From Nanobdellota archaeon (GTDB taxonomy: Archaea; Nanobdellota; Nanobdellia; SCGC-AAA011-G17; PNOQ01): DNA of 64,000 nt. Both the position numbers and the translations under genes were made by a program. The stretch spans positions 682-64,681 of the forward strand of contig JAHJUI010000005.1 of NCBI GenBank assembly GCA_018829185.1. The letters are read 5' to 3'. The notes under the pieces are model-generated. The model made no database searches, had not been told where the DNA came from, and saw nothing but the letters and a program-made list of their open reading frames with translations. Positions 1 to 64,000 of this stretch are shown one piece after another. Within the stretch, counting starts at the first letter, position 1. The number at the start of each line of letters is the position of its first letter.

Positions 1-1
1 A

Positions 2-202
2 AAAGTAGGTGCATTATATGATGTAGCAAAACAAACAATAAAAGTAAGAAAAATGGATTTAAGGACAAGAAAAGCTTTATTAAATTCAAAAATAAAAGAT
101 AAATATATTGTTTATCCAATGAAAAGCAAAGATTTTACAGAAATAGAAAAATTATGGAAAGTTTACATTCCTTTTGGCAAAGCAGATTTAAGGAGGTATA
201 AA
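2..202 (+). CDS. 3' end of an upstream ORF (partial at window edge); its stop overlaps the start of the next gene (ATGgTAA)
   Basis: Open frame from the window edge ending ...LRRYKEW*. Its TAA overlaps the ATG of the 205..879 gene, which suggests translational coupling and a two-gene module. Confidence 0.3.
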
Positions 203-204
203 GA

Positions 205-879
205 ATGGTAAATTTAAAAGAGCAGGAAAGTATTTTTAAACTAATCGGAGAAAGTTTAAAAGAAAAAACAGAAGCTTTTGTTATTGGTGGTTCTGCAATG
301 ATGTATCATGGTGCTAAAAATGTAACTAAAGATATTGATCTGGTTTTTTCAAATAAAAAAGATAAAGAAAAAGTAGAGAAAGTTCTTAAAGATTTAAAAT
401 TTACACCAAAAAGTACAAAACTCGTATACATCAAGAAAAAAAATGTACCTTTGTTATTACAAAGAGATAATATTAAAATTGATTTATTTTGTAAAAGAAT
501 TATTTGTTTTGAACTATCACAAAAAATGATTGAAAGAGTTGCGGCAGTTTATGAATTTAATAATCTAATTTTAAAGATTATTTCTCCAGAAGACATTATA
601 GTACTAAAGTGTGCAACTGAAAGGCCAGGAGACAGATTAGATGCTGCTGAATTAATCAAAAACTTTGAGATTAATTGGGATATTATTGTTGATGAAGCAG
701 TAGCTCAAGGTAAGATTGGAAGAGGAATATTTTCTGTATTTCTATATGATTTTTTAATGGAACTTAAAGAAGATTTTAAAGTAGAAATCCCTAAACAAGT
801 TTTAAAGAATTTAATGGAGATTGGTGAAAAAGCTATTTTAAAAGCTAGGAAAGAAGGTATTTTAGTCAGAGAAGAATAA
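205..879 (+). CDS. Pol-beta superfamily nucleotidyltransferase-domain protein (AbiEii-like motif)
   Basis: N-terminal IGGSAMMYHGAKNVTKDIDLVF matches the GS-x(n)-DxD minimal NTase signature, closest to the AbiEii/DUF-type nucleotidyltransferase pattern GG[ST]A..Y...R.S.DIDL. RBS-like GGAGG sits upstream. Confidence 0.5.
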   Translation: MVNLKEQESIFKLIGESLKEKTEAFVIGGSAMMYHGAKNVTKDIDLVFSNKKDKEKVEKVLKDLKFTPKSTKLVYIKKKNVPLLLQRDNIKIDLFCKRIICFELSQKMIERVAAVYEFNNLILKIISPEDIIVLKCATERPGDRLDAAELIKNFEINWDIIVDEAVAQGKIGRGIFSVFLYDFLMELKEDFKVEIPKQVLKNLMEIGEKAILKARKEGILVREE

Positions 880-890
880 AACTTCCTTGC

Positions 891-915
891 CCTGCGCGGG
901 CTTGAGCGCTCTACC
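891..915 (+). terminator. GC-rich hairpins after the 205..879 gene (GCCCTGCGCGGGC, then palindrome GAGCGCTC)
   Basis: Two short perfect palindromes in an otherwise AT-rich intergenic stretch. Related to the TTGAGCGCAGCTCTAAA motif recurring at 2058, 2899 and 3573. Confidence 0.3.
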
Positions 916-1098
916 ATTAACATAATTAACATTACCTTAATAAGAAATAACAATTACAAAAGTAATTATCTATCCAAGAAAAACTGAAACACCTAATAAC
1001 ATAAGCATCATCCCTAAATATGTAGGTTTCCTACTTATTTTAAAAGCAATTTTCTTGGTTTTTCATAAGGTTTTTTTCTTAAGTGTAGTTGCTAATGG

Positions 1099-2016
1099 CT
1101 AAACCCTTTCTATCTTTCTTTGCCTATAAACTAAATGTTGGGAATGGATAGGATGACTCAACATATCAATGCCTTCAAGATTTAACTTTTTATCTAATTC
1201 CCAACCAAAACCTTGTTCATTCTCACATAAAGAAAGTGCTCTAACCATTGTTCTCCTAACCTGAGCAGGTAACCCTTCCATGTACAAATAAGAATAAGGA
1301 GTAAATACTCCAGAAACATCTTCATTACTACCCCATTTAGCCAAATAAGTTTCAGGAAGTGCTAAAGGAATTAAAGAATTTGCAGGAGCATATCTTGGAT
1401 CATCTGTGTTAAAGAAAGCACTCCTAACGCCGGTTGTAGTAATACCAACATCATTTTCAGCACCATCTAATTCACTGACAATTAAATCTAAATCACCATG
1501 ATCTATCCTAAGGTCTTGAACAGGTGTTTTATCCCAAGGCCCCCTTATCGAAATTTTCTTTCTTTCTTCTAAAGGAATATCCATCTCCGAATAACCAATC
1601 CACAAAGACGCTTCAGCTCTTTCATAATCCCCATCTATTTCAGGATTATCTATACCAAAATCAGTACCAAAAAACTGTCCCACCCAATGTTGTATAGGTT
1701 CACAATCTGTATTCCATGGTTTGTATAAAATAGCACTATTCCAAACAATAGAAGATCCATCTGGCCTCTCAGTAAAACATAAACATCTATTTGGAAAAGA
1801 AAAAGTAGCATCAGGGTGGTGCATAACTCCCCGTCTATAAATTCCAGCTAAATGGTGTACAAACTCGCCCATTTCCCCGCTTTCAGGAACCGGAAGACAG
1901 TCTTCGCCATATTCCATAACAGATTTACCTTTAATATTAAAACCATAATAATCTTCAACAGCATTAGCTATTTTTGTTCTATCTCCCCAAATAAGTTCAA
2001 TATGTTGTTCTACCAT
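1099..2016 (-). CDS. hypothetical protein (GC-elevated relative to neighbours)
   Basis: 305-aa intact ORF with clearly higher GC and different codon usage than flanking genes. No family recognised by eye. Confidence 0.5.
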   Translation of the reverse strand: MVEQHIELIWGDRTKIANAVEDYYGFNIKGKSVMEYGEDCLPVPESGEMGEFVHHLAGIYRRGVMHHPDATFSFPNRCLCFTERPDGSSIVWNSAILYKPWNTDCEPIQHWVGQFFGTDFGIDNPEIDGDYERAEASLWIGYSEMDIPLEERKKISIRGPWDKTPVQDLRIDHGDLDLIVSELDGAENDVGITTTGVRSAFFNTDDPRYAPANSLIPLALPETYLAKWGSNEDVSGVFTPYSYLYMEGLPAQVRRTMVRALSLCENEQGFGWELDKKLNLEGIDMLSHPIHSQHLVYRQRKIERV

Positions 2017-2057
2017 TGTAAAAATTGAGAATCTAGTAAATCTTTTAAAGCTTTTGG

Positions 2058-2074
2058 TTGAGCGCAGCTCTAAA
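2058..2074. repeat. intergenic hairpin motif TTGAGCGCAGCTCTAAA (copy 1)
   Basis: GAGC-GCA-GCTC stem-loop followed by TAAA. Lies between divergent genes 1099..2016(-) and 2119..2898(+). Confidence 0.4.
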
Positions 2075-2118
2075 TAGATTAATTTTATATATAAAGAAAA
2101 ATCATATAAATTCTAAAA

Positions 2119-2898
2119 ATGAACAAAATAATAACAATCCTAACCTTAATCTTAATAATACCTTTTGTAAAAGCAAACGATGTTGAAGTAATAGTTGCAG
2201 ATTATCATGATTTAGGAGAAAATATTGACATTTATGTAAAAAATAATTTAGATGAACCAATTTATTATTTTGATGGCTGTTTTAAAGGCTTTGAAATATA
2301 TGGACCATTAGAAGAAGGCTCTTCAACTGGTGCTCAAATAAACAGGCCCTGGGAAGAAGAATGTGATGCTTTTATGAACACAGCTAGAATTCAATTTGAA
2401 GAAGGACTTAACGAACCTGCATATAGAAGATTATTAAGAAATCCATTTTTTATGTTTTTTCTTAGATTTAAAAGTCCTTTTAAGGAAAGTACATTACAAC
2501 CTGGAGAAACTAAGTTAATTCATGTTTGGGACCAAAAAGCTTATGTTAGAATGGGTGATAAAAAATTAGATGAAAGAGATACAGTTATTGGCAACAATTA
2601 CTTTGTTAAGTTTAATTATGCAAGAAATGTTAAACATTATGGTTTTTCAGGAGTGTTTTCAAATATATTGATGAATCTTTTCTTAAGAGATGAAGGAATG
2701 ATTTTAGATACTGCAAGAAGTGATTTTCTAAGAATAGGTACTGATGAGCCTTATGAACCTATAGAATTAACTCTTGTTAAACTTGAATATGAGGAAGAAG
2801 TAGATTTAGAAGAAGCACAACGTAGGTTACAAGAAATGATGGAATCTGGCACTGTAATACGGTTGCCTGGCGAGGTTGAACTTGTTAAAGTAGATTAA
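2119..2898 (+). CDS. secreted hypothetical protein
   Basis: N-terminal signal peptide (MNKIITILTLILIIPFVKA). 259 aa. Confidence 0.55.
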   Translation: MNKIITILTLILIIPFVKANDVEVIVADYHDLGENIDIYVKNNLDEPIYYFDGCFKGFEIYGPLEEGSSTGAQINRPWEEECDAFMNTARIQFEEGLNEPAYRRLLRNPFFMFFLRFKSPFKESTLQPGETKLIHVWDQKAYVRMGDKKLDERDTVIGNNYFVKFNYARNVKHYGFSGVFSNILMNLFLRDEGMILDTARSDFLRIGTDEPYEPIELTLVKLEYEEEVDLEEAQRRLQEMMESGTVIRLPGEVELVKVD

Positions 2899-2916
2899 TT
2901 GTGTGCAGCTCTAAAA
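2899..2916. repeat. intergenic motif TTGTGTGCAGCTCTAAAA (copy 2, degenerate)
   Basis: Shares the GCAGCTCTAAA core with copies at 2058 and 3573. Sits immediately after the stop of 2119..2898. Confidence 0.35.
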
Positions 2917-2952
2917 CAATAAATTAATAAACAAAAACAAAAAATTAATTCT

Positions 2953-3576
2953 ATGATAAAACTAATTATTTTCGATGTATGGTGGACCTTAGCTTATAGA
3001 GATGTAAGCTTTGGGGCAGCAACCAAAATGCTAAAAGAAACCAAAGCTCCAGTAGCTTACAAAGATTTTAAAAAAATTTTTGAAAATTCTATCCAAAAGA
3101 AAGTCTGGCCTTCTAAATATGCTGCTTATGAAATCTTATGTAAAAACATGAAAGTAAAACCAACAAAAGAGAATGTAAATCTCCTAATGAAAATAAGAGA
3201 TACAGCAGAAGCTACAACTAAATTATATGATTTTGTAATTCCTTTGATAAAAACTTTAAGAAAAAAATACAAAATAGGAATAATTTCAAATAGCAGCACA
3301 TTTGCCATAGATCAAGTAAAGAAAAACACAGATTTGTTAAAATACATTGATTATCCTTTATTTTCTTATAATGTGGGGGTAACAAAACCAAACCCGAAAT
3401 TCTTCAAAGAAATGCTAAAACTAGCCAAATGCAAACCAGAAGAAGCAATCATGATTGGAGATGACTTAGAAGATGACATTTTAGCATCAAGAAAACTTGG
3501 GATTAATGCAATTCATTTCAAAAAAGACTATAATAAGTTAAAAAAAGATTTAACTTCTTTTGGGGTTTTTGTTTGA
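2953..3576 (+). CDS. HAD-superfamily hydrolase-like protein
   Basis: IIFDVWWTL (motif I region), ISNSS (motif II), KPNPKFF (motif III Lys), MIGDDLEDDI (motif IV). The second Asp of DxD is replaced by Trp, so possibly a variant or inactive HAD. Confidence 0.55.
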   Translation: MIKLIIFDVWWTLAYRDVSFGAATKMLKETKAPVAYKDFKKIFENSIQKKVWPSKYAAYEILCKNMKVKPTKENVNLLMKIRDTAEATTKLYDFVIPLIKTLRKKYKIGIISNSSTFAIDQVKKNTDLLKYIDYPLFSYNVGVTKPNPKFFKEMLKLAKCKPEEAIMIGDDLEDDILASRKLGINAIHFKKDYNKLKKDLTSFGVFV

Positions 3577-3589
3577 GCGCAGCTCTAAA
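3573..3589. repeat. intergenic hairpin motif TTGAGCGCAGCTCTAAA (copy 3), overlapping the stop codon of the HAD gene
   Basis: Exact match to copy 1 over 17 nt. Confidence 0.4.
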
Positions 3590-3637
3590 CTATAGTTTTT
3601 TAGTTAAATTTATATAATTCTAAATTAAAATTAGAGT

Positions 3638-4138
3638 ATGCTTTCTAATAAGGAAAAAGACAGTAAAAGGGTTATAAGGGAAAAAGCTTCTTATAGATTA
3701 GCTATGAATATAAGATTAATCGCTGTTAGTTTTATTGTATTTATTTTTATTTTAACTACAAGGCCAGAAATACTTACTGAAAAACTTATTTTTTCTTTCC
3801 AATTAATACTTGCTATTCCTTTTATTTTAATGTCGTGTATGTCTTTATCTAAAATGGGTTATTCAAAAAGAAGTGATAAATGGAAAGGTTTTTCTTGGTT
3901 TAATTTTGTTATTGGTTATGCTTTTTTATTAAATGCAATTGGTATTTTAATTGCTATTTATGTTAATTTATTGTTAGCTGTTTTATTCTTCTCAGCTATT
4001 TGGATTTTACAAATTGCGTATTCTATTTTAGAAGTTTCTTATGATAAATTTGCTAAATGGGAAAGTGTTCTTAAAGATGGATTTTTTATTTTGTTACAAA
4101 TAATATTAGGTTTATTACCAGCTTTAGGTGTTTTTTAG
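3638..4138 (+). CDS. integral membrane protein (4-5 TM helices)
   Basis: Hydrophobic segments throughout. No recognised family. Confidence 0.5.
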   Translation: MLSNKEKDSKRVIREKASYRLAMNIRLIAVSFIVFIFILTTRPEILTEKLIFSFQLILAIPFILMSCMSLSKMGYSKRSDKWKGFSWFNFVIGYAFLLNAIGILIAIYVNLLLAVLFFSAIWILQIAYSILEVSYDKFAKWESVLKDGFFILLQIILGLLPALGVF

Positions 4139-4143
4139 TAAAT

Positions 4144-5028
4144 TCAAAGTCTGATCCCAATTGTATATTTTGCTATGTTTTTTATTCTTTCAGAAATAGC
4201 TCTTAAATGATATGTTAATAATGGATTATTTTCTGTTGCAAAACTTTGCCATATATCTCTTTTACTTAAATCAATAAACCAATCAATATCGAATTTATAG
4301 AAATTGTTATATGTTTCTTCAAGGAGTTTGCATAGTTTTTTTTGTGACTGGATTAATTCTTTTGGTATTTTGTTTACCTTTTCTAATCCTTGTTTTTCTA
4401 ATGCTCTTAAAAGATATTCATATTGATCTGCTATTTCTTCTAATTGGATTGCTATAAAATAATAATATTTGTATTCTAAAGGCAATGAACTAGTATTAAT
4501 CATTCTTTTAATTGTTTGAGTCCCTGAAATAATTAAAAGGTGTTTTGCTCTTATTTCATCTATTAATTCTTTTTTTCCATTTAAAAATTCTGAATATGTT
4601 TCTGATAAACTTTTTGTGATTAAGAAGATTCTTCTGAAATAATTTTGGAAATCATCTCTTTCAATATTTATTGTTTTGATTATGCATTTATTTTTGTTAA
4701 TTGTTTCTAAACGCCATTCTTCCATTGCTTTTACAGACCAAAGTAACCAAGTTAAAGTATCTGGAGTATCATAGTTTATTCTTATTGTTTTAAATCCTGC
4801 ATCATATAATAATTGTAGAATTCTGTAGATTCCAATTCTATTCGCTTGTTTTATTGTAATTGAGATTGATTTATCTTTTGGTAATGGATTTGGAGAGATT
4901 AAGAGATATTGTTCTACTTCTTCAAAATTAATTGAGTCTCCTTTTTGTAAATTATGGTGTTTTATCCATTTTTTGGGTATTGCTGCCATTAAGCAGTGTT
5001 TTCCCATTTGTACTAGTTTTCTTTCCAT
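4144..5028 (-). CDS. putative transcriptional regulator with an AbrB/SpoVT-like N-terminus and a PhoU-like helical domain
   Basis: N-terminal MGKHCLMAAIPKKWIKHHNLQKGDSINFEEV resembles the swapped-hairpin AbrB/MazE DNA-binding domain. The remainder is helical and resembles archaeal AbrB-PhoU phosphate-uptake-regulator-like proteins. Divergent from the NTase operon. Confidence 0.4.
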   Translation of the reverse strand: MERKLVQMGKHCLMAAIPKKWIKHHNLQKGDSINFEEVEQYLLISPNPLPKDKSISITIKQANRIGIYRILQLLYDAGFKTIRINYDTPDTLTWLLWSVKAMEEWRLETINKNKCIIKTINIERDDFQNYFRRIFLITKSLSETYSEFLNGKKELIDEIRAKHLLIISGTQTIKRMINTSSLPLEYKYYYFIAIQLEEIADQYEYLLRALEKQGLEKVNKIPKELIQSQKKLCKLLEETYNNFYKFDIDWFIDLSKRDIWQSFATENNPLLTYHLRAISERIKNIAKYTIGIRL

Positions 5029-5067
5029 AAGTTCGGGAAAAGGGGTTTCTTTTTAAATCTTTCTAAA

Positions 5068-5096
5068 AACTTAAGCTTTTTTGAGAAACTTAAGCT
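5068..5096. promoter_or_regulatory. direct repeat of overlapping palindromes AACTTAAGCT(T) x2 in the divergent promoter region
   Basis: AACTTAAGCT at 5068..5077 and 5087..5096. Each contains CTTAAG and AAGCTT palindromes. Located between the AbrB-like regulator (start 5028) and the 5139 operon, so it is an operator candidate. Confidence 0.35.
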
Positions 5097-5138
5097 GAAT
5101 TTTAAAATAATCTAATTGTTTCTTAATTTTGATAAAAA

Positions 5139-5606
5139 ATGGATTTTGAAGAAATGGAAGACTTAATATTAAATGAAGCGGAAAAATGTACTTGGACTCG
5201 CTATCCAGATATAAATTGTTTTGATGACTTTCCAGATCATTATTATCGTGGTATTTTAGGTAACTTTGAGGCTATGTTACGGTTAGGACGTCTGTGCATT
5301 TATGAATGGATTCAAAGACCTTGTAAACGAACCCCTCCCCGTAGAGGCCGGGAAATATGTTGGACTGATTTAGTGAGTATAGACCATGACCGGACGAGAA
5401 GATTGTTCAGAAAACTATCAACAGAATTGGATTTGTTTAGAGAGCCAGAAAAACCAATAGACCTATCAAAAATAACTCGATTTTACCCTAGAACTAAAGA
5501 GGAAAAAGAAAGATATTACAAGGAGGAGAGAGGATATTACCTAGGGAGTATAGTTGTATCTATTACAAACAATCCTATGCTAGATTCTATACGGTCCCAT
5601 ACCTAA
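5139..5606 (+). CDS. hypothetical protein, first gene of the NTase/HD cassette (GC-elevated)
   Basis: 155 aa. The stop overlaps the start of the next gene (TAATG). Arg/Pro-rich. No recognised domain. Confidence 0.45.
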   Translation: MDFEEMEDLILNEAEKCTWTRYPDINCFDDFPDHYYRGILGNFEAMLRLGRLCIYEWIQRPCKRTPPRRGREICWTDLVSIDHDRTRRLFRKLSTELDLFREPEKPIDLSKITRFYPRTKEEKERYYKEERGYYLGSIVVSITNNPMLDSIRSHT

Positions 5607-6373
5607 TGACAAACGTAATTTATGAAACAGAAAGAAGATTAAAAGTTATTGATTCTGTAACAAATGATATAAATTCTGTGGTTAGGGCAATTTGTATTGG
5701 TGGCTCTATGGGTTTTGGCCAATATTACTCTATTAGAGAAAGTTCTGATATTGATATGGTTGTTGTGGTTGATCAAGACAAAGTTGATGATTTAGTTACT
5801 TTGCCTTATTTTCAAGGAGAAGTTCCTGATAATGTTGTTGAATTATTTAAACAAGGAAAAATAAATTTATTTTGGGTAACAAAAGAAGTTGATGATATTG
5901 AAGTAGGTGCTTTTGTTTATGAAACAGGGGGTTATTTGAATTTTTGTACATTGCAAGGCGGTATAACAGGTTATATTGATCATAAGCCAGAATTAACTCA
6001 GGATGCTTGGGGTTTTGATGGAGTCCATATTGTAATTGATAGAAATGTAATTCCTTGTGGGGATAATTATTCATATAGTAAACCTGCCTTAGTAAATGGT
6101 AAATTTTGGGGTGGTGTTCCTAGGGCTGATTTCTTTTATTTAGGACATTTTGCTTATGAAGAAGGTAATTTTCTTACAAATCTAGAAAAAGTTGTTTGGG
6201 AAATTACTATAAAACAATTGGTTAATGAACATGGCTTTAATGTTGATTTATCTAGATTTAATGTTTTAAATTCGGTTCACCCTTACAATACAAGTCCAGA
6301 GAAACTTCCTCCAAAAACTATCACGAATATACAAGAAGGAACAATAGAAGAATTAGCTAAAATCAACCAATAA
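5606..6373 (+). CDS. Pol-beta superfamily nucleotidyltransferase
   Basis: GGSMGFGQYYSIRESSDIDMVVVV gives a GS...DxD catalytic signature (AbiEii/ANT-like). Translationally coupled to the upstream ORF. Confidence 0.55.
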   Translation: MTNVIYETERRLKVIDSVTNDINSVVRAICIGGSMGFGQYYSIRESSDIDMVVVVDQDKVDDLVTLPYFQGEVPDNVVELFKQGKINLFWVTKEVDDIEVGAFVYETGGYLNFCTLQGGITGYIDHKPELTQDAWGFDGVHIVIDRNVIPCGDNYSYSKPALVNGKFWGGVPRADFFYLGHFAYEEGNFLTNLEKVVWEITIKQLVNEHGFNVDLSRFNVLNSVHPYNTSPEKLPPKTITNIQEGTIEELAKINQ

Positions 6374-6392
6374 ACTTTAAATATCCTATTTA

Positions 6393-7037
6393 TTGACTAA
6401 TACTATGATAAGTAATAAAGTTAATCCAAAGTACAACTGGGATCTATTAATGAATGAATTATCCAAATCTTCTGATGATAAAACTGGGCATTGCAAAGAC
6501 CATTCTTTAAGGGTTTTGAAAATTGCTTTAGACATTGCAGATTCTATTGAAAAAGTGGATTATAATGTATTGGTGGTAGCTTGCATTTTACATGATATTT
6601 CTTTTTCAACACATGGCCCAAAAGGTCATGCTATTAAAAGTGCTGAACTAGCAGAGCCAATTTTAGTTAAAGCGGGTTTTTCCAAAGAAGAAATTGAAAA
6701 AATCAAACAAGCAATAACAAGGCACGACAGAAACTTTTCAACCAAAAAAGAAGACCATGAACATTATTTAATAGAAGAGCAAATATTATGTGATGCTGAC
6801 AGGATAGATGGGTTGGGAGCGATTGGGATCATTAGGGGGATTTCATTTGGCATAAATCATGGAAGACCTTATTTTGTCTCTAAGGAAGATGAATTAAACG
6901 ATAGCATCTATGGTAGTATGAAAACTTATACCAAAACAGCTAAAATTATGTTCACAAAAAAGGGTAAAGAACTAGCAAAAGAAAGATGTAAAATTATGAA
7001 TGAGTTTTTAGTACAACTTGAAAAAGAGTTTCAGTAA
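6393..7037 (+). CDS. HD-domain metal-dependent phosphohydrolase
   Basis: H..H(D) ... ILHDISF ... TRHD ... [13 protein letters not shown] motifs, typical of the HD superfamily. Confidence 0.7.
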
Positions 7038-7069
7038 CATTTATAAAGTGCTATTTTTCTCAAACTATC

Positions 7070-7378
7070 ATGCAAAAAGCAAGAATCAATTTAGCAAGTG
7101 CAGATATTGGTAAGATGAATCAAATATGTGATTCTATTAAAGCAATCTCCGATAAGACTGGTGTTCAAATGAAAGGTCCTATTCCGTTACCAACTAAAAA
7201 ATTAAAGTTAACTACTAGAAAAAGCCCAGATGGTGAAGGAAAAGCTAGTTGGGAAAGATATGAAATGCGAATACATAAGAGATTAATTGATTTAGGTGTT
7301 GATGAAAGAGCTTTAAGACTGATTATGAGAGTACCTATTCCTGAAGGTGTTGACATTCAGATTGAGTTGTTAGACTAA
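7070..7378 (+). CDS. rps10: 30S ribosomal protein S10 (uS10), archaeal type
   Basis: [39 protein letters not shown] is the canonical uS10 core. 102 aa. Confidence 0.9.
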
Positions 7379-7500
7379 TGGCAAGAAAATCTATTTCTAA
7401 GGTTTTAAGTAAACATCTAGAAAACGAAGATTATACTGAATTCTTTGAAGTTGAAGATTTAGAAAAATTACATAAGTTGTATGAAGAGATTTTTAAGTAA
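7378..7500 (+). CDS. possible small ORF (40 aa) overlapping the rps10 stop (TAATG)
   Basis: [40 protein letters not shown]. Below the ORF-track length cutoff. Speculative. Confidence 0.2.
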   Translation: MARKSISKVLSKHLENEDYTEFFEVEDLEKLHKLYEEIFK

Positions 7501-7534
7501 AGTTTATAAATATTAATCAATTACCTTTTATTAT

Positions 7535-7873
7535 ATGATCGGTCCAATAAATGGGTGGTTAGAAAGATTAAATCCCCACGTATATCATCCAGAAGATTTA
7601 GTTGTACTATATAGAGAATATATAAAGGAGGATCCAATTAGTGGGCATTTTGTAAAAAAAAGAATAAAATTACATGGCAGAGTAACAAAAACTATTGAAG
7701 GTTGGCATCTTGAAAAGTCAGACTATGTTGTAATGGCAAGGTATTCAGAAAGACCAGATAATGTACAAATAGGTTCTGGAAATAGAAGCAAAACATATAG
7801 AAAAGCTAATTTCTTTGAAAGAATACATCCTAGCAAGTTTCCTCTGCCATTAGAAGAACGTACTGTTAACTAA
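7535..7873 (+). CDS. hypothetical protein
   Basis: 112-aa ORF, moderately GC-elevated. No recognised family. Confidence 0.4.
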   Translation: MIGPINGWLERLNPHVYHPEDLVVLYREYIKEDPISGHFVKKRIKLHGRVTKTIEGWHLEKSDYVVMARYSERPDNVQIGSGNRSKTYRKANFFERIHPSKFPLPLEERTVN

Positions 7874-7875
7874 AT

Positions 7876-9405
7876 TTATTCTACAGTAACTGGTTTTTCT
7901 AAAAACTCTTTTAAATCTTTTCTTACTTTTTTACCAAATTTTGTTAAATTACCCTTCCCATCTAAGATCTTATATTGATTTAACTGTCCTATTAACCAAT
8001 TAGATGTCTTTTTATTTTTTCCTAATAAAAATTTAGCACAACCAGTATTTCCTAATCTTTCCTGTAATATTTTTCTTCTTTTTGGATAGTACTTAAATAG
8101 TTTATCTTTTAAGATTGATATGTTTTTTATTATTTCTAAAGATCCTATCACCAAGTCTACTCTATCATATTTATCATTTTCCCATCTCCTTACAGAAGAT
8201 TTTATATTATTTTTATCACATACTTTCTTCAAAATTTCAATTTCGCTGCTGTTTGTACTTATGATTATATGACTGTGTGTTTTGGAATTAACACAGCCAT
8301 CCCCTTCCATAACCCCGCAAATAAAATTAAATGCTAACACTTTATCGTTTTCTTTATATATTGTATTCAATAAATGATTTAATAGTCTGTTATAATAAAT
8401 TTGGACAAGTTTTCTATCTTCTCTAATTCTTAATGAGCCATAGGGGTTCCTATTTGGAGCGTATTTTGTTTTTGTTTTAATAATTCTAATTTTTTTATTT
8501 TTTAATATCAATCCTGTTTTTTTAGACCATTTTTTAATTAGTTTATTTTTTAATAGTTCCAAATCTTTTTCTTGGTAATTTGTGTAAGTCAGAGATATAG
8601 CAATATTTGAGTCCAAGATTATTTTTTTATGTTTTTCTTTAAAATAATTGGCTTGCTCAAAAGTAGATGCAGACATTGCCCAATGGTTTCCTTTTTTTGT
8701 ACCATCTGAAAAATAACATCCAAGATAATGTGCAAATTCATTTAAATTTATTTTTTTATTTAGGGTGAATGGGTTATGATTACCATAAAACACTAAAATG
8801 TTGTTTTTATTTATTTCAACAAAGTTAAAATTAATTAATAACTTTTTAAAAAGTTTACTTGATTTTGTTAATTTATTTCCATCAAATTTCTTCCCAATTT
8901 TAAATATTCCTTTTTTTCCTGATAATCCTTTACCTAGCATACACATTAATTCTTTTGTCTTTTTTCTTTTTGTAGAATTTACAACACAAATCTTTTTAAA
9001 ATTATTTTTATTTATTGTTATATTAATTAAAATTATATCTTTATTTTTTAAATTATAAAAATTTGGAATATAAATTCTTCCGTCAGATCCAACTTTAGTA
9101 AAGAAACCATTGATTTTTTCCATTTGAACTTCTACTTTCTGTTTGTAAAGTTTATTTTTAATGTTTAAATCAGTAGGTATAAATATTCCATTTCCCCGGT
9201 AATTTCTTATTTTACTATAAAAAATAATTTTTGAATTTAATCTTATTTTATACTGATCTTTAATTGAAAATTTATTCCTTATTTGTAAAGGTATTCTAAT
9301 AAACCCTGCCCCTTTATTATTTCCCTTTGTTGCTATGGCTTCAAATTTTATTTTGTCCATATTAAATAACAGAATTTGTAGATATTTAAGCTTTTCTATA
9401 GTCAC
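7876..9405 (-). CDS. LAGLIDADG-type (double-motif) homing-endonuclease-like protein with N-terminal extension
   Basis: Two dodecapeptide-like motifs about 140 aa apart: LNEFAHYLGCYFSDGTKKG and LAFNFICGVMEGDGCVN. Extremely Lys/Asn-rich and AT-rich compared with the adjacent glmS. Confidence 0.4.
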   Translation of the reverse strand: MTIEKLKYLQILLFNMDKIKFEAIATKGNNKGAGFIRIPLQIRNKFSIKDQYKIRLNSKIIFYSKIRNYRGNGIFIPTDLNIKNKLYKQKVEVQMEKINGFFTKVGSDGRIYIPNFYNLKNKDIILINITINKNNFKKICVVNSTKRKKTKELMCMLGKGLSGKKGIFKIGKKFDGNKLTKSSKLFKKLLINFNFVEINKNNILVFYGNHNPFTLNKKINLNEFAHYLGCYFSDGTKKGNHWAMSASTFEQANYFKEKHKKIILDSNIAISLTYTNYQEKDLELLKNKLIKKWSKKTGLILKNKKIRIIKTKTKYAPNRNPYGSLRIREDRKLVQIYYNRLLNHLLNTIYKENDKVLAFNFICGVMEGDGCVNSKTHSHIIISTNSSEIEILKKVCDKNNIKSSVRRWENDKYDRVDLVIGSLEIIKNISILKDKLFKYYPKRRKILQERLGNTGCAKFLLGKNKKTSNWLIGQLNQYKILDGKGNLTKFGKKVRKDLKEFLEKPVTVE

Positions 9406-9427
9406 ACAAAATTAAGAATTGTGTGGT

Positions 9428-11224
9428 TTATTCGACTGTGCAGCTTTTCGCGAGGTTGCGAGGCTGATCAACGTCACATTCTTTTTTTACTGCAATATAA
9501 TAAGCAAGTAATTGCATTGGAATAGATGCTAATATTGGTGTTAAGATGTAAGAAGTTTCTGGGATATACATTGTAAAGTCACTTAGTTCTCTTATTTCTT
9601 TATCTCCTATGGTTGCAATAGAAATTATTATTCCCCCGCGAGCTTTAACTTCTTCTATATTGGAAATTACTTTTTTGTAAGTTCTGTTGTCTTTTGTTGC
9701 TATGAAAAATACAGGCATTTCATTGTCTATTAAAGCAATTGGTCCATGTTTCATTTCTGCTGCAGGATAACCTTCTGCGTGAATGTAACTTACTTCTTTT
9801 AGTTTTAATGCTCCTTCTAAAGCTATTGGAAAGTTTATTCCTCTCCCTAAATATAATGCATTTTTCTTTAAGTAATATTTATCAGCACATTCAAGTACTT
9901 CTTTTCCATTGTTTAAAATGGATCTTATCAAATTTGGGATTAGTTTTATGTCACGAATTCTGTTTTCTATTTGTTGTAAGGGAAGAATATTTCTAACCTT
10001 TCCAAAATAAATTGTTAAATAATATAACATTGTTAATTGAGATGTAAATGCTTTTGTTGAAGCAACTCCAATTTCTGGACCTGCATCTAAATGTATTGTG
10101 GAATCTGATTCACGCTCTATAGTTGAGCCATGAACATTAACTAGGGAAACTATTTTTGCTCCTTTTGATTTTGCTTCTCTTAAAGCTGCAAGTGTATCTG
10201 CTGTTTCTCCTGATTGGGATATTGGAATTACTAATGTGTTTTCATCTAATATTGGGTCCCTGTATCTAAACTCTGATGCATATTCTACTTCTGTTGGAAT
10301 CTTTAATAATTCTTCAAACATAAATTCAGCTATTAAAGCAGAATGCCAAGAAGTGCCACAAGCAACTAAAACTATTCTTTTTATGTTTTTTATTTCGTTT
10401 TCAGTAAGATTTAAGTTAGAGAATAAGATTTCATTGTTTAATACTCTTTTTTGATTTATTTTTTCTATTATGTCTGCTTGTTCATGAATTTCTTTTAACA
10501 TAAAATGAGGATAATTATTTTTTTCAGCTTCTTCTATTGACCAAGAGATTTCCATTGGTTTTCTTTTGATTTCTTTATTTGTGTAAATATTTGATATTTT
10601 TATTTTATCATTAATTACTGCTATTTCATCATCTTCTAAAAACAATACTTTATTTGTGTGTTTTAAGAATGCTGGAATGTCAGATGCTATGAAGTAATCA
10701 TTATCTTTTATTCCAATTACTAAAGGTGAACCTTTTCTTGCTGCAAGTATTTGATCAGAATCTTTGTTTATTGCTAAGATTGCAAAGGTTCCATCTAATT
10801 GTTTTATTGTTTCTTTGAAAGCTTGTTCAAAAGGTAAGTTTGATTCTCCAATTAAATGTGCTATTACTTCAGTATCTGTTTCTGATTTGAATTCATGGTT
10901 TTTTAGTTTGTTTTTTAGTTCTTGGTAGTTTTCTATTATTCCATTGTGGACTATTGCTATGTTGTTGTAAACGTGCGGGTGGGCGTTTTCTTTTGTTACT
11001 GAACCATGTGTGCTCCAACGAGTATGTGCTATTGCTATGTTTGATTTTGGTAATTCTTTGTTAAATTTGTGTATTTTTCCAACTTCTTTTATTATTTCAA
11101 AAGAATTATTTTGCTTTATTGCAAAACCATAAGAGTCGTATCCCCGGTATTCTAATTTCTTTAATCCTTCTATAACTATCTCAGATGCATTTTTACTCCC
11201 TTTATAACCAATTATGCCGCACAT
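9428..11224 (-). CDS. glmS: glutamine--fructose-6-phosphate aminotransferase (isomerizing)
   Basis: N-terminal MCGIIGY (Ntn Cys), two SIS domains, C-terminal ...LAKSCTVE. 598 aa. Confidence 0.92.
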   Translation of the reverse strand: MCGIIGYKGSKNASEIVIEGLKKLEYRGYDSYGFAIKQNNSFEIIKEVGKIHKFNKELPKSNIAIAHTRWSTHGSVTKENAHPHVYNNIAIVHNGIIENYQELKNKLKNHEFKSETDTEVIAHLIGESNLPFEQAFKETIKQLDGTFAILAINKDSDQILAARKGSPLVIGIKDNDYFIASDIPAFLKHTNKVLFLEDDEIAVINDKIKISNIYTNKEIKRKPMEISWSIEEAEKNNYPHFMLKEIHEQADIIEKINQKRVLNNEILFSNLNLTENEIKNIKRIVLVACGTSWHSALIAEFMFEELLKIPTEVEYASEFRYRDPILDENTLVIPISQSGETADTLAALREAKSKGAKIVSLVNVHGSTIERESDSTIHLDAGPEIGVASTKAFTSQLTMLYYLTIYFGKVRNILPLQQIENRIRDIKLIPNLIRSILNNGKEVLECADKYYLKKNALYLGRGINFPIALEGALKLKEVSYIHAEGYPAAEMKHGPIALIDNEMPVFFIATKDNRTYKKVISNIEEVKARGGIIISIATIGDKEIRELSDFTMYIPETSYILTPILASIPMQLLAYYIAVKKECDVDQPRNLAKSCTVE

Positions 11225-11247
11225 GATAAAAATGATATGTTAAAAAG

Positions 11248-11256
11248 TTTTATAAA
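11248..11256. promoter_or_regulatory. palindromic box A (TTTTATAAA) positioned to serve both glmS (minus) and the 11281 RNA (plus)
   Basis: About 24 nt from the glmS ATG on one side and about 25 nt from the first base of the GC-rich RNA element on the other. Confidence 0.4.
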
Positions 11257-11280
11257 GGATGTGGAATTTAAATTCATTAT

Positions 11281-11436
11281 GCCGAGATCGCGTAATCTGG
11301 TATCGCACCAGACTCATTTATGAGGGTGAACCTGGAATCAGATACGGTCAGCTGGGCCTGCAAGGGCGTCTGGGTTCAAACATGTGCGCTGGTTGCTTAT
11401 AGTTTCCAACGTGCGTTGAAAGTCCCAGTCTCGGCG
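11281..11436 (+). tRNA. putative intron-containing pre-tRNA (anticodon CAU; Met or Ile2 type) with two or more introns, one apparently in the T-arm; alternatively a novel structured ncRNA
   Basis: 156-nt GC-rich island in an AT-rich spacer. 5' part reads GCCGAGA-UC-GCG-UAAUCUGGUAU-CGC-A-CCAGA-CU-CAU (acceptor, D-arm with GG, anticodon stem, U33, CAU). 3' part reads CTGGG-TTCAAAC ... CCCAG-TCTCGGC-G (T-stem, T-loop, complementary T-stem, acceptor complement to GCCGAGA, discriminator). The two parts are separated by about 80 extra nt. A T-run follows (TTTTATTT) and box A lies at -25. The exact exon/intron map could not be resolved by eye. Confidence 0.4.
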
Positions 11437-11485
11437 TTTTATTTCCAAAACATTTATATTTAGGTGTTTACTACTAATTGTTAAT

Positions 11486-11908
11486 ATGTTTGAAATTCAA
11501 AACGCTAGATCTAATAGATTAGATGGAATTAACTTTGTTGAGGATGGAGGACGGGTTATTCTTTTACATGAAGATATAGCTCAAGAAGTTGTTTTAGAAC
11601 CTACTAATCAAGAGGATAAAAACAATCTTGGTAGATTGTTAGAAGCTTTAGAAACCGCCCAAGGAATTTTGTCTAATGGAGATTTAGGAAACGAGAGGGG
11701 TGTTTCCTATACAGAATTAATGTCTAAGGAAGGAAGTCTTTATCAATTTCATATGTGCCTCTTTAGTCCAGGAGTTCATTTAATTTCTCAGTTAAACTCA
11801 AGTGGATTAGAAACATATACTAGTTCTGTAGATTTAAACATTTATGGAAGGGGTGGAGCTAGGTTAATTACTGAGGCTCTTTTAACAAAATCGGGAGGTG
11901 AAACATAA
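11486..11908 (+). CDS. hypothetical protein (GC-elevated)
   Basis: 140-aa ORF. No recognised family. Confidence 0.45.
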   Translation: MFEIQNARSNRLDGINFVEDGGRVILLHEDIAQEVVLEPTNQEDKNNLGRLLEALETAQGILSNGDLGNERGVSYTELMSKEGSLYQFHMCLFSPGVHLISQLNSSGLETYTSSVDLNIYGRGGARLITEALLTKSGGET

Positions 11909-12126
11909 TGGCTGTTGAAGAATTAGGCTTGGTTGCAGCAAAGTTTCTTCCTTTATTTATTATATTAATTATTTGGAGTACAATATGGAAAGGCATTGCT
12001 TTGTGGAAAGCAGGTAAAAATCATAATTTAGTATGGTTTGTATTTATCTTTGTTTTAAATACAGCAGGAATATTACCTTTAATTTATGTGTTGTTTTTTT
12101 CAAAGAAAAAAGGTAAGAAAAAATAA
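11908..12126 (+). CDS. small membrane protein (PLDc_N-like two-TM peptide)
   Basis: WKGIALWKAGKN...VWFVFIFVLNTAGILPLIYVLFF resembles the small PLD-nuclease N-terminal-domain membrane peptides. Start overlaps the previous stop. Confidence 0.45.
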   Translation: MAVEELGLVAAKFLPLFIILIIWSTIWKGIALWKAGKNHNLVWFVFIFVLNTAGILPLIYVLFFSKKKGKKK

Positions 12127-12132
12127 ACTTTT

Positions 12133-12324
12133 TTATTTCTTTTTTGTTACTTTTTGAGCAGCTTTAGCTTCTGCTTCTAAATCTATTCCTAAATCTTTTA
12201 ATGCTTTAACATGAGCTTTCATTATTTGTTCGACAGCCATAACCATCTTAATTAGTTCTTCTCTTTCTTTAGCAAGAGTTGTTAATGCTCCTTTATGAAA
12301 TCCTACAATTTCTTCGTTTGCCAT
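12133..12324 (-). CDS. small helical hypothetical protein (63 aa), downstream partner of the RHH ORF
   Basis: GGAGG RBS lies inside the upstream RHH ORF. Coiled-coil-like sequence. Confidence 0.4.
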   Translation of the reverse strand: MANEEIVGFHKGALTTLAKEREELIKMVMAVEQIMKAHVKALKDLGIDLEAEAKAAQKVTKKK

Positions 12325-12325
12325 T

Positions 12326-12460
12326 TTAAACCTCCTTGAATTTACTTATATGTTTAATTATTGCTTGATTTACAAAGTCTTCTTCATCTGCAAATAGTTT
12401 TGTCTTTTCAACTATCTCTTTTATAGATTATACAATTTGATCTGGTATGTTTATTGTTGC
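12326..12460 (-). pseudogene. ribbon-helix-helix (CopG-like) small ORF interrupted by an in-frame TAA
   Basis: Minus-strand translation MATINIPDQIV*SIKEIVEKTKLFADEEDFVNQAIIKHISKFKEV. The beta-strand (INIPDQIV) plus helices match the RHH fold. The stop sits where a Glu/Lys codon is expected (single-base GAA/AAA to TAA change). Confidence 0.4.
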
Positions 12461-12486
12461 CATGATTTTTTGAAGAAATTAATTGT

Positions 12487-12729
12487 TTATAAAAGCTTTG
12501 AATGACCAAAGTGAATAAGCAAATCTATGTTTTTTACATTTGGAATGTCGCAAGCACCATAGTTTGAGCCAAACCAAATAAGAATTTTTGCTTTTGTGTT
12601 TTTTTCTAAGTATTTTGCAATAAAAGTAGCTTTTGGTTTTAAACCTGCAGGTAATTGTATTAAAACGGTTTTAGGTTTTTCTTTGTTTATTTTTTCTGCT
12701 ACTTCTTTTAGCTCTAGTTCGAATTCCAT
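12487..12729 (-). pseudogene. dph2: N-terminal fragment of diphthamide synthase Dph2 (2-(3-amino-3-carboxypropyl)histidine synthase)
   Basis: KTVLIQLPAGLK ... NYGACD ... LLIHFGHS match conserved Dph2 N-terminal blocks. The ORF stops after 80 aa (full length is about 330 aa). Downstream space is occupied by the RHH cassette. Confidence 0.5.
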
Positions 12730-12763
12730 GGGATTGTAGAAAAACAGTATTTTTTAAAACTAT

Positions 12764-14419
12764 CTATATTTGTAGAGGTTGAGGTATTGCTGAAAAAAGT
12801 TTCTTTAATGGATTCCTTAATATCCTAAATGTTCTTGTTTCACTTTCAGCTGTATTTGGTACATAGGTTCCATTGTGTGCATAATAATCTGCATCTTCAT
12901 TAAAAGCATAATCACTGCATTTTATTGACCAAGAGTGTAATCCCGGGGCTAATCCATTTACATAAAATTCTAAAATAATGTCTTTTGCTGGGTTTACCAC
13001 GCCTTGTGTTGTGTCTCCATCCAAGGTTAAATTACACTCTCCTATGTCTGAAGCATCTGAAACCATGAATTGAAATTCTTTTGATGTTGCTCTAAATACC
13101 CCACTTTGTCTTGGTTCTATTAATGTTATTTCTGGAGGTAATCTATCAATCGTAAATTCTGCTAGGATTGTTTCGTTAATGTTTATAAAATAAAACTTTG
13201 TGATTTCATCAGATATTACATCTACACGAGTTCTTCCGTAACCTGTAAAAGCGTAGTCATATGGCCAACTGAAGGAGAGAGGATAGCCTGCATTTCCTGC
13301 TTCTATGTAATGCACTTTGTCCACTACAATATCTGTGAATAAATGATCGTGTCCGTGAAAAAAGGCTTGAACTCCATAATCTTGCATCATTTGGTGAACT
13401 ATTGCTTGCTCTCCAGAGTATGCTGCCATTCCTCCTCCCCGACCATAACCTTGCCAAATCCAAGTTGGCCAATAACCACCAACGGTGTGATGAATCATTA
13501 TAAATTTCCAAGGTTCTGTTGCATTTTGTAATGTACTATTTAACCAATTTAATTGAGTTTCTCCAAGTGTCCAAGTTTCATCAGTATGATTTGAAAATGG
13601 ATCTGTTTCAGTGTAGCTCATTACATTTAATACTATGAATAAAGCATTCCCCCATGTGAAAGCATAATAATCCTCATTAGCACTTCCACTTTCTGAATAA
13701 GTTGTATCTAATGGATTTGAGAAATACTTTTTCCTTAAATTTATTGCTACTTCTACATCTTCTTGAGCTTCCCAGCCTGGCTCTCCTTCCCAGTTTCCTA
13801 CTGTAAAGAATGCTGGTATATTCAATGAGGTTAAAGCATTTCTAAATATTTCATATTCTTGTATTGCTTCAGATTCATTTGTGATTATGCTTGATCCGTT
13901 TGTTGCTATTTGAATATTATCTCCCAAGAAAAAAGATAAATCTGAATTATCGTTTAGGGACATTCCTTCTATAATTGTACTTAATCTAATTGCATTATCT
14001 GGGAATCCTAGATCTATATGGGAATCTGTGAATAATGTAAAACTAAATGGCCCGTTTCTTTTTGTTCTAAATGTTTTTTCTATTGAAGAAGAATATTCTG
14101 TTTCACTTTGTAATTTTGCTTTTAAAATATAATAATATTGTGTATTTTCATTTAAATTTTCTATATCAAACTCTAAAAGTTCATTGGGGTTTATATTTTG
14201 TACTTCTGTTGAATTTGTATAATTTCCAGGAAGAATTCCATATTCAATGTATGCTGAAATTGGATCTGGCCCATTGATTAAATTTATTGTGATTGAATTT
14301 TCTGTTGGCCTTCCAAGTAAATCTAAGGAAGTGAAATCTGGAAAAGCATTAGCTAAATTTATAGAGAATACTAAGAATAATACTATAATCACACTCTTTT
14401 TCATGAAATTGAGCACCAT
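12764..14419 (-). CDS. secreted calcineurin-like metallophosphoesterase (purple-acid-phosphatase-like) with N-terminal FN3-like region
   Basis: Signal peptide. Motifs FTDSHID, FLGDNIQ, GNWEGEPGW, IHHTVGGYW, GHDHLFTD give the metallophosphatase signature. Confidence 0.6.
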   Translation of the reverse strand: MVLNFMKKSVIIVLFLVFSINLANAFPDFTSLDLLGRPTENSITINLINGPDPISAYIEYGILPGNYTNSTEVQNINPNELLEFDIENLNENTQYYYILKAKLQSETEYSSSIEKTFRTKRNGPFSFTLFTDSHIDLGFPDNAIRLSTIIEGMSLNDNSDLSFFLGDNIQIATNGSSIITNESEAIQEYEIFRNALTSLNIPAFFTVGNWEGEPGWEAQEDVEVAINLRKKYFSNPLDTTYSESGSANEDYYAFTWGNALFIVLNVMSYTETDPFSNHTDETWTLGETQLNWLNSTLQNATEPWKFIMIHHTVGGYWPTWIWQGYGRGGGMAAYSGEQAIVHQMMQDYGVQAFFHGHDHLFTDIVVDKVHYIEAGNAGYPLSFSWPYDYAFTGYGRTRVDVISDEITKFYFININETILAEFTIDRLPPEITLIEPRQSGVFRATSKEFQFMVSDASDIGECNLTLDGDTTQGVVNPAKDIILEFYVNGLAPGLHSWSIKCSDYAFNEDADYYAHNGTYVPNTAESETRTFRILRNPLKKLFSAIPQPLQI

Positions 14420-14451
14420 AATTTGTTTATATATTTTTCTTTGTTATAAAA

Positions 14452-17400
14452 CTACTTTTTCTTTTTGTGGTAATGTCCGTGTCCAATTGATTTTATTGCA
14501 AAAAAAGTACCTAAGGCTATTATCCCTATTAATATTACTAATCCTATTAGACCAAATGTTTTTAGATTTTTATTTAATTGAATCCCTTCTCTTAATTCTG
14601 GACTTAATCTTGGTTCTATTTTTTCTAATTTTGCAGTTATTATTCCTTCTGTTTCTGAAAATGTTATTAAAACATCAGAATATCCATCTTCATTTATATC
14701 TACTTTTCTTTCTTCTGTGTTTTCTATTATTATTTCTAATGTTATTTCATCCCAAATAAATTTGATTGTGTCTCCTAACTCTAATTCTATTTCTCTTATT
14801 TCTAAGTAATCGTAATCTACTAAAAATGAATTTGGTCCTTCTTCAGATTCTGGGGGGGGTGTCTCTCCTCCTTGTACTCCTGATCCGCTTGTTGAAGTTC
14901 CTGCTGTTGCAGTAGGAGTTTCTCCTGCAGTGTAAATACTGAAAGAGGTTACATTAAATATAAAATTGTTATTTGTATATGAAACTTCTGTGCAGTCTGA
15001 ACAAACTGCTCCATCTTTCAAAACTCTTGGGTTTGTGAATGTTAAGTTATAAAGAGTTAATGTTGCTGTTGTGTTTAGTTCAGGTAATGCTGTAGAATTA
15101 ACTTCTATTCTGTTTTGACTTATGTTCACATTATTATCTAAATTTGTCCCATTTGATAAATCTACATTTGTTGTGAAATTTATCATTCCTAAACTTGGGA
15201 CTTCCATTATTAGATTTGATATGTTTGATACATTTACTTGAGATAGATCTGTTGTGTTTCCCGAGAATTCTGAATTAGTTATAACTGAAAATGTTCTTAA
15301 TCCTGTTGTATTCATGTTTGGTGTGTAGTTTCCTCCATGGAATGTGTAGTTTACTACGTAATTTGTATTAAAGTTGTAGTCAGTGCAATTTATGAACCAA
15401 GCGTAGTTCCCTGCTGCCAAATTATTTATTGTGAAGTTTGTATTTAGGTCTTTTACCATGCTCGTATTTGATTGATTTATTGCATTATTAAAAAAGAATG
15501 TGCAGTTTTCTATTGTAGATGCGTCTGTTACGTTGAAAATGAAAGTTATATTTCCATCTGTGTCTCCTGAGTCATTTGATGGGGAAACTATATTTATTCT
15601 TGGTGGCATTCTATCTATTGTTACGTTTGCACTGGATAACTCTTCTTCTGTTATGTAGTATACTTTTGTTATCTCATCTGAGAGGACTTCTACCTTTGCA
15701 CGTCCTTTACTATCATTGTAATAACTTCCGTATCCTGCTGTAAATGCTAAGCCATATCCTGCGTTTCCCACTACTATATAATGTGTTTTGTTCTCTATCA
15801 TATCTGTAAATAAGTGATCATGTCCAAGGAACATTATCCTTACATCATTGTCTACCATCATTTGTTGTATTGTTGCTTGTTCTCCAGAATATGCTGCTCT
15901 TCCTCCTCCACGACCGTATTTTGTCCATGCTGCAGCTGCTGCTCCTGTCCAATTTCCTCCGGCTGTGTGATGAATTATTACAAATTTCCATGGTTCTGTT
16001 GCATTTTTTAATGTATTATTAAACCAGGTTAATTGAGTAGAACCTAATGTCCAGTTTTCCATGCTATTATCTGATGGATTTACAGGAGTGTAGCTCATTA
16101 CATTTAAAACAATAAATAAAGCATTCCCCCATGTGAAAGCATAGTAATCTTCATAATCTCCTCCGCCCTGAACGTAAGTTGTATTAGTTGGATTGGGTAC
16201 GAATTTTTGCCTTATACTTCTTGCTAATGATAAGTTTGTAGAATCTATCCAACCCGGTTCTCCTTCCCAATTACCAATTGCCATTAAAAAAGGAATTGAA
16301 TTATAATCTGGATGTAATGATTCTCTTAAAAGTACATATTCTGAAGTTGCCCATGTTTCATTATTAATAGCCCCATCTCCCACTCCTGGTTGTATATTGT
16401 CCCCTAAGGACATAACAAAATCTGAATTATCATTTAAAGACATATTTGCTAAAATCTTTTTTAAATCTGCTGAAGTTTCTGGCCAAGTGGGATCTACATG
16501 CATATCTGATATTAATGTAAAATTAAATGGATATGATGCTCTTCTTGTTCTAAAAGATCTTTCATCTGTTGTTGCATATGTTGATTCATCTAATCTTTTA
16601 GACCTTACACGATAATAATAAACTGTGTTTGTTGTTAATCCAGTTATATCAAATTCTATTAATGTGTCATTTGTTACATTTTGAACTGTTGTTGTATCTG
16701 AATAACTTCCTGCAGCTCCAGAAGTTGATCCATATTCTACGTACGTTGAGGAGTTTTCATGGCCGTTAATTAAATTTATAGTTATTGAGGTATTTGAAAC
16801 TTTTCCCATTAAATCCATGGAAGTCATATTTGGGAAAACAGATTTATAATCAAGAGTTACATTATATAATTCTGGGGTATAAGATATATTGTCTGTTTCG
16901 AAATCAAATTTATATTGGAAATATCTATTACTTGCAATTGATAATTGTTGAGGTGTTGCATCATCTACTGAAGTAAAGCTTTCTCCGCTGCAAACGCTGT
17001 CATCGCAGGATTGTACAGAAAGATTTAATTTTAATGCTCCTCTTTTGTAATGGTTTAGGATTTCTGCTGCTGTTAAAGATCTATTGTATATTGCTACTTC
17101 ATCCATTGTAGCATTTGGTGCAAATTGATTTGTTATTGTTCCTATTGTTATGTTGTTTGTGCTAGCTGCTAGGTTTCCTGTATGGGTTGTGCTGTTTTCA
17201 AAGACTCCATCAACATATAATAGCATATCTGAGCTATTGTAAACTGCAGCAATATGGTGCCAATTTGTATCATTAAAAGTTGATGCTGTATCAATTGTTT
17301 TCCCTGTACCTGTTTTTATCCCAAATCTTATATGTTGGTTATTGGCTATGCCAATTACGTGCCAAATAATACCAAGAACAAATGAAGTAGTTCCTTCCCT

Positions 17401-17997
17401 TACAAAAACTTCTGAGGTGGATGCATCTCCAAAGTTTCCAGTATTTCTTCTCTTGAACCAAAATTCTACTGAAAGTGTGTCTCCTACATCAAAATCAGTT
17501 GTTCCAGTCATTTGAATTGCTGTTGCTGTTGTTCTGTTAAACATTACCCCTTGACCTAGCTTTCCTGGTTGGTTATAATGAACTTCTCCAATGATATTTC
17601 CTGTGTTACTATGGCCTGAAGAATCTATGAATTGTCCTGATGTTTCGTTTAAGTGCATTAGTAAAATGTTTCCTGTCATGTTTGCTCCGCCAAGAACTGT
17701 TTCTACTGCTTCATTTGCGGGAAGATCTTCTCCATAAGGAACTCCTTCTATCCAAGTTAGGTTATTCCATGTTGTATTTTCTGCTCCATCAAAAACTTTA
17801 GAAGTATAATTTCCTGTTAGATTCCCTGCACTTAATTGAACAAAACCAGATACATTGTATTCAGTGTTTGAGTAAGTCCCATTGTTAAAATCCCCTTGCG
17901 TTATAACTGTAAATAAATCTGCAAAACCAAATTGTATAAATGAAAATAATATAATTGTAAATACTAAAATCAGAAGATATTTTCCCCTCTTTTTCAT
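14452..17997 (-). CDS. large surface protein: LamG/ConA-like domain + calcineurin-like metallophosphoesterase + C-terminal TM anchor
   Basis: Signal peptide. LamG_3-like block (...ATMDEVAIYNRSLTAAEILNHY). Phosphoesterase motifs (ISDMHVDP, SLGDNIQ, IGNWEGEPGW, IIHHTAGGNW, LGHDHLFTD). C-terminal TM helix plus HGHYHKKKK. Very dense N-x-S/T sequons. Paralogous to 12764..14419. Confidence 0.6.
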   Translation of the reverse strand: MKKRGKYLLILVFTIILFSFIQFGFADLFTVITQGDFNNGTYSNTEYNVSGFVQLSAGNLTGNYTSKVFDGAENTTWNNLTWIEGVPYGEDLPANEAVETVLGGANMTGNILLMHLNETSGQFIDSSGHSNTGNIIGEVHYNQPGKLGQGVMFNRTTATAIQMTGTTDFDVGDTLSVEFWFKRRNTGNFGDASTSEVFVREGTTSFVLGIIWHVIGIANNQHIRFGIKTGTGKTIDTASTFNDTNWHHIAAVYNSSDMLLYVDGVFENSTTHTGNLAASTNNITIGTITNQFAPNATMDEVAIYNRSLTAAEILNHYKRGALKLNLSVQSCDDSVCSGESFTSVDDATPQQLSIASNRYFQYKFDFETDNISYTPELYNVTLDYKSVFPNMTSMDLMGKVSNTSITINLINGHENSSTYVEYGSTSGAAGSYSDTTTVQNVTNDTLIEFDITGLTTNTVYYYRVRSKRLDESTYATTDERSFRTRRASYPFNFTLISDMHVDPTWPETSADLKKILANMSLNDNSDFVMSLGDNIQPGVGDGAINNETWATSEYVLLRESLHPDYNSIPFLMAIGNWEGEPGWIDSTNLSLARSIRQKFVPNPTNTTYVQGGGDYEDYYAFTWGNALFIVLNVMSYTPVNPSDNSMENWTLGSTQLTWFNNTLKNATEPWKFVIIHHTAGGNWTGAAAAAWTKYGRGGGRAAYSGEQATIQQMMVDNDVRIMFLGHDHLFTDMIENKTHYIVVGNAGYGLAFTAGYGSYYNDSKGRAKVEVLSDEITKVYYITEEELSSANVTIDRMPPRINIVSPSNDSGDTDGNITFIFNVTDASTIENCTFFFNNAINQSNTSMVKDLNTNFTINNLAAGNYAWFINCTDYNFNTNYVVNYTFHGGNYTPNMNTTGLRTFSVITNSEFSGNTTDLSQVNVSNISNLIMEVPSLGMINFTTNVDLSNGTNLDNNVNISQNRIEVNSTALPELNTTATLTLYNLTFTNPRVLKDGAVCSDCTEVSYTNNNFIFNVTSFSIYTAGETPTATAGTSTSGSGVQGGETPPPESEEGPNSFLVDYDYLEIREIELELGDTIKFIWDEITLEIIIENTEERKVDINEDGYSDVLITFSETEGIITAKLEKIEPRLSPELREGIQLNKNLKTFGLIGLVILIGIIALGTFFAIKSIGHGHYHKKKK

Positions 17998-18048
17998 AGA
18001 TTAACTTAATTGAGAATTATTTATATAGTTTTCTACCCTTCTACGTTT

Positions 18049-20199
18049 TTACTTATATCTTAGTTTTTTAAAAAATTCTGTTTTTAATAAAATTGTAAAG
18101 ATTATCCCAATTATAAGGGCTATTATTAGGATAATTACTGGCACTAATGCTTTGTTTAAAGGTATTTCGTTATTTATTTCTTCTCTTTCATTATCTTGTT
18201 CTTTTACTTCTTCTTCTGTTACTTCTTTTTCTACTTCTACTTTTATTTCTGGGCTATATGTTTCTATTGATATTGTTGCTTCTCTTCCTTCTATTTTTTC
18301 TAATGTGATGGTTATTTCTTTTTCTCCATCAAAGTCTATGTCTATGTCTTCTTTATCTCCTATGTAGAGTCTTAATTCTATTTTTTCTGAATAGATTTCA
18401 AAATCTACATAGTTTTTGTCTATTTTTTTAACGTAAATATTGTGTGTTTGACCATTTAGGATTAATCTTATTCTGCCATTTGAGTTTAATGTGTAGTTTT
18501 TATCTTCTCCACGAAATACTTGTTGAGGATTTGGAATTGAGCTGCTTGGAGTATGAACTACTGGAATAACTGGGGAAATACTAATTGTGTGCTCTGAACC
18601 TAAAGTTAAAACAAAATCTAATTGCCCTTCTGATTGTGTAAATGTGCAGTTTGCAGTATTGCAATTTATTCCATCATAGGTTGCAGAATAAGTTGTAGCA
18701 TTATTTGACATCTGAACAGTTATGTTTGTTGTTCCAGTTCCGTCTAAAACTATGCTTGCATATCTTGAATCTCCCACTGTTGATGTTGAAGATAATAAAT
18801 TTATATTATTATTTGTAATGTTTTTTATTTCTGGATCTGATGTAAAAAGATATGTTAAATTAAGGTAACTAGGATTAGATACATTTGTTTTCAAGAATGG
18901 ATCATCCCCCCCCAATTTAAATGAAAGCCAATACCATTCTGTTCTATTATAAATCCAATAACCTAAATTTATTCTTTCATTTGTCCATTCGTATTGTGTT
19001 GTGTTAGATATGGATTTACCATAATCTGCTAATTTGGACCAAGTTGCATGTTTTTGAAAGCCCACATAATTTCTATCATCTGTTGTTAAGTTGTACCAAA
19101 AAGACATATTTACATTTACTATTCTTGAAATGCCAGTTATGCTCTCTGATATATTATCTATTGCCAATTGAACCCAAATAGCGCAAGTACAAAAATTCTC
19201 ACCGCTAGTTGGGGCTTCAAATTTGATTGCTTTTGAATCTTCTCCGTAAGTTGAAGGTTGTCCATGACTGGGATATTGTCCTGGCCTAAAATAATAATTT
19301 AAAGTAGATTGGTTTCCTAAGTAAAATCTTTGTTTTATTATATTATTTTTGTTATCTGTGACATTTAATACAATAGAATATAATCCTTGTCTTGAGGCTG
19401 TAAAGTTTATTGTTATCTTATTTCCAGACGTGCTATAAGAAACAGTTTCATTTGGATCTGTTTCAACAGAGTTAACTGTATAAGTATTGATAGCTGTTTC
19501 ATTTGGATACATTATATAAACATCAAAAATTGTTTCTTGATTCGGAAATAATGTTCTGTTATCTTCAGGATTAAACATTATATTTACTTCGCTTAAAAAC
19601 TGGTTATTAGTATAATTATTACTTATATAATTATCAAATATAGAATTTACGTTATTAGAAAAAATATTATCTGCTATATTGTTTAATACAGCTGGACTTC
19701 TTCCTCCAGCATGTAAAAAAATACCTACTATGTTTGAATTAATTGTGTTGTTTGTTATAGGGTTATTAACCGAAAAGACAGAGTTAATCCCATTATGTAC
19801 ATTATAAGAAATTGAGTTATTATGGATGGTTCCATTGTCTGCATTTTTTAAGTGAATTCCCATACCAAATCCAGTTATATTGCAATTCCTAATGGTTATA
19901 TTGTCATAACCTAATGCATTGTCAATACCAAAATCATCTATAACTATCCCTGCTCCAAAATCTGCTAATGTACTGTCTCCAACTATGTTAAAGCCATTAC
20001 AATCTAATACTAAATTATGGGCTCCAATATTGACCCCATCTGCTGTACAACCGGTTAAACTATTTGACATTGTCCAACTAGAAGTTAAAGTGTCTGCACA
20101 ATTACATGATGTTGCTCCTCCGCAGTTTGCTGCATTCACTGAGTAAACAGATACTAAAAATGATATTAATAAAATAAAAAATACTCTCCTCTTTTCCAT
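18049..20199 (-). CDS. secreted right-handed beta-helix (pectate-lyase-fold) surface protein with C-terminal TM anchor
   Basis: Signal peptide. Repeated NITIRNCNITGFGMGIHL / NNSISYN / NNTINSN beta-helix repeats. C-terminal TM plus KKLRYK. Many N-glycosylation sequons. Confidence 0.55.
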   Translation of the reverse strand: MEKRRVFFILLISFLVSVYSVNAANCGGATSCNCADTLTSSWTMSNSLTGCTADGVNIGAHNLVLDCNGFNIVGDSTLADFGAGIVIDDFGIDNALGYDNITIRNCNITGFGMGIHLKNADNGTIHNNSISYNVHNGINSVFSVNNPITNNTINSNIVGIFLHAGGRSPAVLNNIADNIFSNNVNSIFDNYISNNYTNNQFLSEVNIMFNPEDNRTLFPNQETIFDVYIMYPNETAINTYTVNSVETDPNETVSYSTSGNKITINFTASRQGLYSIVLNVTDNKNNIIKQRFYLGNQSTLNYYFRPGQYPSHGQPSTYGEDSKAIKFEAPTSGENFCTCAIWVQLAIDNISESITGISRIVNVNMSFWYNLTTDDRNYVGFQKHATWSKLADYGKSISNTTQYEWTNERINLGYWIYNRTEWYWLSFKLGGDDPFLKTNVSNPSYLNLTYLFTSDPEIKNITNNNINLLSSTSTVGDSRYASIVLDGTGTTNITVQMSNNATTYSATYDGINCNTANCTFTQSEGQLDFVLTLGSEHTISISPVIPVVHTPSSSIPNPQQVFRGEDKNYTLNSNGRIRLILNGQTHNIYVKKIDKNYVDFEIYSEKIELRLYIGDKEDIDIDFDGEKEITITLEKIEGREATISIETYSPEIKVEVEKEVTEEEVKEQDNEREEINNEIPLNKALVPVIILIIALIIGIIFTILLKTEFFKKLRYK

Positions 20200-20234
20200 G
20201 TATAAATTAAAAGAGCTTTTGTTTATATAGTTTT

Positions 20235-21202
20235 CTAATCAAATAAGCTAGAAACAGACTCTCCACAATGAATTCTGCGTATTGCTTCTGCTAATAAGGG
20301 TGCTATAGAAACAGTTTTTATTTTCTTTATTTGTTTAAATTTTATTGAGTTTGTTACAATCACTTCTTCTATATCTGGGTCTTCCATTCTTTCAAATGCT
20401 GGGCCTGCAAAGTCTCCATGGGTGAATGAGAGGTATATTTTCTTTGCTCCACTTTGTTTTAATGTTTTTACTGCAGCTATTAAGGTTCCGCCAGTCATTA
20501 TCATGTCATCCATCATAATTACATCTTTTCCTCTTACATTTCCTAAAATAATTGCTTCTTGGACTTTGTCATGACCTTCTAATTCGTATGATCTTTTTTT
20601 ACTTATTATTACAAAGGGTAAATGTAGCTTTGAAGCTAGTTTTGAATTTATTTTTACTCCGCCTTCATCTGGTGCAACAACTACAAAATTTTTTAGATTC
20701 ATTCTTTGAAAATGTTTGGCTAAGATGGGCATTGCGTATAAATTATCGCAAGGAATATCAAAAAAACCTTGGATTTGGCTTGCATGTAAATCTAAAGTTA
20801 GAATTCTATCTGCTCCTGCTGCAGTTAATAAATTTGCTACTAATTTAGCTGTAATTGGTTCTCTAGAGGCTGCTTTTCTGTCTTGTTTTGAATAACCGTA
20901 CCAAGGCATTACAGCTGTGATTCTTCTTGCAGATGATCTTTTTAATGCGTAGATGATCTTTTTAATGCGTCAATCATGATTAAAAGTTCCATTAAAGTTT
21001 CATTTGCTGGATTAGAAGTTGATTGTATTATGAAAACATCTTTTTCCCTCATGTTTTCTTTTACCCTTACATATGTTTCTGAGTTTGCAAATTTGTCTAT
21101 TTCTACTTTTGTTAAAGGTATTCTTAGAATTTTAGATATTTCTTGTCCAAGCTCTGGGTTTGATGTGCCACAAGTTAACTTTATGTTGTTTCTGGTTATC
21201 AT
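20235..21202 (-). pseudogene. prs: ribose-phosphate pyrophosphokinase (PRPP synthetase) disrupted by a 20-bp tandem duplication
   Basis: Two ORFs (20942..21202 N-terminus, 20235..20909 C-terminus) together make a complete Prs. Removing one copy of AGATGATCTTTTTAATGCGT restores DALKRSSARRITAVMPWYGYSKQDRKA, the conserved Prs block. With the duplication the frame ends ...ALKRSSTH*. Confidence 0.75.
20931..20970. repeat. exact 20-bp tandem duplication (AGATGATCTTTTTAATGCGT x2) inside prs
   Basis: Directly visible in sequence. The length is not a multiple of 3, so it causes a frameshift. Confidence 0.9.
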
Positions 21203-21247
21203 AGAATATAATATGTTAACTTAGTTTATATATAAAGATTTTGGTAA

Positions 21248-22279
21248 TTAACTTATACTTTCGGTTTCAATTTTTTCTAAATCACAGAAATTTGTTGTGA
21301 AGTTATAAGCTCCTGCATTTAAGAAAGTTAAAATATCTCCGACTTTTGGGTTTTCTAAGTAAACCCTATAGCGGAATAAATCTAATGAGCAAGGAGTTAT
21401 TCCTTTTATCACAAATGGTTTTCCTTGGCCTTTTTCTAATTCTCCTTCAACTAAAAGTTTTACAGGAACTATCAGAGCGTCCATGTCTGAGTTGTAAATT
21501 GATGCATTAACAATAATGTTGTTTTCATAGATTGCTACAATTTCTGTTTGTAATTTTATTGAAGGTGCTGAGATAAATCTTCCTGGTTCGATTATTAGTT
21601 TTATATTTTTTTCATTAAGAAATTGTTTTAACTCTTTTATTTTATTGAAAATTGTTTGAATTACATCTTCATTTGTGTTTGCGTAAACTGCTGGAATTCC
21701 TCCCCCAATATTTACAAAATCTATGTTTTTCCAGTTTTCTTCTTCTACGAAATGTTGCAGTTCATATTTTAAATTCCATTCAGATAAATTTTGGGTTTTT
21801 CTATGGAAGTGTATTCCTAGGTTATTGATTTGATTGTTATTTTTTAATTCTTTTAGATATTTATTTATTTTAATTGAATCCATTCCAAAAACAAAATGTT
21901 TTTCTGTTCTGATTGTATTTTCTTTGTATTTTGCTCTTAAAAGTAAATCTATTTGAATCTTATTTTCTTTTAGAAAATCTAATAATATATTTAAATCTTG
22001 TTCATTATCTACAATAAACGTTTTTATGTTTAAATCTGTTAGTTCTTTTATATCTTCTTTTTTCCATGCTTGAGCTAAGAATATGATTTTTGATTTATCT
22101 TTTACATGTTTTAATTCATTAAAAAAATGTACACTGAACATTGAATCTGTTTCTTTTTCAAGTATTTTAATAACTTCTTGATTTGTTTTTGAACTATAAG
22201 AAACTATATCTGCATATTCCTTTACTTTATTATATTGTTCAAGAACTTTTGATTTTGAAAGAAGAAATTTAGGTTTCAT
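21248..22279 (-). CDS. PLP-dependent decarboxylase of the Orn/DAP/Arg (alanine-racemase-fold) family; possibly a carboxy(nor)spermidine/ornithine-type decarboxylase
   Basis: YSSKTN (PLP-Lys region), VNIGGGIP (GGG motif), NAGAYNF (GAY motif). Overlaps and is co-oriented with dys. Confidence 0.55.
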   Translation of the reverse strand: MKPKFLLSKSKVLEQYNKVKEYADIVSYSSKTNQEVIKILEKETDSMFSVHFFNELKHVKDKSKIIFLAQAWKKEDIKELTDLNIKTFIVDNEQDLNILLDFLKENKIQIDLLLRAKYKENTIRTEKHFVFGMDSIKINKYLKELKNNNQINNLGIHFHRKTQNLSEWNLKYELQHFVEEENWKNIDFVNIGGGIPAVYANTNEDVIQTIFNKIKELKQFLNEKNIKLIIEPGRFISAPSIKLQTEIVAIYENNIIVNASIYNSDMDALIVPVKLLVEGELEKGQGKPFVIKGITPCSLDLFRYRVYLENPKVGDILTFLNAGAYNFTTNFCDLEKIETESIS

Positions 22280-23214
22280 TTCAATAAACCTTCTTCTTTT
22301 AACTGTTCTAAAGCAGCGATCATTGCTATGGGGAATGTTATTGTTACATCTCCAATTACAGTTGCTACATCTGATTCATCTTTTACTTTTCCCCAAGATT
22401 TTGCTTCGTTTGTTGTTGCTCCTGAAACAGATCCGCTTGTTTTATGGGCTGTTGTCATGTAAACTGCGTAGTTTGCCCCTCCATTTAGTAATGTACAAAG
22501 AATTGCATGATGTTTTGAAAGTCCTCCTCCAAGAGCAATAACTCCTTTGTTTTCATCTTGACTTGTGGATAATAAAATATTTCCAAAGTCTTGTACTGGG
22601 TCTATTATGAAATCTGGATGCTTTTGTTGGAATAAATATAAATGGAAACCCAATCCTCCATCTGTTATTGCTGGACAGAAGATTGGAACATTATTTTTTG
22701 CTGCTTGATATAAAATTGAATCTTCATCATTAAGCATTAAACCAATTTCTTTTATGAAATCTGAAATTGCCCAACGTTTCTTTTTTTCATATAGTTTATT
22801 TAAATATTCTAACATTAAATCTTCAAAACGCATATAAGTTTCATTTGTTAACAATAGATTTCCTATTCTGTTTACTCCTTGTTCATGTAATTCTACATCA
22901 TCTTCATTGAATGTTGCTATTTTGAATTTTTCTCCATTTGCTTTCATTATATCTTCTTCTATTGAACCTGTTGTTGTTACAATTACATCTGCCATTTTTA
23001 GTTTAATTAATTGAGCAAAAAATCCTCTTAAACCAGAGGTAACCATATTTGATGTAAAAGTTAAGAAGATTTTAGCATTGTTTTTTTTCATTTTTACAAA
23101 TACTTCTGATGCTTTTTTTAGTTCAATACTTTGGAAACCTATGTTTTGATATGAGTCTACTAACTCTTTAACGTTCATTCCATGCTTCCATTTAAAGTCT
23201 TTAACAAATGCCAT
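22276..23214 (-). CDS. dys: deoxyhypusine synthase
   Basis: FLTFTSNMVTSGLRG and the NAD-binding Rossmann-like blocks are characteristic of DHS. 312 aa. Confidence 0.85.
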   Translation of the reverse strand: MAFVKDFKWKHGMNVKELVDSYQNIGFQSIELKKASEVFVKMKKNNAKIFLTFTSNMVTSGLRGFFAQLIKLKMADVIVTTTGSIEEDIMKANGEKFKIATFNEDDVELHEQGVNRIGNLLLTNETYMRFEDLMLEYLNKLYEKKKRWAISDFIKEIGLMLNDEDSILYQAAKNNVPIFCPAITDGGLGFHLYLFQQKHPDFIIDPVQDFGNILLSTSQDENKGVIALGGGLSKHHAILCTLLNGGANYAVYMTTAHKTSGSVSGATTNEAKSWGKVKDESDVATVIGDVTITFPIAMIAALEQLKEEGLLK

Positions 23215-23319
23215 TTTAAAAAAAGTAGAAACTAACTTGATCCTCTAATGTTGTCATCAAGTGTTGATTTCATGTGTTTTTGGTAAAAATAAAGGTTTAA
23301 AAATCTTTTTATTTACCTT

Positions 23320-24927
23320 TTATGAAAGAATATTATACAAATCACTTAAATTTAATTCGAAGGCAGCTACTGGCGTTTCTAATTCAAAATTTGTTAAAAC
23401 TTTTGGATGTAATTCTCCTAAATATGCTACTTCTTTGTCTTTAACACTTAATCTTGCAACTCTTCCAGGTATAAAACTTGGATGTTCTGTTTCTTTTATT
23501 GTATATTTTAAGTTTAGTTCAGAAAGTAATGAATCCAGGATTTGCCTTACATAGGTATAATCTACTTTTGAATCTGCAATTAAAACACAAACTCTTGATT
23601 TTTCTTCTGGTGTAAAAACATCTCCGATTTCAAATATTTTTTGGGGTAATTCACGGTGTTTATTTTCTGATAAAACTTTTAGCAAACTAGGAGTTAGCCA
23701 AGCACGCATAACATTATAATCTTGATTTAATGCATTTTCTAGTTCAACACAATTTATTTCGGTGTTCATTAATTTTGATTGTGACTTTTTATTTGTTAAA
23801 TTGTAAGTATTTGTTTCTAGTAAACCAAAACCTACAAGAATATCTGCTACTTTGTTTTTGAATATTTCAAAAGTATCTTCTTGAGCTATTGTTGAAACAT
23901 TTGGTAATTCTTCTTTGAAATTTTCATATCCATATGCTATTGCAATATCTTCTGCTATGTCAATTTGAGTTAAAATGTCTGCCCTATAAGCAGGATAGAA
24001 TACATTTGGTTTTTTGTAATCCATCCCCATTTTAGAAACTAAAGTTTTTATTTGAGAATCTATTAATTTTAAGCCCAGAATTTTATTAATGTAATCTCTG
24101 TTTATTTTTATTTTTTTAGGTTTTAAATTAGGGAATGTTTCTTTTTCTATTTTTACAGAATAAATTTTTCCATTTCTTTCTGCTAAACTTGTTACAATAA
24201 TGTTTAATGCTTGTTCGATTGTGTTTTTATCAGTGCCTGTAACATCAATAAATAAGTTCTTTGTTTTTTCAGTAACTCTTGTTTCTTCCGAGTTGATTAT
24301 TGGAGGCATTGAAAGTACTTGATTATTTGCATCAATCCAAATTGGATATTCTTTAAAATTATCAAGTAAATATGCATGGTCTTTTCCTTTTGGATGGATT
24401 TCCAGTATTTGTTTTAGAGTTATTGGTTTATTTGTTTCTAATGGTGTGAATTTAAATGATTGTGGTTTTGTTGTATATGTAATTGGGAATTTTATTTTGT
24501 CTAAATCATAAACCCCAATAGATGCTTTTTTTCTGTTTCTTCCATGAGTTGAATGTAATTTTTCTTGTACTTGCATTAAGGATTCGATTGCTTCATCTGT
24601 TAAGTTTACATCTTTTACTACTGCTGCAACTGCAAATGGTCTTACTTTTGATGTTTTTTTGTCTATTTTAGCTATGTAATCTGAGGCTTTAACAGAGTAG
24701 GTTCTAAGGCCTTTTTTTGTTCCTATAAAGGATGCCAGTGCACGTGAAAAACCCTCGCTAGAAAGCAAATCTGGACGATTGGGGAATATCTCTACAGTGA
24801 TCTCACCTTTAGTTACTTCTTCTAAATCTGTACCTAAACGGGATATTCTATCTTTTAGTTTTTCATCTGATAGGGATTTTCCTATCTGTTTCAATACATC
24901 CTGTTTGTTTAATGTTATTGTTGGCAT
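23320..24927 (-). CDS. pheT: phenylalanine--tRNA ligase beta subunit (archaeal type)
   Basis: B3/B4 and B5 domain blocks. Likely start is MPTITLNK at 24927, immediately after the stop of the upstream gene. About 535 aa. Confidence 0.88.
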
Positions 24928-24928
24928 T

Positions 24929-25474
24929 TTAATTTGAGCAGCAACATGCAACTCCGGCTCCTAATAAATTTGTTTCTAATGATTCACATAATTGTTCTTC
25001 TGAAAATAAGGTGATTTTATCTATTGATTCGCAAGGTTTTTCTATTACTAGAACTTCTTCACAGGTTCCATAATTATATCCTTCTTCATGACAGGCCTCA
25101 TTACACCCTAATTTATTAACTTCTATTTTGCAAGCTATTTCAGACCATTTTAATATTTCTTTGACTTGATTTACTCTGTAATACATATAAAAGGGAAGTG
25201 GTTTGTATTCAAGTTTTTCACAATCATAAGGTGTGACTGTTTCATTATTTTCTATTTTCTTTTTTAAAATATACATTTGACAAGAAGGTTCTAACCATTT
25301 AGTTTGTTGGCATAATTCCATTGCTTCTTCATAATTTCCTTCGTTAGTTAATTTTATTGTTTCATGATAGATTTTATCTATTCTTTTAGAATCAAAATAG
25401 TAAAATAGTGCAATAATTGCTAGTAGGATTATTATAATAACTATCCAAAACCACCATTTTTTCAATATTTTCAT
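24929..25474 (-). CDS. membrane-anchored Cys-rich hypothetical protein
   Basis: N-terminal TM helix. Multiple Cys, including a C-terminal CCC. Confidence 0.45.
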   Translation of the reverse strand: MKILKKWWFWIVIIIILLAIIALFYYFDSKRIDKIYHETIKLTNEGNYEEAMELCQQTKWLEPSCQMYILKKKIENNETVTPYDCEKLEYKPLPFYMYYRVNQVKEILKWSEIACKIEVNKLGCNEACHEEGYNYGTCEEVLVIEKPCESIDKITLFSEEQLCESLETNLLGAGVACCCSN

Positions 25475-25475
25475 T

Positions 25476-25772
25476 TTATTTCCATTGACATTGGTTCTCT
25501 ACACATTGGCAACTTAAATCATAATTATCTTCATTGTAGCAACCTTTCCAAACGCAATCTGTTGTTACTGCCCGTTCAGTTTTACCTTTGCAAACTTCTC
25601 CTGAACAGCCACCCTCCATGCAATCTGCATTTGTTTCACATTCTCCAAATGTGGATTCCCCGCAAAACTCATTCGAAGGGAAAATCAAACTTGGATTTAA
25701 AATCTTTATTGCTACTAAAACTGCCAATATTAAGATAATCCAAAAATATATGCTTTTAAAGATTAAAGCCAT
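25476..25772 (-). CDS. small secreted Cys-rich protein
   Basis: Signal/anchor N-terminus and 10 Cys in 98 aa. Confidence 0.4.
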   Translation of the reverse strand: MALIFKSIYFWIILILAVLVAIKILNPSLIFPSNEFCGESTFGECETNADCMEGGCSGEVCKGKTERAVTTDCVWKGCYNEDNYDLSCQCVENQCQWK

Positions 25773-27250
25773 TTTTTCACCTTTCTTAATTGTTTTATAT
25801 CATTTTTATAAAGTTCCCTTATATCTTTTATCCCATAATATGGTAATATAATTCTTCCTAATCCAAATCCCCAAGCTAAAACTGGAACTGGTTCTCCTAA
25901 TAATGGTTCAGTAACTTCTGGCCTGAAAATTCCTGCTCCACCAAGTTCTACCCATGTTTTTTTTTCTGGAATGTAAACATCAACCTCTATACTTGGTTCA
26001 GTATATGCAAAATATCCTGGGCGGAATCTTATTTTGTTATATCCCATTTTCTTAAAGAATTCTTTTAAATAACCTGTTAGATTACGGAAATTTGCATCTG
26101 GATCAATTACAATTCCTTCTGATTGATTAAATTCAAATGAATGTGACCAATCAAGTGTTTCATTTCTATAGTTTCTTCCAATTGCAAAGAATTTTGCTGG
26201 CCAATCTGATTTTTTAAGTTTTGATAATGTTTTTGCTGAAAGAACAGTTGTGTGTGTTCTTAGGACTAAACGTCTTGCTTCTTGTTCTGTCCAAGGACTT
26301 TTCCATGATTTTTCTTGAATTTGTTTTACTTTATTAATTAATTTTTTATCGGGAAGTTTTCCATTTCCCTTTACAAAGAATGTATCTTGCATTTCCCTAA
26401 CTGGATGATCTTGGGGTGTGAATAGTGCGTCAAATACCCAAAAGCTTGGATTTATTATTGGTCCTGTCATTTCTTGGAAACCCATGTCTAGCCAAATTTG
26501 TTTAGCATGTTGTTTTGCTTGATTTACAAAATGTCTTTTTCCTGGGTAAATTTTTGGAACGTTGATTTCTACATCATATCTTCTGAATTGTTTGTTTTTC
26601 CAAGAATTATCTTTTAGCATTGTACTTGTTAATTGATCTGCTAAGTTCTTTGGTATTTTGACTGTTTTTAGTTCTGTTCCTATTTTTGTTAATGTTATTG
26701 TTAATATTTTTTCTGTTTCTGTTTTTATTATTTGTTTTCTTTGTTTTAATTCTTGGTATATTTTCTCTTGCGTTTCATTTATTTTTGATTTTTCTATTGG
26801 AAGAGACTTTAGGAAGTCTTCTGTTGTGTTTTCTTTTAGGTATTTCTCTCCAAGAATTGTTGGTTTTATTTTGAAACCTGGTTTTATAGAAATAAACCCA
26901 TTTTTCCTTAATAAACCTAAGGATGCATTAAGTTCATCTTTTTGGAGATTTGTGATTCTTTGTATTTCTTCTAAATTATCTGCTTCTTCTAAAGCTTTTA
27001 AAAATGTTTTTTCAGGAAATTCTTTTTTTAGGTATTCTCTTCCGTTTTTATCTAAATCTATTATTTCTTGAGTTGATTTTAATGTTTTTATAACTCCTTT
27101 GTTTTCTAGCCATTGAATTGCTCTTGTTGCGCTAACTTCTTCTAAGTTTGATTTTTTTGATAATTCTTTTAAAGAAATATTATTTTCTAAGTAAGGTAAT
27201 ATAGTTCTTTCTAATGGATGTAAGGTTAATGCTAACTTCTGAATATCCAT
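25763..27250 (-). CDS. pheS: phenylalanine--tRNA ligase alpha subunit (archaeal type)
   Basis: Class II aaRS motifs (FRPGYFAYTEPS..., GGAGIFRPEV, LAWGFGLGR). N-terminal wHTH extension. Confidence 0.88.
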   Translation of the reverse strand: MDIQKLALTLHPLERTILPYLENNISLKELSKKSNLEEVSATRAIQWLENKGVIKTLKSTQEIIDLDKNGREYLKKEFPEKTFLKALEEADNLEEIQRITNLQKDELNASLGLLRKNGFISIKPGFKIKPTILGEKYLKENTTEDFLKSLPIEKSKINETQEKIYQELKQRKQIIKTETEKILTITLTKIGTELKTVKIPKNLADQLTSTMLKDNSWKNKQFRRYDVEINVPKIYPGKRHFVNQAKQHAKQIWLDMGFQEMTGPIINPSFWVFDALFTPQDHPVREMQDTFFVKGNGKLPDKKLINKVKQIQEKSWKSPWTEQEARRLVLRTHTTVLSAKTLSKLKKSDWPAKFFAIGRNYRNETLDWSHSFEFNQSEGIVIDPDANFRNLTGYLKEFFKKMGYNKIRFRPGYFAYTEPSIEVDVYIPEKKTWVELGGAGIFRPEVTEPLLGEPVPVLAWGFGLGRIILPYYGIKDIRELYKNDIKQLRKVKKWL

Positions 27251-27282
27251 AAATAAATTGTAATAAAGAATGTTTAAAAATG

Positions 27283-28014
27283 TTACTCTTTAGAGCTTTC
27301 TTGAATTGCTCTTATTTTGTCTCTTAGTTCTGCTGCTTTTTCGAAGTCTTCCGCTCTTGCTGCCTCGCATAATTCTGCTTCTAATGACATTTCTTGGCAG
27401 ATTGGAGTTTCTGATGCAAAAATTGCAATATCTCCCCAATGGGAAATTTCTCTTTTAATTTTTTCTGAAAGCTTCCAGTAGTCAATTAAGATGCTGCCGG
27501 ATGCACCATCATAAAGCCCATATTTTTTAAGTGGTATGCTAGTGGAATCAACTATTGCTTTGATTGGTTCCACTTTATAGTCTGTTGGGAGCCTCCCCCT
27601 CCCTAGTTCAGAAGAAACAAAATATGCTGTTCCTATAGAGATCATTGGGCTTAGGGAATCTGGATCTAACAATGCCGTAATGTGAGATAGTCCTTCAACT
27701 CCTAGAAATTTTTCTTTATAATCTTGTAATGTTTTGTCCATTCTCCGTTTAAGACTATTTTTTAAGTCCATAACCAATTTCAAGTCTGTTTCACTTGGCA
27801 TTAATTCCTCCCCATTAAGGATGTTATCTATTAAACAAGAAAATGAATATACTTCTAATGTGCCGTCTGAATGTGACTCATCGGAAATTCTTAGATTGGT
27901 TGATCCATCTGGATATTCTAGTCTGCATGCGAATGTCTCTCTTTTCCGATCTATATATCTCCTAAATCTTGCTTCAAAGGCAGATTGTTCTTGTGGATTA
28001 TTTTCTTCTTTCAT
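27283..28014 (-). CDS. hypothetical protein with C-terminal UVR domain (GC-elevated)
   Basis: C-terminus EAELCEAARAEDFEKAAELRDKIRAI is a UvrB/UvrC-type UVR motif. The N-terminal domain is unassigned. Confidence 0.45.
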   Translation of the reverse strand: MKEENNPQEQSAFEARFRRYIDRKRETFACRLEYPDGSTNLRISDESHSDGTLEVYSFSCLIDNILNGEELMPSETDLKLVMDLKNSLKRRMDKTLQDYKEKFLGVEGLSHITALLDPDSLSPMISIGTAYFVSSELGRGRLPTDYKVEPIKAIVDSTSIPLKKYGLYDGASGSILIDYWKLSEKIKREISHWGDIAIFASETPICQEMSLEAELCEAARAEDFEKAAELRDKIRAIQESSKE

Positions 28015-28029
28015 TTTAAAATAAAGAAA

Positions 28030-28836
28030 TTAAACACTTGGCAACTTTGACCAAGTGCTTTTTAGTAAAGAATCTACTGTTGATGCAAATGCTGGTGAGT
28101 GTGCCCAAATTCCAATGTCTGAACTTTCATGTACTTCTTTGTCATCATTTAGCATAAACATTAATTGGGTGCCATCGATTAAAATAAATCTTGCACCAAT
28201 CTTGTCTGCTCTTTTAACATCTGCGAATTTAGCTAATTCTTTTGCAGCTAATTCTGCTTTTTCACTTTCTAGCTTTGCAATAATCTTAACTTTAACACCT
28301 TTCTCAGAAAGTTTCTTTAAAGTATATTTTAAACTGTCTGCTTTTTTGACTATGCCTGTTGAACTGGTCATGATAACAACTGATTTTTTAGCATCTTTAA
28401 GCATAGTTTCCATATGATTGTAAATATTGTATCTTCCTTTTATTGCTCCAGAAACATTGTGAGCATCTACATGATTTACACCATTTTTGTATAAAAGACT
28501 TAATTCAGAAAATACATCTTCTTTTTTTATCTTATCTAGGCTTTCAACTTGTTGATCTGCTGATTTCTTAATATGTTTCTTAACTCTTAACACGATCTCA
28601 CTTGGTTCAACAGCAATATATTTTATTGGTTTTCCAAGCTTCATTATAACAAAACCGCGTTTTTCTAAGCTTTCTAAAATATCATAACTTCTTGATCTTG
28701 GTACGTCTGAAATGTCTGAAAGTTCTCCTGCAGCTGCAATACCTTTACTTAACAATGCAGTCCAAATTTTTGCTTCATAAATGTTTAAATCGAATGCTGA
28801 TCTGATTTTTTTGATAAAATCTTTGTCCATTATCAT
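28030..28836 (-). CDS. TrmB-family transcriptional regulator
   Basis: N-terminal wHTH LNIYEAKIWTALLSKGIAAAGELSDISDVPRSRSYDILESLEKRGFV plus a C-terminal sensor domain. Confidence 0.7.
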   Translation of the reverse strand: MIMDKDFIKKIRSAFDLNIYEAKIWTALLSKGIAAAGELSDISDVPRSRSYDILESLEKRGFVIMKLGKPIKYIAVEPSEIVLRVKKHIKKSADQQVESLDKIKKEDVFSELSLLYKNGVNHVDAHNVSGAIKGRYNIYNHMETMLKDAKKSVVIMTSSTGIVKKADSLKYTLKKLSEKGVKVKIIAKLESEKAELAAKELAKFADVKRADKIGARFILIDGTQLMFMLNDDKEVHESSDIGIWAHSPAFASTVDSLLKSTWSKLPSV

Positions 28837-28904
28837 TTTTTGTCTCCTACACCTCGTAGTCTAGATAAGTTTGGATCAAAAGTATCTTTATAAAGGTTTC
28901 GGTC

Positions 28905-28946
28905 TGTTGTTTCTTTTGAGTAGTTACATATAGAAAGATTTATAAA
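28905..28946 (+). promoter_or_regulatory. 42-nt promoter-associated repeat TGTTGTTTCTTTTGAGTAGTTACA(T)ATAGAAAGATTTATAAA (copy A)
   Basis: Identical to 34268..34309 apart from one base. Ends in a box-A element. Confidence 0.45.
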
Positions 28947-28947
28947 T

Positions 28948-30450
28948 TTATGCTCTTCTTTTAGTAAATTCTCTTGCTACAAAAGTTAAAATAAAGAATA
29001 CTACTAAAGCTATTAATAAAATATAAAGTTCTGGTAAAACAGACCCTAAACTAGCTTTAAACAATATCATTTTCTTTAAAATTGAATTAGAGACTACTAA
29101 AGGATTAAATAACGCTATATATTTGAATTTCTCTGTTATTGTTTCTATTGGTAAAATTGTATTTGAGAAAAACATCAATAATGCTGCTATTCCTATTGCT
29201 GCTAAAAGTGCTGTTTCTTCTGATTTAAATGCATAACCAATAGCCATTCCCAAAAAAATGAAAACTGTTGCTGAAATAAATAATATCAATGATGTGCTTG
29301 CAAGAACTGATAAGATTGGCATCTTTAACCAGAATATTGCTGCTAACATTAATATTGCTAATTGAATTAATAATATTAGTAAGCAAGTGATGTAAGTTCC
29401 TAGCAGAAATACGAAGTCTGAAGTTGGAGTCATGAAGTTTCTAAAAAATGCTTTTGTTTTTCTTTCTCTTAAAACCATTGTAGAGGATAAAATTATACTT
29501 GCTAATAAAATTATCAAAGCTAGTAAAGTAGGGAATAGGTAATTTAGATTAGATGAATCTGAAGTTATTGATTGAACTTCTATTTTTATTGGTGAAACTA
29601 CTTTTTCGGCTTCAGTAACTTTTACATCATTCAAAAGTTCAGATAAAGTGTTTAAACCAGTTTGTAGATTAGATAAAGTTGTTTTTGTAGAGGTGCTTTT
29701 TGATTTTATTTCTGTTGCTATTTGTGTAATTGCTGCTGTAGAACCTTCCAAATTTGTTAAATCTGTTAATACACTATTTATCTGTTCTTCTAAATCATCT
29801 ACTAATGTTTGGTTAGCACAAGAAAGTTCTGCTGTAATATTTTTTGCTTCTTCCAGACTTGAAATTAAAGCTGAAACTGATGGGATTGATGAACTAATAG
29901 TATCTGATTTAGATGCAATTGTTTCTGTGTTTGAAATTGCTGAAGAAATTGATTCTGTTTTAGGAATCAGATTTGTTTTTGCTTCATCTACAACATTGAT
30001 TAAAGCTTGAGTCATAGTTACACTTAATTCTGAGGATTTTGAGGAAATTTGTGAGTTGATATCGTTAATTAAAGAATAAGCAAGATTAACTCTTGATTTG
30101 TCTGCATGGAAAGTTACTGGTTCAGTGCTACCTTCAATTGAAAGACCTTCTGGGAAAATTATGCATATTTGTGTTTTACCTTCTTTTACAGAATTTATAC
30201 ATAATTCTTCTGAATCTAGTTTTTGTATTGAAAAAGATTTTTCTTCGAAACTTGTTAAAATTGAATTTGTTAATTCATTTTCTGATGGGGAATAAGTTCC
30301 AACATTTATTCCGTATAATTCTGATGAGTTAAATGCCATTCCTACTAAGAATACTATTAATAATGGAGCCAAAAGAATGATTAATGCAGATAGTTTTGAT
30401 CTTATGAGTATCTTAAAGTTTTTTCCTATTATATTTAATAAGTTGTACAT
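28948..30450 (-). CDS. ABC-2 family transporter permease with large extracytoplasmic domain
   Basis: N-terminal TM helix, about 270-aa external Ser/Thr-rich domain, 5-6 C-terminal TM helices. Confidence 0.6.
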   Translation of the reverse strand: MYNLLNIIGKNFKILIRSKLSALIILLAPLLIVFLVGMAFNSSELYGINVGTYSPSENELTNSILTSFEEKSFSIQKLDSEELCINSVKEGKTQICIIFPEGLSIEGSTEPVTFHADKSRVNLAYSLINDINSQISSKSSELSVTMTQALINVVDEAKTNLIPKTESISSAISNTETIASKSDTISSSIPSVSALISSLEEAKNITAELSCANQTLVDDLEEQINSVLTDLTNLEGSTAAITQIATEIKSKSTSTKTTLSNLQTGLNTLSELLNDVKVTEAEKVVSPIKIEVQSITSDSSNLNYLFPTLLALIILLASIILSSTMVLRERKTKAFFRNFMTPTSDFVFLLGTYITCLLILLIQLAILMLAAIFWLKMPILSVLASTSLILFISATVFIFLGMAIGYAFKSEETALLAAIGIAALLMFFSNTILPIETITEKFKYIALFNPLVVSNSILKKMILFKASLGSVLPELYILLIALVVFFILTFVAREFTKRRA

Positions 30451-30451
30451 T

Positions 30452-31375
30452 CTATCTTCTTCCCAATACTTCTTTTAATTCTTTTACTGAGGGAAAAGGC
30501 CCTTTTTCTTCTGGTTCTTGTCTTTCTTTTCCTTTTCTTCTTTTTTCTTGATATCTTTCTTTTACACGTTGCGAAAATATTTTTTTGAAAACTCCATCTA
30601 AAGTAGTTTGGCCATATTTCTTTTTTATTTTAGCTGGAGGTCCATCTTCTACAATTTGTTTATTGAATAAGATTGCTATTTTATCACAAATGTGATCCAT
30701 CTCGTTTAGTAAATGTGTTGTTAAAATTATGGTTGTACCTTGTTTTTTTATTTTCTTTATTAATTCAATCATTTGTTGCCTTAGTAGTGGATCTAAATCT
30801 TCTGTGGGTTCATCCATGATTAATATTTTTGGATCGTGAATTAAAGAACATGCTAAGTCTAATCTTTTTTTCATACCAATTGATAAATCTTCTGCTAAAG
30901 TGTTTATTGCATCTGGTAGTTCTACTAAATTGATTATGTCTTCTACTGCATCTTGTATTTTAGCTGTTTTAACTCCATAGAGTCTTGCAAAATAGAATAA
31001 ATTTTCTCTTACTGTTAGTTTATTATAGAATGATCCATCTTCAGTTGCAAAACCAAAGCACTTTTCAATGTCTTTCATTGCCTTAAAAACGTTTTTTCTT
31101 AAGTATAGAACTTCTCCACTTGTAGGTTTGTAGAACCCAATTAATAACTTTAGAATTGTTGTTTTTCCTTCACCAGAAGCTCCAATAATTCCTGTGATTT
31201 TATTTTCTGGAATTGATAGATTAACTGAATCTAGGATTACGTTTTTACCAAACTTTTTGGTTACCTCTTTTAATTGGATTAATTCTGTATCCATGATATA
31301 ATTTTTAGTTTTTCTTTTTTTAAATCTGTCGATTTTGGGAAGGCTTATAAATTTATTGAAATTCCCTTTTTTCAT
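30452..31375 (-). CDS. ABC transporter ATP-binding protein
   Basis: Walker A GASGEGKTT, signature LSIGMKKRL, Walker B ILIMDEPTEDLD. The true start is probably the internal MDTELIQL (about 31294). Confidence 0.85.
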   Translation of the reverse strand: MKKGNFNKFISLPKIDRFKKRKTKNYIMDTELIQLKEVTKKFGKNVILDSVNLSIPENKITGIIGASGEGKTTILKLLIGFYKPTSGEVLYLRKNVFKAMKDIEKCFGFATEDGSFYNKLTVRENLFYFARLYGVKTAKIQDAVEDIINLVELPDAINTLAEDLSIGMKKRLDLACSLIHDPKILIMDEPTEDLDPLLRQQMIELIKKIKKQGTTIILTTHLLNEMDHICDKIAILFNKQIVEDGPPAKIKKKYGQTTLDGVFKKIFSQRVKERYQEKRRKGKERQEPEEKGPFPSVKELKEVLGRR

Positions 31376-32057
31376 GAAAGAAGGTCCTTTATCGCCTGGA
31401 GAATATGCAATAGCATACGAACAAGATAGACTTGGAATCTTTGATGTAGATTTAGAAAACCCAATTTATGATTTAAGTCAGATTTTTAAAAGTTGTATTT
31501 CTAGTGTTGATTCCCCAAGGGGGGCTGAATTAATTGATCCAAGGGGCATACATTCTATTTTCTTTTTTGGGGATTTTGTTAGCACACCAGTTTATACTCA
31601 AGGGTTTGAAGAAAACCGTAAATGGTTAGCTAAAACTTTTTTTGGTCCTGGACATTATGTTTTGGATCGTCGTAAACATGTTGGAGTAATTGATTTGGGT
31701 GTTGTTTGTAAAGATGTACCTAAGAGGGGGCATCTTAGAGAAGAAAGAACAAACAGAAAAACCCCTATTTCGCTTAGTGTTAATGCCTTCACAAAAGATT
31801 CTCTTACAGAAGCAATAGAAAGCTCTAGATCTTATGGGGGGGAGATAATAGGAACTGGAATTCCCTTGGTCGATGATGGTTTTTTTCAAGAACTAGTAGA
31901 AGCTCATCCAGAAATAGTTAGAGATCCATTATACAATTTAGTGCATAAAGTGAGAGATGGTTTTGGTGATGTTCCTCGGAGAGATGTAATAAATGCTCAA
32001 TTAAGATTTAAAGAGCTAGAAAGAAATCCTAATTTAAAGTGCCATTGGAATTATTAA
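31374..32057 (+). CDS. hypothetical protein (GC-elevated)
   Basis: Start probably MKEGPLSPGEY. No recognised family. Confidence 0.4.
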   Translation: MKEGPLSPGEYAIAYEQDRLGIFDVDLENPIYDLSQIFKSCISSVDSPRGAELIDPRGIHSIFFFGDFVSTPVYTQGFEENRKWLAKTFFGPGHYVLDRRKHVGVIDLGVVCKDVPKRGHLREERTNRKTPISLSVNAFTKDSLTEAIESSRSYGGEIIGTGIPLVDDGFFQELVEAHPEIVRDPLYNLVHKVRDGFGDVPRRDVINAQLRFKELERNPNLKCHWNY

Positions 32058-32095
32058 AGGAAAAGTATAAAAACTTCTAATTTAATTTTTTCTTT

Positions 32096-32881
32096 ATGAA
32101 ACATACTTGGCAAATAACTTTAATTTTAATTGGTTTGTTTATTGTATCTCAAATTGTTGGTTTATTTGTTGTTGATAGTTATTTAGATAAGCCAGATTTG
32201 CCATTAGGTATTGAAAGGCCAGACATTGAAGAAAATATAAGTTATATTCCTGTGTTGATTGCTATTTTGTTTGCAACCGGCATTGCACTTTTATTAATTA
32301 AATTTAATGCTGTTAAAATTTGGAAGATTTGGTTTTTTATTGGAGTTGTTGTAACTTTAACTATTACATTTGGATCTTTTATTCCAGAAGTGATTGCTTT
32401 AATTTTAGGACTGGGATTTGCTTTTTTCAAAATATTTAAAACAAATGTTATTGTTCATAATTTTACAGAGATATTTATTTATCCAGGTATTGCAGCTATC
32501 TTTGTTCCTATTTTTAATTTAATGTCAATATTTATTTTATTAGTTGTTATTTCGATTTATGACATAATTGCTGTTTGGAAAACAAAACATATGGTTAAAA
32601 TGGCAGAATTTCAAAGTGAGACAAAAATCTTTGCTGGTTTATTAATTCCTTATAAGAAAACAAGAGCTGTTCTTGGTGGAGGCGATATTGGTTTTCCTTT
32701 AATGTTTGCAGGAGTTGTAATGAAGACTTCTAATATGTTAAATGGAGTTATTGTTAGCTTATTTGCTGCTTTGGCTTTGTTTATATTATTTTATATGGCT
32801 AAAAAAGAGAAATTTTATCCAGCAATGCCTTTTGTAACTGCTGGATGTGTTGTTGGTTATTTAATTACATTGTTGCTATAG
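32096..32881 (+). CDS. presenilin/signal-peptide-peptidase-like intramembrane aspartyl protease (A22 family)
   Basis: Multi-TM protein with YD (ISIYDIIAV), GxGD (LGGGDIGFP) and a PAL-like (YPAMPF) motif in the correct order. Confidence 0.55.
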   Translation: MKHTWQITLILIGLFIVSQIVGLFVVDSYLDKPDLPLGIERPDIEENISYIPVLIAILFATGIALLLIKFNAVKIWKIWFFIGVVVTLTITFGSFIPEVIALILGLGFAFFKIFKTNVIVHNFTEIFIYPGIAAIFVPIFNLMSIFILLVVISIYDIIAVWKTKHMVKMAEFQSETKIFAGLLIPYKKTRAVLGGGDIGFPLMFAGVVMKTSNMLNGVIVSLFAALALFILFYMAKKEKFYPAMPFVTAGCVVGYLITLLL

Positions 32882-32985
32882 TTTGAAAAGTTCTGCTGTG
32901 ACAAACACATTTTGTTACTGAAGAGATTTCCTCTCCCTCAAATGTGTAAATCATTCCACATTCTAAACATTTTGCTTGTGCCATT

Positions 32986-33459
32986 TTAATATATAACTCC
33001 TATGAGTACGAATCTTATTTGTTCGAACCTAACTTTTTGGTCTGCTAAACTTGAATTATCTCCTTTAGTTATGCAGTACCAACCTTGTTCATCTTCATTG
33101 ATATCTATGATTCTGTGAACTATGAATCCTATGTTTGTCTCATAGGCAATAACATCTCCTACTTGTAAGTCTTCTTTGTTTTCTGGTGTTAATTCTAAGC
33201 CATTTGCTTCTTCATCTAGCAAAGGATCCATAGAATTTGTGTCAGTGTATTGTGCCCAAGAAGCTTGAGCAATGTTTATGATTATTTTATCTGGTAAAAC
33301 TAAGATTTGATCTTCTGAAATTCTATCTTTTGGTGAAGGTCTTTCTGTTGCATTAAAGTCAAAAGGTATTTGGATGTTAGAATTTGCTATTATTGTATTT
33401 GAGAAAAAACCTAAAAAGAATATACAAAGGATTGTGATTAATAATGGTATTTTGTTCAT
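32986..33459 (-). CDS. signal peptidase I, archaeal/ER type (S26B)
   Basis: N-terminal TM helix. Boxes SMDPLL (Ser nucleophile), GDVIAY, HRIIDI (His general base), ITKGDNSS. Confidence 0.55.
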   Translation of the reverse strand: MNKIPLLITILCIFFLGFFSNTIIANSNIQIPFDFNATERPSPKDRISEDQILVLPDKIIINIAQASWAQYTDTNSMDPLLDEEANGLELTPENKEDLQVGDVIAYETNIGFIVHRIIDINEDEQGWYCITKGDNSSLADQKVRFEQIRFVLIGVIY

Positions 33460-33562
33460 TTTCTTAAGAAAAAGGTATTGATTTTTGTTTATAAAGGTTT
33501 GGTTTTGTAGTGTCTTATTGGTGGTAACAATATTTTAAAAACACATATTTTAATTTAATATT

Positions 33563-33865
33563 ATGAAAATAAAAGCTAAAATTTGTAGAAATCCTTTTGG
33601 TTTGATGTTTAGAGGGTTAAAAAAAGGAGATTCTATTGTTTTAGAATGTGGTGAAGGAATATTTAGTGCTGCTATTCATATGTTATTTGTGTTTTATTCT
33701 TTAGATATTGTTTGGTTAGATAAGGATCATATTGTTGTTGACAAGAAAACTGTTAAACCATTTACATTATTTGCTTATCCTAAAAGACCTGCTAAATATA
33801 TTGTTGAAATGAGAAAAGGTTTTTCTAAAGATATTAAAATTGGTGATAAAATAGAATTTATTTAA
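33563..33865 (+). CDS. DUF192-family protein
   Basis: FGLMFRGL...IVWLDKDHIVVDK...YIVEMRKG matches the COG1430/DUF192 pattern. Confidence 0.55.
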   Translation: MKIKAKICRNPFGLMFRGLKKGDSIVLECGEGIFSAAIHMLFVFYSLDIVWLDKDHIVVDKKTVKPFTLFAYPKRPAKYIVEMRKGFSKDIKIGDKIEFI

Positions 33866-34239
33866 ACATAAGGCTTTAATGCACTTAGTGGGCCTTTAAG
33901 CAATTTTCTTTCTATTCTTCCTTTTAAGTAAGGTGAAAATTCCGTTCCAAAGTAAACTAATGCTCCAATTTTTTTTACGCCTTCTGGGTTGTCTACCTCT
34001 CCATCACGATTGTGTTTAATATGCCGGGTTTCTACTTCATTTCCTTTGATAGTTATGCTTTCTTCACATTCATCAAGAGATTCTGTACATAAAGTTGCAG
34101 TGCCATCCTTCATAACTGTAACCATTCTCGTTTTATCTCCATCTGGGTGCATTCTAAAATATCTTGCCCCTGTACCCTTTAGAATAACGTGCATTGCTAA
34201 TCTTTCTGTTAGTTTCATTTTAACACCAAATTTTAGCAT
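33862..34239 (-). CDS. hypothetical protein (GC-elevated)
   Basis: 125 aa. No recognised family. Confidence 0.4.
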   Translation of the reverse strand: MLKFGVKMKLTERLAMHVILKGTGARYFRMHPDGDKTRMVTVMKDGTATLCTESLDECEESITIKGNEVETRHIKHNRDGEVDNPEGVKKIGALVYFGTEFSPYLKGRIERKLLKGPLSALKPYV

Positions 34240-34267
34240 AAATGGGTATTTATAAATCTTTTGCTTT

Positions 34268-34309
34268 TGTTGTTTCTTTTGAGTAGTTACAGATAGAAAG
34301 ATTTATAAA
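34268..34309 (+). promoter_or_regulatory. 42-nt promoter-associated repeat (copy B), with box A about 27 nt upstream of the 34332 ATG
   Basis: TGTTGTTTCTTTTGAGTAGTTACAGATAGAAAGATTTATAAA. Near-identical to copy A. Confidence 0.45.
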
Positions 34310-34331
34310 GGGAAAAATAGATTAATTAATT

Positions 34332-34622
34332 ATGGCACACAAACCCCATGAATTGGAATATACTAAGCTTTTGCAAAGTGGAGCGGTTTTTCATTATACC
34401 TGTAATGCTCCTAGCTCAGATATGCTTAGCCGGCATGGTGTGCAAGAACTTGGGCAAGATGTTGATTCGGACCCAAGAGGACTTTTGTTGATACCGGCAG
34501 ATGTTTATACTAAATTCGGGCTAGTGCTTGATCCCTTAAATGATTCTGAAACACATAGAATTGTTTCTGAAAATTTAATGAGGAAAATGTCTGAAAGAGA
34601 GAAATCATCTGATTCTGATTGA
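34332..34622 (+). CDS. hypothetical protein (GC-elevated, 96 aa)
   Basis: Preceded by box A at the spacing expected for a leaderless transcript. Confidence 0.4.
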   Translation: MAHKPHELEYTKLLQSGAVFHYTCNAPSSDMLSRHGVQELGQDVDSDPRGLLLIPADVYTKFGLVLDPLNDSETHRIVSENLMRKMSEREKSSDSD

Positions 34623-36506
34623 TTCTAAATTCTTTGGTGCATTTGTTTCAATGTGTAATAACTTATGCAATGTAGAAGCCATTTCTAAACAATTTGAACT
34701 TTCACCATGATTTAAGATTATTTTCTTTGGTTTTGGATTTAATCTTTGAGCGAAATTTAATAATTGTTGATAGTCAGAATGACCTGTAAATGAGTGTATT
34801 GAATAAATATCCATTTTAACTTCAGTTATATTTTGGTTATGCCCGCTTTGGAAAGCAATTTGTTTTTCTCCTTGTTGTAATCTTTTACCAAGAGATCCTT
34901 CTCCTTGGTAACAAGTTAAAACTAATGAGTTTTTATCGTTTCCTGCAAGTTCTTTGAAATACTCAACAGATGCTCCCCCGGTCATCATACCTGAAGTTGC
35001 TAAGATTATACATGGTCCTGTTTCTTCTAAGATTTGTTTCATTTCTTTTTGAGAACCAACTTGTTTGAATATTTTTGATAAGAATGGATTTTGATCTTTG
35101 TGGAAAATTTGTTTCTTAACTTTGCTATTGAAAAAATCTGGGTATGCTGTGTGTATTGCTGTTACGTCCCACACCATTCCTTGAACAAATATTGGAACGT
35201 TGGGTATTTTTCCTTCTCTCATTGCTCTTTCTAATACTAACATTATTTCTTGAGAACGTCCTACTCCAAGAACTGGCATTAAGACACGGCCCTTTCTGTC
35301 AATAGTCTTATTAATAATGTCTAAAAGATAAGTTTCTGCTTCTTCTCTTGAAGACATTACAGATTCTTTGTTACCATATGTTGCTTCTACAATAACTGTT
35401 TCTAATCTTGGAAACTTTGTAGATGCGGGGGCTAATAAATTAGACATTTCGTAATTCATATCTCCAGTGTAAAGTAAATTATGTAATCCTTCTCCAATGT
35501 GCATATGGGCCATTGAACTTCCAAGAGTGTGACCTGCGTTGTAAAATGTTAACCTAATATCTGGTGTGATATCTGATACTTCTTCATAATCTAAGCAAAT
35601 TGAATGTTTTACCATGTTTTTAATGTCTGTAGATGAATAGATTTGTTTTTTTGCATCTTTTGCGGCTACAGAAATATAATCTAAACATAAAAGCGCCATA
35701 ACATCCCTTGTCGGTTTTGTACAATAAATTGGTCCGGTGTAACCATATTTGTATAATAAAGGTATTAATCCGCAGTGATCTAAGTGAGCGTGAGTAACAA
35801 TAACTGCATCTAGTTCATTTATTTTGAATTCTGGACTGTCTAAGAAAGGATACATTGAATCTCCGGATGCTGCTACATTTATACCGCAGTCTAATAAAAT
35901 TCTAGATTCTGGTGTTTGTAACAATAATGAAGATCTTCCTACTTGTCTAGCTCCACCTAAGAAAGTAACTCTGATCCACTCTTCTTTTTTGCCCCTTATT
36001 CTTCCGCCATAAATTCTTTCTCCGACTTTGTTTAAGAATTTTTTTCTGTAATCATCATTTAAGTAAAGTACACTTCTAATGTTTTCAATTAATTTTGATC
36101 TAATTGCGGGTGTTCTTTTTACTAAAGGCACCCACATTGTTTGTTTTTTAATTTCTTTTAGAATTTCTCCAGCCTTGCCAATAACAAGACCGGGTTTTTC
36201 AGCTTCTATGACCACCATAGAACGTTGTGGATCAAAAATTATCTTGTCTATTTTTGCTTCTTTTGGAACTAATTTATTTATTAAAACTTCAGCATCTTCT
36301 TGTTCTAAGCATAAAGAAGGATCTGGTCTTACTTCAATACGTTTTTTAATTTCATTTACTATGTCTTTAATTGTTCCGTTATTGTCTAAGAAAAAATCCT
36401 TTGATTTAGTATACAGTACAATATTTGCTCCTTCAAAAGCCATTTGATTTATTTTAGCTCTATCTGGTAACTTCTCTTTAACTTCTTGTAAAATTTTTAA
36501 AACCAT
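34605..36506 (-). CDS. aCPSF1 / FttA: KH-domain beta-CASP metallo-beta-lactamase ribonuclease (archaeal transcription termination factor)
   Basis: N-terminal KH domains, HAHLDHCG MBL motif, beta-CASP region, 633 aa. Architecture typical of aCPSF1. Confidence 0.85.
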   Translation of the reverse strand: MVLKILQEVKEKLPDRAKINQMAFEGANIVLYTKSKDFFLDNNGTIKDIVNEIKKRIEVRPDPSLCLEQEDAEVLINKLVPKEAKIDKIIFDPQRSMVVIEAEKPGLVIGKAGEILKEIKKQTMWVPLVKRTPAIRSKLIENIRSVLYLNDDYRKKFLNKVGERIYGGRIRGKKEEWIRVTFLGGARQVGRSSLLLQTPESRILLDCGINVAASGDSMYPFLDSPEFKINELDAVIVTHAHLDHCGLIPLLYKYGYTGPIYCTKPTRDVMALLCLDYISVAAKDAKKQIYSSTDIKNMVKHSICLDYEEVSDITPDIRLTFYNAGHTLGSSMAHMHIGEGLHNLLYTGDMNYEMSNLLAPASTKFPRLETVIVEATYGNKESVMSSREEAETYLLDIINKTIDRKGRVLMPVLGVGRSQEIMLVLERAMREGKIPNVPIFVQGMVWDVTAIHTAYPDFFNSKVKKQIFHKDQNPFLSKIFKQVGSQKEMKQILEETGPCIILATSGMMTGGASVEYFKELAGNDKNSLVLTCYQGEGSLGKRLQQGEKQIAFQSGHNQNITEVKMDIYSIHSFTGHSDYQQLLNFAQRLNPKPKKIILNHGESSNCLEMASTLHKLLHIETNAPKNLESIRIR

Positions 36507-36526
36507 TTTATGTATAAAATAAAAAA

Positions 36527-37168
36527 TTATATTTTCTTTTCAATTATTCTTGTTTCTACTTTTCTAACGCCTTCATTGGTGATTGTAAATACATCAATTC
36601 CGTCGCCTGTTGGCATATCTCTTTGTAAAGCTGCGTTAAGTGCTTTTAATGCAACTTCAATTCCTTGTTGAGTTGTCATATCTTTTATGTAAAGTGTTTC
36701 AAGTACACCATAAGCATAAGGGCTTCCTGAGCCTGTTGAACAGTAATCATCTCTGAATGTGATTGATCCATCAAGTCCTAGTTCATATAGTTTGAATCCT
36801 GTATTGTCTTTTCCACCTAGTAAAAAAGCTACTATTCCTGGAACCATTGACATCTTTCTTATATTTTGATAAAGAATTCCGCCTAGTAAATTAGCAGCTT
36901 GTTTAACGGTTGCTTCATTACCAGTTCTTATTTTTTTTAATCTTAATTCTGCTTTTACTAATTTGATTATTAATTGAGCGTCTGAAACTAGACCTGCCAT
37001 TGTGACTGCCATATCATCTGATATCTTATGTATCTTTGTTTCTTTCTTATTTGCAATCATGTAGCCTGCGCTAGATCTTTTATCTGCCACAAGAACTATT
37101 CCGTCTTTACATACAAGACCTACAGTTGTTGTACCTTTTTTAACTAATTTACTGATATCTTCTTCCAT
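36527..37168 (-). CDS. psmB: proteasome subunit beta
   Basis: Propeptide followed by TTTVGLVCKDGIVLVADKR (Thr1 active site). Confidence 0.88.
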   Translation of the reverse strand: MEEDISKLVKKGTTTVGLVCKDGIVLVADKRSSAGYMIANKKETKIHKISDDMAVTMAGLVSDAQLIIKLVKAELRLKKIRTGNEATVKQAANLLGGILYQNIRKMSMVPGIVAFLLGGKDNTGFKLYELGLDGSITFRDDYCSTGSGSPYAYGVLETLYIKDMTTQQGIEVALKALNAALQRDMPTGDGIDVFTITNEGVRKVETRIIEKKI

Positions 37169-37347
37169 ATTAATGACCTCTTAGAATGAGTCATGATAAG
37201 TAATAAACTAGGGATTTATAAAGTTTTTGGTTGGGGGTGATAGAAAACTTGATCCCTAGTTAATTAATATCTACTTTTTATATGATTTTACTAGTATTTA
37301 AATGTTTTGGTTTGTTACTTTTGTTAAGTAGTAATAAAAGAAAAAAG

Positions 37348-37593
37348 TTATTCTCCTTTTGGTAGTCCTCTTTTAACTGGAACTTCATAATAAGTTGCTA
37401 AAGCACTAGCTTCTTTTTCAATTAATTCAGCTGTTTCATAAATGCCTTTTATATCGTCTACGCTTAAATAATCTGCGTCAGCACGTCTACGGATATTTTC
37501 AGCCCTATCAAGAAGTTTTCCTACCCTAACAGCTGCTTCAAGAGTTGTTAATCCTGGGTATTTTGTTTCTATATGTTTTGTGAGATCTACCAT
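37348..37593 (-). CDS. conserved hypothetical small protein (81 aa)
   Basis: Box A (GTTTATAAAC, minus orientation) about 28 nt upstream. GC-elevated. Confidence 0.4.
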   Translation of the reverse strand: MVDLTKHIETKYPGLTTLEAAVRVGKLLDRAENIRRRADADYLSVDDIKGIYETAELIEKEASALATYYEVPVKRGLPKGE

Positions 37594-37619
37594 TTTTATT
37601 AAATTTATAAAAAGGGGGA

Positions 37620-37666
37620 GTTTATAAACCTTTCTATTAGTTGTTCTTTAACAGTAGTTACAAATT
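37620..37666. promoter_or_regulatory. mosaic copy of the promoter-associated element: inverted ATAGAAAGGTTTATAAAC plus AGTAGTTACAAAT
   Basis: The halves match the 43567..43595 copy but are arranged in opposite orientations. Confidence 0.35.
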
Positions 37667-38831
37667 ATTTTAGAATATTGATATTTTTAACCTTATTTTT
37701 TACATTATCTTCTTTTAATAAAAATTTAATGAATGGTTTGGCTTTTGTGTATTTTCTTTTAACAATAGTGTAAGAACGTCTTTTTTCAAACTTAACATTT
37801 TTGTATTTTTTCTTGAATTTAACTAAATGTTCTTTATGGGTTTTTAATGGTCCATAATGTTTTTTTGTTTTAGGTAAATTATCTTTTACTTTAAAATAGA
37901 AAATTGCTTTTTTCTCCCAATTCCAGCCAGCATCAATTATTTCAAAATCATTTTGCTTTAGTTTGTTTTTAATAAAGTCAAATGCTTTTAATAATTTACT
38001 GCCTACAATATCTTTTTTTCCAGATTTGGGAGTTACTTCTAATAGAATATAATCTTTGTAACTATTTAATTCAAATATTTCCTTTTGGAAACTTGGATTT
38101 TTTACTGCTTCTTTTAGTTTAGAAAATTGTGCTAATGATAACACCGCTGCTGCATTTCTTTCTTTTTGAACAGGATCAATTACTATTAAAGGGGATAATT
38201 TCTTGGCTTCATTTAGATTGAATAAAGCTTCATTTTTATTTTTGTAGTATTTCTCTGTGTCAATTATTACTTTTGGTTTCCATTTTTTTACGTTTTTTAT
38301 GAAGTTATCAAATGTTTTGTATTTTATAATTAATAATTCTGTTACATAGCCTGAGAAGCCCCTAATGTATGATTCTGCACCATAGAGTTTGTTTGCTTTT
38401 AAGAATAGTTTTAACTTTCTTATTTCGTTTTTCGTATCTTTGTTTGTTTTCTTGTTTACATAGCTTATATGTAATGGAGATATATCTGTTATGTTTAATG
38501 CTTGTTCTGGTTTTTTAATTTCTAAGACCGGAACTACTTCAAATAATAATCCATTAAACATTACATGGAAATAATCTCTAGAGCCATGAACTCTTTTTAT
38601 TTTATTAAATGATTTTTTAAGAACTATATGTAAAATATTTGATATTTCTTTTTCATTTTTGAATCTTACAAAAACATCTATATCTTTATTTCCTGGAAGG
38701 AATGTTCCTTTTGCATAGCTACCGCCTACTATTGCTTTTGCATTTCTTAAACGTTTATTTAATCTAGTTAGAAATATATTAGTTGTTTCTTTTAGCAATG
38801 TTACTTCTTTTTTATCTGGTATATATTCCAT
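37665..38831 (-). CDS. cca: CCA-adding tRNA nucleotidyltransferase, archaeal class I
   Basis: IVGGSYAKGTFLPGNKDIDVFVRF (GS...DxD) followed by the archaeal CCA body domains. 388 aa. Confidence 0.75.
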   Translation of the reverse strand: MEYIPDKKEVTLLKETTNIFLTRLNKRLRNAKAIVGGSYAKGTFLPGNKDIDVFVRFKNEKEISNILHIVLKKSFNKIKRVHGSRDYFHVMFNGLLFEVVPVLEIKKPEQALNITDISPLHISYVNKKTNKDTKNEIRKLKLFLKANKLYGAESYIRGFSGYVTELLIIKYKTFDNFIKNVKKWKPKVIIDTEKYYKNKNEALFNLNEAKKLSPLIVIDPVQKERNAAAVLSLAQFSKLKEAVKNPSFQKEIFELNSYKDYILLEVTPKSGKKDIVGSKLLKAFDFIKNKLKQNDFEIIDAGWNWEKKAIFYFKVKDNLPKTKKHYGPLKTHKEHLVKFKKKYKNVKFEKRRSYTIVKRKYTKAKPFIKFLLKEDNVKNKVKNINILK

Positions 38832-38866
38832 GGTTTAAAATTAAAAATTGAGTATTAAAAAGGTTT

Positions 38867-39901
38867 CTAAAAGTAAAAGTTCACTTTTGGTAATAATCCG
38901 TCAGAACTTCGCCCTATTATAAAATAAGAATCTCCTGTATCAATTTGTATATCTCCTTCTGGTGTTTTATGCGCATATGTTATTGTTGGGGTGTTATCTT
39001 TTGATTGTGGAGAAAATAAATAACTTGGAATCATTTGTTTTGGTAAGTTGAATATGTTTAAGTTCATTGGAGCATACAATATTGGTTTTTCAGTGTCTGA
39101 AACTCCAATTGTGTCATAGAAGTCTGCTGTGATATCTGCTATTTTTTCACAAACTAATGGATCATCTACATTACATTTTTCATTTAATGGGCAACCACAT
39201 TTTGCACAATCTCTGATTAATATTTTATTATGTGTACACAAGTAAGGTTTAGTTTCTGAGCATTTTCCTACTGGTGTTTGATCTTCGCATGTTGCTGTTT
39301 CATCTATTGTTAAAGTAGGTAATGCTTGTTCTATTGGGACACAACATTGGGTTTCTGCTTCTTTTTTGATCATTGTTGATAGAATTGGTTCAAAGCCTGT
39401 TGGACATCTTCCTTTTGCTGTGAATCCATTATTTTTACTGCAATCATCTGAAGTAGTACATTGTCCACTTCTACAAATCTGGTCTTCCTTACAGGTTATT
39501 ATTTGTTTTTCAGGATTACAATATGATTTAAGGTCTGTTGAACAACTTCCTGCTTGAGTATTGTCTGTGCATTTATCTAGGGGTTGACATAATCCGTTTT
39601 CGCATCCATCTGGACATATTGTTTTTTTGTATAATATCTTTAATCCAACACAAGTTGGTTCATATAGAACGTTTGAGTCAAAGCAATATGAATAAAGTTT
39701 CTTTGCTCCTAATTGTACGCTATTAACTTCTTTTATACATTTTGGGATGCAAGTGAATTCCCCTGTTTGTTCATAATCGGCTGGACAAGTATACACTGCT
39801 TCTTCTTCTATATTTGTTAGTGCAAATCCTGTAAATGGAAAGAAAGCTTGTGCTAATGGCACCATTAATACCAATATTAAAAGTAAAACACCTTTTTTCA
39901 T
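38867..39901 (-). CDS. secreted Cys-rich protein
   Basis: Signal peptide. About 40 Cys in EGF/laminin-like spacing. Confidence 0.5.
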   Translation of the reverse strand: MKKGVLLLILVLMVPLAQAFFPFTGFALTNIEEEAVYTCPADYEQTGEFTCIPKCIKEVNSVQLGAKKLYSYCFDSNVLYEPTCVGLKILYKKTICPDGCENGLCQPLDKCTDNTQAGSCSTDLKSYCNPEKQIITCKEDQICRSGQCTTSDDCSKNNGFTAKGRCPTGFEPILSTMIKKEAETQCCVPIEQALPTLTIDETATCEDQTPVGKCSETKPYLCTHNKILIRDCAKCGCPLNEKCNVDDPLVCEKIADITADFYDTIGVSDTEKPILYAPMNLNIFNLPKQMIPSYLFSPQSKDNTPTITYAHKTPEGDIQIDTGDSYFIIGRSSDGLLPKVNFYF

Positions 39902-39925
39902 ATTTAATTTATTGTTTTTTGTATT

Positions 39926-41845
39926 TTATAAAGGTTTCTTCTTGAAAAAAGGGAATAGGAATCCTAGGTTAAATGCGTAAGCTGGTATTGATTTTAGGAT
40001 TGGTTTTTCTTTTCTATTTGCTGCTGCTTCACTTTCGTAGCAGGTTAATCCATCCCAATATTCGTTTTCATCATCTCCACAACAACCAAAATTATTTGGG
40101 GCAGAATATATAAATTCTCCTACTTCAAATCTTGGTTCGGATACATTATTTGTCCAGATGTAACCTGCCTCTTCACAAGTGTTTATTCCGGGTAATCCTG
40201 TATCTAGATCCCACCAACCGAATCCTATGCATCTTGCTTCGTGTTTTTCTCCTAATGGGCCGTCAATGTCAATCATTTGTGTTCCGTCTCCTTTGTAACA
40301 AGTTCCTTCGTATACACAATAGTTTGGCCAGTAACTTCCATTACAGTATGCGAAATCTGTTTCATTGTCTGCATAATCGCAACCCTCTGCTTGATTACAT
40401 GGGCCACCACCCATTTCATTATCATAATTTGTTCCATTTGTATCGTAGTAGTCTCCAAAGAAGAATTGTTGATAAGCTGAATCTGTTGTATCACAAGCAT
40501 CCCCTATTTCATCTCCATCTATATCTCCTTGTGCTGGGTTGTATGTGTAATCGCAATTGTCATATAAATCCCATATTCCATCTTCATCTGTGTCATCTGA
40601 TTCTATTGACCAGATTCCAAATGTAGCTAACTTACATTCCCCATAACCTACTTTAAAATATCCTCCGTCGGTACCATAATCATCCCCATAACTATTTTTT
40701 ACAATCCAAGTTTGATCTGCATCGTCCCATCCGATTATAATTATTGCGTGGTCCCAATCGCTCGGATTTGTACAGGTTAAAACATTGTCTTCCCCAAGGC
40801 TTCCACTAGACATATCTAGCTCAGAAGAAACTGGGCCCTTTTCCATTATTATTTGTTTTATTTCCCCCATTATCGGTTGATATATAAACTCCTTTGAGTC
40901 GAATGAAATCAATCTAGTTTCCCAATCCAAGCACAAATCCTCAGAACAGGAGGTATCACTACATACTCCAGTTGAATTATGTTCACAAATTGAATCGCAT
41001 GTGCCTCCACTACACCCGCACCCAGTTCCATCAACATAAAACATACATTCTTCATCTACTACACCAAAATCTTTAATGAAATCTATTGCATGGGGCAAGC
41101 TCCCCCCACAACAACCACTATTTTCTACTGTATGACAATCAGAAACCAATTGTTCTTCTGATAAATTTAAATCTAAGTTTGGATTCCCAGAACGAACATT
41201 ATACTCTGCTTCTGTCATTCCTATTGCTGAAAAAGCATAACAACTTCCACAGATTCCTTGATCTTTAACTGGGGTCATCCAATCTTCACCATTATAATCT
41301 CTCCAATCAAAATTAGCTGGCAAAGTTCTGGAACTTTTTACTGGTATATTGTCTTTTTTAATTTCTTCCAGTAAAGGCATTTCTCGTGAAGATTTAACTG
41401 ATTTATCGTTTAAATTAGTTAATTTTGTAACAGTTCCAATTTCTCTCCCAAATCGATTCACACAAACTGCATATTCTTGTGTAAACTCGTCTTTACCATC
41501 TGTTTTTATTTTTGTTTTATAGCCTTCTTTTGCACAATAATTATATTTTTGACCACATTTTCCTTGTAAGAATTCCCATCCCCCACATTGATTTCTTTTG
41601 TTGAAAACACAAATTCCATGTTGTCCTCCATCTTCTTCTGTAATGATTTTATAATCATAACCTAATTCAGTACAATAAACTGCTGCTGGATTTGCCATCC
41701 CTATCCCTTCTCCACCACAGGTTGAAACTTGTTTAGGTTGCAAGAAATTATTAGTTTTAAATAAATCTTCAAAACTAAATGCTGTAGTATTAAAACTCAT
41801 TAAAATCAATACTAAAATTACATAAAGTACTATTGCCTTTTTCAT
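39926..41845 (-). CDS. secreted papain-family (C1A) cysteine protease with Cys-rich and Ca-binding (TSP3-like) C-terminal region
   Basis: QGICGSCYAFSAIG (catalytic Cys box), HAIIIIGWD (His box), NSYGDDYGTDGGYF (Asn/Trp box). DxDxDGxxD repeats (DNCDYTYNPAQGDIDGDEIGDACD). Confidence 0.7.
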   Translation of the reverse strand: MKKAIVLYVILVLILMSFNTTAFSFEDLFKTNNFLQPKQVSTCGGEGIGMANPAAVYCTELGYDYKIITEEDGGQHGICVFNKRNQCGGWEFLQGKCGQKYNYCAKEGYKTKIKTDGKDEFTQEYAVCVNRFGREIGTVTKLTNLNDKSVKSSREMPLLEEIKKDNIPVKSSRTLPANFDWRDYNGEDWMTPVKDQGICGSCYAFSAIGMTEAEYNVRSGNPNLDLNLSEEQLVSDCHTVENSGCCGGSLPHAIDFIKDFGVVDEECMFYVDGTGCGCSGGTCDSICEHNSTGVCSDTSCSEDLCLDWETRLISFDSKEFIYQPIMGEIKQIIMEKGPVSSELDMSSGSLGEDNVLTCTNPSDWDHAIIIIGWDDADQTWIVKNSYGDDYGTDGGYFKVGYGECKLATFGIWSIESDDTDEDGIWDLYDNCDYTYNPAQGDIDGDEIGDACDTTDSAYQQFFFGDYYDTNGTNYDNEMGGGPCNQAEGCDYADNETDFAYCNGSYWPNYCVYEGTCYKGDGTQMIDIDGPLGEKHEARCIGFGWWDLDTGLPGINTCEEAGYIWTNNVSEPRFEVGEFIYSAPNNFGCCGDDENEYWDGLTCYESEAAANRKEKPILKSIPAYAFNLGFLFPFFKKKPL

Positions 41846-41881
41846 ATAAACTAAACTTATTGAGAAAATATAAAAACCTTT

Positions 41882-43438
41882 CTATTTCTTATTTTTCTTT
41901 CTTTTCTTTGGTTTTTTGTTAATTTTAACTTTTTTATTAGAATTATGTTGTGCTATGAAAAGTATTGTTGATATTCCTAAAATTACAACTACCCCGATTA
42001 TTACTACTTTAGATTCTGGAGATAATCTTGCTAATTTTCTAGCTTCTTGAATTGGAGTAAGACATTCTTTTTTGTTATCTTCATTACAAATTTGATTTTC
42101 TGGACATCCACAAATTTCACAGTCTCTTTCTAAATTTCCATTTTCTGTGCAGTAGAATGGTTTATCTTGTGAACAACTTTCAAATTCAGTGTGATAATCA
42201 TCTAAGCAAGTGTTAGTTTTTTCTGATTCTTTTTCTGATTGACGAACTGGGACGCAACATTTTAAATCTTCTCCCCAAAGATCAGAACAATCTGATTCTA
42301 AACCAGGATTATTTGAATTTATAAAGCCACTTGCGCATTCTGTTTCACAATAACCATCTGCACCATAACAAGAAAGTTCCATTATTTCTGTTTCTGTTTC
42401 ATTTTCTTCAAATTCAGATATGCAATACTCCTCAAAACAAGTATAATCTTCTGAACAAGGACATTCGCTGCATAAATTGGTTGCAATTCCAGATAAACAT
42501 TTGATTCCTCCTAAACAATTACCGTCTAAGACAAGGGGTAATCCCTGAGCAATATTAGTACAGTCTATTGTTTCTTCTAGTTTTAAAGGATCATTTGCAC
42601 AACCTGGATCTGCTAAATCTATTAATCCATCTCCATCGTTATCTGCTCCATCATTACATGCAGGCTCATCTGGATTTTCAATATAATTTGGACTGCAGCT
42701 TCCATCTTCTAAACAAAAACGACTATTTCCCCCAGTAGCATTTATACATCCCACATTAGTATCTCCCCCATCTTCACTAACTGGACTACAAGCTGTACAA
42801 CCTGTTTCCCCACATATTGGTGTTGTTCCACTGCAAGTACAATTATATGGTCCATCTGGATCACATCCAGGAACTAATTCCCACTCATCAGTACAAAACA
42901 TTCCAGGATAAATATCTGAACATTCATTTGAACTGGCACCCTCACCACACCCACTAATTGGGGGCGAGGCCTTTAAACATTCTCCAGTTAGTTTGTCACA
43001 ATACCCGTACTCTAATCCTCTTGCTTCAATACATTCTAAATTAGTTTCACATCCTCTGCATTCGTGAGGAACATTCACATTCTCACAATATGGTTCGTTA
43101 GAAGTTAAATCGCAAGGACAATCCCAACAACAATTAGATCTATCTTCTCCATTAGTACAAACATTGTCTCCACATTCGCTAGGTACACAACATTGTTTTT
43201 GATTGTATGGGGGAGAAATATCCCCTGGGCAATCAAGGATTCCTTTTGTATATTCTGAAGAACCACAGCTAAATTTACATGTTCCTCCAAAACCAGAACA
43301 AGTTGTAACTGCATTTCCAGTTACTAAATTAAAATCTAAATTGTTTATCCAGTCAATGAATGAAAATGCACTAACCGAAGTAGCTACAAAGGATACTAGG
43401 ATTATTAAAAATATTGATATCACAACTCTTTTTTTCAT
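41882..43438 (-). CDS. Cys-rich surface protein with C-terminal TM anchor and poly-basic tail
   Basis: Signal peptide. More than 50 Cys. DNDGDGLIDLADPGC Ca-binding-like repeat. TM plus KKVKINKKPKKRKKNKK. Confidence 0.5.
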   Translation of the reverse strand: MKKRVVISIFLIILVSFVATSVSAFSFIDWINNLDFNLVTGNAVTTCSGFGGTCKFSCGSSEYTKGILDCPGDISPPYNQKQCCVPSECGDNVCTNGEDRSNCCWDCPCDLTSNEPYCENVNVPHECRGCETNLECIEARGLEYGYCDKLTGECLKASPPISGCGEGASSNECSDIYPGMFCTDEWELVPGCDPDGPYNCTCSGTTPICGETGCTACSPVSEDGGDTNVGCINATGGNSRFCLEDGSCSPNYIENPDEPACNDGADNDGDGLIDLADPGCANDPLKLEETIDCTNIAQGLPLVLDGNCLGGIKCLSGIATNLCSECPCSEDYTCFEEYCISEFEENETETEIMELSCYGADGYCETECASGFINSNNPGLESDCSDLWGEDLKCCVPVRQSEKESEKTNTCLDDYHTEFESCSQDKPFYCTENGNLERDCEICGCPENQICNEDNKKECLTPIQEARKLARLSPESKVVIIGVVVILGISTILFIAQHNSNKKVKINKKPKKRKKNKK

Positions 43439-43566
43439 ATTTTGTTTAAACCCCCTCTTTGTTTATAAACATTTCTATATTTTACTGTTCTCTTTTTATA
43501 TTAAAATTAAAGGATTTTGTATATAAAAAGGTTTCTTAGGGGTTATTTTGTTAGTAATCTCTTGTT

Positions 43567-43595
43567 AGTAGTTACAAATAGAAAGGTTTATAAAC
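43567..43595 (+). promoter_or_regulatory. promoter-associated element AGTAGTTACAAATAGAAAGGTTTATAAAC (copy C)
   Basis: Box A is about 25 nt upstream of the ATG at 43616. Confidence 0.4.
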
Positions 43596-43615
43596 GAGAA
43601 TTTATTTCGAATTTT

Positions 43616-44521
43616 ATGAGATCAAGAATATTGGCATTAACAACTGCATTGACTTTGTTAGTATCTCCTTTAGCTAGTCAAGCAAAGGATTTAACTGTAT
43701 TTGCACAAGAGGGTAGTTTTGTTCATGGTGTTAGTTCTGCAGGTGAGGTTAATTTCTTTAATTTAGAAGATTTTGGCCCTGAAGATAGAAGAATTGATGA
43801 TCTTTCTTTAAGTCCTGACCAAACACGTTTAGCTTATATTTGCGCTAATGAAACGGATGGTTATCTTTGGACTGGAGAACTTAAGATAGCTGAATTGGGA
43901 AAAGAAATTGATTTAAGTTATAAGGGTGTTGACATGACTATTGTAGATTGTCCAAATGTCCAGAGATTTGATTTTGATGATTATAACTTATTTAGTTTGG
44001 ATTGGGGTCCAAATGGAAGATTAATTGTGGCAGATGGAATGGATAGGAGAATAAGAAGTAATAAAGTTCAACTTTATTTAATTGATACTATTGGTGGAAC
44101 TATTGATGTTTTACATACTGGACCAAGTTATAATATGAATCCCACTTGGGGAGATGATAATAGAATTTATTTTGAAACTATTGCCAACAAGGGGTTAGCT
44201 GTTTTAGATTTAAGGACAAGAGAAGTTAGTGCTTTTGGAAAAACTTCAATGGAATGGGAGAACCCAGATGCATGTGAAGCTGGAATTGTTTTTTCTTCTA
44301 AGAGTGAAAATGGAACTTCTAATGTTTATTTAGCTGATTATGATGGAAGAGTAAGGGGATTAGTTGATGATGGTATTGATCATGAAACCCCTAGGTGGAG
44401 TACAGATTGTGAAACTGTTTTTTATGATTCTGGAATAGAAACTTTTGCTATAGATATAGACAAGGTTTATGAACCTTGGCCAGTTACTCAAATGTTTAGA
44501 CATCAAGATCAAGAAGATTAG
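43616..44521 (+). CDS. secreted beta-propeller-like protein (GC-elevated)
   Basis: True start is MRSRILALTTALTLLVSPLASQA (signal peptide). The ORF-track start at 43517 lies upstream of the promoter. Confidence 0.5.
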   Translation: MRSRILALTTALTLLVSPLASQAKDLTVFAQEGSFVHGVSSAGEVNFFNLEDFGPEDRRIDDLSLSPDQTRLAYICANETDGYLWTGELKIAELGKEIDLSYKGVDMTIVDCPNVQRFDFDDYNLFSLDWGPNGRLIVADGMDRRIRSNKVQLYLIDTIGGTIDVLHTGPSYNMNPTWGDDNRIYFETIANKGLAVLDLRTREVSAFGKTSMEWENPDACEAGIVFSSKSENGTSNVYLADYDGRVRGLVDDGIDHETPRWSTDCETVFYDSGIETFAIDIDKVYEPWPVTQMFRHQDQED

Positions 44522-44556
44522 AAAAAGTTAAAAAGCTTTAATTCTAAATTTAAGTT

Positions 44557-45294
44557 ATGATTCCTAAATTATATTTTAAGAGAAGTAAAGAAAAAGATTA
44601 TTTTAATGTTTTCTGTGCTATAACTGGGAATGCTTATAGTCATAATTTTGCAAAAAACTTTCCTGAATCTTTAATCAAAAAAGTGAGCAAAAGAGATTAT
44701 AAAGATGTAAAAAAAGATATTAAAAAATTTATAGACCCTGCATATGAAACAAAAGGTAACAAAATTTATCCTTTTTTTAAAAAAATTGAAAAAGAATGGA
44801 AACCTGTTGAAAAAGAATATTTTAAAAGATTAGAAAGAGTAATGAAAAAAAGATTTTTGGCTAAGGAAGTAAATGTATATGCTACTTTTTTAGGGAGGTG
44901 TGATTATAGATATGCATTACCTTGTCCTTGGTTTAAAATTAGTTTAAAACATCCACAAGAGGTTTGTGTAAAAATTATGATGCATGAAATGATGCACTTT
45001 ATGTTCCACTGGCATTGGCAAGAATATAGTCGAAAACATATAGGAATAGAACTAACTTCCCATTTAAAAGAAGCATCTAGCTTTTTATTAAATGAAGAAT
45101 TTTCAGATTTATTGAAAATAAAAGATATGGGATATGACATGCATCAAGATCTAAGAAAAGAGCTAATAAAAGCTTGGAGGCAGACAAAAGATTTTAACAA
45201 GTTTCTTGATAAAAGTTTTCCAATAATGAAGAAGTGGGGTAAAGAGAATGGGAATTTAATGAAAGAAGAATCCATCCAAAATATCAAATGTTAG
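44557..45294 (+). CDS. hypothetical protein with HExxH motif (putative zincin-like metallopeptidase)
   Basis: KIMMHEMMHFMFHWHW. Otherwise unassigned. Confidence 0.35.
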   Translation: MIPKLYFKRSKEKDYFNVFCAITGNAYSHNFAKNFPESLIKKVSKRDYKDVKKDIKKFIDPAYETKGNKIYPFFKKIEKEWKPVEKEYFKRLERVMKKRFLAKEVNVYATFLGRCDYRYALPCPWFKISLKHPQEVCVKIMMHEMMHFMFHWHWQEYSRKHIGIELTSHLKEASSFLLNEEFSDLLKIKDMGYDMHQDLRKELIKAWRQTKDFNKFLDKSFPIMKKWGKENGNLMKEESIQNIKC

Positions 45295-45419
45295 GTCACT
45301 TTGGTTTCTTAGTTTTTGCTAGAAGAATATAAAAATTAATTTTTTAGAAGAATTGTTATGGAGGTTTAAAAATATTTAGTATTAATTTCTTCAAAAAAAA
45401 TTCAACCCTGTCTAAAAAA

Positions 45420-45872
45420 ATGAAAATACATATATGTGGGATTTATGGATGTGGAAAAAGCACTTTGGCAAAGATTCTTTCTAAAAAATTGGATATTTCT
45501 TGTTATTTATTAGACGATATAAAATATAAAGTAAAATATACAGAAATTAGAAGTGTTGAAGGGGGGATTGAAAAAGTTAGAGATATATGTAAAAATTCTT
45601 CTTGGATAACTGAGGGCATTTGGACTAACTACGCTAAAGAAGCTTTCAAAAAATCAGATATAATAATTTTTATGCAAACACCTAAAATAATTTGTTGCTT
45701 TAGGATTCTAAAAAGATTTTTTTTAAGAAAAAAGGAGAAAGGCGACACTTTAATAGGTGCACTAAAATTAATAAAAAAAGTCTACAAATATCATTCAAAA
45801 GATGAAACTGTTTCTGAGAAGGCGCATAAAGAAATAATCAATAAATACAAAAAAACAACAATTAATAATTAA
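45420..45872 (+). CDS. P-loop NTPase (adenylate-kinase/FlaR-like small kinase)
   Basis: ICGIYGCGKSTLAKIL Walker A at the N-terminus. 150 aa. Confidence 0.5.
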   Translation: MKIHICGIYGCGKSTLAKILSKKLDISCYLLDDIKYKVKYTEIRSVEGGIEKVRDICKNSSWITEGIWTNYAKEAFKKSDIIIFMQTPKIICCFRILKRFFLRKKEKGDTLIGALKLIKKVYKYHSKDETVSEKAHKEIINKYKKTTINN

Positions 45873-46002
45873 AAATAATGAAGATTTTAAGAGAGTTTAT
45901 GGATTAATTACTAAAAAATCTAAACTAGATTAAGACTTATATTTGAAGTAAAGAAATCTCCTAAAAGGTAAGTTTTTTAAGGTTTTTTATCATTATATAT
46001 TT

Positions 46003-48093
46003 ATGCTGAATTTTAATAAATACTGGAGATTACCTTTAGTTATTGGTTTGGCTACTAGTTTAATTGGTTGTGGTAAACAGAATCCTATTCCTCCTGTTAT
46101 TCCTGTTATTCCTGATTTGCCCGTTGTTACTGAAGAAATAAATGCTGCACAGGGTGGTGTGATTGAAACAGGTACTTATGAAACAGGTATTTATAAGGTT
46201 GAGTTTCCCCCAAATTCTTTGTCACAAGATACAACTGTTGAGATTGGTGCTCCTGATGAAATTCCAAATTATCCTGTTTCGGAAAATTTAGAGCAAGCAA
46301 GTTCTTTTTTAGATATAAATCTTGGTTCTGCTTCTTTGGTTGATACTTGTTATATTTATATTCCTTATTCTGGTTTTGATAATGATAATCCACCTATGCC
46401 TTTTTTGTTTAATAGTAGTGGAAATCCTTTTGATATAGCAAGACCTTCTTCTGAAGATGAACATGTTAAAATAAATTATTTTAATGCAAGAAGGGATGGC
46501 GACTGGATTGCTGGTTTGTTTGATTTTATTGATTATGTTCAAGTGCCTAAGTTAACATTTCCAGATGGCTTTGATTTTAATTCTAGTGATCCTGTTATTT
46601 TACTAGTTCATGGGCAAGGTGGTAGTGCAGAAACATTTAATGAGCTAAATGATCCTCAGCCAACAATGTACGAATTTCTTAAGGAGGGTTATAATGGTAG
46701 AATTGGGACATGGGAATATCCTAGTATATTATCTGTTGATGTTACTGGTTTTGTGTTAGAAGATAAAATTGCTGAGTTAGAAGCCGAGCATGGAACATTT
46801 CCTTTTAAATTTGATGTTGTTACTCACAGCAGGGGTGGTTTAGATATAAGGTATTTTGTTAGAAATGGAAATGCTGATAAGGTAAATAAGGTTGTTTTTC
46901 TTGGAACACCGAATAATGGAACAACAATTGAGGCAGCTGGATATCATTTATTATTCCCCCCTGAAAGGAGTATTGATGATTGGTTTAATCCTTGGTCTTC
47001 AGGATTTTTGGATTGTTTAACTGGAAGTTCATTTTTAAATTCAATAAACACTTCTACTAGTGAAGAATTTAATGTTGATTATTACCCTATTGCTGGTAGC
47101 ATTTCAAATGATAATCCTTGTATTCCTGGAGAAGATGATCATTTAGTTGGTGTTGCTTCTGTTGATTTACATAATTTTCCTCATGAAAATGTTAGATTAC
47201 ATTCTTTAAATGAGATAGATTTGAGTCATGGAAGGTTGGTTGAGAATAGGAGGGATTTATTTATACATTTAGAAGATATTCTTAATCTAGATAATCCTTC
47301 TTTAAACGGGTTTGTAGTTTTTAGTGCTTTTGGAGTAATTATTTATTATCTCGATACTGGCGAAACAGAAAGATTAGGGGGGCAGGGGTATACCAAACCT
47401 GGTATTTCAAGAGATGGGGAAAAAATTTCTTTTAGTAAGATGTTGGGGGAGCCCACGATTCATATTATGAATGATATTATTCCTGGTGGAGAAATGATCC
47501 CGATAACACCCGGAGCCGGTCCTAGTTGGTCTCCTGACGGGAATGAACTTGCTTATATGTATGATGGAGATATTTGGATTGTTAATGTCAATACACTTAA
47601 TAAAAGAAATTTGACCAATTCTCCATCTTCTGTAGAATTATATCCAGATTGGTCTCCGTTAGGAGATAAAATTGCATTTAATTCTGATAGAGATGGTATA
47701 CTAAGTATTTATACTATTCCTGTTGATGGAGGAATTTGGACACGACTAACCTCTTCCCCCTGGCCTACTAAGTATCCAAGTTGGTCTCCTGACGGGAATG
47801 AACTTGTTTTTTACACTCATGTTGGTGGTGGTGGTAAAGTAGAAATATTCAAAATGAATAGTGATGGGACTAATAACAATAGGTTAGTATATTCTTCAAC
47901 AAATTACACAACAGATTACCCTTCTTGGTCTTATCCAAATGGAGATTGGATTTGTTTTAGACAACATCGGACTAATTATCCCGATATAGGAAAAATATAT
48001 TATGTAGATAGTGAAATTGGTGGTTTCCCCATTAGATTAACTCCTGACTTTTCGAGTGCAGATCAAGTTTTTTCTAGTTGGTATTGCGAATGA
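46003..48093 (+). CDS. lipoprotein-like alpha/beta-hydrolase (lipase/PGAP1-like) fused to TolB-like PD40 beta-propeller repeats
   Basis: Signal peptide with LIGCG lipobox-like Cys. VTHSRGG (GxSxG-type nucleophile elbow). Repeated WSPDGNELAY / WSPLGDKIAFNSDRDG PD40 motifs. Confidence 0.5.
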   Translation: MLNFNKYWRLPLVIGLATSLIGCGKQNPIPPVIPVIPDLPVVTEEINAAQGGVIETGTYETGIYKVEFPPNSLSQDTTVEIGAPDEIPNYPVSENLEQASSFLDINLGSASLVDTCYIYIPYSGFDNDNPPMPFLFNSSGNPFDIARPSSEDEHVKINYFNARRDGDWIAGLFDFIDYVQVPKLTFPDGFDFNSSDPVILLVHGQGGSAETFNELNDPQPTMYEFLKEGYNGRIGTWEYPSILSVDVTGFVLEDKIAELEAEHGTFPFKFDVVTHSRGGLDIRYFVRNGNADKVNKVVFLGTPNNGTTIEAAGYHLLFPPERSIDDWFNPWSSGFLDCLTGSSFLNSINTSTSEEFNVDYYPIAGSISNDNPCIPGEDDHLVGVASVDLHNFPHENVRLHSLNEIDLSHGRLVENRRDLFIHLEDILNLDNPSLNGFVVFSAFGVIIYYLDTGETERLGGQGYTKPGISRDGEKISFSKMLGEPTIHIMNDIIPGGEMIPITPGAGPSWSPDGNELAYMYDGDIWIVNVNTLNKRNLTNSPSSVELYPDWSPLGDKIAFNSDRDGILSIYTIPVDGGIWTRLTSSPWPTKYPSWSPDGNELVFYTHVGGGGKVEIFKMNSDGTNNNRLVYSSTNYTTDYPSWSYPNGDWICFRQHRTNYPDIGKIYYVDSEIGGFPIRLTPDFSSADQVFSSWYCE

Positions 48094-48281
48094 ATAATTT
48101 TAATTTAACCATTAAATCTTTTTGAGTTTTCTTTCTTCATCTTCTGAACTATTTTTATAAAGTTTTTTATTGTTTATTAATTGGTGATTATATGGTGCCC
48201 ACAATATTAGTTGTGATTAATTATTAAGAAACTATTTACGCTTTAGAAAACATTAAAAACACCGAAATATAAATTAAAACT

Positions 48282-49040
48282 ATGATAAAAATAGGTCCTG
48301 CGGGTATTGGAGGGATTAAAGAAATAGAAAGTAATTTTAAGTATTTTTCTAAGAATAAAATTAAAGCTGCTGAAGCTGCTTTTACATATGGTGTTTACCT
48401 AAAAGAAAAAGAAGCTGTAAAAATTGGTAAATTAGCTAAAAAATTAAATATTAGCTTAAGTGTTCATGCTCCTTACTGGATTAATTTAAATTCTGAAGAA
48501 AAAATTAAAGTTAAAAAAAGTAAAGAAAGGATTTTGAAAGCTGGGTTTATTGGGGAAAAATTAGGGGCTACTCATGTTGTATTTCATCCTGGTTATTATG
48601 GTAAAAAGAGTAAAGAAGAAACTTATGAAAATATAAAGAATGAAATTTTAGATTTGCAAAAAGATTTTAAGAAATGGAAAATTAAGTTAGCTCCTGAAAC
48701 AACTGGAAAAGTGAATGTTTTTGGTTCTATTGAAGAGATTTTACAATTAGTAAAAGATACTAAATGTAGTTTTTGTTTGGATTTTGCACATTTACTTGCT
48801 AGAAGTCAAGGAAAAATGAGCTATGGTGAAATGTTAAAACAATTTAAGAAATTTAAACATATTCATGCACATTTTTCAGGTATTGAATACTCTGCTAAAG
48901 GTGAAAGAAGACATAAAAAAACTCCTGAAAGCGAGATTAAGAAACTAATGAAAGTTGTTAAAGGCCAAAATATAACTGTTATTAATGAAAGTCCAGATAT
49001 GGTGAATGACGTTTTGAGTATGATAAGTTATTTAAAGTAA
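48282..49040 (+). CDS. nfo: endonuclease IV-like AP endonuclease (TIM barrel, family 2)
   Basis: SLSVHAPYWINL and VVFHPGYY correspond to the conserved Nfo metal-binding blocks (HxxYLINL, NFHPG). Confidence 0.55.
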   Translation: MIKIGPAGIGGIKEIESNFKYFSKNKIKAAEAAFTYGVYLKEKEAVKIGKLAKKLNISLSVHAPYWINLNSEEKIKVKKSKERILKAGFIGEKLGATHVVFHPGYYGKKSKEETYENIKNEILDLQKDFKKWKIKLAPETTGKVNVFGSIEEILQLVKDTKCSFCLDFAHLLARSQGKMSYGEMLKQFKKFKHIHAHFSGIEYSAKGERRHKKTPESEIKKLMKVVKGQNITVINESPDMVNDVLSMISYLK

Positions 49041-49058
49041 GTATTTCTTTTAATTGTT

Positions 49059-49358
49059 ATGATTGAGGGCCTTCTGGGTATAGTGGAGAATGTTAGTGTT
49101 ATGATAGAAAATCCTACCCTCATTAAAGAGAAGATTGTGTATGGTCTTATACCAAGGGGGATATATCATGGTGTGCCTGATTCCTCTCTTTCAAATAATC
49201 TCCAAAGGTGCTTCTGGGATTGGGTTGGAAATTTTGTTAAAAGGCAATCTTGTCTTGCCTATGTCAATTTAAGCGATAGAACTTTTGTAGGAGAATCAAA
49301 TTTAGGGGATGTAGTTAATACAATGAATACAATTTATAGACTTTCACCAATTAGTTAA
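49059..49358 (+). CDS. hypothetical protein (GC-elevated, 99 aa)
   Basis: No recognised family. Confidence 0.3.
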   Translation: MIEGLLGIVENVSVMIENPTLIKEKIVYGLIPRGIYHGVPDSSLSNNLQRCFWDWVGNFVKRQSCLAYVNLSDRTFVGESNLGDVVNTMNTIYRLSPIS

Positions 49359-50248
49359 ACTTTCTTTATTTTTGCAACAAAAAATCCATCTGTGTCATTG
49401 TCTTGTGGCCAAAGTCTTAAACATTTATTTATTTCTGAAGAATATTTATTCTCTTTATAATCTAAGATTGGTTTTGAGGATTTTAAGTTTAAATTGATTT
49501 TTTCTAATTTTGCATTTTCATATTCTTCTAATAAATAATTTATTATTCCTTCGTTTTCTTCTGGTTCTAAAGAACATGTTGAATAAACTAAAGTTCCATT
49601 TATTTTAAGGTTTTCAAAAGCTGTTTTTATTAATTGTCTTTGAGTTCCAGCTATTCTTTTTACAGTGTTTAAATTCCATTCTTTAAGTGTTCTTAGAGAT
49701 TTTCTGATGGTTCCTGTTCCTGAACAAGGAGCATCTACTAAAATCTTATCGAAGTTTTGATCTTTGAAAAATCTTCCTTCCATTAAGGTAACTACTGCAT
49801 TTGAAACTCCACATCTTTGTAAATTAATTGATAATGATTTTAATCTCGGTATTTTATAATCGTTTGCTATAAGTAATCCTTTATTTTCCATTAATTGAGC
49901 TAGTTCTGTTGTTTTGCTTCCTGGTGATGCACACATATCTAATATTACTTCATCTTTTGGGTCTAAAACTAAAGGTGGGATCATTGATGCTGATTCTTGC
50001 ATATAAAAGTAACCTAATTGATGTTCAGGTAAATTTCCTAAACCTATTCTTTCTTCTTCTATGTAAAACCCAAAATCTGTCCAAGGAATTTTTTTAAGTT
50101 TTAAGTCTATTTTGAAATCTTTTACAGGAATCTTTAAAGTATTCACCCTTATTGATTTTTTTACTGGTTTTACACAATATTCTTTAAAAGTTTCTATATC
50201 GGTGAGTTCTGCATAATGATCTAGGAAATTTTGTTTGAATTCTGGCAT
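49355..50248 (-). CDS. RsmB/NOL1/NOP2/Sun-family RNA cytosine-C5 methyltransferase
   Basis: DMCASPGSKT (SAM motif I), DAPCSGTG (motif IV with catalytic Cys), TCSLEPEENE (motif VI Cys). Confidence 0.8.
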   Translation of the reverse strand: MPEFKQNFLDHYAELTDIETFKEYCVKPVKKSIRVNTLKIPVKDFKIDLKLKKIPWTDFGFYIEEERIGLGNLPEHQLGYFYMQESASMIPPLVLDPKDEVILDMCASPGSKTTELAQLMENKGLLIANDYKIPRLKSLSINLQRCGVSNAVVTLMEGRFFKDQNFDKILVDAPCSGTGTIRKSLRTLKEWNLNTVKRIAGTQRQLIKTAFENLKINGTLVYSTCSLEPEENEGIINYLLEEYENAKLEKINLNLKSSKPILDYKENKYSSEINKCLRLWPQDNDTDGFFVAKIKKV

Positions 50249-50325
50249 AAAGTTTTAAAAAAAAGTAAGTTTAAATATCTTGTTGTTTAGCAACATTTAA
50301 ATAATGGTATTTTCATAATTCTGTT

Positions 50326-50727
50326 ATGGCAAAAGATAATAAGTTTAAAGTATTATTTTTAATTGCTGCTATTTATGATTTTCTATTAGGAGCTATATTC
50401 TTGTTTTTTTACAAACCGATTTATTCTATGTTTAATATTGTTTTGCCTGCTTATCCAATGTATCTGCAGATGTCAGCTGCATTTGTATTTGCTATGGGTT
50501 TTGGTTATTATTTTATTTATAAAAATCTTTATAGAAATATTGATTTAGTAAAATTAGGAATTGCTTACAAGATATTTTACAGTGCATGGGCTGGCTATTT
50601 CTTCTTTAAAGGTCTTGCACATGTAACCTTCTTTTATTTTGTTTTATTTGATTTGGTATTTTTAGTATTCTTTATAATGTTCTTGAAATATGCAAAGAAA
50701 GATGCAAGATACTTGAAGTGGAAGTAA
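50326..50727 (+). CDS. integral membrane protein
   Basis: 4 predicted TM helices. Confidence 0.45.
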   Translation: MAKDNKFKVLFLIAAIYDFLLGAIFLFFYKPIYSMFNIVLPAYPMYLQMSAAFVFAMGFGYYFIYKNLYRNIDLVKLGIAYKIFYSAWAGYFFFKGLAHVTFFYFVLFDLVFLVFFIMFLKYAKKDARYLKWK

Positions 50728-50751
50728 GAAAGATTTAAATATCTCTTCTGA

Positions 50752-51186
50752 TTGTGGTTTTTTATGAGAAATGTAACAAGAGTTGTTGGGACTAGTTTGT
50801 TAGTACTTACTTTAGGTTTAATTAGTTGTAATAAGGAAAAAATGATGGAACTTAGAGCTTCGCAATATATTCAAGAGGGGGAAGATAGTGAAGCCTTGAA
50901 TACTTATTTTGAAGGTTTGGTTGATAGAGCTAGAGATTTAATTGATGCACATGGCGCAGCTTCAGATCCAATGAGCAAGGATTTCAGTCCTGCGAGAATT
51001 GATACTTTAAAAGAAAAAATGGAAGATTATGCAGTTCAGTTAAGGATTTATGTTGTAGGAAATCCCCCCCTGGAAGATAATCAGATTTCTAAGTTACAAG
51101 GATTGGCTTCAACTTTAGATCAATATTCTAGTGGTGAAAGAGAAAATATGGCAGACCGGTATCCTCTGCGTTCTGGAAATGATTAA
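50752..51186 (+). CDS. putative lipoprotein (GC-elevated)
   Basis: Signal peptide with LISC lipobox-like Cys. Confidence 0.4.
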   Translation: MWFFMRNVTRVVGTSLLVLTLGLISCNKEKMMELRASQYIQEGEDSEALNTYFEGLVDRARDLIDAHGAASDPMSKDFSPARIDTLKEKMEDYAVQLRIYVVGNPPLEDNQISKLQGLASTLDQYSSGERENMADRYPLRSGND

Positions 51187-51216
51187 TTTTAAATACCGCC
51201 CCCCTTTCTAATTTTT

Positions 51217-51702
51217 ATGAAATACAGCAATAGATTAAGACTTTTTGGAGTTACCTTACTAACTGCCACCATTCCTTTTTTATGGGGTTGTTCTCAAGCA
51301 CCAATAAATCCCGATTATTTGACAGAAAGTCAAACTGAAGAAGTTAGAAGATTAGTTGAAGAAAATACTTCCTTAAAAGAAAATGTTGATGCTTGTGTAG
51401 GGGATAGGGATTTTTGGTTTGGTGCATATATAACACATTGGTATGAAAAATCTCAAGGGAATGTTGCCCTTGCTGAAGATGGAGTATCAACCCATATTTT
51501 AGAGGAACAATTGCAATTAGATCATGATTTAGGCATTCTTCTTTTAGGGGGTATTAATTTAAGTTATGATACAAGAAATATGGTCCGTGATGGAGTAATG
51601 GATTTAAGTTATTCTTTAGCTAAAATGCATAATCAAGCGGACACTTTGTTTTTTCATTATGATGAATTAAGAGATGGTAATCCTAGTGATGAGTTAAAAT
51701 GA
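51217..51702 (+). CDS. putative lipoprotein (GC-elevated)
   Basis: Signal peptide ending LWGCSQ (lipobox-like). Confidence 0.4.
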   Translation: MKYSNRLRLFGVTLLTATIPFLWGCSQAPINPDYLTESQTEEVRRLVEENTSLKENVDACVGDRDFWFGAYITHWYEKSQGNVALAEDGVSTHILEEQLQLDHDLGILLLGGINLSYDTRNMVRDGVMDLSYSLAKMHNQADTLFFHYDELRDGNPSDELK

Positions 51703-51704
51703 TA

Positions 51705-51776
51705 TGCGCGAGCCGGGAATCGAACCCGGGTCAGAACGTTGGCAACGTCCTAGTCTAACCGCTAACCTACTCACGC
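51705..51776 (-). tRNA. tRNA-Gly (anticodon GCC), no encoded CCA
   Basis: Minus strand: GCGTGAG acceptor pairs with CTCGCGC. D-arm contains GG. Anticodon stem GGACG/CGTTC with loop TT-GCC-AA. T-arm CCGGG-TTCGATT-CCCGG. Discriminator A. Confidence 0.85.
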
Positions 51777-51811
51777 ATACTAAGAAAAGAGAAATAGTTT
51801 ATTTAAAAATC

Positions 51812-52177
51812 TTATTGTTTTTCTTCATACTCTTTTATTGCGTTTTGTAAGGCTTCAGTACATAAAGCTGCACAATGCATTTTTAGTTGAGGTAAACCAC
51901 CAATCTCTTTAATTATATCTTCCCCTTTTAGCTTTTTAGCTTGCTCTAATGTTTTTCCTATAACTGATTCACATAATGCTTCTGAAGAAACAATTGCTGC
52001 TATGCAGCCATATGTTTTGAATTTGGCATCAACTATTTTTCCATCTTTTACTTTTATGAAAATTTTCATAGCATCTCCGCAAGGAGAATTCATTGTTTGT
52101 CCCATTGCATCTGCATCTTTCATTTCTCCAACATGCTTTTGATTATCAAACAATTTTTGTATTTTTTCGTTGTACAT
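51812..52177 (-). CDS. iscU: Fe-S cluster assembly scaffold protein (NifU N-terminal/IscU-like)
   Basis: NSPCGD, GCIAAIVSS and LKMHCAALCTEAL carry the three conserved Cys. Confidence 0.8.
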   Translation of the reverse strand: MYNEKIQKLFDNQKHVGEMKDADAMGQTMNSPCGDAMKIFIKVKDGKIVDAKFKTYGCIAAIVSSEALCESVIGKTLEQAKKLKGEDIIKEIGGLPQLKMHCAALCTEALQNAIKEYEEKQ

Positions 52178-52178
52178 T

Positions 52179-52681
52179 TTATAGTTTTTGGTTTTGATAT
52201 TTTCCCTTATATTCTGCTTTTCCCTCCATCCTTTCTAAGTTTAATTGGCAAATTCTTTCATTTGCATTTAATCTTATTGGAAATGGTGAATGGTTTTTAA
52301 TTTCTAATACTTGTTTGTTGTTTATTCCTGGAGAGATAAACGAGGCGTTTATGTGGACCCCTAGCCCCAGTCTTGCGAATCTGCTTCTTCCTTGCAATCT
52401 TCCGCAAATGTTATTGGCAGTTTAATTTTTTCTTTTGTTATACCAAGAATGAATTGTCCTGGCTCTAAGATTACAAAATCTCTTTTTATTAATTTTGTAT
52501 ATTTTTTATAATCTGTTTTCTCTTTTATTGAAACTTGTTTTTTTCCATTTATAAAAATTCTGAATTGATTGTCTAGCGTTAAATCTATTGAAGCAGGACC
52601 CAATTGATTTTTTTTGAATGGGGTTATTTTTATTCTTTTGTTTTTTATTTCTTCTAATATTTTGCTTTTTGAGAGTATCAT
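52179..52681 (-). pseudogene. dcd: dCTP deaminase/dUTPase-family gene split by a 1-nt frameshift
   Basis: ORF 52361..52681 carries the N-terminal half (…LGPASIDLTLDN…ILEPGQFILGITKEKIKLP). ORF 52179..52397 carries the C-terminal half (…GRLQGRSRFARLGLGVH…YKGKYQNQK). The frames switch right after KLP at a CCAA run. One added base restores KLPNNICGRLQGRS, which matches the Dcd consensus LPDNL..LEGRSS. Confidence 0.7.
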
Positions 52682-52737
52682 TTTGTTAAATATCTGTTAA
52701 AAGTAAGGTTTAAAAGGTTTTTGAATCACCCAATTCC

Positions 52738-53028
52738 ATGGATTTAGAATATACAATAATAGACGAACAATACGAGGCGGGCATTATTATTAATCTTGGT
52801 TTAAAACAACCACCCCGGCCATCTGATTGTTTGTCAAGAAGCAATCCTGGAACTATCCCTGCTTATATAGCATTAAGGGGCATATTATACAAAAGAGGTT
52901 GGGCAAATCTTAAGGGGGAAATAGAAGCTCCTGGGTTAATTCTTAATAGACGTGTGCAATTTGATGGAGACTTAGGTAGTTGGGTTTTTGAGGTAACTCT
53001 TAGGCTTGATCCAACTAAAATACAATGA
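52738..53028 (+). CDS. hypothetical protein (GC-elevated, 96 aa)
   Basis: No recognised family. Confidence 0.3.
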   Translation: MDLEYTIIDEQYEAGIIINLGLKQPPRPSDCLSRSNPGTIPAYIALRGILYKRGWANLKGEIEAPGLILNRRVQFDGDLGSWVFEVTLRLDPTKIQ

Positions 53029-53483
53029 ATTACTATGATGAAATATCTTCTGGCTATAATGAACTTCACAAAGAAGAGCAATTAAAGAAGATTAAGATTA
53101 TTATTAAAGAATTAAACATAACTAATGAAATGGTTTTAGATGTTGGCTGTGGGACTGCTTTTTATTCTGATTTATTTAAAGATTATACTGGGATAGATAA
53201 TAGTGAAGGAATGTTAGAAAAAGCTAATTCTAATGTTATTTTGGGAAATGCAGAAGAATTACCGTTTGAAGATGATTCTTTTGATATTGTTATTTCTGTT
53301 ACTGCTTTACATAATGTTAAGGGTTTTAAAAAGGCTATAAAAGAAATGGAAAGGGTTTCTAAAGGAAAGATTGCTATTTCTGTTTTAAAGAAAAGTAAAC
53401 ATTTTGATGAAATTAAAAAAGAATTAAAAGATTATAAACAAATTGAGGAAGAAAAAGATATTATCTTTATTAATCAAACATAG
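53025..53483 (+). CDS. class I SAM-dependent methyltransferase
   Basis: VLDVGCGTAFYS (motif I), followed by an acidic motif II and an ISV... motif. 152 aa. Confidence 0.7.
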   Translation: MNYYDEISSGYNELHKEEQLKKIKIIIKELNITNEMVLDVGCGTAFYSDLFKDYTGIDNSEGMLEKANSNVILGNAEELPFEDDSFDIVISVTALHNVKGFKKAIKEMERVSKGKIAISVLKKSKHFDEIKKELKDYKQIEEEKDIIFINQT

Positions 53484-55263
53484 AAAATACGCCTTTATTG
53501 TCATTGTCTTTTTTTGGTTCTTCTTTTTTATCTTCTAAAATAATTGTTCTTTCTTTTCGGGGTAATGGTTTATCAAATTCTTCTACTTCTTTGTTTGATT
53601 CTGATGCTAAATGAAGTAAATATTTTATTTGTTCATTTCTTGACATTGGTGAAAATTTTTTCTCTGGCTCCGCTACTTTTGATTTAAATATTGTTGTTTT
53701 TGCTCCATCTTTGATTATTGGTTTTACATCAAATGATTTTTCTTCTGTTTTAATTCCTTGAGTTTCAATATCTTTTAAAATTCTTGCTTTGAAATCCCTT
53801 ATATCTTCATCTGTTGCTTTTCCAAATCTTATTTTAGACTTAAGTTTGGTCTTCATTTCTGTTTTTCTCTTTTCTCCAAGCCGTCTCTCTCTATCTTTAA
53901 CTCTCTCTGTTTTCTTTATTCCTTTAAATTTGTAGTAAAAGAAAACTCCAAATATACCAACTATAACAATCAAAAATATCCATGATGAATTGGTCCTTGA
54001 TGATCCTGAAGCTCTAACTGCGCTACCGGTTGTAGCTGTAAAAAAATCTCCAAAACGATTAATTGCGCTTCTTGCATCTGTAATTTCTATTCCATTTAAT
54101 GTTTCTTCAGTGTTTAATATTCTTAAATCATAAATCCCAGATCTTGCTTCTTTGAAAAGTTCCACATTCATTGATTCTCCGGGTCTTAATTTTGTAATTT
54201 TTTTAACTATTGAGCTATAATCTCCGCTGTTTAGTTCAATTTCTAAATCTTCTGTATAATCTAGATTTCCTATATTTTTTATTTCAAGAACTTGATTTGT
54301 TAAAGTGATAAGTAAATCTTCAACCCCCTCCACTGTAAATTTTGTTTCTTGTGTAAATCCCTCTGATTTTGAAATAATTGTCCAATCTCCTGGGAGAGCG
54401 TATTCATCTAATTCAAACTCTATTTCTTCTCCAGTTTCAGCAATCTTTTCAGAATATATTTTCCCCTTTGGATTTTTTATTGTTATGTCTATTTTTTCTT
54501 CAATTGGATCTCCTGCCTGATCATACAAAAATGGAATTATTATGACCGTTTCTCCTGGCAAAAATGAAGTTATACTTAATGAATTTTCTAAGCTTGTTGG
54601 TTTTGGTATGATCTCTAGAGAAATTGTTTCGGAACCACGGTTTCCAAAATTATCTTGAACTTGTAACAATAATGTGTGTTCTCCAGATTTTATTTGTTCT
54701 GGAACTAAAATTTCATATTCAAATTTGTTTTTTGTGATATCCAGCATATATGTTTTTCCATAAAGTTCATATCTTGCTTCTGCTTCTTCAATGTCTCCGC
54801 CAAATGGTTTTTCTAATGTGCTTTTTATTGCAATTGTTTGACCTGGTTTGTATCGTTCTCTGTTTAATGTTGATGTCAATGTCAGTTCAGAATCAACTCT
54901 TAATGAATCTATGTTGTCGAAAGTTACTGTGTTTCCATATCCATCATTATACGTTACTGAAATGGTATATTTTCCCGCAGGCATTGGTTCATTATCTGGA
55001 TTTAATGCTAGCATGGTTTCAACAGAAAATTTTCCATTTACTAAAGTAGAAGCAGCATTATATTCTGCATTTTCATTTTTGAAGTTTACAAGAACAAAAC
55101 CTATTTCTATTGGTTGTTCATTGTCTGATAATTCTCCTGAAAAAATGAATGAATCTCCAAGTTCTATCTTTTCTTTATTGATATTAAACGTTCCTTCGAT
55201 TGCTGCTTGAGCTCTAAATGGTATAAATAAAAACAAAAGTAATAATATCATCACCTTTTTCAT
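53470..55263 (-). CDS. surface protein: signal peptide, Ig-like/beta-sandwich ectodomain, TM helix, long charged cytoplasmic tail
   Basis: N-terminal signal peptide. Internal TM helix (SWIFLIVIVGIFGVFFYY). Lys/Glu-rich C-terminal ~170 aa. Confidence 0.5.
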   Translation of the reverse strand: MKKVMILLLLFLFIPFRAQAAIEGTFNINKEKIELGDSFIFSGELSDNEQPIEIGFVLVNFKNENAEYNAASTLVNGKFSVETMLALNPDNEPMPAGKYTISVTYNDGYGNTVTFDNIDSLRVDSELTLTSTLNRERYKPGQTIAIKSTLEKPFGGDIEEAEARYELYGKTYMLDITKNKFEYEILVPEQIKSGEHTLLLQVQDNFGNRGSETISLEIIPKPTSLENSLSITSFLPGETVIIIPFLYDQAGDPIEEKIDITIKNPKGKIYSEKIAETGEEIEFELDEYALPGDWTIISKSEGFTQETKFTVEGVEDLLITLTNQVLEIKNIGNLDYTEDLEIELNSGDYSSIVKKITKLRPGESMNVELFKEARSGIYDLRILNTEETLNGIEITDARSAINRFGDFFTATTGSAVRASGSSRTNSSWIFLIVIVGIFGVFFYYKFKGIKKTERVKDRERRLGEKRKTEMKTKLKSKIRFGKATDEDIRDFKARILKDIETQGIKTEEKSFDVKPIIKDGAKTTIFKSKVAEPEKKFSPMSRNEQIKYLLHLASESNKEVEEFDKPLPRKERTIILEDKKEEPKKDNDNKGVFSMFD

Positions 55264-55356
55264 ACACTTGATAGTTGCTTACTCATATATAAAATTATTG
55301 TTTGATAATAAATTTAATCCTCTTGGCTGATTTATATATTAAGTTTTTTGTCGTTG

Positions 55357-55746
55357 CTATTGGTCCTCTCTTTTTCTAAATAATTGGATTCTATCCAAGG
55401 TTATATATGTTTCTCCAGCTTCAATCTTTATTCCTAATAACCCATCGATATCATTTAATCCCTGTCTTGTTTCTTGATCTACAGATAATGGATAAGCTTC
55501 GACAATTTCAAAAGCTGATGCATCTAATAAATCTGCAGGAGATAATCCAAACTTGAATTGAATTGTATCAAAATCAGAATAAGCCACAATCTTCCTGATT
55601 GAATCTGAACAGATCCTTTTTCTTTTTTCAGGAGTTTTTGGGTCTGTGCCATCTAAATTAGTTGAACTACAAACCACATAAAATTCATTACCTACTTTTT
55701 GATATCTGCCATATTGATTTGGTACAATGGGACTTATATGTATCAT
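55357..55746 (-). CDS. hypothetical protein (GC-elevated), divergent from thrS
   Basis: 129 aa. No recognised family. Confidence 0.4.
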   Translation of the reverse strand: MIHISPIVPNQYGRYQKVGNEFYVVCSSTNLDGTDPKTPEKRKRICSDSIRKIVAYSDFDTIQFKFGLSPADLLDASAFEIVEAYPLSVDQETRQGLNDIDGLLGIKIEAGETYITLDRIQLFRKREDQ

Positions 55747-55836
55747 TTTTACTAAATTTCAGGATAAAACGCTCTTTTTAAAGGTTTTTATCAGATTTTG
55801 AGCGTTAAATTTAAATACTAAAAAGTAAAGTTAAAT

Positions 55837-57573
55837 ATGATGAAAGAAAAAGATAAAGAATTAGAATTAGAAAAGTTGAGACATACTTGTAGTCATGTTT
55901 TAGCTCATGCTGTTAGAAACTTGTTCCCAAAAGTTAAATTAGGTATGGGGCCGGCAATTGAAAATGGATTCTATTATGATTTCGATAAAAAAGAAGGATT
56001 TGACCAAGAAGAATTAAAAAATATTGAAAAAGAAATGAAGAGAATTATAAGGCGAAACCTTCCCTTGAAAAAAATTGAAGTTTCTAAAGAAAAAGCTAAA
56101 GAAATGTTAAAAGGGGAAAAATATAAATTAGAACTTTTAGAAGATTTGAAAGGAAAAATTACTTTTTATGAACAAGGAGATTTTAAAGATCTTTGCAAAG
56201 GCCCACATTTGGAAACAACTGGAGATATTATCGCTTTTAGTTTGTTAAAAACTTCTGGAGCTTATTGGAAGGGAGATTCTAAAAACAAAATGCTTCAAAG
56301 GATTTATGGGACTGCTTTTTTTAATAAAAATGAAATGGATGAATATGTACTTAGAATGGAAGAAGCAGAAAGAAGAGACCATAGAAAAATTGGGAAACAA
56401 TTAGATTGGTTTAGTTTTCATGAAGAAGCACCAGGAAATGTTTTTTGGCACCCTAAGGGGAGTATAATCTATAATGAAGTTTTAAAATATTGGAGAGAAA
56501 TACATGAAAGAGAAGATTATCAAGAAGTAAAAACCCCAATAATCTTGAATAAGAAATTATGGATGTCTAGTGGACATTGGGACAATTTTAAAGAAAATAT
56601 GTATTTCACTAAAATTGATGATACTGATTTTGCAGTTAAACCAATGAACTGCCCAGGCGGGATGTTAATCTATAAATCGCGGTTGCACAGCTACAGAGAA
56701 TTTCCAATGAGAATAGCAGAACTTGGAACTTGCCATAGGCATGAACTTTCAGGAACTTTACAAGGTTTGTTTAGAGTTAGAATGTTTACGCAGGATGATG
56801 CTCATATTTATTGTTTGCCTGATCAAGTTAAAGGTGAAATTAAGAAAATTATAAAACTGGTTTTAGAAATTTACAAAACTTTTGGTTTCCCTGAAGGGAA
56901 AATCGAATTAAGTACTATGCCAAAAAAACATATTGGTTCTTTAAAGGTTTGGAAAGAATCTGAAAAAATACTGACGGAAGTTTTGAAAGAAGAGAAAATT
57001 GATTATGAATTAAATCCAGGAGATGGTGCTTTTTATGGTCCTAAAATTGATTTCCATGTTAAAGATTGTTTAGGAAGAACCTGGCAATGTGGAACCATTC
57101 AATTAGACTTTTCAATGCCAGAAAATTTTGATTTGAAATATGAGGCTGCAGATGGTCAAAAACATAGACCAATAATGTTGCATAGAACTGTTTTAGGAAG
57201 TATTGAAAGATTTATTGGTGTATTAATTGAAAACTACGCTGGAAAATTACCTGTTTGGCTGAATCCTACTCAAGTTATTGTTTTGACTGTAACTGATAGA
57301 AGTAAACCTTTTGCAAAGAGGGTTGTTGGGGAGTTAAAGAAAAATGGAATAAGGGTTCATTTAGATGATAGGGCACAATCAGTTCCAAAGAAAGTTAGAG
57401 ATTCACAATTGCATAAAGCAAATTATACTTTAACAATTGGGGACAAGGAAGTTGAAACTGAAACTCTTGCTATAAGGACGTTAGATGGAAATGTTAAATT
57501 TAATGTTAAATTAAGCAAATTTATTGATGAAATTTTAAAAGAAATAAAAGAAAGAAAAAACTATAGCAAGTGA
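55837..57573 (+). CDS. thrS: threonine--tRNA ligase (editing domain + class II catalytic core + anticodon-binding domain; no N-terminal TGS domain)
   Basis: RHTCSHVLAHAV (editing-domain His motif), class II motifs (…FRVRMFTQDDAHIY…, …GTIQLDF…), C-terminal anticodon-binding domain. 578 aa. Confidence 0.88.
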   Translation: MMKEKDKELELEKLRHTCSHVLAHAVRNLFPKVKLGMGPAIENGFYYDFDKKEGFDQEELKNIEKEMKRIIRRNLPLKKIEVSKEKAKEMLKGEKYKLELLEDLKGKITFYEQGDFKDLCKGPHLETTGDIIAFSLLKTSGAYWKGDSKNKMLQRIYGTAFFNKNEMDEYVLRMEEAERRDHRKIGKQLDWFSFHEEAPGNVFWHPKGSIIYNEVLKYWREIHEREDYQEVKTPIILNKKLWMSSGHWDNFKENMYFTKIDDTDFAVKPMNCPGGMLIYKSRLHSYREFPMRIAELGTCHRHELSGTLQGLFRVRMFTQDDAHIYCLPDQVKGEIKKIIKLVLEIYKTFGFPEGKIELSTMPKKHIGSLKVWKESEKILTEVLKEEKIDYELNPGDGAFYGPKIDFHVKDCLGRTWQCGTIQLDFSMPENFDLKYEAADGQKHRPIMLHRTVLGSIERFIGVLIENYAGKLPVWLNPTQVIVLTVTDRSKPFAKRVVGELKKNGIRVHLDDRAQSVPKKVRDSQLHKANYTLTIGDKEVETETLAIRTLDGNVKFNVKLSKFIDEILKEIKERKNYSK

Positions 57574-57579
57574 TTTTCT

Positions 57580-58056
57580 ATGTTAGATAAATTAAAAGAA
57601 AAATTAAAGGAAATAAAAGAATTAGATAAGTTTAAAGATTGGAATGGAAAACATTTTGATGCTTATCTTTGTAGTATTTTTGTTGCTGATAAATTACAAT
57701 TTGATTTTTATGATCCTGAAACTGATAGGATAACTAGTTTTAATGGTGAAGAAGTTATTGAAGAGCAAGAAATTCTTAGAAAAGAGAAAAAGAAATTAAT
57801 TGAATTAAAATTAGATGATCTTAAAATTGATTTAGATAATGTTAAAGAAATTATTAAAAAATTAATAGATGAAAAATATAAGGGAGAAAGTTCAAATAAA
57901 GAAATTGTTTTTTTACAAAATTTTGAAGATAAAATTATTTGGAATGTAACTTATATTACAGATACTTTTAATATTTTAAATGTTAAAGTTGATGCTAAAA
58001 CTGGAGAAACTCTTTTTGAAAAGATTGAATCTGCTTTAAATTGGAAAGTTAACTAA
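57580..58056 (+). CDS. hypothetical coiled-coil protein
   Basis: 158 aa, Lys/Glu-rich. Confidence 0.4.
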   Translation: MLDKLKEKLKEIKELDKFKDWNGKHFDAYLCSIFVADKLQFDFYDPETDRITSFNGEEVIEEQEILRKEKKKLIELKLDDLKIDLDNVKEIIKKLIDEKYKGESSNKEIVFLQNFEDKIIWNVTYITDTFNILNVKVDAKTGETLFEKIESALNWKVN

Positions 58057-60139
58057 GGTCAATGTAAATTTCTCTGTCTGTTCCTTCTCCTGCTAAGGTT
58101 AAAAGTGGTACTGGAATAGCTGCTTCGTTTATTATTTCTTGAGAAATTGCATTTATTGCTGCGTTTATTGAACTGCTCATTGTTACGTTTATATAATCTT
58201 CTCCTACTTCAAAAATTCTGAATTCTGTTGGGTAATTCATAGTTGCTGTTGTTGTGAAATAATGTATTCCATTATATTCTTCATAGGTGTTTGCGTGGTT
58301 ATGTCCGCTGATTACAACTATTGTTTTGTAATCATTTTTGTAGTTTTCTAGAATTGTTTCAATTTCATCTTCAGTGCATCTAAACCCATTAGAAGAAGTA
58401 TTCATATACTCATCATTGCAATGCATTCCTATGTGATGAAATAAGAATAATTTTTTGTTTTGACCTTGATAAGTTGATAATGTTTCACTTAAAAAAGTTT
58501 CATTGTATCTGCTTTCAGATGTACCTTCGCTTATTTCTGAAAGGCCTACAAACAAGTTATTTCCCTTGACAAAATTCCAATTCATCATATCTGAACCAAA
58601 TATGCTTTCATAAATTAGTTGACATATTGGATCGTCAATATTGTCGTGCCAATGTGCACCGATTAAATAATAATCTGAACCAACTGTTCCTAATCCATCT
58701 GCTATTGATTTAAATGCGTTAAAAGAAGTATTTTGGTTGCAATCTGGATTTGCTACATTATCTCCCGTGAAGATTGCAAAATCATAATCAATATTTTGTG
58801 CTTCTTGGATTGCATCTTGTAAAGCAATTGTTGGTGCTAAGGAAGTTCTGGATGTTGAATTTATCCATTGGCAGATTCCAGTTGAACATTCACTTACATA
58901 ATCAGTTAAATAATTTTCGCAATCTGTTCTTCCGTCTCCCGGAACAGAATTTCCGCAAAGACCTGCAATAATTATGTGTGTATCCGTGATTTGTAAAAAT
59001 GTTAAAGGTTGTTCTTCTATTTGTTGCTCCATATAAGTATAATAATCTTGTATTTCATTTTCTTGTAACTTTCTGTTCCACACTGCAACTTCATCTATTG
59101 CTCCATAGAAATAATTATAAGCAATTAATTTATTATATCCTATTGCAAAGGGATGTATTATTGGTTGAGATATGTAACCTACATAGGATTCTGAATCTTT
59201 TACTCCATTAACATAAAAAGTGATATTTGGTGCATCATAGATCATAATTAAATTGTGCCATTCGTCTTGGCTCCAAGAATTTTTATTTGTTGTTGTAGAT
59301 GAGCCTGTAACCCCCATTCTAAGTGATCCTTGACTAATCCCAAAATATGTTGACCACCCGCCCGGTGTTCCACCTGTATTTTGTGAGACTAAACCCCTAT
59401 TTTTTGATAGTGAAGAATTAATTGTTTCTGTTGGTTTAAACCAAAGTGAAACTGTAAAAGTTTCTGTTAAATTTAAACTCAAGTCATTTCCAAAACTTAC
59501 GTAATTATTCACCCCATTAAAATTTAAAGCATTGTCAAAAGCCCCAACTATTTGAGTTGCTCCATTTATTGTTCCATCGTTATTATTAATTCCCCCTTCA
59601 TCTTCTGCATTTGTGTCTAAACTCCAGTAAGAAATTAATCCTGATTGGGGTAATGGATTGTATGTTCCTTTTTGTTTTATTTCTCTAACAAATATTGCTG
59701 CTGGGGCTGTGGGGATTAAAATTTTTTCATTTACTAAAACTTTTGGGAATAATTCTATTCTTTCTATTTTTCCTATACAAGTTATATCAACATTAAACCA
59801 TTTTGAAGAAAATTCTTCTAATCCATCAATAATATTTCCTGATTTAGTTTCTTGATTTGTTATAATTCTAATAACAAAGCTATTTATTGAGACTTCTGCT
59901 TTGTTTTCTATTAAAATTTCTAAACTATCACATCCTATTGAAGGATCAGATGCTTTTGCATCTAATATTTTTACATCGACTCCTATAAGTACCATTACTT
60001 CTTCTATTTCTTCTCCAGTTTGTTCTGTTTGAGAATTAAAAAATTGTCCGCCCCATCTAAAAACTAAGGCTGCTAATACTATTGTGAAACCAATTAATAG
60101 AACTGTTGCTATTAAAGGAGAAATGCCTCTTTTTTTCAT
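58049..60139 (-). CDS. archaeal class III (type IV pilin-like) signal peptide fused to LamG-like and calcineurin-like phosphoesterase domains
   Basis: N-terminus MKKRGISPLIATVLLIGFTIVLAALVF is the canonical archaeal prepilin/archaellin signal (KRG/ISPLIATVLLI). LamG_3 block (AIDEVAVWNRKLQENEIQDYY). Phosphoesterase motifs (LQITDTHI, FTGDNVAN, FHHIGMH, SGHNHANT). Box A lies 20 nt upstream. Confidence 0.6.
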   Translation of the reverse strand: MKKRGISPLIATVLLIGFTIVLAALVFRWGGQFFNSQTEQTGEEIEEVMVLIGVDVKILDAKASDPSIGCDSLEILIENKAEVSINSFVIRIITNQETKSGNIIDGLEEFSSKWFNVDITCIGKIERIELFPKVLVNEKILIPTAPAAIFVREIKQKGTYNPLPQSGLISYWSLDTNAEDEGGINNNDGTINGATQIVGAFDNALNFNGVNNYVSFGNDLSLNLTETFTVSLWFKPTETINSSLSKNRGLVSQNTGGTPGGWSTYFGISQGSLRMGVTGSSTTTNKNSWSQDEWHNLIMIYDAPNITFYVNGVKDSESYVGYISQPIIHPFAIGYNKLIAYNYFYGAIDEVAVWNRKLQENEIQDYYTYMEQQIEEQPLTFLQITDTHIIIAGLCGNSVPGDGRTDCENYLTDYVSECSTGICQWINSTSRTSLAPTIALQDAIQEAQNIDYDFAIFTGDNVANPDCNQNTSFNAFKSIADGLGTVGSDYYLIGAHWHDNIDDPICQLIYESIFGSDMMNWNFVKGNNLFVGLSEISEGTSESRYNETFLSETLSTYQGQNKKLFLFHHIGMHCNDEYMNTSSNGFRCTEDEIETILENYKNDYKTIVVISGHNHANTYEEYNGIHYFTTTATMNYPTEFRIFEVGEDYINVTMSSSINAAINAISQEIINEAAIPVPLLTLAGEGTDREIYIDLS

Positions 60140-60200
60140 AATAATAATTTAAGAAAATATGTTTATAAACTTTTCTAAGTGTTGTTCCTCTTAAGAAGGT

Positions 60201-60422
60201 TTATTTTAAAATTTTTGTTTTTGAGGTTTTTCCAGAAATTATTTTTACTTTTTGTTTAAGAAGCTTTGAAAAATATTTTTCTATTTCTATATTTGCCTTA
60301 TTTTTTTCCGGTAATGCTTTTACTTCTACTTTGTATGCTTTTCTTTCTTTGTTGTAACCAATAATTTGTGTTTTTTTAGAATTTGTTTTTACAATTATTT
60401 TTATTGGTAGCTTTATTTCCAT
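60201..60422 (-). CDS. DUF167 (YggU/UPF0235) family protein
   Basis: VKALPEKNKANIEIEKYFSKLLKQKVKIISGKTSKTKIL matches the DUF167 core. Likely start is MEIKLPIKII, whose ATG overlaps the dph5 stop by 8 nt. Confidence 0.5.
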   Translation of the reverse strand: MEIKLPIKIIVKTNSKKTQIIGYNKERKAYKVEVKALPEKNKANIEIEKYFSKLLKQKVKIISGKTSKTKILK

Positions 60423-61135
60423 TGTTGTAAGGCTTCTTCTTCCATGAAATGTAATTTTCCTGGAATAATTAGGCATTGGGGGAATTTATCCCATTTTATT
60501 TTATTTAATTTTGACAATTTATCTACTTTTATAGTTTGATTTTTATTCCCTATTCTGGAACAAGCTATTGCTAATTGATCTTTAACATTGTTTTTTAATA
60601 AAAATTCAATTGCATTATTTATTGATAAGAATTTTTTTGTAATTGGATCTAAATCTAATAAAAATAAAGTATGTAACTCTTGTTTTTGGTTTTGATCTAA
60701 AACTTGTATTGGGGTTTTTGTTTCATGGAAGGGTATTGATGTTATTTTTCCATATTTGTAAACTTCTAAGCCTACAACCCCTATTGCGGAGGTAATTGAA
60801 GCATTATGTATAAATTCTATTTTTATTTTCTTTTCCCTGGCTCTTTGTAATAAATCTACATGTGTTGTTGCAGAGAAAATATCTCCTATTACTAAAAAAG
60901 CTACATTTGATTTTTTTGCTTTTTCAAGCATTTCATCTGCTTTTTTTTCTACTAAATCTCTATCTGCTACTGTTATTTTTTTCTTGTAAAGTTTTTCTAG
61001 TTTTTTAATTGAAGTTGGGAGTATTGATGTGTAATATTCTAAGTAAATATATTTGCATTTTTTTATTGCTTCTAGCCCTTTTAGGGTTATATCTTTTTCA
61101 TCATTTAATCCAAGTCCAATAAAATATAATGTCAT
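60413..61135 (-). CDS. dph5: diphthine synthase
   Basis: MTLYFIGLGLNDEKDITLKGLEAIKKCKYIYLEYYTS matches the tetrapyrrole-methylase-fold Dph5 N-terminus. 240 aa. Confidence 0.85.
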   Translation of the reverse strand: MTLYFIGLGLNDEKDITLKGLEAIKKCKYIYLEYYTSILPTSIKKLEKLYKKKITVADRDLVEKKADEMLEKAKKSNVAFLVIGDIFSATTHVDLLQRAREKKIKIEFIHNASITSAIGVVGLEVYKYGKITSIPFHETKTPIQVLDQNQKQELHTLFLLDLDPITKKFLSINNAIEFLLKNNVKDQLAIACSRIGNKNQTIKVDKLSKLNKIKWDKFPQCLIIPGKLHFMEEEALQQWK

Positions 61136-61608
61136 TTTTTGTTCACCTTGAAAATTAATGTGAATAATGCTCCTGATGTGAAAGCTAAAATGAAATTATT
61201 GGGTATTTTAACAAATAAAAGTAAAAAAGGAATTGCAAAGAAGACTAAGTCGAATAAAAGTGTTTTATATTTGTATTTTTTTGAGAATAATAAAGAACCA
61301 TAAGGCAATCCAAATAGGAAAATTAAAATTACTGTAAATAAATTTAATGTTGAAAACAAAGCTAATCCAAAGTAGAAATATTCTTTTTTAAAGAAATATG
61401 CTACGATTAATCCAATTATGAAGAATATTATTGTTGATATGTAATTAGGTAATGCTAGATAGAATAGAAAAGTTACTAGGAAAATTAAAATTGTCCTTTT
61501 TAACCAAATAAAATATTTTTTTCCTTGTTTTAATTCTTCTTTTGTAAATCTAGCTAATAGTAAACCGACTACAATTCCCAAGAAGGTTATTATTATTTCT
61601 ATTAACAT
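61132..61608 (-). CDS. integral membrane protein
   Basis: 4-5 TM helices. Overlaps the dph5 start by 4 nt. Confidence 0.45.
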   Translation of the reverse strand: MLIEIIITFLGIVVGLLLARFTKEELKQGKKYFIWLKRTILIFLVTFLFYLALPNYISTIIFFIIGLIVAYFFKKEYFYFGLALFSTLNLFTVILIFLFGLPYGSLLFSKKYKYKTLLFDLVFFAIPFLLLFVKIPNNFILAFTSGALFTLIFKVNKK

Positions 61609-61643
61609 AAGCCAAATAGAAATTTGGGAGTATAAAAGATTTT

Positions 61644-63806
61644 TTATTTATGTTTTTTATGCTTTCTTTTTTTATGTTTCTTTTTTCTTTTCTTTTTCTG
61701 TTCTTTTTCTTCTTCTTTTCTTCTTCTGTTGAAAAACAAAAATCCTGCGATAGCAATAACTAGTAGCATTAGTGAAAGTGTTAACTTCCATAATGGTGGT
61801 TCTGTAACTTCTGTTGTTGGTAATTCTGTTGTCGGTGCTTCAATTTCTGTTCTACATATACCGCTATCGCAGGCGGTGTTATTTGGGCACTCAAAAATAT
61901 CAGACCATTCATAACATGGATCTTGGTCATAATTTCTACATACTACATATGTATTATCATCTATGCAAACTTTTTGGTCTTTTGCACATTCATCTCTACA
62001 GGGCAAAGAAGGTTCGCATGCTAATTCTGCTTCGGAATTATCTGTTGGGCTCATGCATCCTGGGTCATCTGGGAAGTCTGTGCATCCATCATTATCATTG
62101 TCTCTGCCATCATTACAATCTGGATAATTATATGAGTGGGTTATGTAGTCGTCGTCATCGTCATCTGGTGGAGTTGATTGACAATTTGATGCTGAACTAC
62201 AATCTTGATCAGCACAATCTACTTCATTATCCCCGTCATTGTCTATTCCGTCATTACAATTTTCTTGGATTTGATCATAAATACATGCTAGTGGGCCACA
62301 AATATTAATTGTAAATGGATTTCCATCATCGCAATTAGAATCATTGAAATAGTGTGTTATATGACCTAACCCACTCCCTTCTTCAACGCAATCATCATCT
62401 GTACAATCTACTCCATCATCAAGTTGTGGCCCGGTGCCCACTTGGCATCCTGTAATTGGATCGCCTGTAATTGGGTCACAAGTTTCTTCCCCATTGCAAT
62501 ATAAATTATCATTACAATAACTATGAGCTGGATTATTTTCGCATTCTGAATTAACGTTACATATATCTTCTGTACAATCAAAACTATCATCACAATCATT
62601 CTGGTTTTCACATTCAACAACTGTTACACTTCCTGTTGAAGCATCTCCTTGTGTTTCTATTTCCAACATTACATAATCATTATAAATATAATCATAATAC
62701 CATTCTCCTGGCGGGCTTAATCTTGGTGGATCTATTTCTTGGTCATCTATCTCTCTTAATTTAGGGGTTGCACAATCTGATGCTGAATCACATTGATCTT
62801 GGCCTTCTCCTGGAACTTCTGTGCAAACATTTTGTACGCATTCTGCATGTGTTATTCCGGCGGTAATTCCTTCATAATCCCAAGCTAAAAAAGTTACAAT
62901 GTTGTTTGAAATATAGTCTTCTAAATTTTCGTAATAAAAGATATTTCCTGAGAAAGAAACTTCTGTTTGGGAGTTTGTTGAATATAATTCTACAAAATTA
63001 CTCTCACTATAATCATAAATATATAGTTTTCCTTCATGTGGCAAACTAGATAGGGGATCCTTGAAATAACCCTCCCAAGTAAAATTAATCCTTTCTAAAT
63101 TATTTGGTACTTCAAAGAAATATTTTAAGGCTCCATGTAAACAATCTTTTTTAGATGCAAATAAAGCAAAATCAGAGTTTTCACCATTGGGGTCTTGTAA
63201 ATTAGAATAAGTTAAATTTTCCATGCAATCATAAGGATTGTCATATTGTATTTCACAAGAAAATCTATTTGGGGCAATTTCATCTGGGCCCTTGTTTTCG
63301 CAATCTGAAATCATTTCTACATCTAAATGCCATTGATCTGCCCAAGTTTCGTTTGTATCTTGATCAGAATGAAGTTCAAAAACTTCTCCCGGATAAGTAG
63401 AATCACATCCTGCAGAGTTACAGACTTGTGCATACCAAGTTAGATCTGCTTCTGCTGTTAATGTAATTGATCCTCCTGAGACAATATCTCCCTCAGCTAA
63501 ACAATCAGTTTGATCATCGTAATCACAACTTGAGAAACTTGGTGAATCATCTATTAATAATTTACACGAAGCTCCACCATCATCAAATTCTGCTGTGAAA
63601 ATTATGTTTTCTCCTACAATGTAGTTTAGCCCAATTGGGGGTTGTACAGTTATACTTGTTAAAGAAGGAAGTGGTGCTCCAGGTGGTGCTAATCTTGGTT
63701 CTTTAATAATAACTGGAAAAAATTTTAAAGAAAAAAATATACTAAAAGTTAGAAAAATCAAGATAAATACAGATATATAAATAGTCCAAACTTGCTTTCT
63801 GTCCAA
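61644..63806 (-). CDS. Cys-rich surface protein with TSP3-like Ca-binding repeats, C-terminal TM anchor and poly-basic tail
   Basis: N-terminal TM/signal. More than 60 Cys. CNDGIDNDGDNEVDC and CNDGRDNDNDGCTD repeats. TM plus RRRKEEEKEQKKKRKKKHKKRKHKKHK. Confidence 0.5.
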   Translation of the reverse strand: MDRKQVWTIYISVFILIFLTFSIFFSLKFFPVIIKEPRLAPPGAPLPSLTSITVQPPIGLNYIVGENIIFTAEFDDGGASCKLLIDDSPSFSSCDYDDQTDCLAEGDIVSGGSITLTAEADLTWYAQVCNSAGCDSTYPGEVFELHSDQDTNETWADQWHLDVEMISDCENKGPDEIAPNRFSCEIQYDNPYDCMENLTYSNLQDPNGENSDFALFASKKDCLHGALKYFFEVPNNLERINFTWEGYFKDPLSSLPHEGKLYIYDYSESNFVELYSTNSQTEVSFSGNIFYYENLEDYISNNIVTFLAWDYEGITAGITHAECVQNVCTEVPGEGQDQCDSASDCATPKLREIDDQEIDPPRLSPPGEWYYDYIYNDYVMLEIETQGDASTGSVTVVECENQNDCDDSFDCTEDICNVNSECENNPAHSYCNDNLYCNGEETCDPITGDPITGCQVGTGPQLDDGVDCTDDDCVEEGSGLGHITHYFNDSNCDDGNPFTINICGPLACIYDQIQENCNDGIDNDGDNEVDCADQDCSSASNCQSTPPDDDDDDYITHSYNYPDCNDGRDNDNDGCTDFPDDPGCMSPTDNSEAELACEPSLPCRDECAKDQKVCIDDNTYVVCRNYDQDPCYEWSDIFECPNNTACDSGICRTEIEAPTTELPTTEVTEPPLWKLTLSLMLLVIAIAGFLFFNRRRKEEEKEQKKKRKKKHKKRKHKKHK

Positions 63807-63829
63807 ATTAACACCTCTTTTTGGCCTTA

Positions 63830-64000
63830 TTTCTTTTTCTTAGGCCACATAACAGCATAATAAAATAAACCTAAAAATAATACTGTTACGCTAATAATCG
63901 TGAATAAGTAATTTTGTCTTGTTTGGCTTAATAACTCTGGATTTGCTTGGCCTGGGGATAATTGAACCCCTTCAACTTTATCTGCTCCTTTTAATGCTAC
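63830..64000 (-). CDS. 3' end of a membrane-protein gene (partial at window edge)
   Basis: Open frame to the window end. C-terminus ...VLFLGLFYYAVMWPKKKK*. Confidence 0.3.

Follow-up and report, generated by a model that had tools for sequence, protein, structure and literature searches.

The 64,000-nucleotide stretch of DNA analysed here (the window) belongs to a tiny symbiotic-type archaeon (Nanoarchaeota) that encodes two adjacent exported phosphoesterases. The two proteins, p1 and p2, are probably competent binuclear metallophosphoesterases of a clade that resembles purple acid phosphatases (PAPs) and PhoD in its two-domain build and has a canonical D-x-H motif, one being the soluble and the other the anchored product of a duplication within Nanoarchaeota. 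The observations behind this reading are homology, domain order, conservation of the metal ligands, topology signals, an excess of glycosylation sequons in p2 and the phylogenetic pattern of the family. DPANN archaea have a minimal metabolism and live at the expense of other cells, and it is therefore their surface proteins that carry out this dependency. In the window, phosphoesterases occur in three formats: soluble, anchored with a lectin-like head and a heavy load of sequons and, in a second family, fused to a pilin module.

Architecture of the tandem pair

The gene for p1 is the ORF at 12764..14419 (551 aa) and that for p2 the ORF at 14452..17997 (1181 aa); these and all features described below lie on the minus strand. 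Both ORFs were found as originally predicted, and a BLASTP alignment of 530 aa with 46% identity (E 2e-152) confirmed that they are tandem paralogs. Each has a Sec-type leader and, in this order, a predicted FN3-like, a metallophosphoesterase and an Ig-like domain, to which p2 adds a LamG head, the sequon excess and a C-terminal transmembrane (TM) helix with a basic tail. The prediction that both are secreted agrees with their N-terminal hydrophobic leaders, predicted export signals that are kept in orthologs. These proteins are already deposited under the name 'metallophosphoesterase'.

The short paralog p1 was characterised by its ORF, Pfam, an AF2 model (pLDDT 86) and a deposited protein of identical sequence (P0001, 'metallophosphoesterase [Nanoarchaeota archaeon]'). 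Because the deposited protein has 546 aa, the true start is probably M6, at window position 14404. The signal peptide (aa 1–25, 14345..14419) coincides with a hydrophobic segment at aa 1–29, the leader is kept in orthologs P0002–P0004, and the A-x-A rule would place the cleavage at ...INLANA/FPD. The FN3-like N-domain (aa ~33–118, 14066..14323) is suggested by model strands over the same residues, by the two-domain match to PAPs and PhoD and by a sub-threshold score with the Pur_ac_phosph_N model PF16656 (18.1 bits, cut-off 30); the β-domain of the model aligns with plant PAPs. Pfam, alignments and a profile search delimit the metallophosphoesterase domain (aa ~124–425, 13145..14050; Metallophos 40.3 bits, cut-off 21.5), with putative ligands D132, H134, D167, N209, H311, H357 and H359 and the family signature W210 and Y325-G-R327-G-G-G. 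A C-terminal Ig-like β-sandwich (aa ~428–535, 12815..13138) is modelled with lower confidence as strands at 430–533, and the homologous region of p2 weakly matches Big_7. A membrane anchor is absent from p1.

The longer p2 is a membrane-anchored, sequon-rich protein according to its ORF, Pfam, BLASTP, hydropathy and orthologs. Its signal peptide (aa 1–26, 17920..17997) overlaps a hydrophobic segment at aa 5–33, is kept in P0143 and the L001 ortholog and would be cleaved at ...QFGFA/DLF. The leader begins MKKRG/KY..., and its first five residues resemble those of p3, the pilin-like protein described below, but it fails the class III regular expression and was treated as Sec-type. The LamG_3 (concanavalin-like) domain predicted in this paralog was recovered by Pfam (PF13385, 81 bits, cut-off 27.6) at aa 159–313 (17059..17523), glycan binding being only predicted. 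It is part of a head module (aa 27–390) that is common to many DPANN surface proteins: more than 100 DPANN proteins match the first ~390 aa at 33–42% identity and have other domains attached. Expansion of LamG in DPANN has been described (PMC5498576). The head is followed by an FN3-like domain (aa 401–484, 16546..16797), which aligns to the N-domain of p1 and scores 25.7 bits, also sub-threshold, with PF16656. The metallophosphoesterase domain (aa ~492–795, 15613..16524) was delimited by alignment to p1 and to homologs and by Metallophos (aa 492–728, 44.9 bits, cut-off 21.5); the putative ligands are D498, H500, D533, N576, H677, H726 and H728, accompanied by W577 and R696. An Ig-like domain (aa ~799–905, 15283..15603; Big_7 20.4 bits, sub-threshold) aligns to the C-terminal domain of p1. 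The C-terminal extension that comes next (aa 906–1143, 14569..15282) consists of a sequon-dense region, a T/S/G/P linker and a small acidic domain, and has no significant Pfam match. The protein ends, as predicted, in a TM helix (hydropathy segment aa 1144–1172) and the basic tail HGHYHKKKK (together 14455..14568), an anchor format that recurs in orthologs P0143, P0144, P0145 and L005 and elsewhere among the window's ORFs.

The dense N-x-S/T sequons that had been noticed in p2 are well above expectation. The count is 56 (4.7 per 100 aa), where composition-preserving shuffles give 22.0 ± 4.0; across 42 further ORFs of the window the density is 0.55 per 100 aa. Each of the five p2-type orthologs shows this excess as well (z about 7 to 9), whereas p1-type, p3-type and bacterial homologs do not, so that it is conserved in the anchored paralog only.

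Upstream of p2, at a distance of 51 nt and in the same direction, lies the gene of a β-helix (NosD-like) surface protein, p4 (18049..20199; Pfam, hydropathy), which has the format of p2, namely a signal, a C-terminal TM helix and a basic tail, and is likely co-transcribed with it. The C-terminal modules of p2 and p4 look alike by eye, but the BLASTP comparison was not significant.

A complete metal site with a tryptophan in motif III

The full metallophosphatase motif set that had been reported for both proteins (DSH/DMH, GDN, GNWE, HHT, GHDH) is present, and both score above the gathering cut-off of 21.5 for PF00149. In a test of the five Metallophos motifs (D-x-H, G-D, G-N-H-[DE], H, G-H-x-H), all seven ligands were found in p1 and p2, the sole deviation being a Trp in place of the non-ligand His of motif III. 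Loss of ligands had been named in advance as the sign of inactive domains; the homolog alignment shows them kept in both paralogs. Two alignments, one of 32 and one of 117 homologs, show D132, H134, D167, W210, H311, H357 and H359 (p1 numbering) without variation; N209 and H310 reach at least 90% conservation, and every archaeal copy of the family keeps the ligand set.

The combination of GNW and YGRGGG is the signature of the family, whereas the outgroup of ~950 aa has GNH(E) and YEWGG; within the aligned family GNW is always accompanied by YGRGG. Many aromatic residues are also invariant (W210, W256, W283, Y189, Y325, Y371). The GNH[DE] His plays an important part in the catalysis of many metallophosphoesterases; with Trp in its place, activity might be low or the substrates might belong to another class. 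The exchange and the invariant Arg gained along with it would represent a testable rewiring of the active site. An NCBIfam scan returned no curated model for the clade, and literature searches on the 'GNWE' motif and on surface metallophosphoesterases of Nanoarchaeota found nothing relevant.

Relationship to purple acid phosphatases and PhoD

PAPs are the closest known relatives in fold and in sequence profile. The AF2 model of p1, with both domains, matched the plant PAP 3zk4 (E 6e-20) and PhoD (2yeq, E 2e-18) in Foldseek, and PAPs were the best fold matches overall (E 1e-17 to 6e-20). A search of PDB sequences with single sequences was weak (E about 0.1) and a family profile was required; this profile gave mammalian PAP as the best match (E 2e-9), with GDN, GN(H/W) and GHDH in register. 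The layout predicted for p1 and p2, an FN3-like N-domain ahead of an α/β metallophosphoesterase sandwich, is that of the PAPs (kbPAP, sweet potato PAP, lupin PPD1; TRAP/ACP5), which are secreted glycoproteins and have the bridging Asp, the Asn, the motif IV His and GHxH in common with the pair. In contrast, their motif I is D-x-G instead of D-x-H, they have GNH where p1 and p2 have GNW, and sequence identity is only 14–17%. PAPs are defined by a tyrosinate ligand to Fe3+ in the motif GDxxY (PMC4223295). The GDNFY of PAPs aligns to GDNIQ in the family, where 40 sequences have Q, A, D, M, H, S or F, but never Y, as the last residue.

PhoD (alkaline phosphatase/phosphodiesterase D of B. subtilis) resembles p1 and p2 in fold, domain order and extracytoplasmic location, and it is exported by Tat, as is a subset of the bacterial members of the family. 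Its site contains a Tyr- and Cys-ligated Fe3+ and two Ca2+ bound by Asp and Asn (PMC4223295), whereas the p1/p2 family keeps the His2-Asp-Asn site and D-x-H usual in metallophosphoesterases, with no Tyr. Among the Pfam assignments proposed for the pair, Metallophos held for both proteins and Laminin_G_3 for p2; the PhoD assignment did not, since the matches to the PhoD-like model PF09423 were partial and below the cut-off of 27 (p1 23.7 bits, p2 17.1 bits). Judged by their sequences, p1 and p2 are thus neither PAPs, because the defining Tyr ligand is missing (GDNIQ versus GDxxY), nor PhoD.

Distribution and origin of the family

The p1/p2 family is an uncharacterised, cross-phylum and mostly bacterial clade of exported metallophosphoesterases. 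It was found in 192 species genomes among about 185,579 scanned, and 78 of the 80 best loci listed are bacterial, from free-living Desulfobacterota, Myxococcota and similar groups. Export is by Sec or Tat: Sec-type leaders are common and are the type found in the archaeal proteins, and a Tat motif is present in about 31 of 109 bacterial members.

In a simple neighbour-joining tree, without support values, the nanoarchaeal proteins form one clade that is split into p1-type and p2-type subclades. The tandem pair is kept in GCA_043823355.1, and orthologs of both paralogs (P0003 and P0143) lie on one 12.8-kb contig; the duplication is older than the divergence from a related genome. Housekeeping genes surround the archaeal pair and are uninformative on its function. 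In bacteria, 27 of 80 loci place the gene near arylsulfotransferase (ASST)-like genes and a two-component system of the sigma-54 type, rather than near genes of phosphate starvation, and the neighbours are not genes for nucleotides or phosphate uptake.

Proposed mechanism and alternative functions

The proposed mechanism is drawn from the motifs and the model, so that activity and metal identity are to be read as predicted. Two metals would be held, at site 1 by D132, H134, D167 and H359 and at site 2 by D167, N209, H311 and H357 (p1 numbering), and the water or hydroxide they activate would attack an extracellular phosphomonoester or phosphodiester at its phosphorus. The usual His after the Asn ligand, a helper of the leaving group, would be replaced by the invariant Trp, and the invariant Arg of the YGRGGG loop (Arg327) may take over the stabilisation of the phosphate or the leaving group. 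p1 would be set free as a soluble enzyme. p2 would carry a p1-type catalytic unit tethered to the cell surface by its C-terminal TM helix, presumably heavily N-glycosylated and tipped by the lectin-like LamG head, which may direct the enzyme towards targets that bear glycans, for example a host envelope or detritus. The gene was probably acquired from bacteria and then duplicated within Nanoarchaeota to give p1 and p2. Current views are not overturned by this locus, which is mostly ordinary; the substrate is the biologically decisive point.

The original prediction favoured surface nucleases or nucleotidases that feed nucleotide salvage in an organism unable to make PRPP or nucleotides. DPANN archaea are generally auxotrophic, and the broken prs that had been noticed in the window was confirmed, a tandem duplication of 20 bp being what interrupts the gene; the dcd gene, also called broken, did not turn up in the window ORFs scanned with Pfam. 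Scavenging would also suit the phosphodiesterase activity of PhoD and that of the top neighbour 3zk4, a diphosphonucleotide phosphatase/phosphodiesterase, as well as the presence of the cyclic-nucleotide phosphodiesterase Rv0805 among the nearest folds of p3. However, the structural neighbours of p1 and p2 are phosphomono- and diesterases, and no Mre11/SbcD-type or other nuclease was found in the Pfam and NCBIfam scans, the 50 best Foldseek matches or the profile search of PDB sequences. The lesion in prs is a single recent 20-bp duplication, if not an assembly error. The pair also occurs alongside an intact prs of 316 aa in GCA_043823355.1, a close relative, and so is independent of that loss. 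Neither a nucleoside transporter nor a salvage gene was found adjoining the pair, and the bacterial members belong to free-living organisms that would have full nucleotide biosynthesis. With an archaeal context of housekeeping genes and a bacterial one of ASST-like genes, the nuclease and scavenging proposal is not supported and appears rather unlikely.

It is less probable still that p1 and p2 are pseudo-enzymes whose domain binds a phosphorylated or glycan ligand, p2 being essentially an adhesin or an S-layer-like glycoprotein. The change of His to Trp in motif III would fit such a role, as would the LamG head, Ig-like domains, anchor and sequon load of p2, which are typical of surface and adhesion proteins, and Vps29, a weak match in the family-profile search of PDB sequences, shows that a metallophosphoesterase fold can be non-catalytic. 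Against this, all seven metal ligands and the HH and GHDH motifs are kept across phyla, the pattern expected of catalysis and not of a scaffold; neither the short soluble p1 nor the bacterial proteins of ~450 aa carry adhesion domains; and the Tat export of part of the bacterial members is typical of cofactor-loaded enzymes. The bacterial gene context suggests another chemistry, in which the GNW/YGRGGG clade, archaeal copies included, would cleave a non-phosphate ester (an aryl or carbohydrate sulfate) or a phospho-aromatic with ASST-like partners. An ASST-like gene lies less than 10 kb away in the 27 loci mentioned (15 of 40 long loci), for a chance expectation roughly estimated at 1–2%; HHH_3 and FGE-sulfatase-domain genes recur near the bacterial genes, and the many invariant aromatic residues would suit such substrates. 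This association is mostly confined to Desulfobacterota, and it could not be carried over to archaea, as ASST-like, HHH_3 and FGE-like genes are absent from the window and from L001, L005 and L023. We know of no sulfatase with a metallophosphoesterase fold, and a literature search found nothing tying arylsulfotransferases to metallophosphoesterase families. Such chemistry is therefore very improbable, and exported binuclear phosphoesterases remain the preferred reading of p1 and p2.

A separate phosphoesterase fused to a pilin module

The ORF at 58049..60139, which had been taken for a third member of the family, is no more than a distant member of the superfamily: its catalytic domain matches the p1/p2 family at profile level alone (hhalign probability 91%, 20% identity). 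According to Pfam, TIGR02537, AF2 and Foldseek, it encodes p3, a modular type IV pilin-like protein of 696 aa with a LamG domain and a divergent phosphoesterase. The catalytic domain belongs to a small, separate and rare family (57 representatives among 1.84 billion).

The pilin module (59690..60139) starts with the signal MKKRG/ISPLIATVLLIG..., where the slash marks the predicted class III cleavage site. TIGR02537 scores 39.3 bits (cut-off 20), Pilin_N and UpsA match weakly, and p3 is the sole ORF in the window that matches the class III regular expression. This signal was overlooked in the original prediction. AF2 predicts a pilin fold, with a helix at aa 8–52 and the strands of a β-sandwich at aa 56–150 (pLDDT 50–89 there). 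The module matches the archaeal flagellin 8fk7 and, in structure, PilC of S. sanguinis (7oa8), and it is common to P0123–P0126, which bear other domains. It is followed by a LamG_3 domain (aa 209–364, 59048..59515; 82.4 bits, cut-off 27.6) that is 26% identical to that of p2 (E 1e-7).

The metallophosphoesterase domain (aa 375–696, 58052..59017) is supported by its motifs, by an AF2 model with pLDDT above 90 and by Metallophos, which scores 20.7 bits in the whole protein and 23.6 bits in the isolated domain (cut-off 21.5). Its motif residues are D386, H388, D460, H498-D499, H569, H613 and H615, so that six of the seven ligands are present; His496, variable in the p3 family, occupies the canonical Asn position. 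The best fold matches, ahead of PAP and PhoD, are the glycerophosphodiesterase GpdQ (3d03, E 2e-9) and Rv0805 (2hy1, TM 0.74 on the target), with which p3 has D-x-H, GD, HD, H and GHxH in common. It differs from them in its motif III, G-A-x-x-H-D with a variable residue for the Asn ligand; moreover, they are free-standing, with about 15% identity, whereas the p3 domain is fused to the pilin module and LamG.

The class III signal, the pilin helix with β-sandwich and the grafted modules recall PilB (vWA) and PilC (concanavalin-like lectin) of S. sanguinis, from which p3 differs in being archaeal and in having two grafted modules, the second a phosphoesterase. LamG_3 (PF13385) is a known grafted module of bacterial modular pilins, and predicted peptidases are the only enzymatic modules named in the survey of these proteins (PMC8179133). 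In archaea, class III signals are also established on non-pilins, the substrate-binding proteins of the 'bindosome', and an archaeal TFF preprint never mentions enzymes. Genes for a prepilin peptidase, ATPase or platform protein were seen neither adjoining p3 nor among the scanned ORFs of the 64-kb window. It is accordingly a tentative and somewhat unlikely proposal that p3 and related proteins act as modular type IV pilins of archaea, with a LamG-guided phosphodiesterase displayed on the tip of a filament resembling a pilus. If true, a DPANN cell would have a filament-borne enzyme with which to cleave, at a distance, phosphodiester-linked parts of polymers or of a host envelope, and, were the fusion built into filaments, the 'modular pilin' concept would come to include archaea and phosphoesterase modules.

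No fewer than three other proteins of the p3 family have class III signals supported by the model, and two more look so by eye. A pilin-like leader is also found in an Aenigmatarchaeota homolog of the p1/p2 family, where a sub-threshold score (15.8 bits, cut-off 20) hints at a class III signal.

Locus layout and architecture of the pair

The genes of the beta-helix protein p4 (18049..20199, 716 aa), the long membrane-anchored paralog p2 (14452..17997, 1181 aa) and the short exported paralog p1 (12764..14419, 551 aa) are co-directional and tightly packed on the minus strand, with intergenic gaps of 51 and 32 nt. G+C is about 30% across the window and does not distinguish the three genes. Because a deposited 546-aa protein ('MAG: metallophosphoesterase [Nanoarchaeota archaeon]') is identical to p1, Met6 is probably its real start; a JGI metagenome protein is identical to p2. 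The original prediction of tandem paralogous metallophosphoesterases was borne out by 46% identity between p1 and p2 over 530 aa (BLASTP, E 2e-152) and by Pfam Metallophos matches of about 40 and 45 bits, respectively (cut-off 21.5). Matches of both to the purple acid phosphatase (PAP) N-domain and to PhoD remained below threshold. By hydropathy, each protein has a leader at its N-terminus, and p2 also has a C-terminal helix (aa 1144-1172) that leads into HGHYHKKKK. p2 further contains Laminin_G_3 (81 bits, aa 159-313) and, C-terminal to the catalytic domain, a weak match to Big_7.

Active site of the p1/p2 family

Loss of metal ligands, proposed beforehand as the mark of inactive domains, was looked for in alignments of 32 and then 117 homologs, and the ligands turned out to be kept. 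D132, H134, G166-D167, W210, H311 and H357-D358-H359 (p1 numbering) do not vary, conservation of N209 and H310 is 90% or higher, and all of these residues are present in every archaeal copy. GNWE is not a local lesion: GNW[E]GE marks the family as a whole. In the metallophosphoesterase superfamily, catalysis is assisted by the His next after the Asn ligand. The nearest outgroup, three database proteins of about 950 aa (P0024, P0027 and P0107), has the canonical GNHE with Y-E-W-G-G, and GNW and Y-G-R-G-G occur together in every member of the p1/p2 clade. Where the His is lost, another loop has thus gained an invariant Arg, and we infer that Arg327 may stand in for the lost motif III His. This GNW/YGRGGG active-site swap is one of the two more interesting leads of the analysis. 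The outgroup protein P0024 itself seems to comprise two phosphoesterase-type regions, with Metallophos matching in two stretches and a PAP N-domain between them (Pur_ac_phosph_N, aa 538-618).

Relationship to purple acid phosphatases and PhoD

The AlphaFold model of p1 (pLDDT 86, pTM 0.81) matches plant PAPs (3zk4, E 6e-20) and Bacillus subtilis PhoD (2yeq, E 2e-18) over its N-terminal beta domain as well as its catalytic domain, at a sequence identity of 14-16% only. The family profile also found mammalian PAP among PDB sequences (E 2e-9), in an alignment that places GDNFY over GDNIQ, GNH over GNW and GHDH over GHDH. According to the PhoD structure paper (PMC4223295), tyrosinate-ligated Fe3+ defines both PAPs and PhoD; the second metal of PAPs is bound by His2-Asp-Asn, and in PhoD Asp and Asn residues coordinate two Ca2+ ions. 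In the p1/p2 family the His2-Asp-Asn set is intact and motif I is an ordinary D-x-H, but the position of the Tyr ligand is never occupied by Tyr. Assignment to PAPs or to PhoD was rejected on this ground despite the similar architecture, and no model in an NCBIfam scan captures the clade. Because a PAP/PhoD-like architecture is combined here with the absence of the tyrosinate ligand that defines both, the family is best described as a clade of its own within the metallophosphoesterase superfamily, so far uncharacterised.

Distribution and origin

A scan of one genome per species (185,579 species) located the family in 192 genomes. Among the best 80 loci, 78 are bacterial, from Desulfobacterota, Myxococcota, Gemmatimonadota, Verrucomicrobiota, Mailhella and Methylomirabilota; the archaeal ones come from one Nanoarchaeota genome (L005) and one Aenigmatarchaeota single-cell genome (L023). 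Bacterial members are about 450 aa long and predicted to be exported, many with Sec-type leaders and about 31 of 109 with a classic Tat motif. In a neighbour-joining tree the Nanoarchaeota sequences form a single clade nested among bacterial ones, with a p2-type branch (p2, L001-1265 and L005-1248) and a p1-type branch (p1, L001-539 and the homologs P0003 and P0004). The tandem pair recurs with the same flanking genes in the related genome GCA_043823355.1 (locus L001), and both orthologs are present on a 12.8-kb contig carrying P0003 and P0143. The simplest reading is an old transfer from bacteria to Nanoarchaeota, after which the gene was duplicated and one copy elaborated. The genes are fully ameliorated in their G+C content.

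Surface display of p2

The sequence of p2 contains 56 N-x-S/T sequons, compared with 22 ± 4 in shuffles of its composition and a density of 0.55 per 100 aa in the rest of the window. Together with the Laminin_G_3 match and the hydropathy profile, this count agrees with the predicted LamG domain, dense sequons and C-terminal transmembrane (TM) segment with basic tail. The excess (z about 7 to 9) is kept in 5/5 p2-type orthologs, and the same count detected none in p1-type, p3-type (see below) or bacterial homologs; because of this distribution, it is a selected trait of the anchored paralog rather than a by-product of composition. Over its first 390 or so residues (leader and LamG), p2 shares 33-42% identity with the N-terminal region of more than 100 large proteins of Nanoarchaeota, Pacearchaeota, Woesearchaeota and Altiarchaeales whose downstream domains are quite different, in agreement with the reported expansion of LamG-like proteins in DPANN (PMC5498576). 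The C-terminal TM segment with a poly-basic tail is also found in p4 and in two large minus-strand ORFs (61644..63806 and 41882..43438) that have an N-terminal hydrophobic leader, a C-terminal TM helix, a long Lys/Arg-rich tail and no Pfam match. This combination seems to be the general surface-anchoring format of the organism and, because both head and anchor recur in other surface proteins, p2 is a phosphoesterase placed in the organism's standard surface-display chassis.

The neighbour p4, a surface protein of the NosD/beta-helix type, has a signal peptide and 24 sequons (14.4 ± 3.3 expected). It lies between prs and p2 in the window; GCA_043823355.1 lacks it at this place and has a beta-helix protein about 10 kb away instead.

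Function and gene context

The evidence supports a putative role of these proteins in exported, metal-dependent phosphoester hydrolysis. They would probably act as surface or secreted phosphomono- or diesterases on phosphoesters of the environment or of a host envelope, and the LamG head would serve to target glycans. Nucleotide scavenging, which in the original prediction surface phosphoesterases or nucleases would suit and which it found consistent with a broken prs, may be a special case of such hydrolysis. The break itself is present: a perfect tandem duplication of 20 bp (acgcattaaaaagatcatct twice, at about 20931..20970) interrupts the gene for ribose-phosphate pyrophosphokinase (20235..21200, minus strand) and shifts the frame. 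Both halves align well with the intact 316-aa prs of GCA_043823355.1; either the gene has become a pseudogene very recently or the assembly is at fault. However, that sister genome retains the pair despite its intact prs, no nuclease-type relatives appeared in Pfam, NCBIfam, fold or profile searches, and the archaeal neighbours (prs, a decarboxylase, deoxyhypusine synthase, PheRS, GlmS and a Dph2 fragment) do not speak for a nucleotide role. With no specific pointer to it, nucleotide scavenging is unlikely, and the broader phosphomono- or diesterase role is preferred.

The bacterial loci provide a different context. Arylsulfotransferase (ASST)-like genes lie near the family gene in 27 of the 80 bacterial-dominated best loci, often with ComEA-like HHH_3 genes, FGE-sulfatase-domain genes, a sigma-54 two-component system and an ORF of about 965 aa without a Pfam match. 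In one dissected locus, genes for a sensor kinase, a sigma-54 regulator and an ASST-like protein come after the metallophosphoesterase gene on its own strand, and the opposite strand carries another ASST-like gene together with two HHH_3 genes and a 963-aa ORF that lacks annotation. This is apparently an undescribed conserved gene cluster, mainly of Desulfobacterota. Because ASST-like genes and the sigma-54 system adjoin the bacterial members, there is a hint that the ancestral role was not that of a classic phosphate-starvation phosphatase, which does not transfer to the archaea. By locus, the ASST-like neighbours (PF05935/PF14269) were recorded at L002, L003, L004 and L013 and at 27/80 of loci L005-L084.

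A pilin-LamG-phosphoesterase

The ORF p3 (58049..60139) had been taken as a third member of the family. Its domain content agrees with this, with matches to LamG_3 (82 bits) and Metallophos (20.7 bits for the whole protein, 23.6 bits for the isolated domain), but its catalytic domain does not: similarity to p2 is confined to the LamG domains (26%, E 1e-7, BLASTP), the catalytic domains of p1 and p2 are matched at profile level only (hhalign probability 91%, 20% identity), and the nearest folds to the p3 model (pLDDT 79, catalytic domain >90) are GpdQ and Rv0805, not PAP or PhoD. An exhaustive HMMER search of 1.84 billion clusters yielded 57 representatives of the p3 family, of which 29 reach E <= 1e-10. 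Their alignment shows little or no variation at D-x-H, GD, H-D, H and GHxH, but the position of the Asn ligand is variable (G-A-x-x-H-D; His496 in p3), with the canonical GN-HD in more distant members. Ligand loss therefore affects one of seven positions, that of the Asn, and the other six are conserved.

The N-terminus of p3 (MKKRG/ISPLIATVLLIG...), overlooked in the original prediction, is an archaeal class III (pilin) signal (TIGR02537, 39.3 bits, cut-off 20), after which the model has a helix of 45 residues and then a beta-sandwich. This pilin module of about 150 aa (59690..60139, minus strand) is common to the Nanoarchaeota proteins P0123-P0126, whose C-terminal parts are quite different and include cysteine-rich acidic repeat regions; its recurrence with different C-terminal parts suggests a family of modular pilins with swappable cargo. 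The N-terminal half of the p3 model also matches Streptococcus sanguinis PilC, a modular pilin with a lectin module. Within the p3 family, the class III signal of P0268 reaches the TIGR02537 cut-off, two members match PF04021, and P0280 and P0269 have class III signal-like termini by eye. Modular pilins are well known from bacteria; PMC8179133 lists LamG_3 as one of their grafted modules and names no enzymatic ones other than peptidases. In archaea, class III signals outside the pilins have been described on substrate-binding proteins. The pilin-LamG-phosphoesterase is a variant of this theme. No pilus machinery was found among the ORFs scanned in the 64-kb window. The recurrent fusion of phosphoesterases to archaeal pilin modules is the other of the two more interesting leads.

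A 1056-aa p1/p2-family homolog of the Aenigmatarchaeota single-cell genome AM-311-K14 (L023, 8969..12139, plus strand) starts with MKGITPIIAIILLLV..., which resembles a class III pilin signal and scores 15.8 bits with TIGR02537, below the cut-off. If this is a true signal, fusion to a pilin leader has taken place within the GNW family too, in another DPANN phylum.

Other features of the window

Further exported proteins of the window have domains for degradation or binding: a papain-family protease with a DUF333 domain (39926..41845, minus strand), an MG2/Ig-domain protein (53470..55263, minus strand) and an alpha/beta-hydrolase-like protein that has PD40 repeats and a lipoprotein-like leader (46003..48093, plus strand). 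All are consistent with an externally feeding lifestyle. Only an 80-aa ORF (12487..12729, minus strand) matches the first 57 or so of the 302 positions of the Diphthamide_syn (Dph2) profile. The same 80-aa fragment directly follows the phosphoesterase pair in the related genome (L001, 11655..11897), which suggests a conserved gene in truncated or split form, not a chance break.

Follow-up and report, generated by a model that had tools for sequence, protein, structure and literature searches.

In the Nanobdellota archaeon studied here, the gene for PRPP synthetase (prs) carries an exact 20-bp tandem duplication, which breaks its reading frame and is confined to one of two closely related haplotypes (haplotype A). 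We consider it likely that this gene represents a genuine, inherited loss-of-function allele in one Nanobdellota (DPANN) lineage of Fennoscandian deep groundwater, and that the loss is tolerated through dependence on a host. PRPP synthetase converts ribose 5-phosphate and ATP to PRPP and AMP, and it is essential in most free-living organisms. The gene was analyzed in a 64-kb stretch of DNA (64,000 nt, referred to as the window), which has a GC content of 30.5% and encodes several archaeal markers, namely deoxyhypusine synthase, an archaeal-type PheRS, a proteasome subunit, a CPSF-like beta-CASP nuclease and a CCA-adding enzyme.

A 20-bp tandem duplication splits the prs reading frame

The frameshifted gene, a class I ribose-phosphate diphosphokinase gene, lies on the minus strand at 20235..21202 and is 968 nt long as found; minus the duplication, it would comprise 948 nt (315 codons and a stop). 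On the plus strand, AGATGATCTTTTTAATGCGT starts at 20931 and again at 20951, and it has no other occurrence in the window. The resulting doublet (20931..20970) shows a period-20 match run of exactly 20 bases, or 2.00 copies, with no extension at its edges and no flanking microhomology. It is the sole exact tandem duplication of at least 12 bp across the 64-kb window, and base composition predicts 1.3e-6 such events by chance at a period of 20, or 8e-4 when all periods of 15-60 are allowed.

Read on the minus strand, the junction consists of ...ATGATTG, ACGCATTAAAAAGATCATCT, a second ACGCATTAAAAAGATCATCT and then GCAAGAAGA. The copy met first by the ribosome (20951..20970, minus strand) occupies gene positions 233-252, which correspond to codons 78-84. 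The second copy (20931..20950, minus strand; gene positions 253-272) is absent from haplotype B, the sister haplotype, and from every ortholog. Its presence displaces the reading frame by +2, and two foreign residues (TH) later a TAA is read, such that the prs frame is interrupted by a stop after 86 codons. The N-terminal fragment ORF (20942..21202, minus strand) encodes 86 aa, composed of native residues 1-84 plus TH, and ends in ...DALKRSSTH followed by the stop. The C-terminal fragment ORF (20235..20909, minus strand) encodes the 224 aa of native residues 92-315; it starts at the internal Met92 and begins MPWYGYSKQDRKA, and no ATG, GTG or TTG start was present in its frame upstream of Met92. 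Residues 85-91 (ARRITAV) are encoded by neither ORF. Removal of one 20-bp copy in silico yielded an uninterrupted 315-aa protein with DALKRSSARRITAVMPWYGYSKQDRKA. These results bear out the original prediction that a 20-mer repeated in tandem at 20931..20970 cuts the gene into ORFs of 86 and 224 aa, and that dropping one copy restores the Prs segment: the exact match positions and the ORF coordinates agree with it, and the segment is present in the 315-aa product.

The repaired protein is a class I PRPP synthetase

The repaired 315-aa protein scored 407.3 bits against NF002320 (cutoff 297), spanning profile positions 3-315 of 316, and 388.6 bits against TIGR01251 (cutoff 113). As encoded, the N- and C-terminal fragments scored 98.8 and 280.5 bits against NF002320, respectively, both under the cutoff of 297. 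Residues 5-314 of the repaired protein aligned with residues 8-316 of Bacillus subtilis Prs (PDB 1dkr) at an E value of 1.3e-93, while the match to the archaeal class III enzyme 1u9y was far weaker (E 2e-39). Its Pfam domains are Pribosyltran_N (PF13793, residues 7-123), Pribosyltran (PF00156, 153-255) and Pribosyl_synth (PF14572, 212-314). The N-terminal fragment covers positions 1-79 of the 117 in the Pribosyltran_N profile, and the C-terminal fragment covers positions 86-117, thus carrying the end of the N-domain together with Pribosyltran and Pribosyl_synth. Alignment to 1dkr and 5t3o revealed that the substrate-binding motifs are conserved (the xQDRK loop, DLHA and the PRPP loop DDxIxTxGT), and Q100, D101, K103, H133, D225, D226 and T230 are invariant within the clade. 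Family profiles, Pfam domains and the 1dkr match therefore agree with the initial assignment of the gene as prs.

The Prs of this clade is of the bacterial class I type, with 64-99% identity within the clade. Beyond it, the nearest homologs are bacterial, of approximately 50-53% identity, the best being Omnitrophota and Clostridia proteins at about 53%, which suggests that the clade's class I Prs may have been acquired laterally from bacteria. Among GTDB species representatives, the best prs matches were approximately 50% identical and mostly bacterial; the archaeon's own species was not retrieved.

The duplication is present in independently assembled contigs

An exact protein look-up found the two fragment proteins side by side in six distinct contigs (L001-L008), which come from ENA ERZ27247117 (k141_118057, a 65-kb contig that is essentially the window itself), SRR6514730, SRR10598174, SRR10598173, SRR26275509 and JGI 3300015370. 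They were assembled by MEGAHIT-style (ENA), Logan (the four SRR runs) and JGI pipelines. All six contain the exact 40-bp doublet, are continuous through the duplication site and are 99.89-100% identical to the window. They represent three SNP variants: the window type, one contig with a single SNP (L004) and one with seven private SNPs (L005, from JGI 3300015370). The same junction was thus obtained from at least three distinct read sets by three assembly pipelines. De Bruijn-graph contigs hold only k-mers that are present in the reads. The 20-bp repeat is shorter than k, for which the contig name k141 indicates a value of 141, and the reads must therefore contain the junction k-mers. Furthermore, the co-occurrence of the duplication with seven private SNPs in the 6.4 kb of L005 indicates that the allele has been passed on while its lineage diversified to some extent.

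An assembly, polishing or scaffolding error, in a true genome with only one copy of the 20-mer, might have explained the clean edges of the duplication, which are without microhomology; untrimmed joining of overlapping contigs can create exact short tandem duplications of this kind. However, such an error would have had to produce the identical doublet six times, in contigs that derive from six runs or samples and three pipelines and that show three SNP backgrounds. In addition, the repeat is below the assembler k, the contigs cross the site uninterrupted, and there is no other such duplication within the 64 kb. We rejected untrimmed contig overlap on the grounds that the window lacks a further exact tandem duplication of at least 12 bp and that the six independent contigs agree. 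An artefact of any of these types has a negligible probability, and the assembly-artefact reading included in the original prediction is excluded by the doublet's presence across contigs, pipelines and SNP backgrounds. As judged from the assembled contigs, the 20-bp prs duplication is biological, not technical. We also searched JGI metagenomes with a pattern that allowed 0-20 bases between the flanks; this search returned only the known intact contig Ga0180732_1002370 and missed the known Ga0180009_10016222, such that its collection or index is incomplete for finding carriers or revertants.

A closely related haplotype retains an intact prs gene

The 90%-identity protein cluster includes intact Prs members of 314-316 aa. 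One of these, P0123 (NCBI MBU3940637.1, 'Nanoarchaeota archaeon', the NCBI name on the MAG proteins), is one residue apart from the repaired protein and is encoded in four assemblies that have the gene order of the window (haplotype B: L010-L012 and GCA_018901245.1). Haplotype B contigs are 99.4-99.7% (about 99.6%) identical to the window and carry a single-copy, intact prs; SRR6976411 and JGI 3300020171 are among the runs with this allele. A consistent set of differences from the window, common to all of these contigs, comprises SNPs at 19035, 20230, 20298, 20361, 21174 and 22170, the deletion of 1 bp at 18906 and one 20-mer fewer. Haplotype and copy number correspond perfectly, with two copies in 6/6 A contigs and one in all B contigs, and copy number is linked with the SNPs at 20230, 20298, 20361 and 21174. 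All four outgroups (L009, L044, L045 and L046) are single-copy at prs, and the duplication is therefore derived. Across the contigs compared, the lesion proved to be real, derived, reproducible across samples and tied to one haplotype. The examination of orthologs in sister genomes, which had been put forward as a check along with the original prediction, thus found a single copy in both haplotype B and the outgroups.

The three A/B substitutions in prs, one non-synonymous and two synonymous, are all derived on A. Among them is an Ile10 to Thr change (21174, minus strand), derived on the duplication haplotype at a position where every relative has Ile. Pairwise Nei-Gojobori dN/dS values for prs were 0.06-0.13 (about 0.08) for every clade pair, with dS up to about 2. 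These low values in all relatives indicate that prs is normally under strong purifying selection. Beyond the frameshift, the broken gene has only three A-branch substitutions, one of which changes an amino acid, and it is otherwise undamaged. Such a lack of further decay, together with the existence of an intact sister that is ~99.6% identical, indicates that the duplication is recent.

These comparisons also bear on whether another PRPP synthetase is encoded elsewhere in the genome, in which case loss of the bacterial-type copy would be neutral and silent on host dependence. A class III Prs is typical of archaea, which makes a further gene conceivable, and the Prs of the window is a class I enzyme whose nearest homologs beyond the clade are bacterial. 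However, a redundant gene would not be expected to show the dN/dS of about 0.08 that prs has in every relative, and neither a second prs nor a PRPP-using enzyme was found in the 64-kb window. An intact, 91%-identical Prs was encoded by L045, from the same sample, in the order prs, two metallophosphatase genes and a small Diphthamide_syn-like ORF. This parallel gene order indicates that it is the orthologous locus of a co-occurring sister population, not a paralog. From the relatives and the 64-kb window, compensation by a second copy appears unlikely. In the window, the corresponding 80-aa ORF (approximately 12487..12729, minus strand) matches Pfam Diphthamide_syn and resembles a gene fragment, but it is conserved at 78-80 aa in L009, L044, L045 and L046, and is probably a genuine small gene.

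Several further differences among these genomes were observed. A and B are approximately 99.9% identical outside two dense SNP clusters at 25255..25342 (18 differences in ~90 bp) and 28417..28657 (14 in ~240 bp), which are located in a 181-aa ORF without a Pfam match and in the gene of a TrmB-like regulator. From their sequences, these clusters resemble short tracts that a more distant relative contributed by recombination. GCA_018901245.1 contains approximately 1.7 kb of extra DNA (L013 6633..8361) at window position 43484..43490, which is absent from the window and encodes a 580-aa ORF without a Pfam match. The outgroup L009 (SRR27458548) is 97.9% identical to the window over prs and the neighbouring NosD-like gene (18064..21187) and only 91.6% identical in the adjoining DHS/decarboxylase/PheRS region (21269..24798), and it is without the two metallophosphatase genes. 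This mosaic similarity suggests that recombination may have occurred at the prs locus.

Neighbouring lesions and the possibility of reversible switching

Directly downstream of prs is a gene for a NosD/beta-helix surface protein (18049..20199, minus strand), which contains a G8 tract at 18906..18913 (C8 on the plus strand). Both the window and the outgroup L009 have G8, with the gene in frame, whereas 3/3 haplotype B contigs have G7, which splits the gene into 435 and 281 aa. Each haplotype consequently has its own frameshift, in adjacent genes. This tract could be a slippage-prone contingency tract in a genome of 30% GC; another 8-nt G run is found at 14852, within an 1181-aa LamG/metallophosphatase gene. 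On the other side of prs, the adjoining Orn/Arg-decarboxylase-like gene (21248..22279, minus strand) has a nonsense mutation in L005 at 21321 (Leu320, TTA to TAA), with the loss of 24 residues. Of the seven private SNPs of L005, five are non-synonymous or nonsense.

Slippage, or recombination between the copies, can remove one unit of a tandem duplication precisely, and such a removal here would return the gene exactly to its wild-type form. With the G8/G7 variation of the NosD-like gene as a hint of slippage-prone loci, it is conceivable that the prs doublet is gained and lost at a high rate, as a reversible on/off switch resembling bet hedging by phase variation. Such a switch should let copy number vary independently of linked markers. 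At the contig level it did not: copy number followed haplotype perfectly, in 6/6 A contigs and all B contigs, and the contigs included no revertant on the A background and no three-copy form. Moreover, no ortholog has the duplication, and a two-copy 20-mer is atypical of contingency repeats. Reversible switching is accordingly very unlikely. All other A/B indels across the window are 1-5 bp in length, and we rejected tandem duplication as a recurrent mutation class for this reason.

The interrupted gene is predicted to lack PRPP synthetase activity

An AlphaFold model of the 98%-identical protein P0001, based on an alignment of 58 sequences, had a pLDDT of 87.7 and a pTM of 0.87, with a pLDDT of about 96 at the break. 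The model places a helix at residues 67-83 and a strand at 88-93, which are 66-82 and 87-92 in the numbering of the repaired protein. The missing residues 85-91 would thus comprise the turn after the helix and almost an entire core beta-strand in the N-domain. On the basis of this model, assembly of an active split enzyme from the two fragments is unlikely.

We also considered that prs might still be functional, either as a split enzyme produced by re-initiation at Met92 or as a Prs with a 7-residue insert in helix 66-82, produced by a -1 slip. Both ORFs are otherwise undamaged, and the duplication allele persists across samples. The first-read copy contains TTA-AAA-AGA (20957..20965, minus strand), a hypothetical slip site that includes a five-A run where both frames are open, and the only place for a frame-restoring -1 slip. 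The computed product of this slip is a 322-aa Prs with the insert KIIYALK and no stop, and seven residues would amount to about two helical turns. Evidence against these possibilities was found at each level. Residues 85-91, a confidently modelled core strand, are missing from both fragments, and by eye there is no Shine-Dalgarno-like motif before Met92. Inspection of the frame overlap found no canonical X XXY YYZ heptamer, leaving single-tRNA slippage on AAA only. The predicted RNA structure at the junction is no better than that of shuffled sequences (MFE -15 kcal/mol versus a shuffle mean of -17.4; z = +0.79). Finally, all orthologs are in frame, and there is thus no hint of an evolved recoding signal. 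We rejected programmed frameshifting as an evolved feature on these grounds, and we regard residual function by either route as highly improbable. Activity, or peptides spanning ...DALKKIIYALKRSS..., would back the functional reading.

Discussion

Thus, it appears most likely that the prs duplication is a null allele that represents an early stage of gene loss. We infer that PRPP synthetase activity was lost, that this loss is tolerated through host dependence, and that replication misalignment generated the duplication. According to this model, a 20-bp stretch within the region for the N-terminal domain would have been duplicated in tandem in haplotype A, after which translation would shift frame beyond residue 84 and halt two codons on. 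Even if both pieces were made, ARRITAV would be lost, and no active enzyme would be expected. The allele would have arisen once, after A split from the ~99.6%-identical B, and would have been transmitted clonally since. Cells of haplotype A would obtain nucleotides or PRPP-derived products from their host or community, and this outside supply may leave only weak selection to keep or restore prs.

The mutational mechanism is an assumption on our part. Inverted repeats near the duplication are weak, AT-rich and only 7 nt long. Since the edges have no microhomology and only these weak inverted repeats are present, replication misalignment remains a guess. The original prediction had proposed, among its readings, a recent slipped-strand event. 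The recent origin is supported by the intact sister and the scarcity of decay in the broken gene, and the slipped-strand part shares the status of a guess. Genuine gene decay in a nucleotide-scavenging symbiont, another of the readings proposed at the outset, fits as well, and the two are mutually compatible.

The environmental context is consistent with tolerance of such a loss. DPANN MAGs of these groundwaters were reported to be without nucleotide, amino-acid and lipid biosynthesis (PMC8275790), which makes it plausible that loss of PRPP synthesis could be tolerated. The proposed Maxwellarchaeum has the haplotype B genome GCA_018901245.1 as its closest neighbour in GTDB (85% ANI), and the order of Maxwellarchaeum, SCGC-AAA011-G17, was described as keeping almost no central metabolism (bioRxiv 10.64898/2026.05.13.725050). 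The preprint on the complete Maxwellarchaeum genome makes no mention of PRPP, prsA or K00948, and PMC13014828 has nothing on PRPP. GCA_018901245.1 originated from Olkiluoto at 367-384 m depth, and SRR6976411, which also has the intact allele, is Olkiluoto groundwater. Among the duplication carriers, SRR26275509 is from Aspo borehole SA2600A at 345 m (PMC11484514), and JGI 3300015370 belongs to a Dopson-lab JGI project. The collection sites that are confirmed, for one carrier and for two samples with the intact allele, suggest an Aspo population that has the null allele and an Olkiluoto population that has the intact one.

A more speculative proposal is that the duplication renders PRPP synthesis reversibly or leakily 'off' or 'dim' in an energy-starved episymbiont or, in a weaker form, that it constitutes a natural population-wide knockout. 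If so, the ATP-consuming Prs would be shut while the cell is attached to a nucleotide-supplying host, and it would be recovered when one repeat copy is lost or when, on rare occasions, the ribosome slips by -1 on the A run, the latter yielding a Prs with the heptad insertion. In the weaker form, a knockout lasting several years in situ would demonstrate that a DPANN archaeon can do without PRPP synthetase. We view this proposal as distinctly unlikely.

If the allele is null, as we favor, comparison of A with B could show the extent to which these cells rely on a partner for PRPP and nucleotides. Annotations should treat the two ORFs as one gene and mark it as a frameshifted prs pseudogene, without counting two genes, and metabolic reconstructions should not credit the haplotype A lineage with PRPP synthesis.

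Comparison with known systems

The repaired protein resembles B. subtilis Prs from end to end, aligning without large gaps and sharing the motifs YGYxxQDRK, DLHAxQIQGFFDIP and DDxIxTxGT and the three Pfam domains. In contrast to the B. subtilis gene, the frame in the window is broken after residue 84, leaving seven residues that are unreachable from either ORF. The host is also archaeal, although the closest homologs beyond its own clade are bacterial.

Similar to dnaX, in which -1 frameshifting occurs at A AAA AAG, prs has an A-rich stretch in the overlap of the two frames, where a -1 slip would give a full-length product. Unlike programmed -1 frameshifting, the prs site is without a canonical heptamer, a stimulatory structure or conservation among orthologs. 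The duplication likewise resembles the contingency loci of Neisseria and Haemophilus, in that the frame is switched off when a direct repeat within a coding region changes in copy number, a step that is, in principle, precisely reversible. It differs from these loci in having one or two copies of a 20-mer, which are haplotype-linked and show no switching in any sample, and in affecting a housekeeping enzyme, not a surface protein.

The closest likeness is to the pseudogenes of reductive genomes in symbionts and parasites. As is the case for lineage-specific pseudogenes, the disruption is derived with respect to intact orthologs, and the same lesion is found in all six contigs, from six runs or samples. 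The prs lesion is a 20-bp tandem duplication, whereas the usual lesions are homopolymer indels or point nonsense mutations. It has also struck a gene that is essential in most free-living cells, and it is so far polymorphic within the species, not fixed in it. Nevertheless, the features in common are substantial: a single inactivating frameshift in a host-dependent organism with a small genome, intact orthologs in the closest relatives, and other recent lesions nearby, i.e., the NosD-like frameshift in B and the decarboxylase-like nonsense mutation in L005. A frameshift pseudogene in a symbiont is a well-known kind of event; what makes the present one interesting is which gene was hit, along with the availability of an almost isogenic, intact comparator, and reductive evolution has probably been caught here at an early stage.

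Follow-up and report, generated by a model that had tools for sequence, protein, structure and literature searches.

The window analyzed here, a stretch of 64,000 nucleotides from a genome labelled at NCBI as Nanoarchaeota (a DPANN lineage), carries three adjacent open reading frames (ORFs), designated A, B, and C, all on the minus strand and surrounded by core genes (Table 1). The cluster had been described in an initial annotation as a secreted, cysteine-rich trio with a papain-like protease, and this description held. An ORF check reproduced the annotated boundaries, a hydrophobicity scan indicated a Lys-rich, hydrophobic, signal-like N-terminus in each protein, and Cys accounts for 7.6%, 5.3%, and 10.4% of A, B, and C, respectively, against a window median of 1.2%. 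The flanking proteins had been credited with 40 to 60 Cys, which is correct for C but not for A.

Table 1. Features of the A-B-C cluster and related elements in the window
Feature	Positions	Strand	Description
Gene A	38867..39901	-	344 aa, predicted secreted Cys-rich orphan, 26 Cys
A, Cys-free C-terminal domain	38870-39139	-	
A, CxxxTPxGxCSxxKPYxC...CxxCGCP module	39149-39292	-	48 aa
A, CCVP module	39335-39445	-	
BRE/TATA-like motif AAACCTTTATAAA	39925..39937	-	24 nt upstream of A ATG; overlaps B stop codon
Gene B	39926..41845	-	639 aa, apparent pre-pro C1A (papain-family) peptidase, DUF333-C1-TSP3
B, hydrophobic C-terminal tail + KKK, KPILKSIPAYAFNLGFLFPFFKKKPL	39929..40006	-	Putative membrane tether
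B, Cys-rich C-terminal domain	40001..40489	-	Residues 453-615, lineage-restricted
B, thrombospondin-type-3-like Ca-binding unit, DTDEDGIWDLYDNCDYTYNPAQGDIDGDEIGDACD	40490..40594	-	Residues 418-452
B, C1A catalytic domain	40616..41323	-	Residues 175-410
B, Cys-rich insertion in C1 domain	40916..41020	-	Residues 276-310, 7 Cys
B, catalytic codons	Asn384 40694-40696, His366 40748-40750, Cys202 41240-41242, Gln196 41258-41260	-	
B, linker	41324..41419	-	Residues 143-174; ends before mature-type N-terminus LPANFDWRD
B, tandem DUF333	41420..41719	-	Residues 43-142; two helix + 3-strand units, conserved Cys
B, predicted signal peptide MKKAIVLYVILVLILMSFNTTA, then FSF motif	41780..41845	-	Residues 1-22, inferred from hydrophobicity scan
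BRE/TATA-like motif AAAGGTTTTTATA	41869..41881	-	24 nt upstream of B ATG
Gene C	41882..43438	-	518 aa, predicted type-I membrane-anchored Cys-rich mosaic, 54 Cys
C, Lys-rich tail	41885-41950	-	
C, TM segment	41951-42007	-	
C, A-like module	42062-42211	-	
C, CCVP modules (two)	42248-42373, 43181-43303	-	
C, acidic double-disulfide repeat	42599-42658	-	
C, signal peptide	43367-43438	-	
Strain-hypervariable island	40150..43500	.	43-90% DNA identity to L001 in most 150-bp windows
Scar of deleted secreted-protein gene	43487..43534	-	580-aa HEMGH (zincin-motif) protein
Cys-rich ORF	24929..25474		181 aa, 12 Cys
Cys-rich ORF	25476..25772		98 aa, 10 Cys

B is a bona fide, catalytically intact C1A peptidase. 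It matches Pfam Peptidase_C1 with an E value of 1.8e-35 (123 bits; cutoff, 20.7), and the sequence boxes previously read as intact are present and fall, in alignment, on the catalytic Cys and His of cathepsin L, DPP1, and rhodesain. The suggestion that proper alignment might reveal no catalytic dyad was examined as well, and both residues aligned in B. Gln196, Cys202, His366, and Asn384 are invariant in an alignment of 93 homologues. Beside the catalytic Cys, however, B has Tyr203, at a position occupied by Trp in 92 of 93 homologues, and beside Asn384 it has a Tyr at a position where Trp is near-invariant (Tyr in 7/93); both substitutions were counted against the explanation that we favor below. 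Structure prediction, proposed earlier as a check, gave an AF2 model that is confident over residues 170 to 460 and has a cathepsin/cruzain-like predicted fold (Foldseek TM score of ~0.8 to cruzain and cathepsin S/L). B shares with papain, cathepsins L, K, and S, cruzain, and DPP1 the catalytic Gln/Cys/His/Asn, an LPxxFDWR mature N-terminus, and the predicted fold, although its identity to eukaryotic C1A peptidases is only ~25 to 30%. It goes beyond them in a Cys-rich insertion of ~45 residues, a C-terminal thrombospondin type 3 (TSP3) unit, and a putative anchor. The insertion is absent from cathepsins, and each of its seven Cys is kept in at least 90 of the 93 homologues.

The earlier domain reading of B picked up the C1A and TSP3 parts but overlooked the N-terminal tandem DUF333, which stands where eukaryotic C1A peptidases carry an I29 propeptide. 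Pfam matches DUF333 at residues 49 to 95 (E = 1.2e-15) and finds no I29 propeptide in B; the AF2 model of the tandem (pLDDT, 84.9) has a duplicated secondary-structure pattern, and its Cys are invariant among homologues. Because Foldseek returned no PDB match for the DUF333 fold (best E = 1.1) and the linker that follows is partly disordered or of low confidence (pLDDT below 50 at residues 152 to 166), a prosegment or inhibitor role for DUF333 is offered only as a proposal. The mature-type N-terminus was placed by alignment with those of cathepsins. Downstream of the catalytic domain, the reported DxDxDGxxD repeats are indeed TSP3-type calcium loops, although a motif scan reduces them to a single unit with two loops. 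This unit scores 20.4 bits with Pfam TSP_3, under the cutoff of 25, matches TSP3-containing NCBIfam models (E = 1.6e-10 and 1.7e-7), and is also found in the consensus of the family of B. The EGF-like modules, on the other hand, were not borne out: no EGF-family Pfam match was obtained, even at E ≤ 10, in the C-terminus of B, in A, in C, or in the protein encoded at 61644..63806 (D). The Cys-rich C-terminal domain of B has no match in Pfam or NCBIfam, is poorly modeled (pLDDT below 50), and has counterparts only in P0001 to P0005 and L089. The hydrophobic stretch of the tail, conserved in P0002 to P0005, spans only ~13 to 15 residues, and a sorting-signal HMM search with the tail gave no match.

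A and C are lineage-restricted orphans assembled from unnamed Cys-rich modules, A probably secreted and C probably membrane anchored at its C-terminus. Five homologues of A were found, and elsewhere only its Cys module recurs; C has only three full-length homologues. The notion of related repeats across the cluster proved partly right. A and C share a Cys module of ~50 aa (BLASTP E = 1e-10) and an acidic double-disulfide repeat is common to C and D, but the TSP3 unit of B is a different module from those of A and C. The repeat, present in two copies in D and as one copy amid unrelated Cys modules in C, corresponds in C to residues 258 to 284 (CNDGADNDGDGLIDLADPGC), which match NF033662 (E = 3.5e-8) and the C-rich Ca-binding domain of Teneurin-4 (chain 7plp; E = 1.1e-4); NF033662 scores are 30 to 33 bits, below the NCBIfam cutoff of 41.

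B is not eukaryote-like; it falls within a prokaryotic family that is large and already annotated. Three parts define this family: a tandem DUF333 at the N-terminus, a C1 domain with the seven-Cys insert, and a TSP3 unit; 498 homologues share DUF333 and C1, with or without TSP_3. The C1A and TSP3 modules had been called typically eukaryotic, a label at odds with the closest relatives of B, which are hundreds of prokaryotic proteins of this type scoring 340 to 570 bits at 40 to 48% identity, compared with ~79 bits at most for eukaryotic cathepsins. Annotated relatives ("C1 family peptidase," "DUF333 domain-containing protein," or "putative hemolysin"; PF03891 and PF00112, with or without PF02412) sit in Dehalococcoidia, Anaerolineales, and Nanoarchaeota MAGs and share the architecture of B up to residue ~452, from signal peptide, tandem DUF333, and linker to C1 with insert and TSP3. 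Only B, P0002 to P0005, and L089 add the Cys-rich C-terminal domain and hydrophobic/KKK tail; other members have beta-helix, P_proprotein, dockerin, or T9SS-type C-terminal domains instead. In GTDB species genomes, 527 family loci were confirmed across many bacterial and archaeal phyla, including Chloroflexota (Anaerolineae and Dehalococcoidia), Ignavibacteria, Gemmatimonadota, CPR bacteria (Parcubacteria), methanogens (Methanosarcinales), and DPANN (Micrarchaeota). In a neighbor-joining tree, the window clade joins a clade that is mostly bacterial and largely made up of Chloroflexota (bootstrap, 83), and it is separate from a Micrarchaeota/Pacearchaeota/Aenigmatarchaeota clade. DUF333 is fused to the protease at 26 of 80 loci, every time N-terminal to C1. 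Methanoculleus (L068) and Altiarchaeota (L052) encode it separately, in a gene directly downstream of the protease gene; the product of this DUF333 gene carries a signal peptide of its own and a TM segment at its C-terminus. Expressed extracellular C1A peptidases have been reported from sediment archaea (PMC6461988).

New here is the observation that protease B and its neighbor C differ sharply between near-identical strains. The flanks of the cluster are 94 to 98% identical to those of a sister genome, the MAG L001 (GCA_043823355.1), and the block adjoining the hypervariable island (38053-40152) is 98 to 100% identical, with gene A at 100%. Within the island, B is only 35 to 50% identical to L001 over residues 200 to 410 (dS > 1) and 82% identical over the DUF333 segment, a value found in no sampled relative (L008, 72%); C is a mosaic, and one block of 94 to 99% identity (42820-43119) interrupts the island. 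dN/dS is below 1 almost throughout. Relative to L008, too, the C1 domain diverges faster than any other part of B, whereas relative to L002 its identity is just slightly under that of the other B domains. The best non-self match to the window C1 core (~50%) does not come from a syntenic orthologue. At the island's edge, the HEMGH gene, intact in L001 and L005, has left a scar in which its promoter motif (43522-43534) is orphaned and its start codon survives as a remnant (ATG to ATA). The differences between the strains are best explained by recombination of old alleles plus one deletion. A BRE/TATA-like motif (AAASSTTTWTAWA) occurs seven times, against 0.47 expected, 22 to 29 nt upstream of start codons that include those of A and B, and each of these two genes has its own promoter-like element. 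B is syntenic among core genes in four related genomes; the C-B-A order is kept in L001, L005, and L008, and in the more distant relative L002 a CCA-adding enzyme gene lies between B and the Cys-rich genes.

Since the catalytic domain of B, most of C, and the HEMGH gene all vary between near-identical strains, we regard the locus as a strain-variable surface-protein island, and our preferred reading, held with moderate confidence, is that B is a cell-surface protease within it. B would be a Sec-exported C1A endopeptidase stabilized by disulfides and calcium, probably tethered to the outside of the membrane by its short hydrophobic tail; export and anchoring of the three proteins are inferred from the signal-like N-termini, the TM segment and Lys tail of C, and the conserved tail of B. 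Its likeliest function would be cell-surface proteolysis, acting on any proteins touched by the cell and supplying peptides to a metabolically reduced archaeon. DUF333 would be a module dedicated to the protease, serving it as a prosegment, an inhibitor, or a docking element. The window ORFs that were scanned showed no peptide transporter genes, which counts against this reading.

The variability itself might be only apparent. The divergent alleles of B (P0002) and C (P0122) were each seen only on one L001 contig, so that this contig could be a chimera of two co-occurring relatives, and the window allele is present in four independent assemblies. Such an artefact is improbable, however, given at least four identity switches in 3.4 kb, including the conserved block within C, the DUF333 identity unlike that of any sampled relative, and the rapid divergence of C1 in the independent L008 comparison, even if L002 shows it only slightly. 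Recent acquisition of B from a eukaryote was also considered, as eukaryotes are the best-known source of C1A and TSP3 modules and the best PDB matches to B are eukaryotic cathepsins, a result of PDB content. On the bit scores given above this candidate was rejected, and it is effectively refuted: the DUF333 fusion and seven-Cys insert are prokaryotic family features, B has neither an I29 propeptide nor an EGF domain, and its gene is syntenic amid core genes.

Two further readings concern what a genuine surface protease would do. Following the idea of host attachment or host-surface remodeling in the initial annotation, A and C might be adhesins and B might open or remodel the host S-layer at the attachment site, with B and C alleles setting host specificity. 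The DPANN affiliation, the predicted extracellular location of all three proteins, the hypervariability of the B catalytic domain and C between strains otherwise 94 to 100% identical, the age of the alleles (as with balancing or diversifying selection from a variable partner), and the retained C-B-A order all fit such a role. We nevertheless consider it rather unlikely. The family is common in non-DPANN Anaerolineae, Ignavibacteria, and Gemmatimonadota, and the DUF333-C1 architecture is therefore not symbiosis specific; moreover, A is 100% identical in the very strains that differ in B and C, the promoter-like elements of A and B are separate, B is set apart from the Cys-rich genes in L002, and dN/dS is low nearly everywhere. 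Alternatively, B could process the cell's own surface proteins (A, C, or an S-layer precursor), much as Cwp84 of Clostridioides difficile cleaves SlpA; Cwp84 is a cathepsin-L-like protease that is associated with the S-layer and has gained a lectin-like domain (PMC4089489). B and Cwp84 are both prokaryotic cathepsin-L-like proteases with extra noncatalytic domains, encoded among surface-protein genes, the surface location and fold of B being predicted. Cwp84 differs from B in its conventional propeptide, lectin-like domain, and cell-wall-binding repeats and in lacking DUF333, the TSP3 unit, and Cys-rich modules; it is also absent from the best 60 PDB sequence matches to B. A maturation role seems quite improbable, as replacement of the catalytic domain between strains is unexpected for a housekeeping maturase and most family members in other phyla have no A- or C-like neighbors, which follows from the scarcity of full-length A and C homologues.

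Elsewhere in the window, the region 24929..25772, previously taken as a further Cys-rich gene, is Cys-rich but comprises two ORFs in different frames. Closer to the cluster, other secreted peptidase-like genes lend support to surface proteolysis: the HEMGH gene of the relatives and, at 46003..48093, a gene with DPPIV_N/PD40 domains.

The central gene of the A-B-C cluster near-certainly encodes a peptidase of family C1, subfamily C1A (papain-like). Pfam assigned Peptidase_C1 (PF00112) to residues 175-408 of B (123.4 bits against a cutoff of 20.7, E 1.8e-35), and the C1B model (PF03051) reached only E 0.061. The C1A boxes described as intact in the initial annotation were borne out, and the concern that the dyad might be lacking on proper alignment was settled in its favor: Cys202 and His366 align with the catalytic residues of cathepsin L, DPP1, and rhodesain in phmmer alignments, and Gln196, Cys202, His366, and Asn384 were all invariant in a 93-sequence family alignment. 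A papain fold with L and R domains was predicted (AF2 pLDDT mostly >85 over residues 170-460), and the C1A domain (residues 175-410) matched cruzain and cathepsins S and L in Foldseek (E ~1e-12, target TM ~0.8). Relative to cathepsins, this domain contains an insertion of ~45 residues with seven Cys, each found in at least 90 of the 93 homologues. The sole unusual point of the window allele against the catalytic-region alignment is a pair of tyrosines at positions that are near-invariantly Trp elsewhere: Tyr203, adjoining the catalytic Cys (Tyr in 1 of 93 sequences), and Tyr386, near Asn384 (Tyr in 7 of 93). The sister allele, P0002, has Trp at both. An Inhibitor_I29 propeptide was not found in B by Pfam, the N-terminal region consisting instead of a DUF333 tandem and a disordered linker; I29-type inhibitory propeptides are typical of eukaryotic C1A zymogens and are no requirement for C1A membership. 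From its sequence, B is predicted to be an active, exported, and membrane-tethered enzyme.

Coordinates of the features discussed (window positions unless residues or another locus are named; L001 is the sister-genome locus, L005 a close relative)
Feature	Position	Strand	Details	Protein identity to L001
Gene A	38867-39901	minus	344 aa	100%
Gene B	39926-41845	minus	639 aa	
Gene C	41882-43438	minus	518 aa	65-73%, with indels
B, signal peptide	residues 1-22			
B, tandem DUF333	residues 43-142		two units, each helix plus three strands	86%
B, linker	residues 143-174		pLDDT <50 at 152-166; ends at mature-type N-terminus LPANFDWRD	
B, C1 domain				35-58%
B, Tyr203	41237-41239			
B, Tyr386	40688-40690			
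B, TSP3-type calcium unit	residues 418-452		single; Ca binding predicted from motif	
B, Cys-rich C-terminal domain	residues 453-615		poorly modelled; common to B-lineage proteins P0001-P0005 and locus L089 only	
B, hydrophobic tail	C-terminus		ends KKKPL; conserved	
B, C-terminus				93-100%
C, motif in acidic repeat	residues 261-280 (42599-42658)			
Post-signal aromatic motif	A 39820-39845; B 41755-41780; C 43340-43367			
AAASSTTTWTAWA copies	28887-28899, 33488-33500, 37621-37633, 39925-39937, 41869-41881, 43522-43534, 43582-43594			
AGTAGTTACA element	28887-28946, 34250-34309, 37621-37662, 43553-43594	plus	weaker copies at 33488, 37295, 60162	
HEMGH gene	L005:7515-9257; L001:4670-6412			
HEMGH gene remnant	43487-43534			
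Near-identical block	38053-40152		covers B 3' end, gene A, 5' half of CCA-adding enzyme gene	
Strain-variable segment	45239-48282		150-aa AAA_18/dNK-like ORF; 696-aa lipoprotein-like protein with DUF7379, PD40, DPPIV_N (tricorn-like)	
Gene D	61644-63806			
98-aa ORF	25476-25772		10 Cys	
181-aa ORF	24929-25474		12 Cys	
Metallophos paralogues	12764-14419; 14452-17997; 58049-60139			
Direct repeats in two paralogues	13466-13803; 15946-16280		71-77% identical	

Outside the catalytic domain, the initial annotation fared less well. It had overlooked DUF333 (PF03891), which Pfam assigned to residues 49-95 (57.9 bits against a cutoff of 25, E 1.2e-15); from the duplicated secondary structure we infer a second, divergent copy at residues 100-142, and the tandem was modelled confidently by AF2 both in full-length B and alone (pLDDT 84.9). 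Of the proposed thrombospondin-type-3-like calcium-binding repeats, one unit stands, carrying DxDxDGxxDxxDNC...NPxQxDxDGDxxGDxCD with paired Cys and matched by TSP3-containing NCBIfam models (E 1.6e-10 and 1.7e-7); a repeat array is absent, and the Pfam TSP3 match (PF02412, 20.4 bits) fell below its cutoff of 25. Precomputed PF02412 matches are present in many B homologues. The EGF-like spacing found no support, since no EGF-family model matched B residues 453-639, A, C, or D at E ≤10. No family match to residues 453-615 was found in Pfam or NCBIfam, and a search of JGI metagenomes with the lineage-specific C-terminus for further alleles returned one distant locus only, L089. No NCBIfam model, including those of archaeosortase/exosortase sorting signals (PGF-CTERM and similar), matched the B or C tail at E ≤10, and an archaeosortase-type signal was rejected for the B tail.

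B belongs to a very large, taxonomically broad prokaryotic family of extracellular C1A proteases, DUF333-C1-TSP3, that is annotated in databases and uncharacterized. A word-indexed search at E ≤1e-5 found 498 homologues. Almost all of them have DUF333 and Peptidase_C1, often together with TSP_3, and they go under the names "C1 family peptidase," "DUF333 domain-containing protein," and "putative hemolysin"; their C-terminal modules vary (beta-helix, P_proprotein, dockerin, and T9SS-type domains). The family was confirmed at 527 loci in GTDB species genomes, the best matches to B (40-45% identity) coming from Ignavibacteria, Anaerolineae, Gemmatimonadota, Thermoanaerobaculia, and Dehalococcoidales and the next (29-37%) from Parcubacteria, Methanosarcinales, Aenigmatarchaeota, Pacearchaeota, Micrarchaeota, and other Nanoarchaeota. 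In a tree of the DUF333+C1 region, built by neighbor joining only and weak at its deep nodes, the window clade joined a clade made up mainly of bacteria, for the most part Chloroflexota (bootstrap 83), and stood away from a Micrarchaeota/Pacearchaeota/Aenigmatarchaeota clade. Eukaryotic cathepsins reached ~79 bits at most against B. Thus, the premise that these modules are typically eukaryotic fails for B, and the tempting "eukaryote-like host-interaction" reading is corrected by membership in a prokaryotic family. A eukaryotic origin of B deserves almost no credence; horizontal transfer, if any, would have been between bacteria and archaea.

The arrangement of DUF333 relative to the protease varies across this family. 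At 80 C1 loci, DUF333 was fused to the protease at 26 (always N-terminal to C1), encoded by a separate adjacent gene at 3, and missing beside C1 at 51. In Methanoculleus (L068:414-2768) and Altiarchaeota (L052:1-2215), a DUF333-tandem gene lies directly downstream of a secreted C1 protease; the stand-alone DUF333 proteins have their own signal peptide and a C-terminal transmembrane segment, the proteases have N-terminal TSP3 repeats, and the pair is the split counterpart of the fused architecture in B. This fusion/fission pattern argues that DUF333 may be a dedicated extracellular partner of these proteases, with prosegment, inhibitor, and docking subunit as candidate roles. We found no solved structure of DUF333, detected no fold relative, and found no functional study in the literature, only incidental mentions; a papain-superfamily review considered as a source concerns DUF3335, not DUF333. 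The tie to proteases, by fusion or through a secreted, membrane-anchored neighbor, gives a long-standing domain of unknown function a testable one.

All three minus-strand ORFs lie exactly where the initial annotation had placed them, and its description of a cluster of secreted Cys-rich proteins including a papain-like protease holds, export being predicted: A, B, and C each start with a Lys-rich and hydrophobic signal-like segment, Cys counts are high (26, 34, and 54, respectively; window median, 1.2% Cys), and Pfam identifies the C1 domain. The 40 to 60 Cys ascribed to the flanking proteins apply to C and not to A. Full-length homologues number only five for A and three for C, all from the same lineage, with essentially no full-length relatives outside it. 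When an A-family profile was searched against 1.84 billion representative proteins, the one part of it to recur was a module of ~45-50 residues (C-x-D/E-x-T-P-x-G-x-C-S-x-x-K/R-P-Y/F-x-C...C-x-x-C-G-C-P), without a counterpart in Pfam, that was found in 126 proteins with a maximum of 21 matched stretches in one protein and is common to A and C (BLASTP E 1e-10). A ends in a conserved Cys-free domain of ~90 residues. C has two "CCVP" modules, one putative copy of an acidic double-disulfide repeat (NF033662, E 3.5e-8, with 33 bits below the cutoff of 41) with the motif CNDGxDNDGDGxxDxxDxxC, and a C-terminal transmembrane segment with a Lys-rich tail; D has the same type of anchor and two acidic repeats. 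The acidic repeat of C also matched the C-rich Ca-binding domain of human Teneurin-4 (PDB 7plp, E 1.1e-4), which connects a surface repeat common in prokaryotes with a module of a metazoan adhesion protein. Right after the predicted signal-peptide cleavage site (arrow) stands an aromatic motif, A↓FSFxDxF in B and C and A↓FFPFTGF in A, the latter invariant across the A family; the motif also occurs in distant relatives (L002:2994-4151, L002:4232-5656, and P0293) and might direct processing or sorting.

The cluster is chromosomal and lies amid housekeeping genes, as indicated by the archaeal core genes around it (those for the CCA-adding enzyme, proteasome beta subunit, and aCPSF1 directly downstream of A) and by near-identical MAG proteins labelled "Nanoarchaeota archaeon" by NCBI. 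Genes for PheRS alpha and beta, deoxyhypusine synthase, GlmS, and PRPP synthetase are found elsewhere in the window, whose GC content is ~30%. A viral or defense origin was rejected: PADLOC gave no matches, and the sole PHROG match was a weak generic peptidase for B. A BRE/TATA-like motif, AAASSTTTWTAWA, is present in 7 copies where 0.47 would be expected. Five of them precede a start codon by 22-29 nt, and two of these five belong to A and B, where the motif stands 24 nt ahead of the ATG. This position suggests separate promoters for A and B and probably leaderless or short-leader transcripts, although intergenic gaps of only 24-36 bp would be compatible with a single three-gene operon. Adjoining promoter motifs is a repeated intergenic element of ~40-60 nt with the core AGTAGTTACA in four exact copies, which might bind a regulator or serve as a terminator/promoter module. 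The order C-B-A-CCA-...-proteasome-aCPSF1 is kept in L001 and L005, and C-B-A-CCA is kept on the short contig of a further related genome, L008; L002, a more distant relative, has the CCA gene between B and two Cys-rich genes.

The content of B and C varies between strains. Between the window and L001, whose allele comes from one MAG contig, identity is 94-98% in the flanks and 98-100% (nearly all of it 99-100%) in a 2.1-kb block; the block suggests very recent recombination or a sweep ending inside gene B. From 40150 to 43500, identity drops to 43-90%, broken by a 94-99% block at 42820-43119. Synonymous divergence in the low-identity stretches is high (dS >1, compared with 0.007-0.26 for neighboring genes), and dN/dS is mostly 0.1-0.7; we therefore read these stretches as old alleles that recombination has brought together rather than as products of a recent burst of positive selection. 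The closest non-self match to the window C1 core, at ~50% identity, is a protein other than its syntenic orthologue. Hypervariation driven by a diversity-generating retroelement (DGR) was rejected: synonymous sites diverge too, no part of B or C recurs within the 64-kb window as a possible template, and no reverse transcriptase domain was found among the window ORFs scanned. L005 is 97-99% identical throughout, but has between C and the gene on its far side an extra gene for a 580-aa secreted protein with an HEMGH (zincin) motif, for which no match was found in Pfam, NCBIfam, or PDB; the window, from which the gene has been cleanly deleted, retains only its promoter motif and a remnant of its start codon (ATG>ATA). 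A ~3-kb segment nearby, present in the window and L005, is replaced in L001 by ~560 bp of a methyltransferase gene, so that a second secreted peptidase-like gene close to the cluster is strain-variable.

We consider it probable, with some reserve, that A-B-C is part of a strain-variable surface-protein island in which an anchored C1A enzyme carries out surface proteolysis. B would be held at the cell surface and cleave proteins there, most likely for nutritional scavenging, and contacted surfaces would be acted on as a consequence. That the cluster is instead a dedicated host-contact apparatus seems unlikely. A more specific proposal, quite unlikely as a whole, is that B and C together make up a contact locus specific to each strain: the catalytic core of B would be exchanged as a cassette among coexisting Nanoarchaeota strains, balancing selection would keep old alleles, and each strain would cut a different partner surface or escape a different inhibitor, and DUF333 would inhibit or dock in cis (elsewhere in trans, membrane anchored) as the cognate partner throughout this prokaryotic C1A family. 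The variability could also be an artifact of assembly chimerism, the L001 allele being carried by one MAG contig, which we regard as decidedly improbable; in an independent comparison with L008, C1 was the fastest-diverging part of B, and against L002 it was only marginally so. Finally, B might process surface proteins of the cell itself, as a maturase resembling Cwp84 (PMC4089489), a very improbable role.

Between near-identical strains of this DPANN lineage, the catalytic domain of B is replaced rather than its accessory domains, and a second gene predicted to encode a protease is lost. This is a pattern expected of a surface enzyme in an arms race, and it could mark partner-specificity determinants in uncultured episymbionts. 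The protease family was already known as annotated and uncharacterized; the strain variation is new here, and of most interest are the exchange of the catalytic domain from strain to strain and the fusion/fission link to DUF333.

Other Cys-rich and exported proteins are encoded in the window. The further Cys-rich gene proposed at 24929-25772 is indeed Cys-rich but consists of two separate ORFs, each read in its own frame, that sit between the genes for the PheRS alpha and beta subunits. Both products have an N-terminal transmembrane segment and a Cys-rich body; neither had a significant family match, the 181-aa product having two sub-threshold N-terminal Pfam matches. Three paralogous exported proteins have Metallophos domains, in some cases combined with Laminin_G_3. 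Two of their genes are connected by direct repeats in the DNA, and the third protein has an archaeal type-IV-pilin-like N-terminus.
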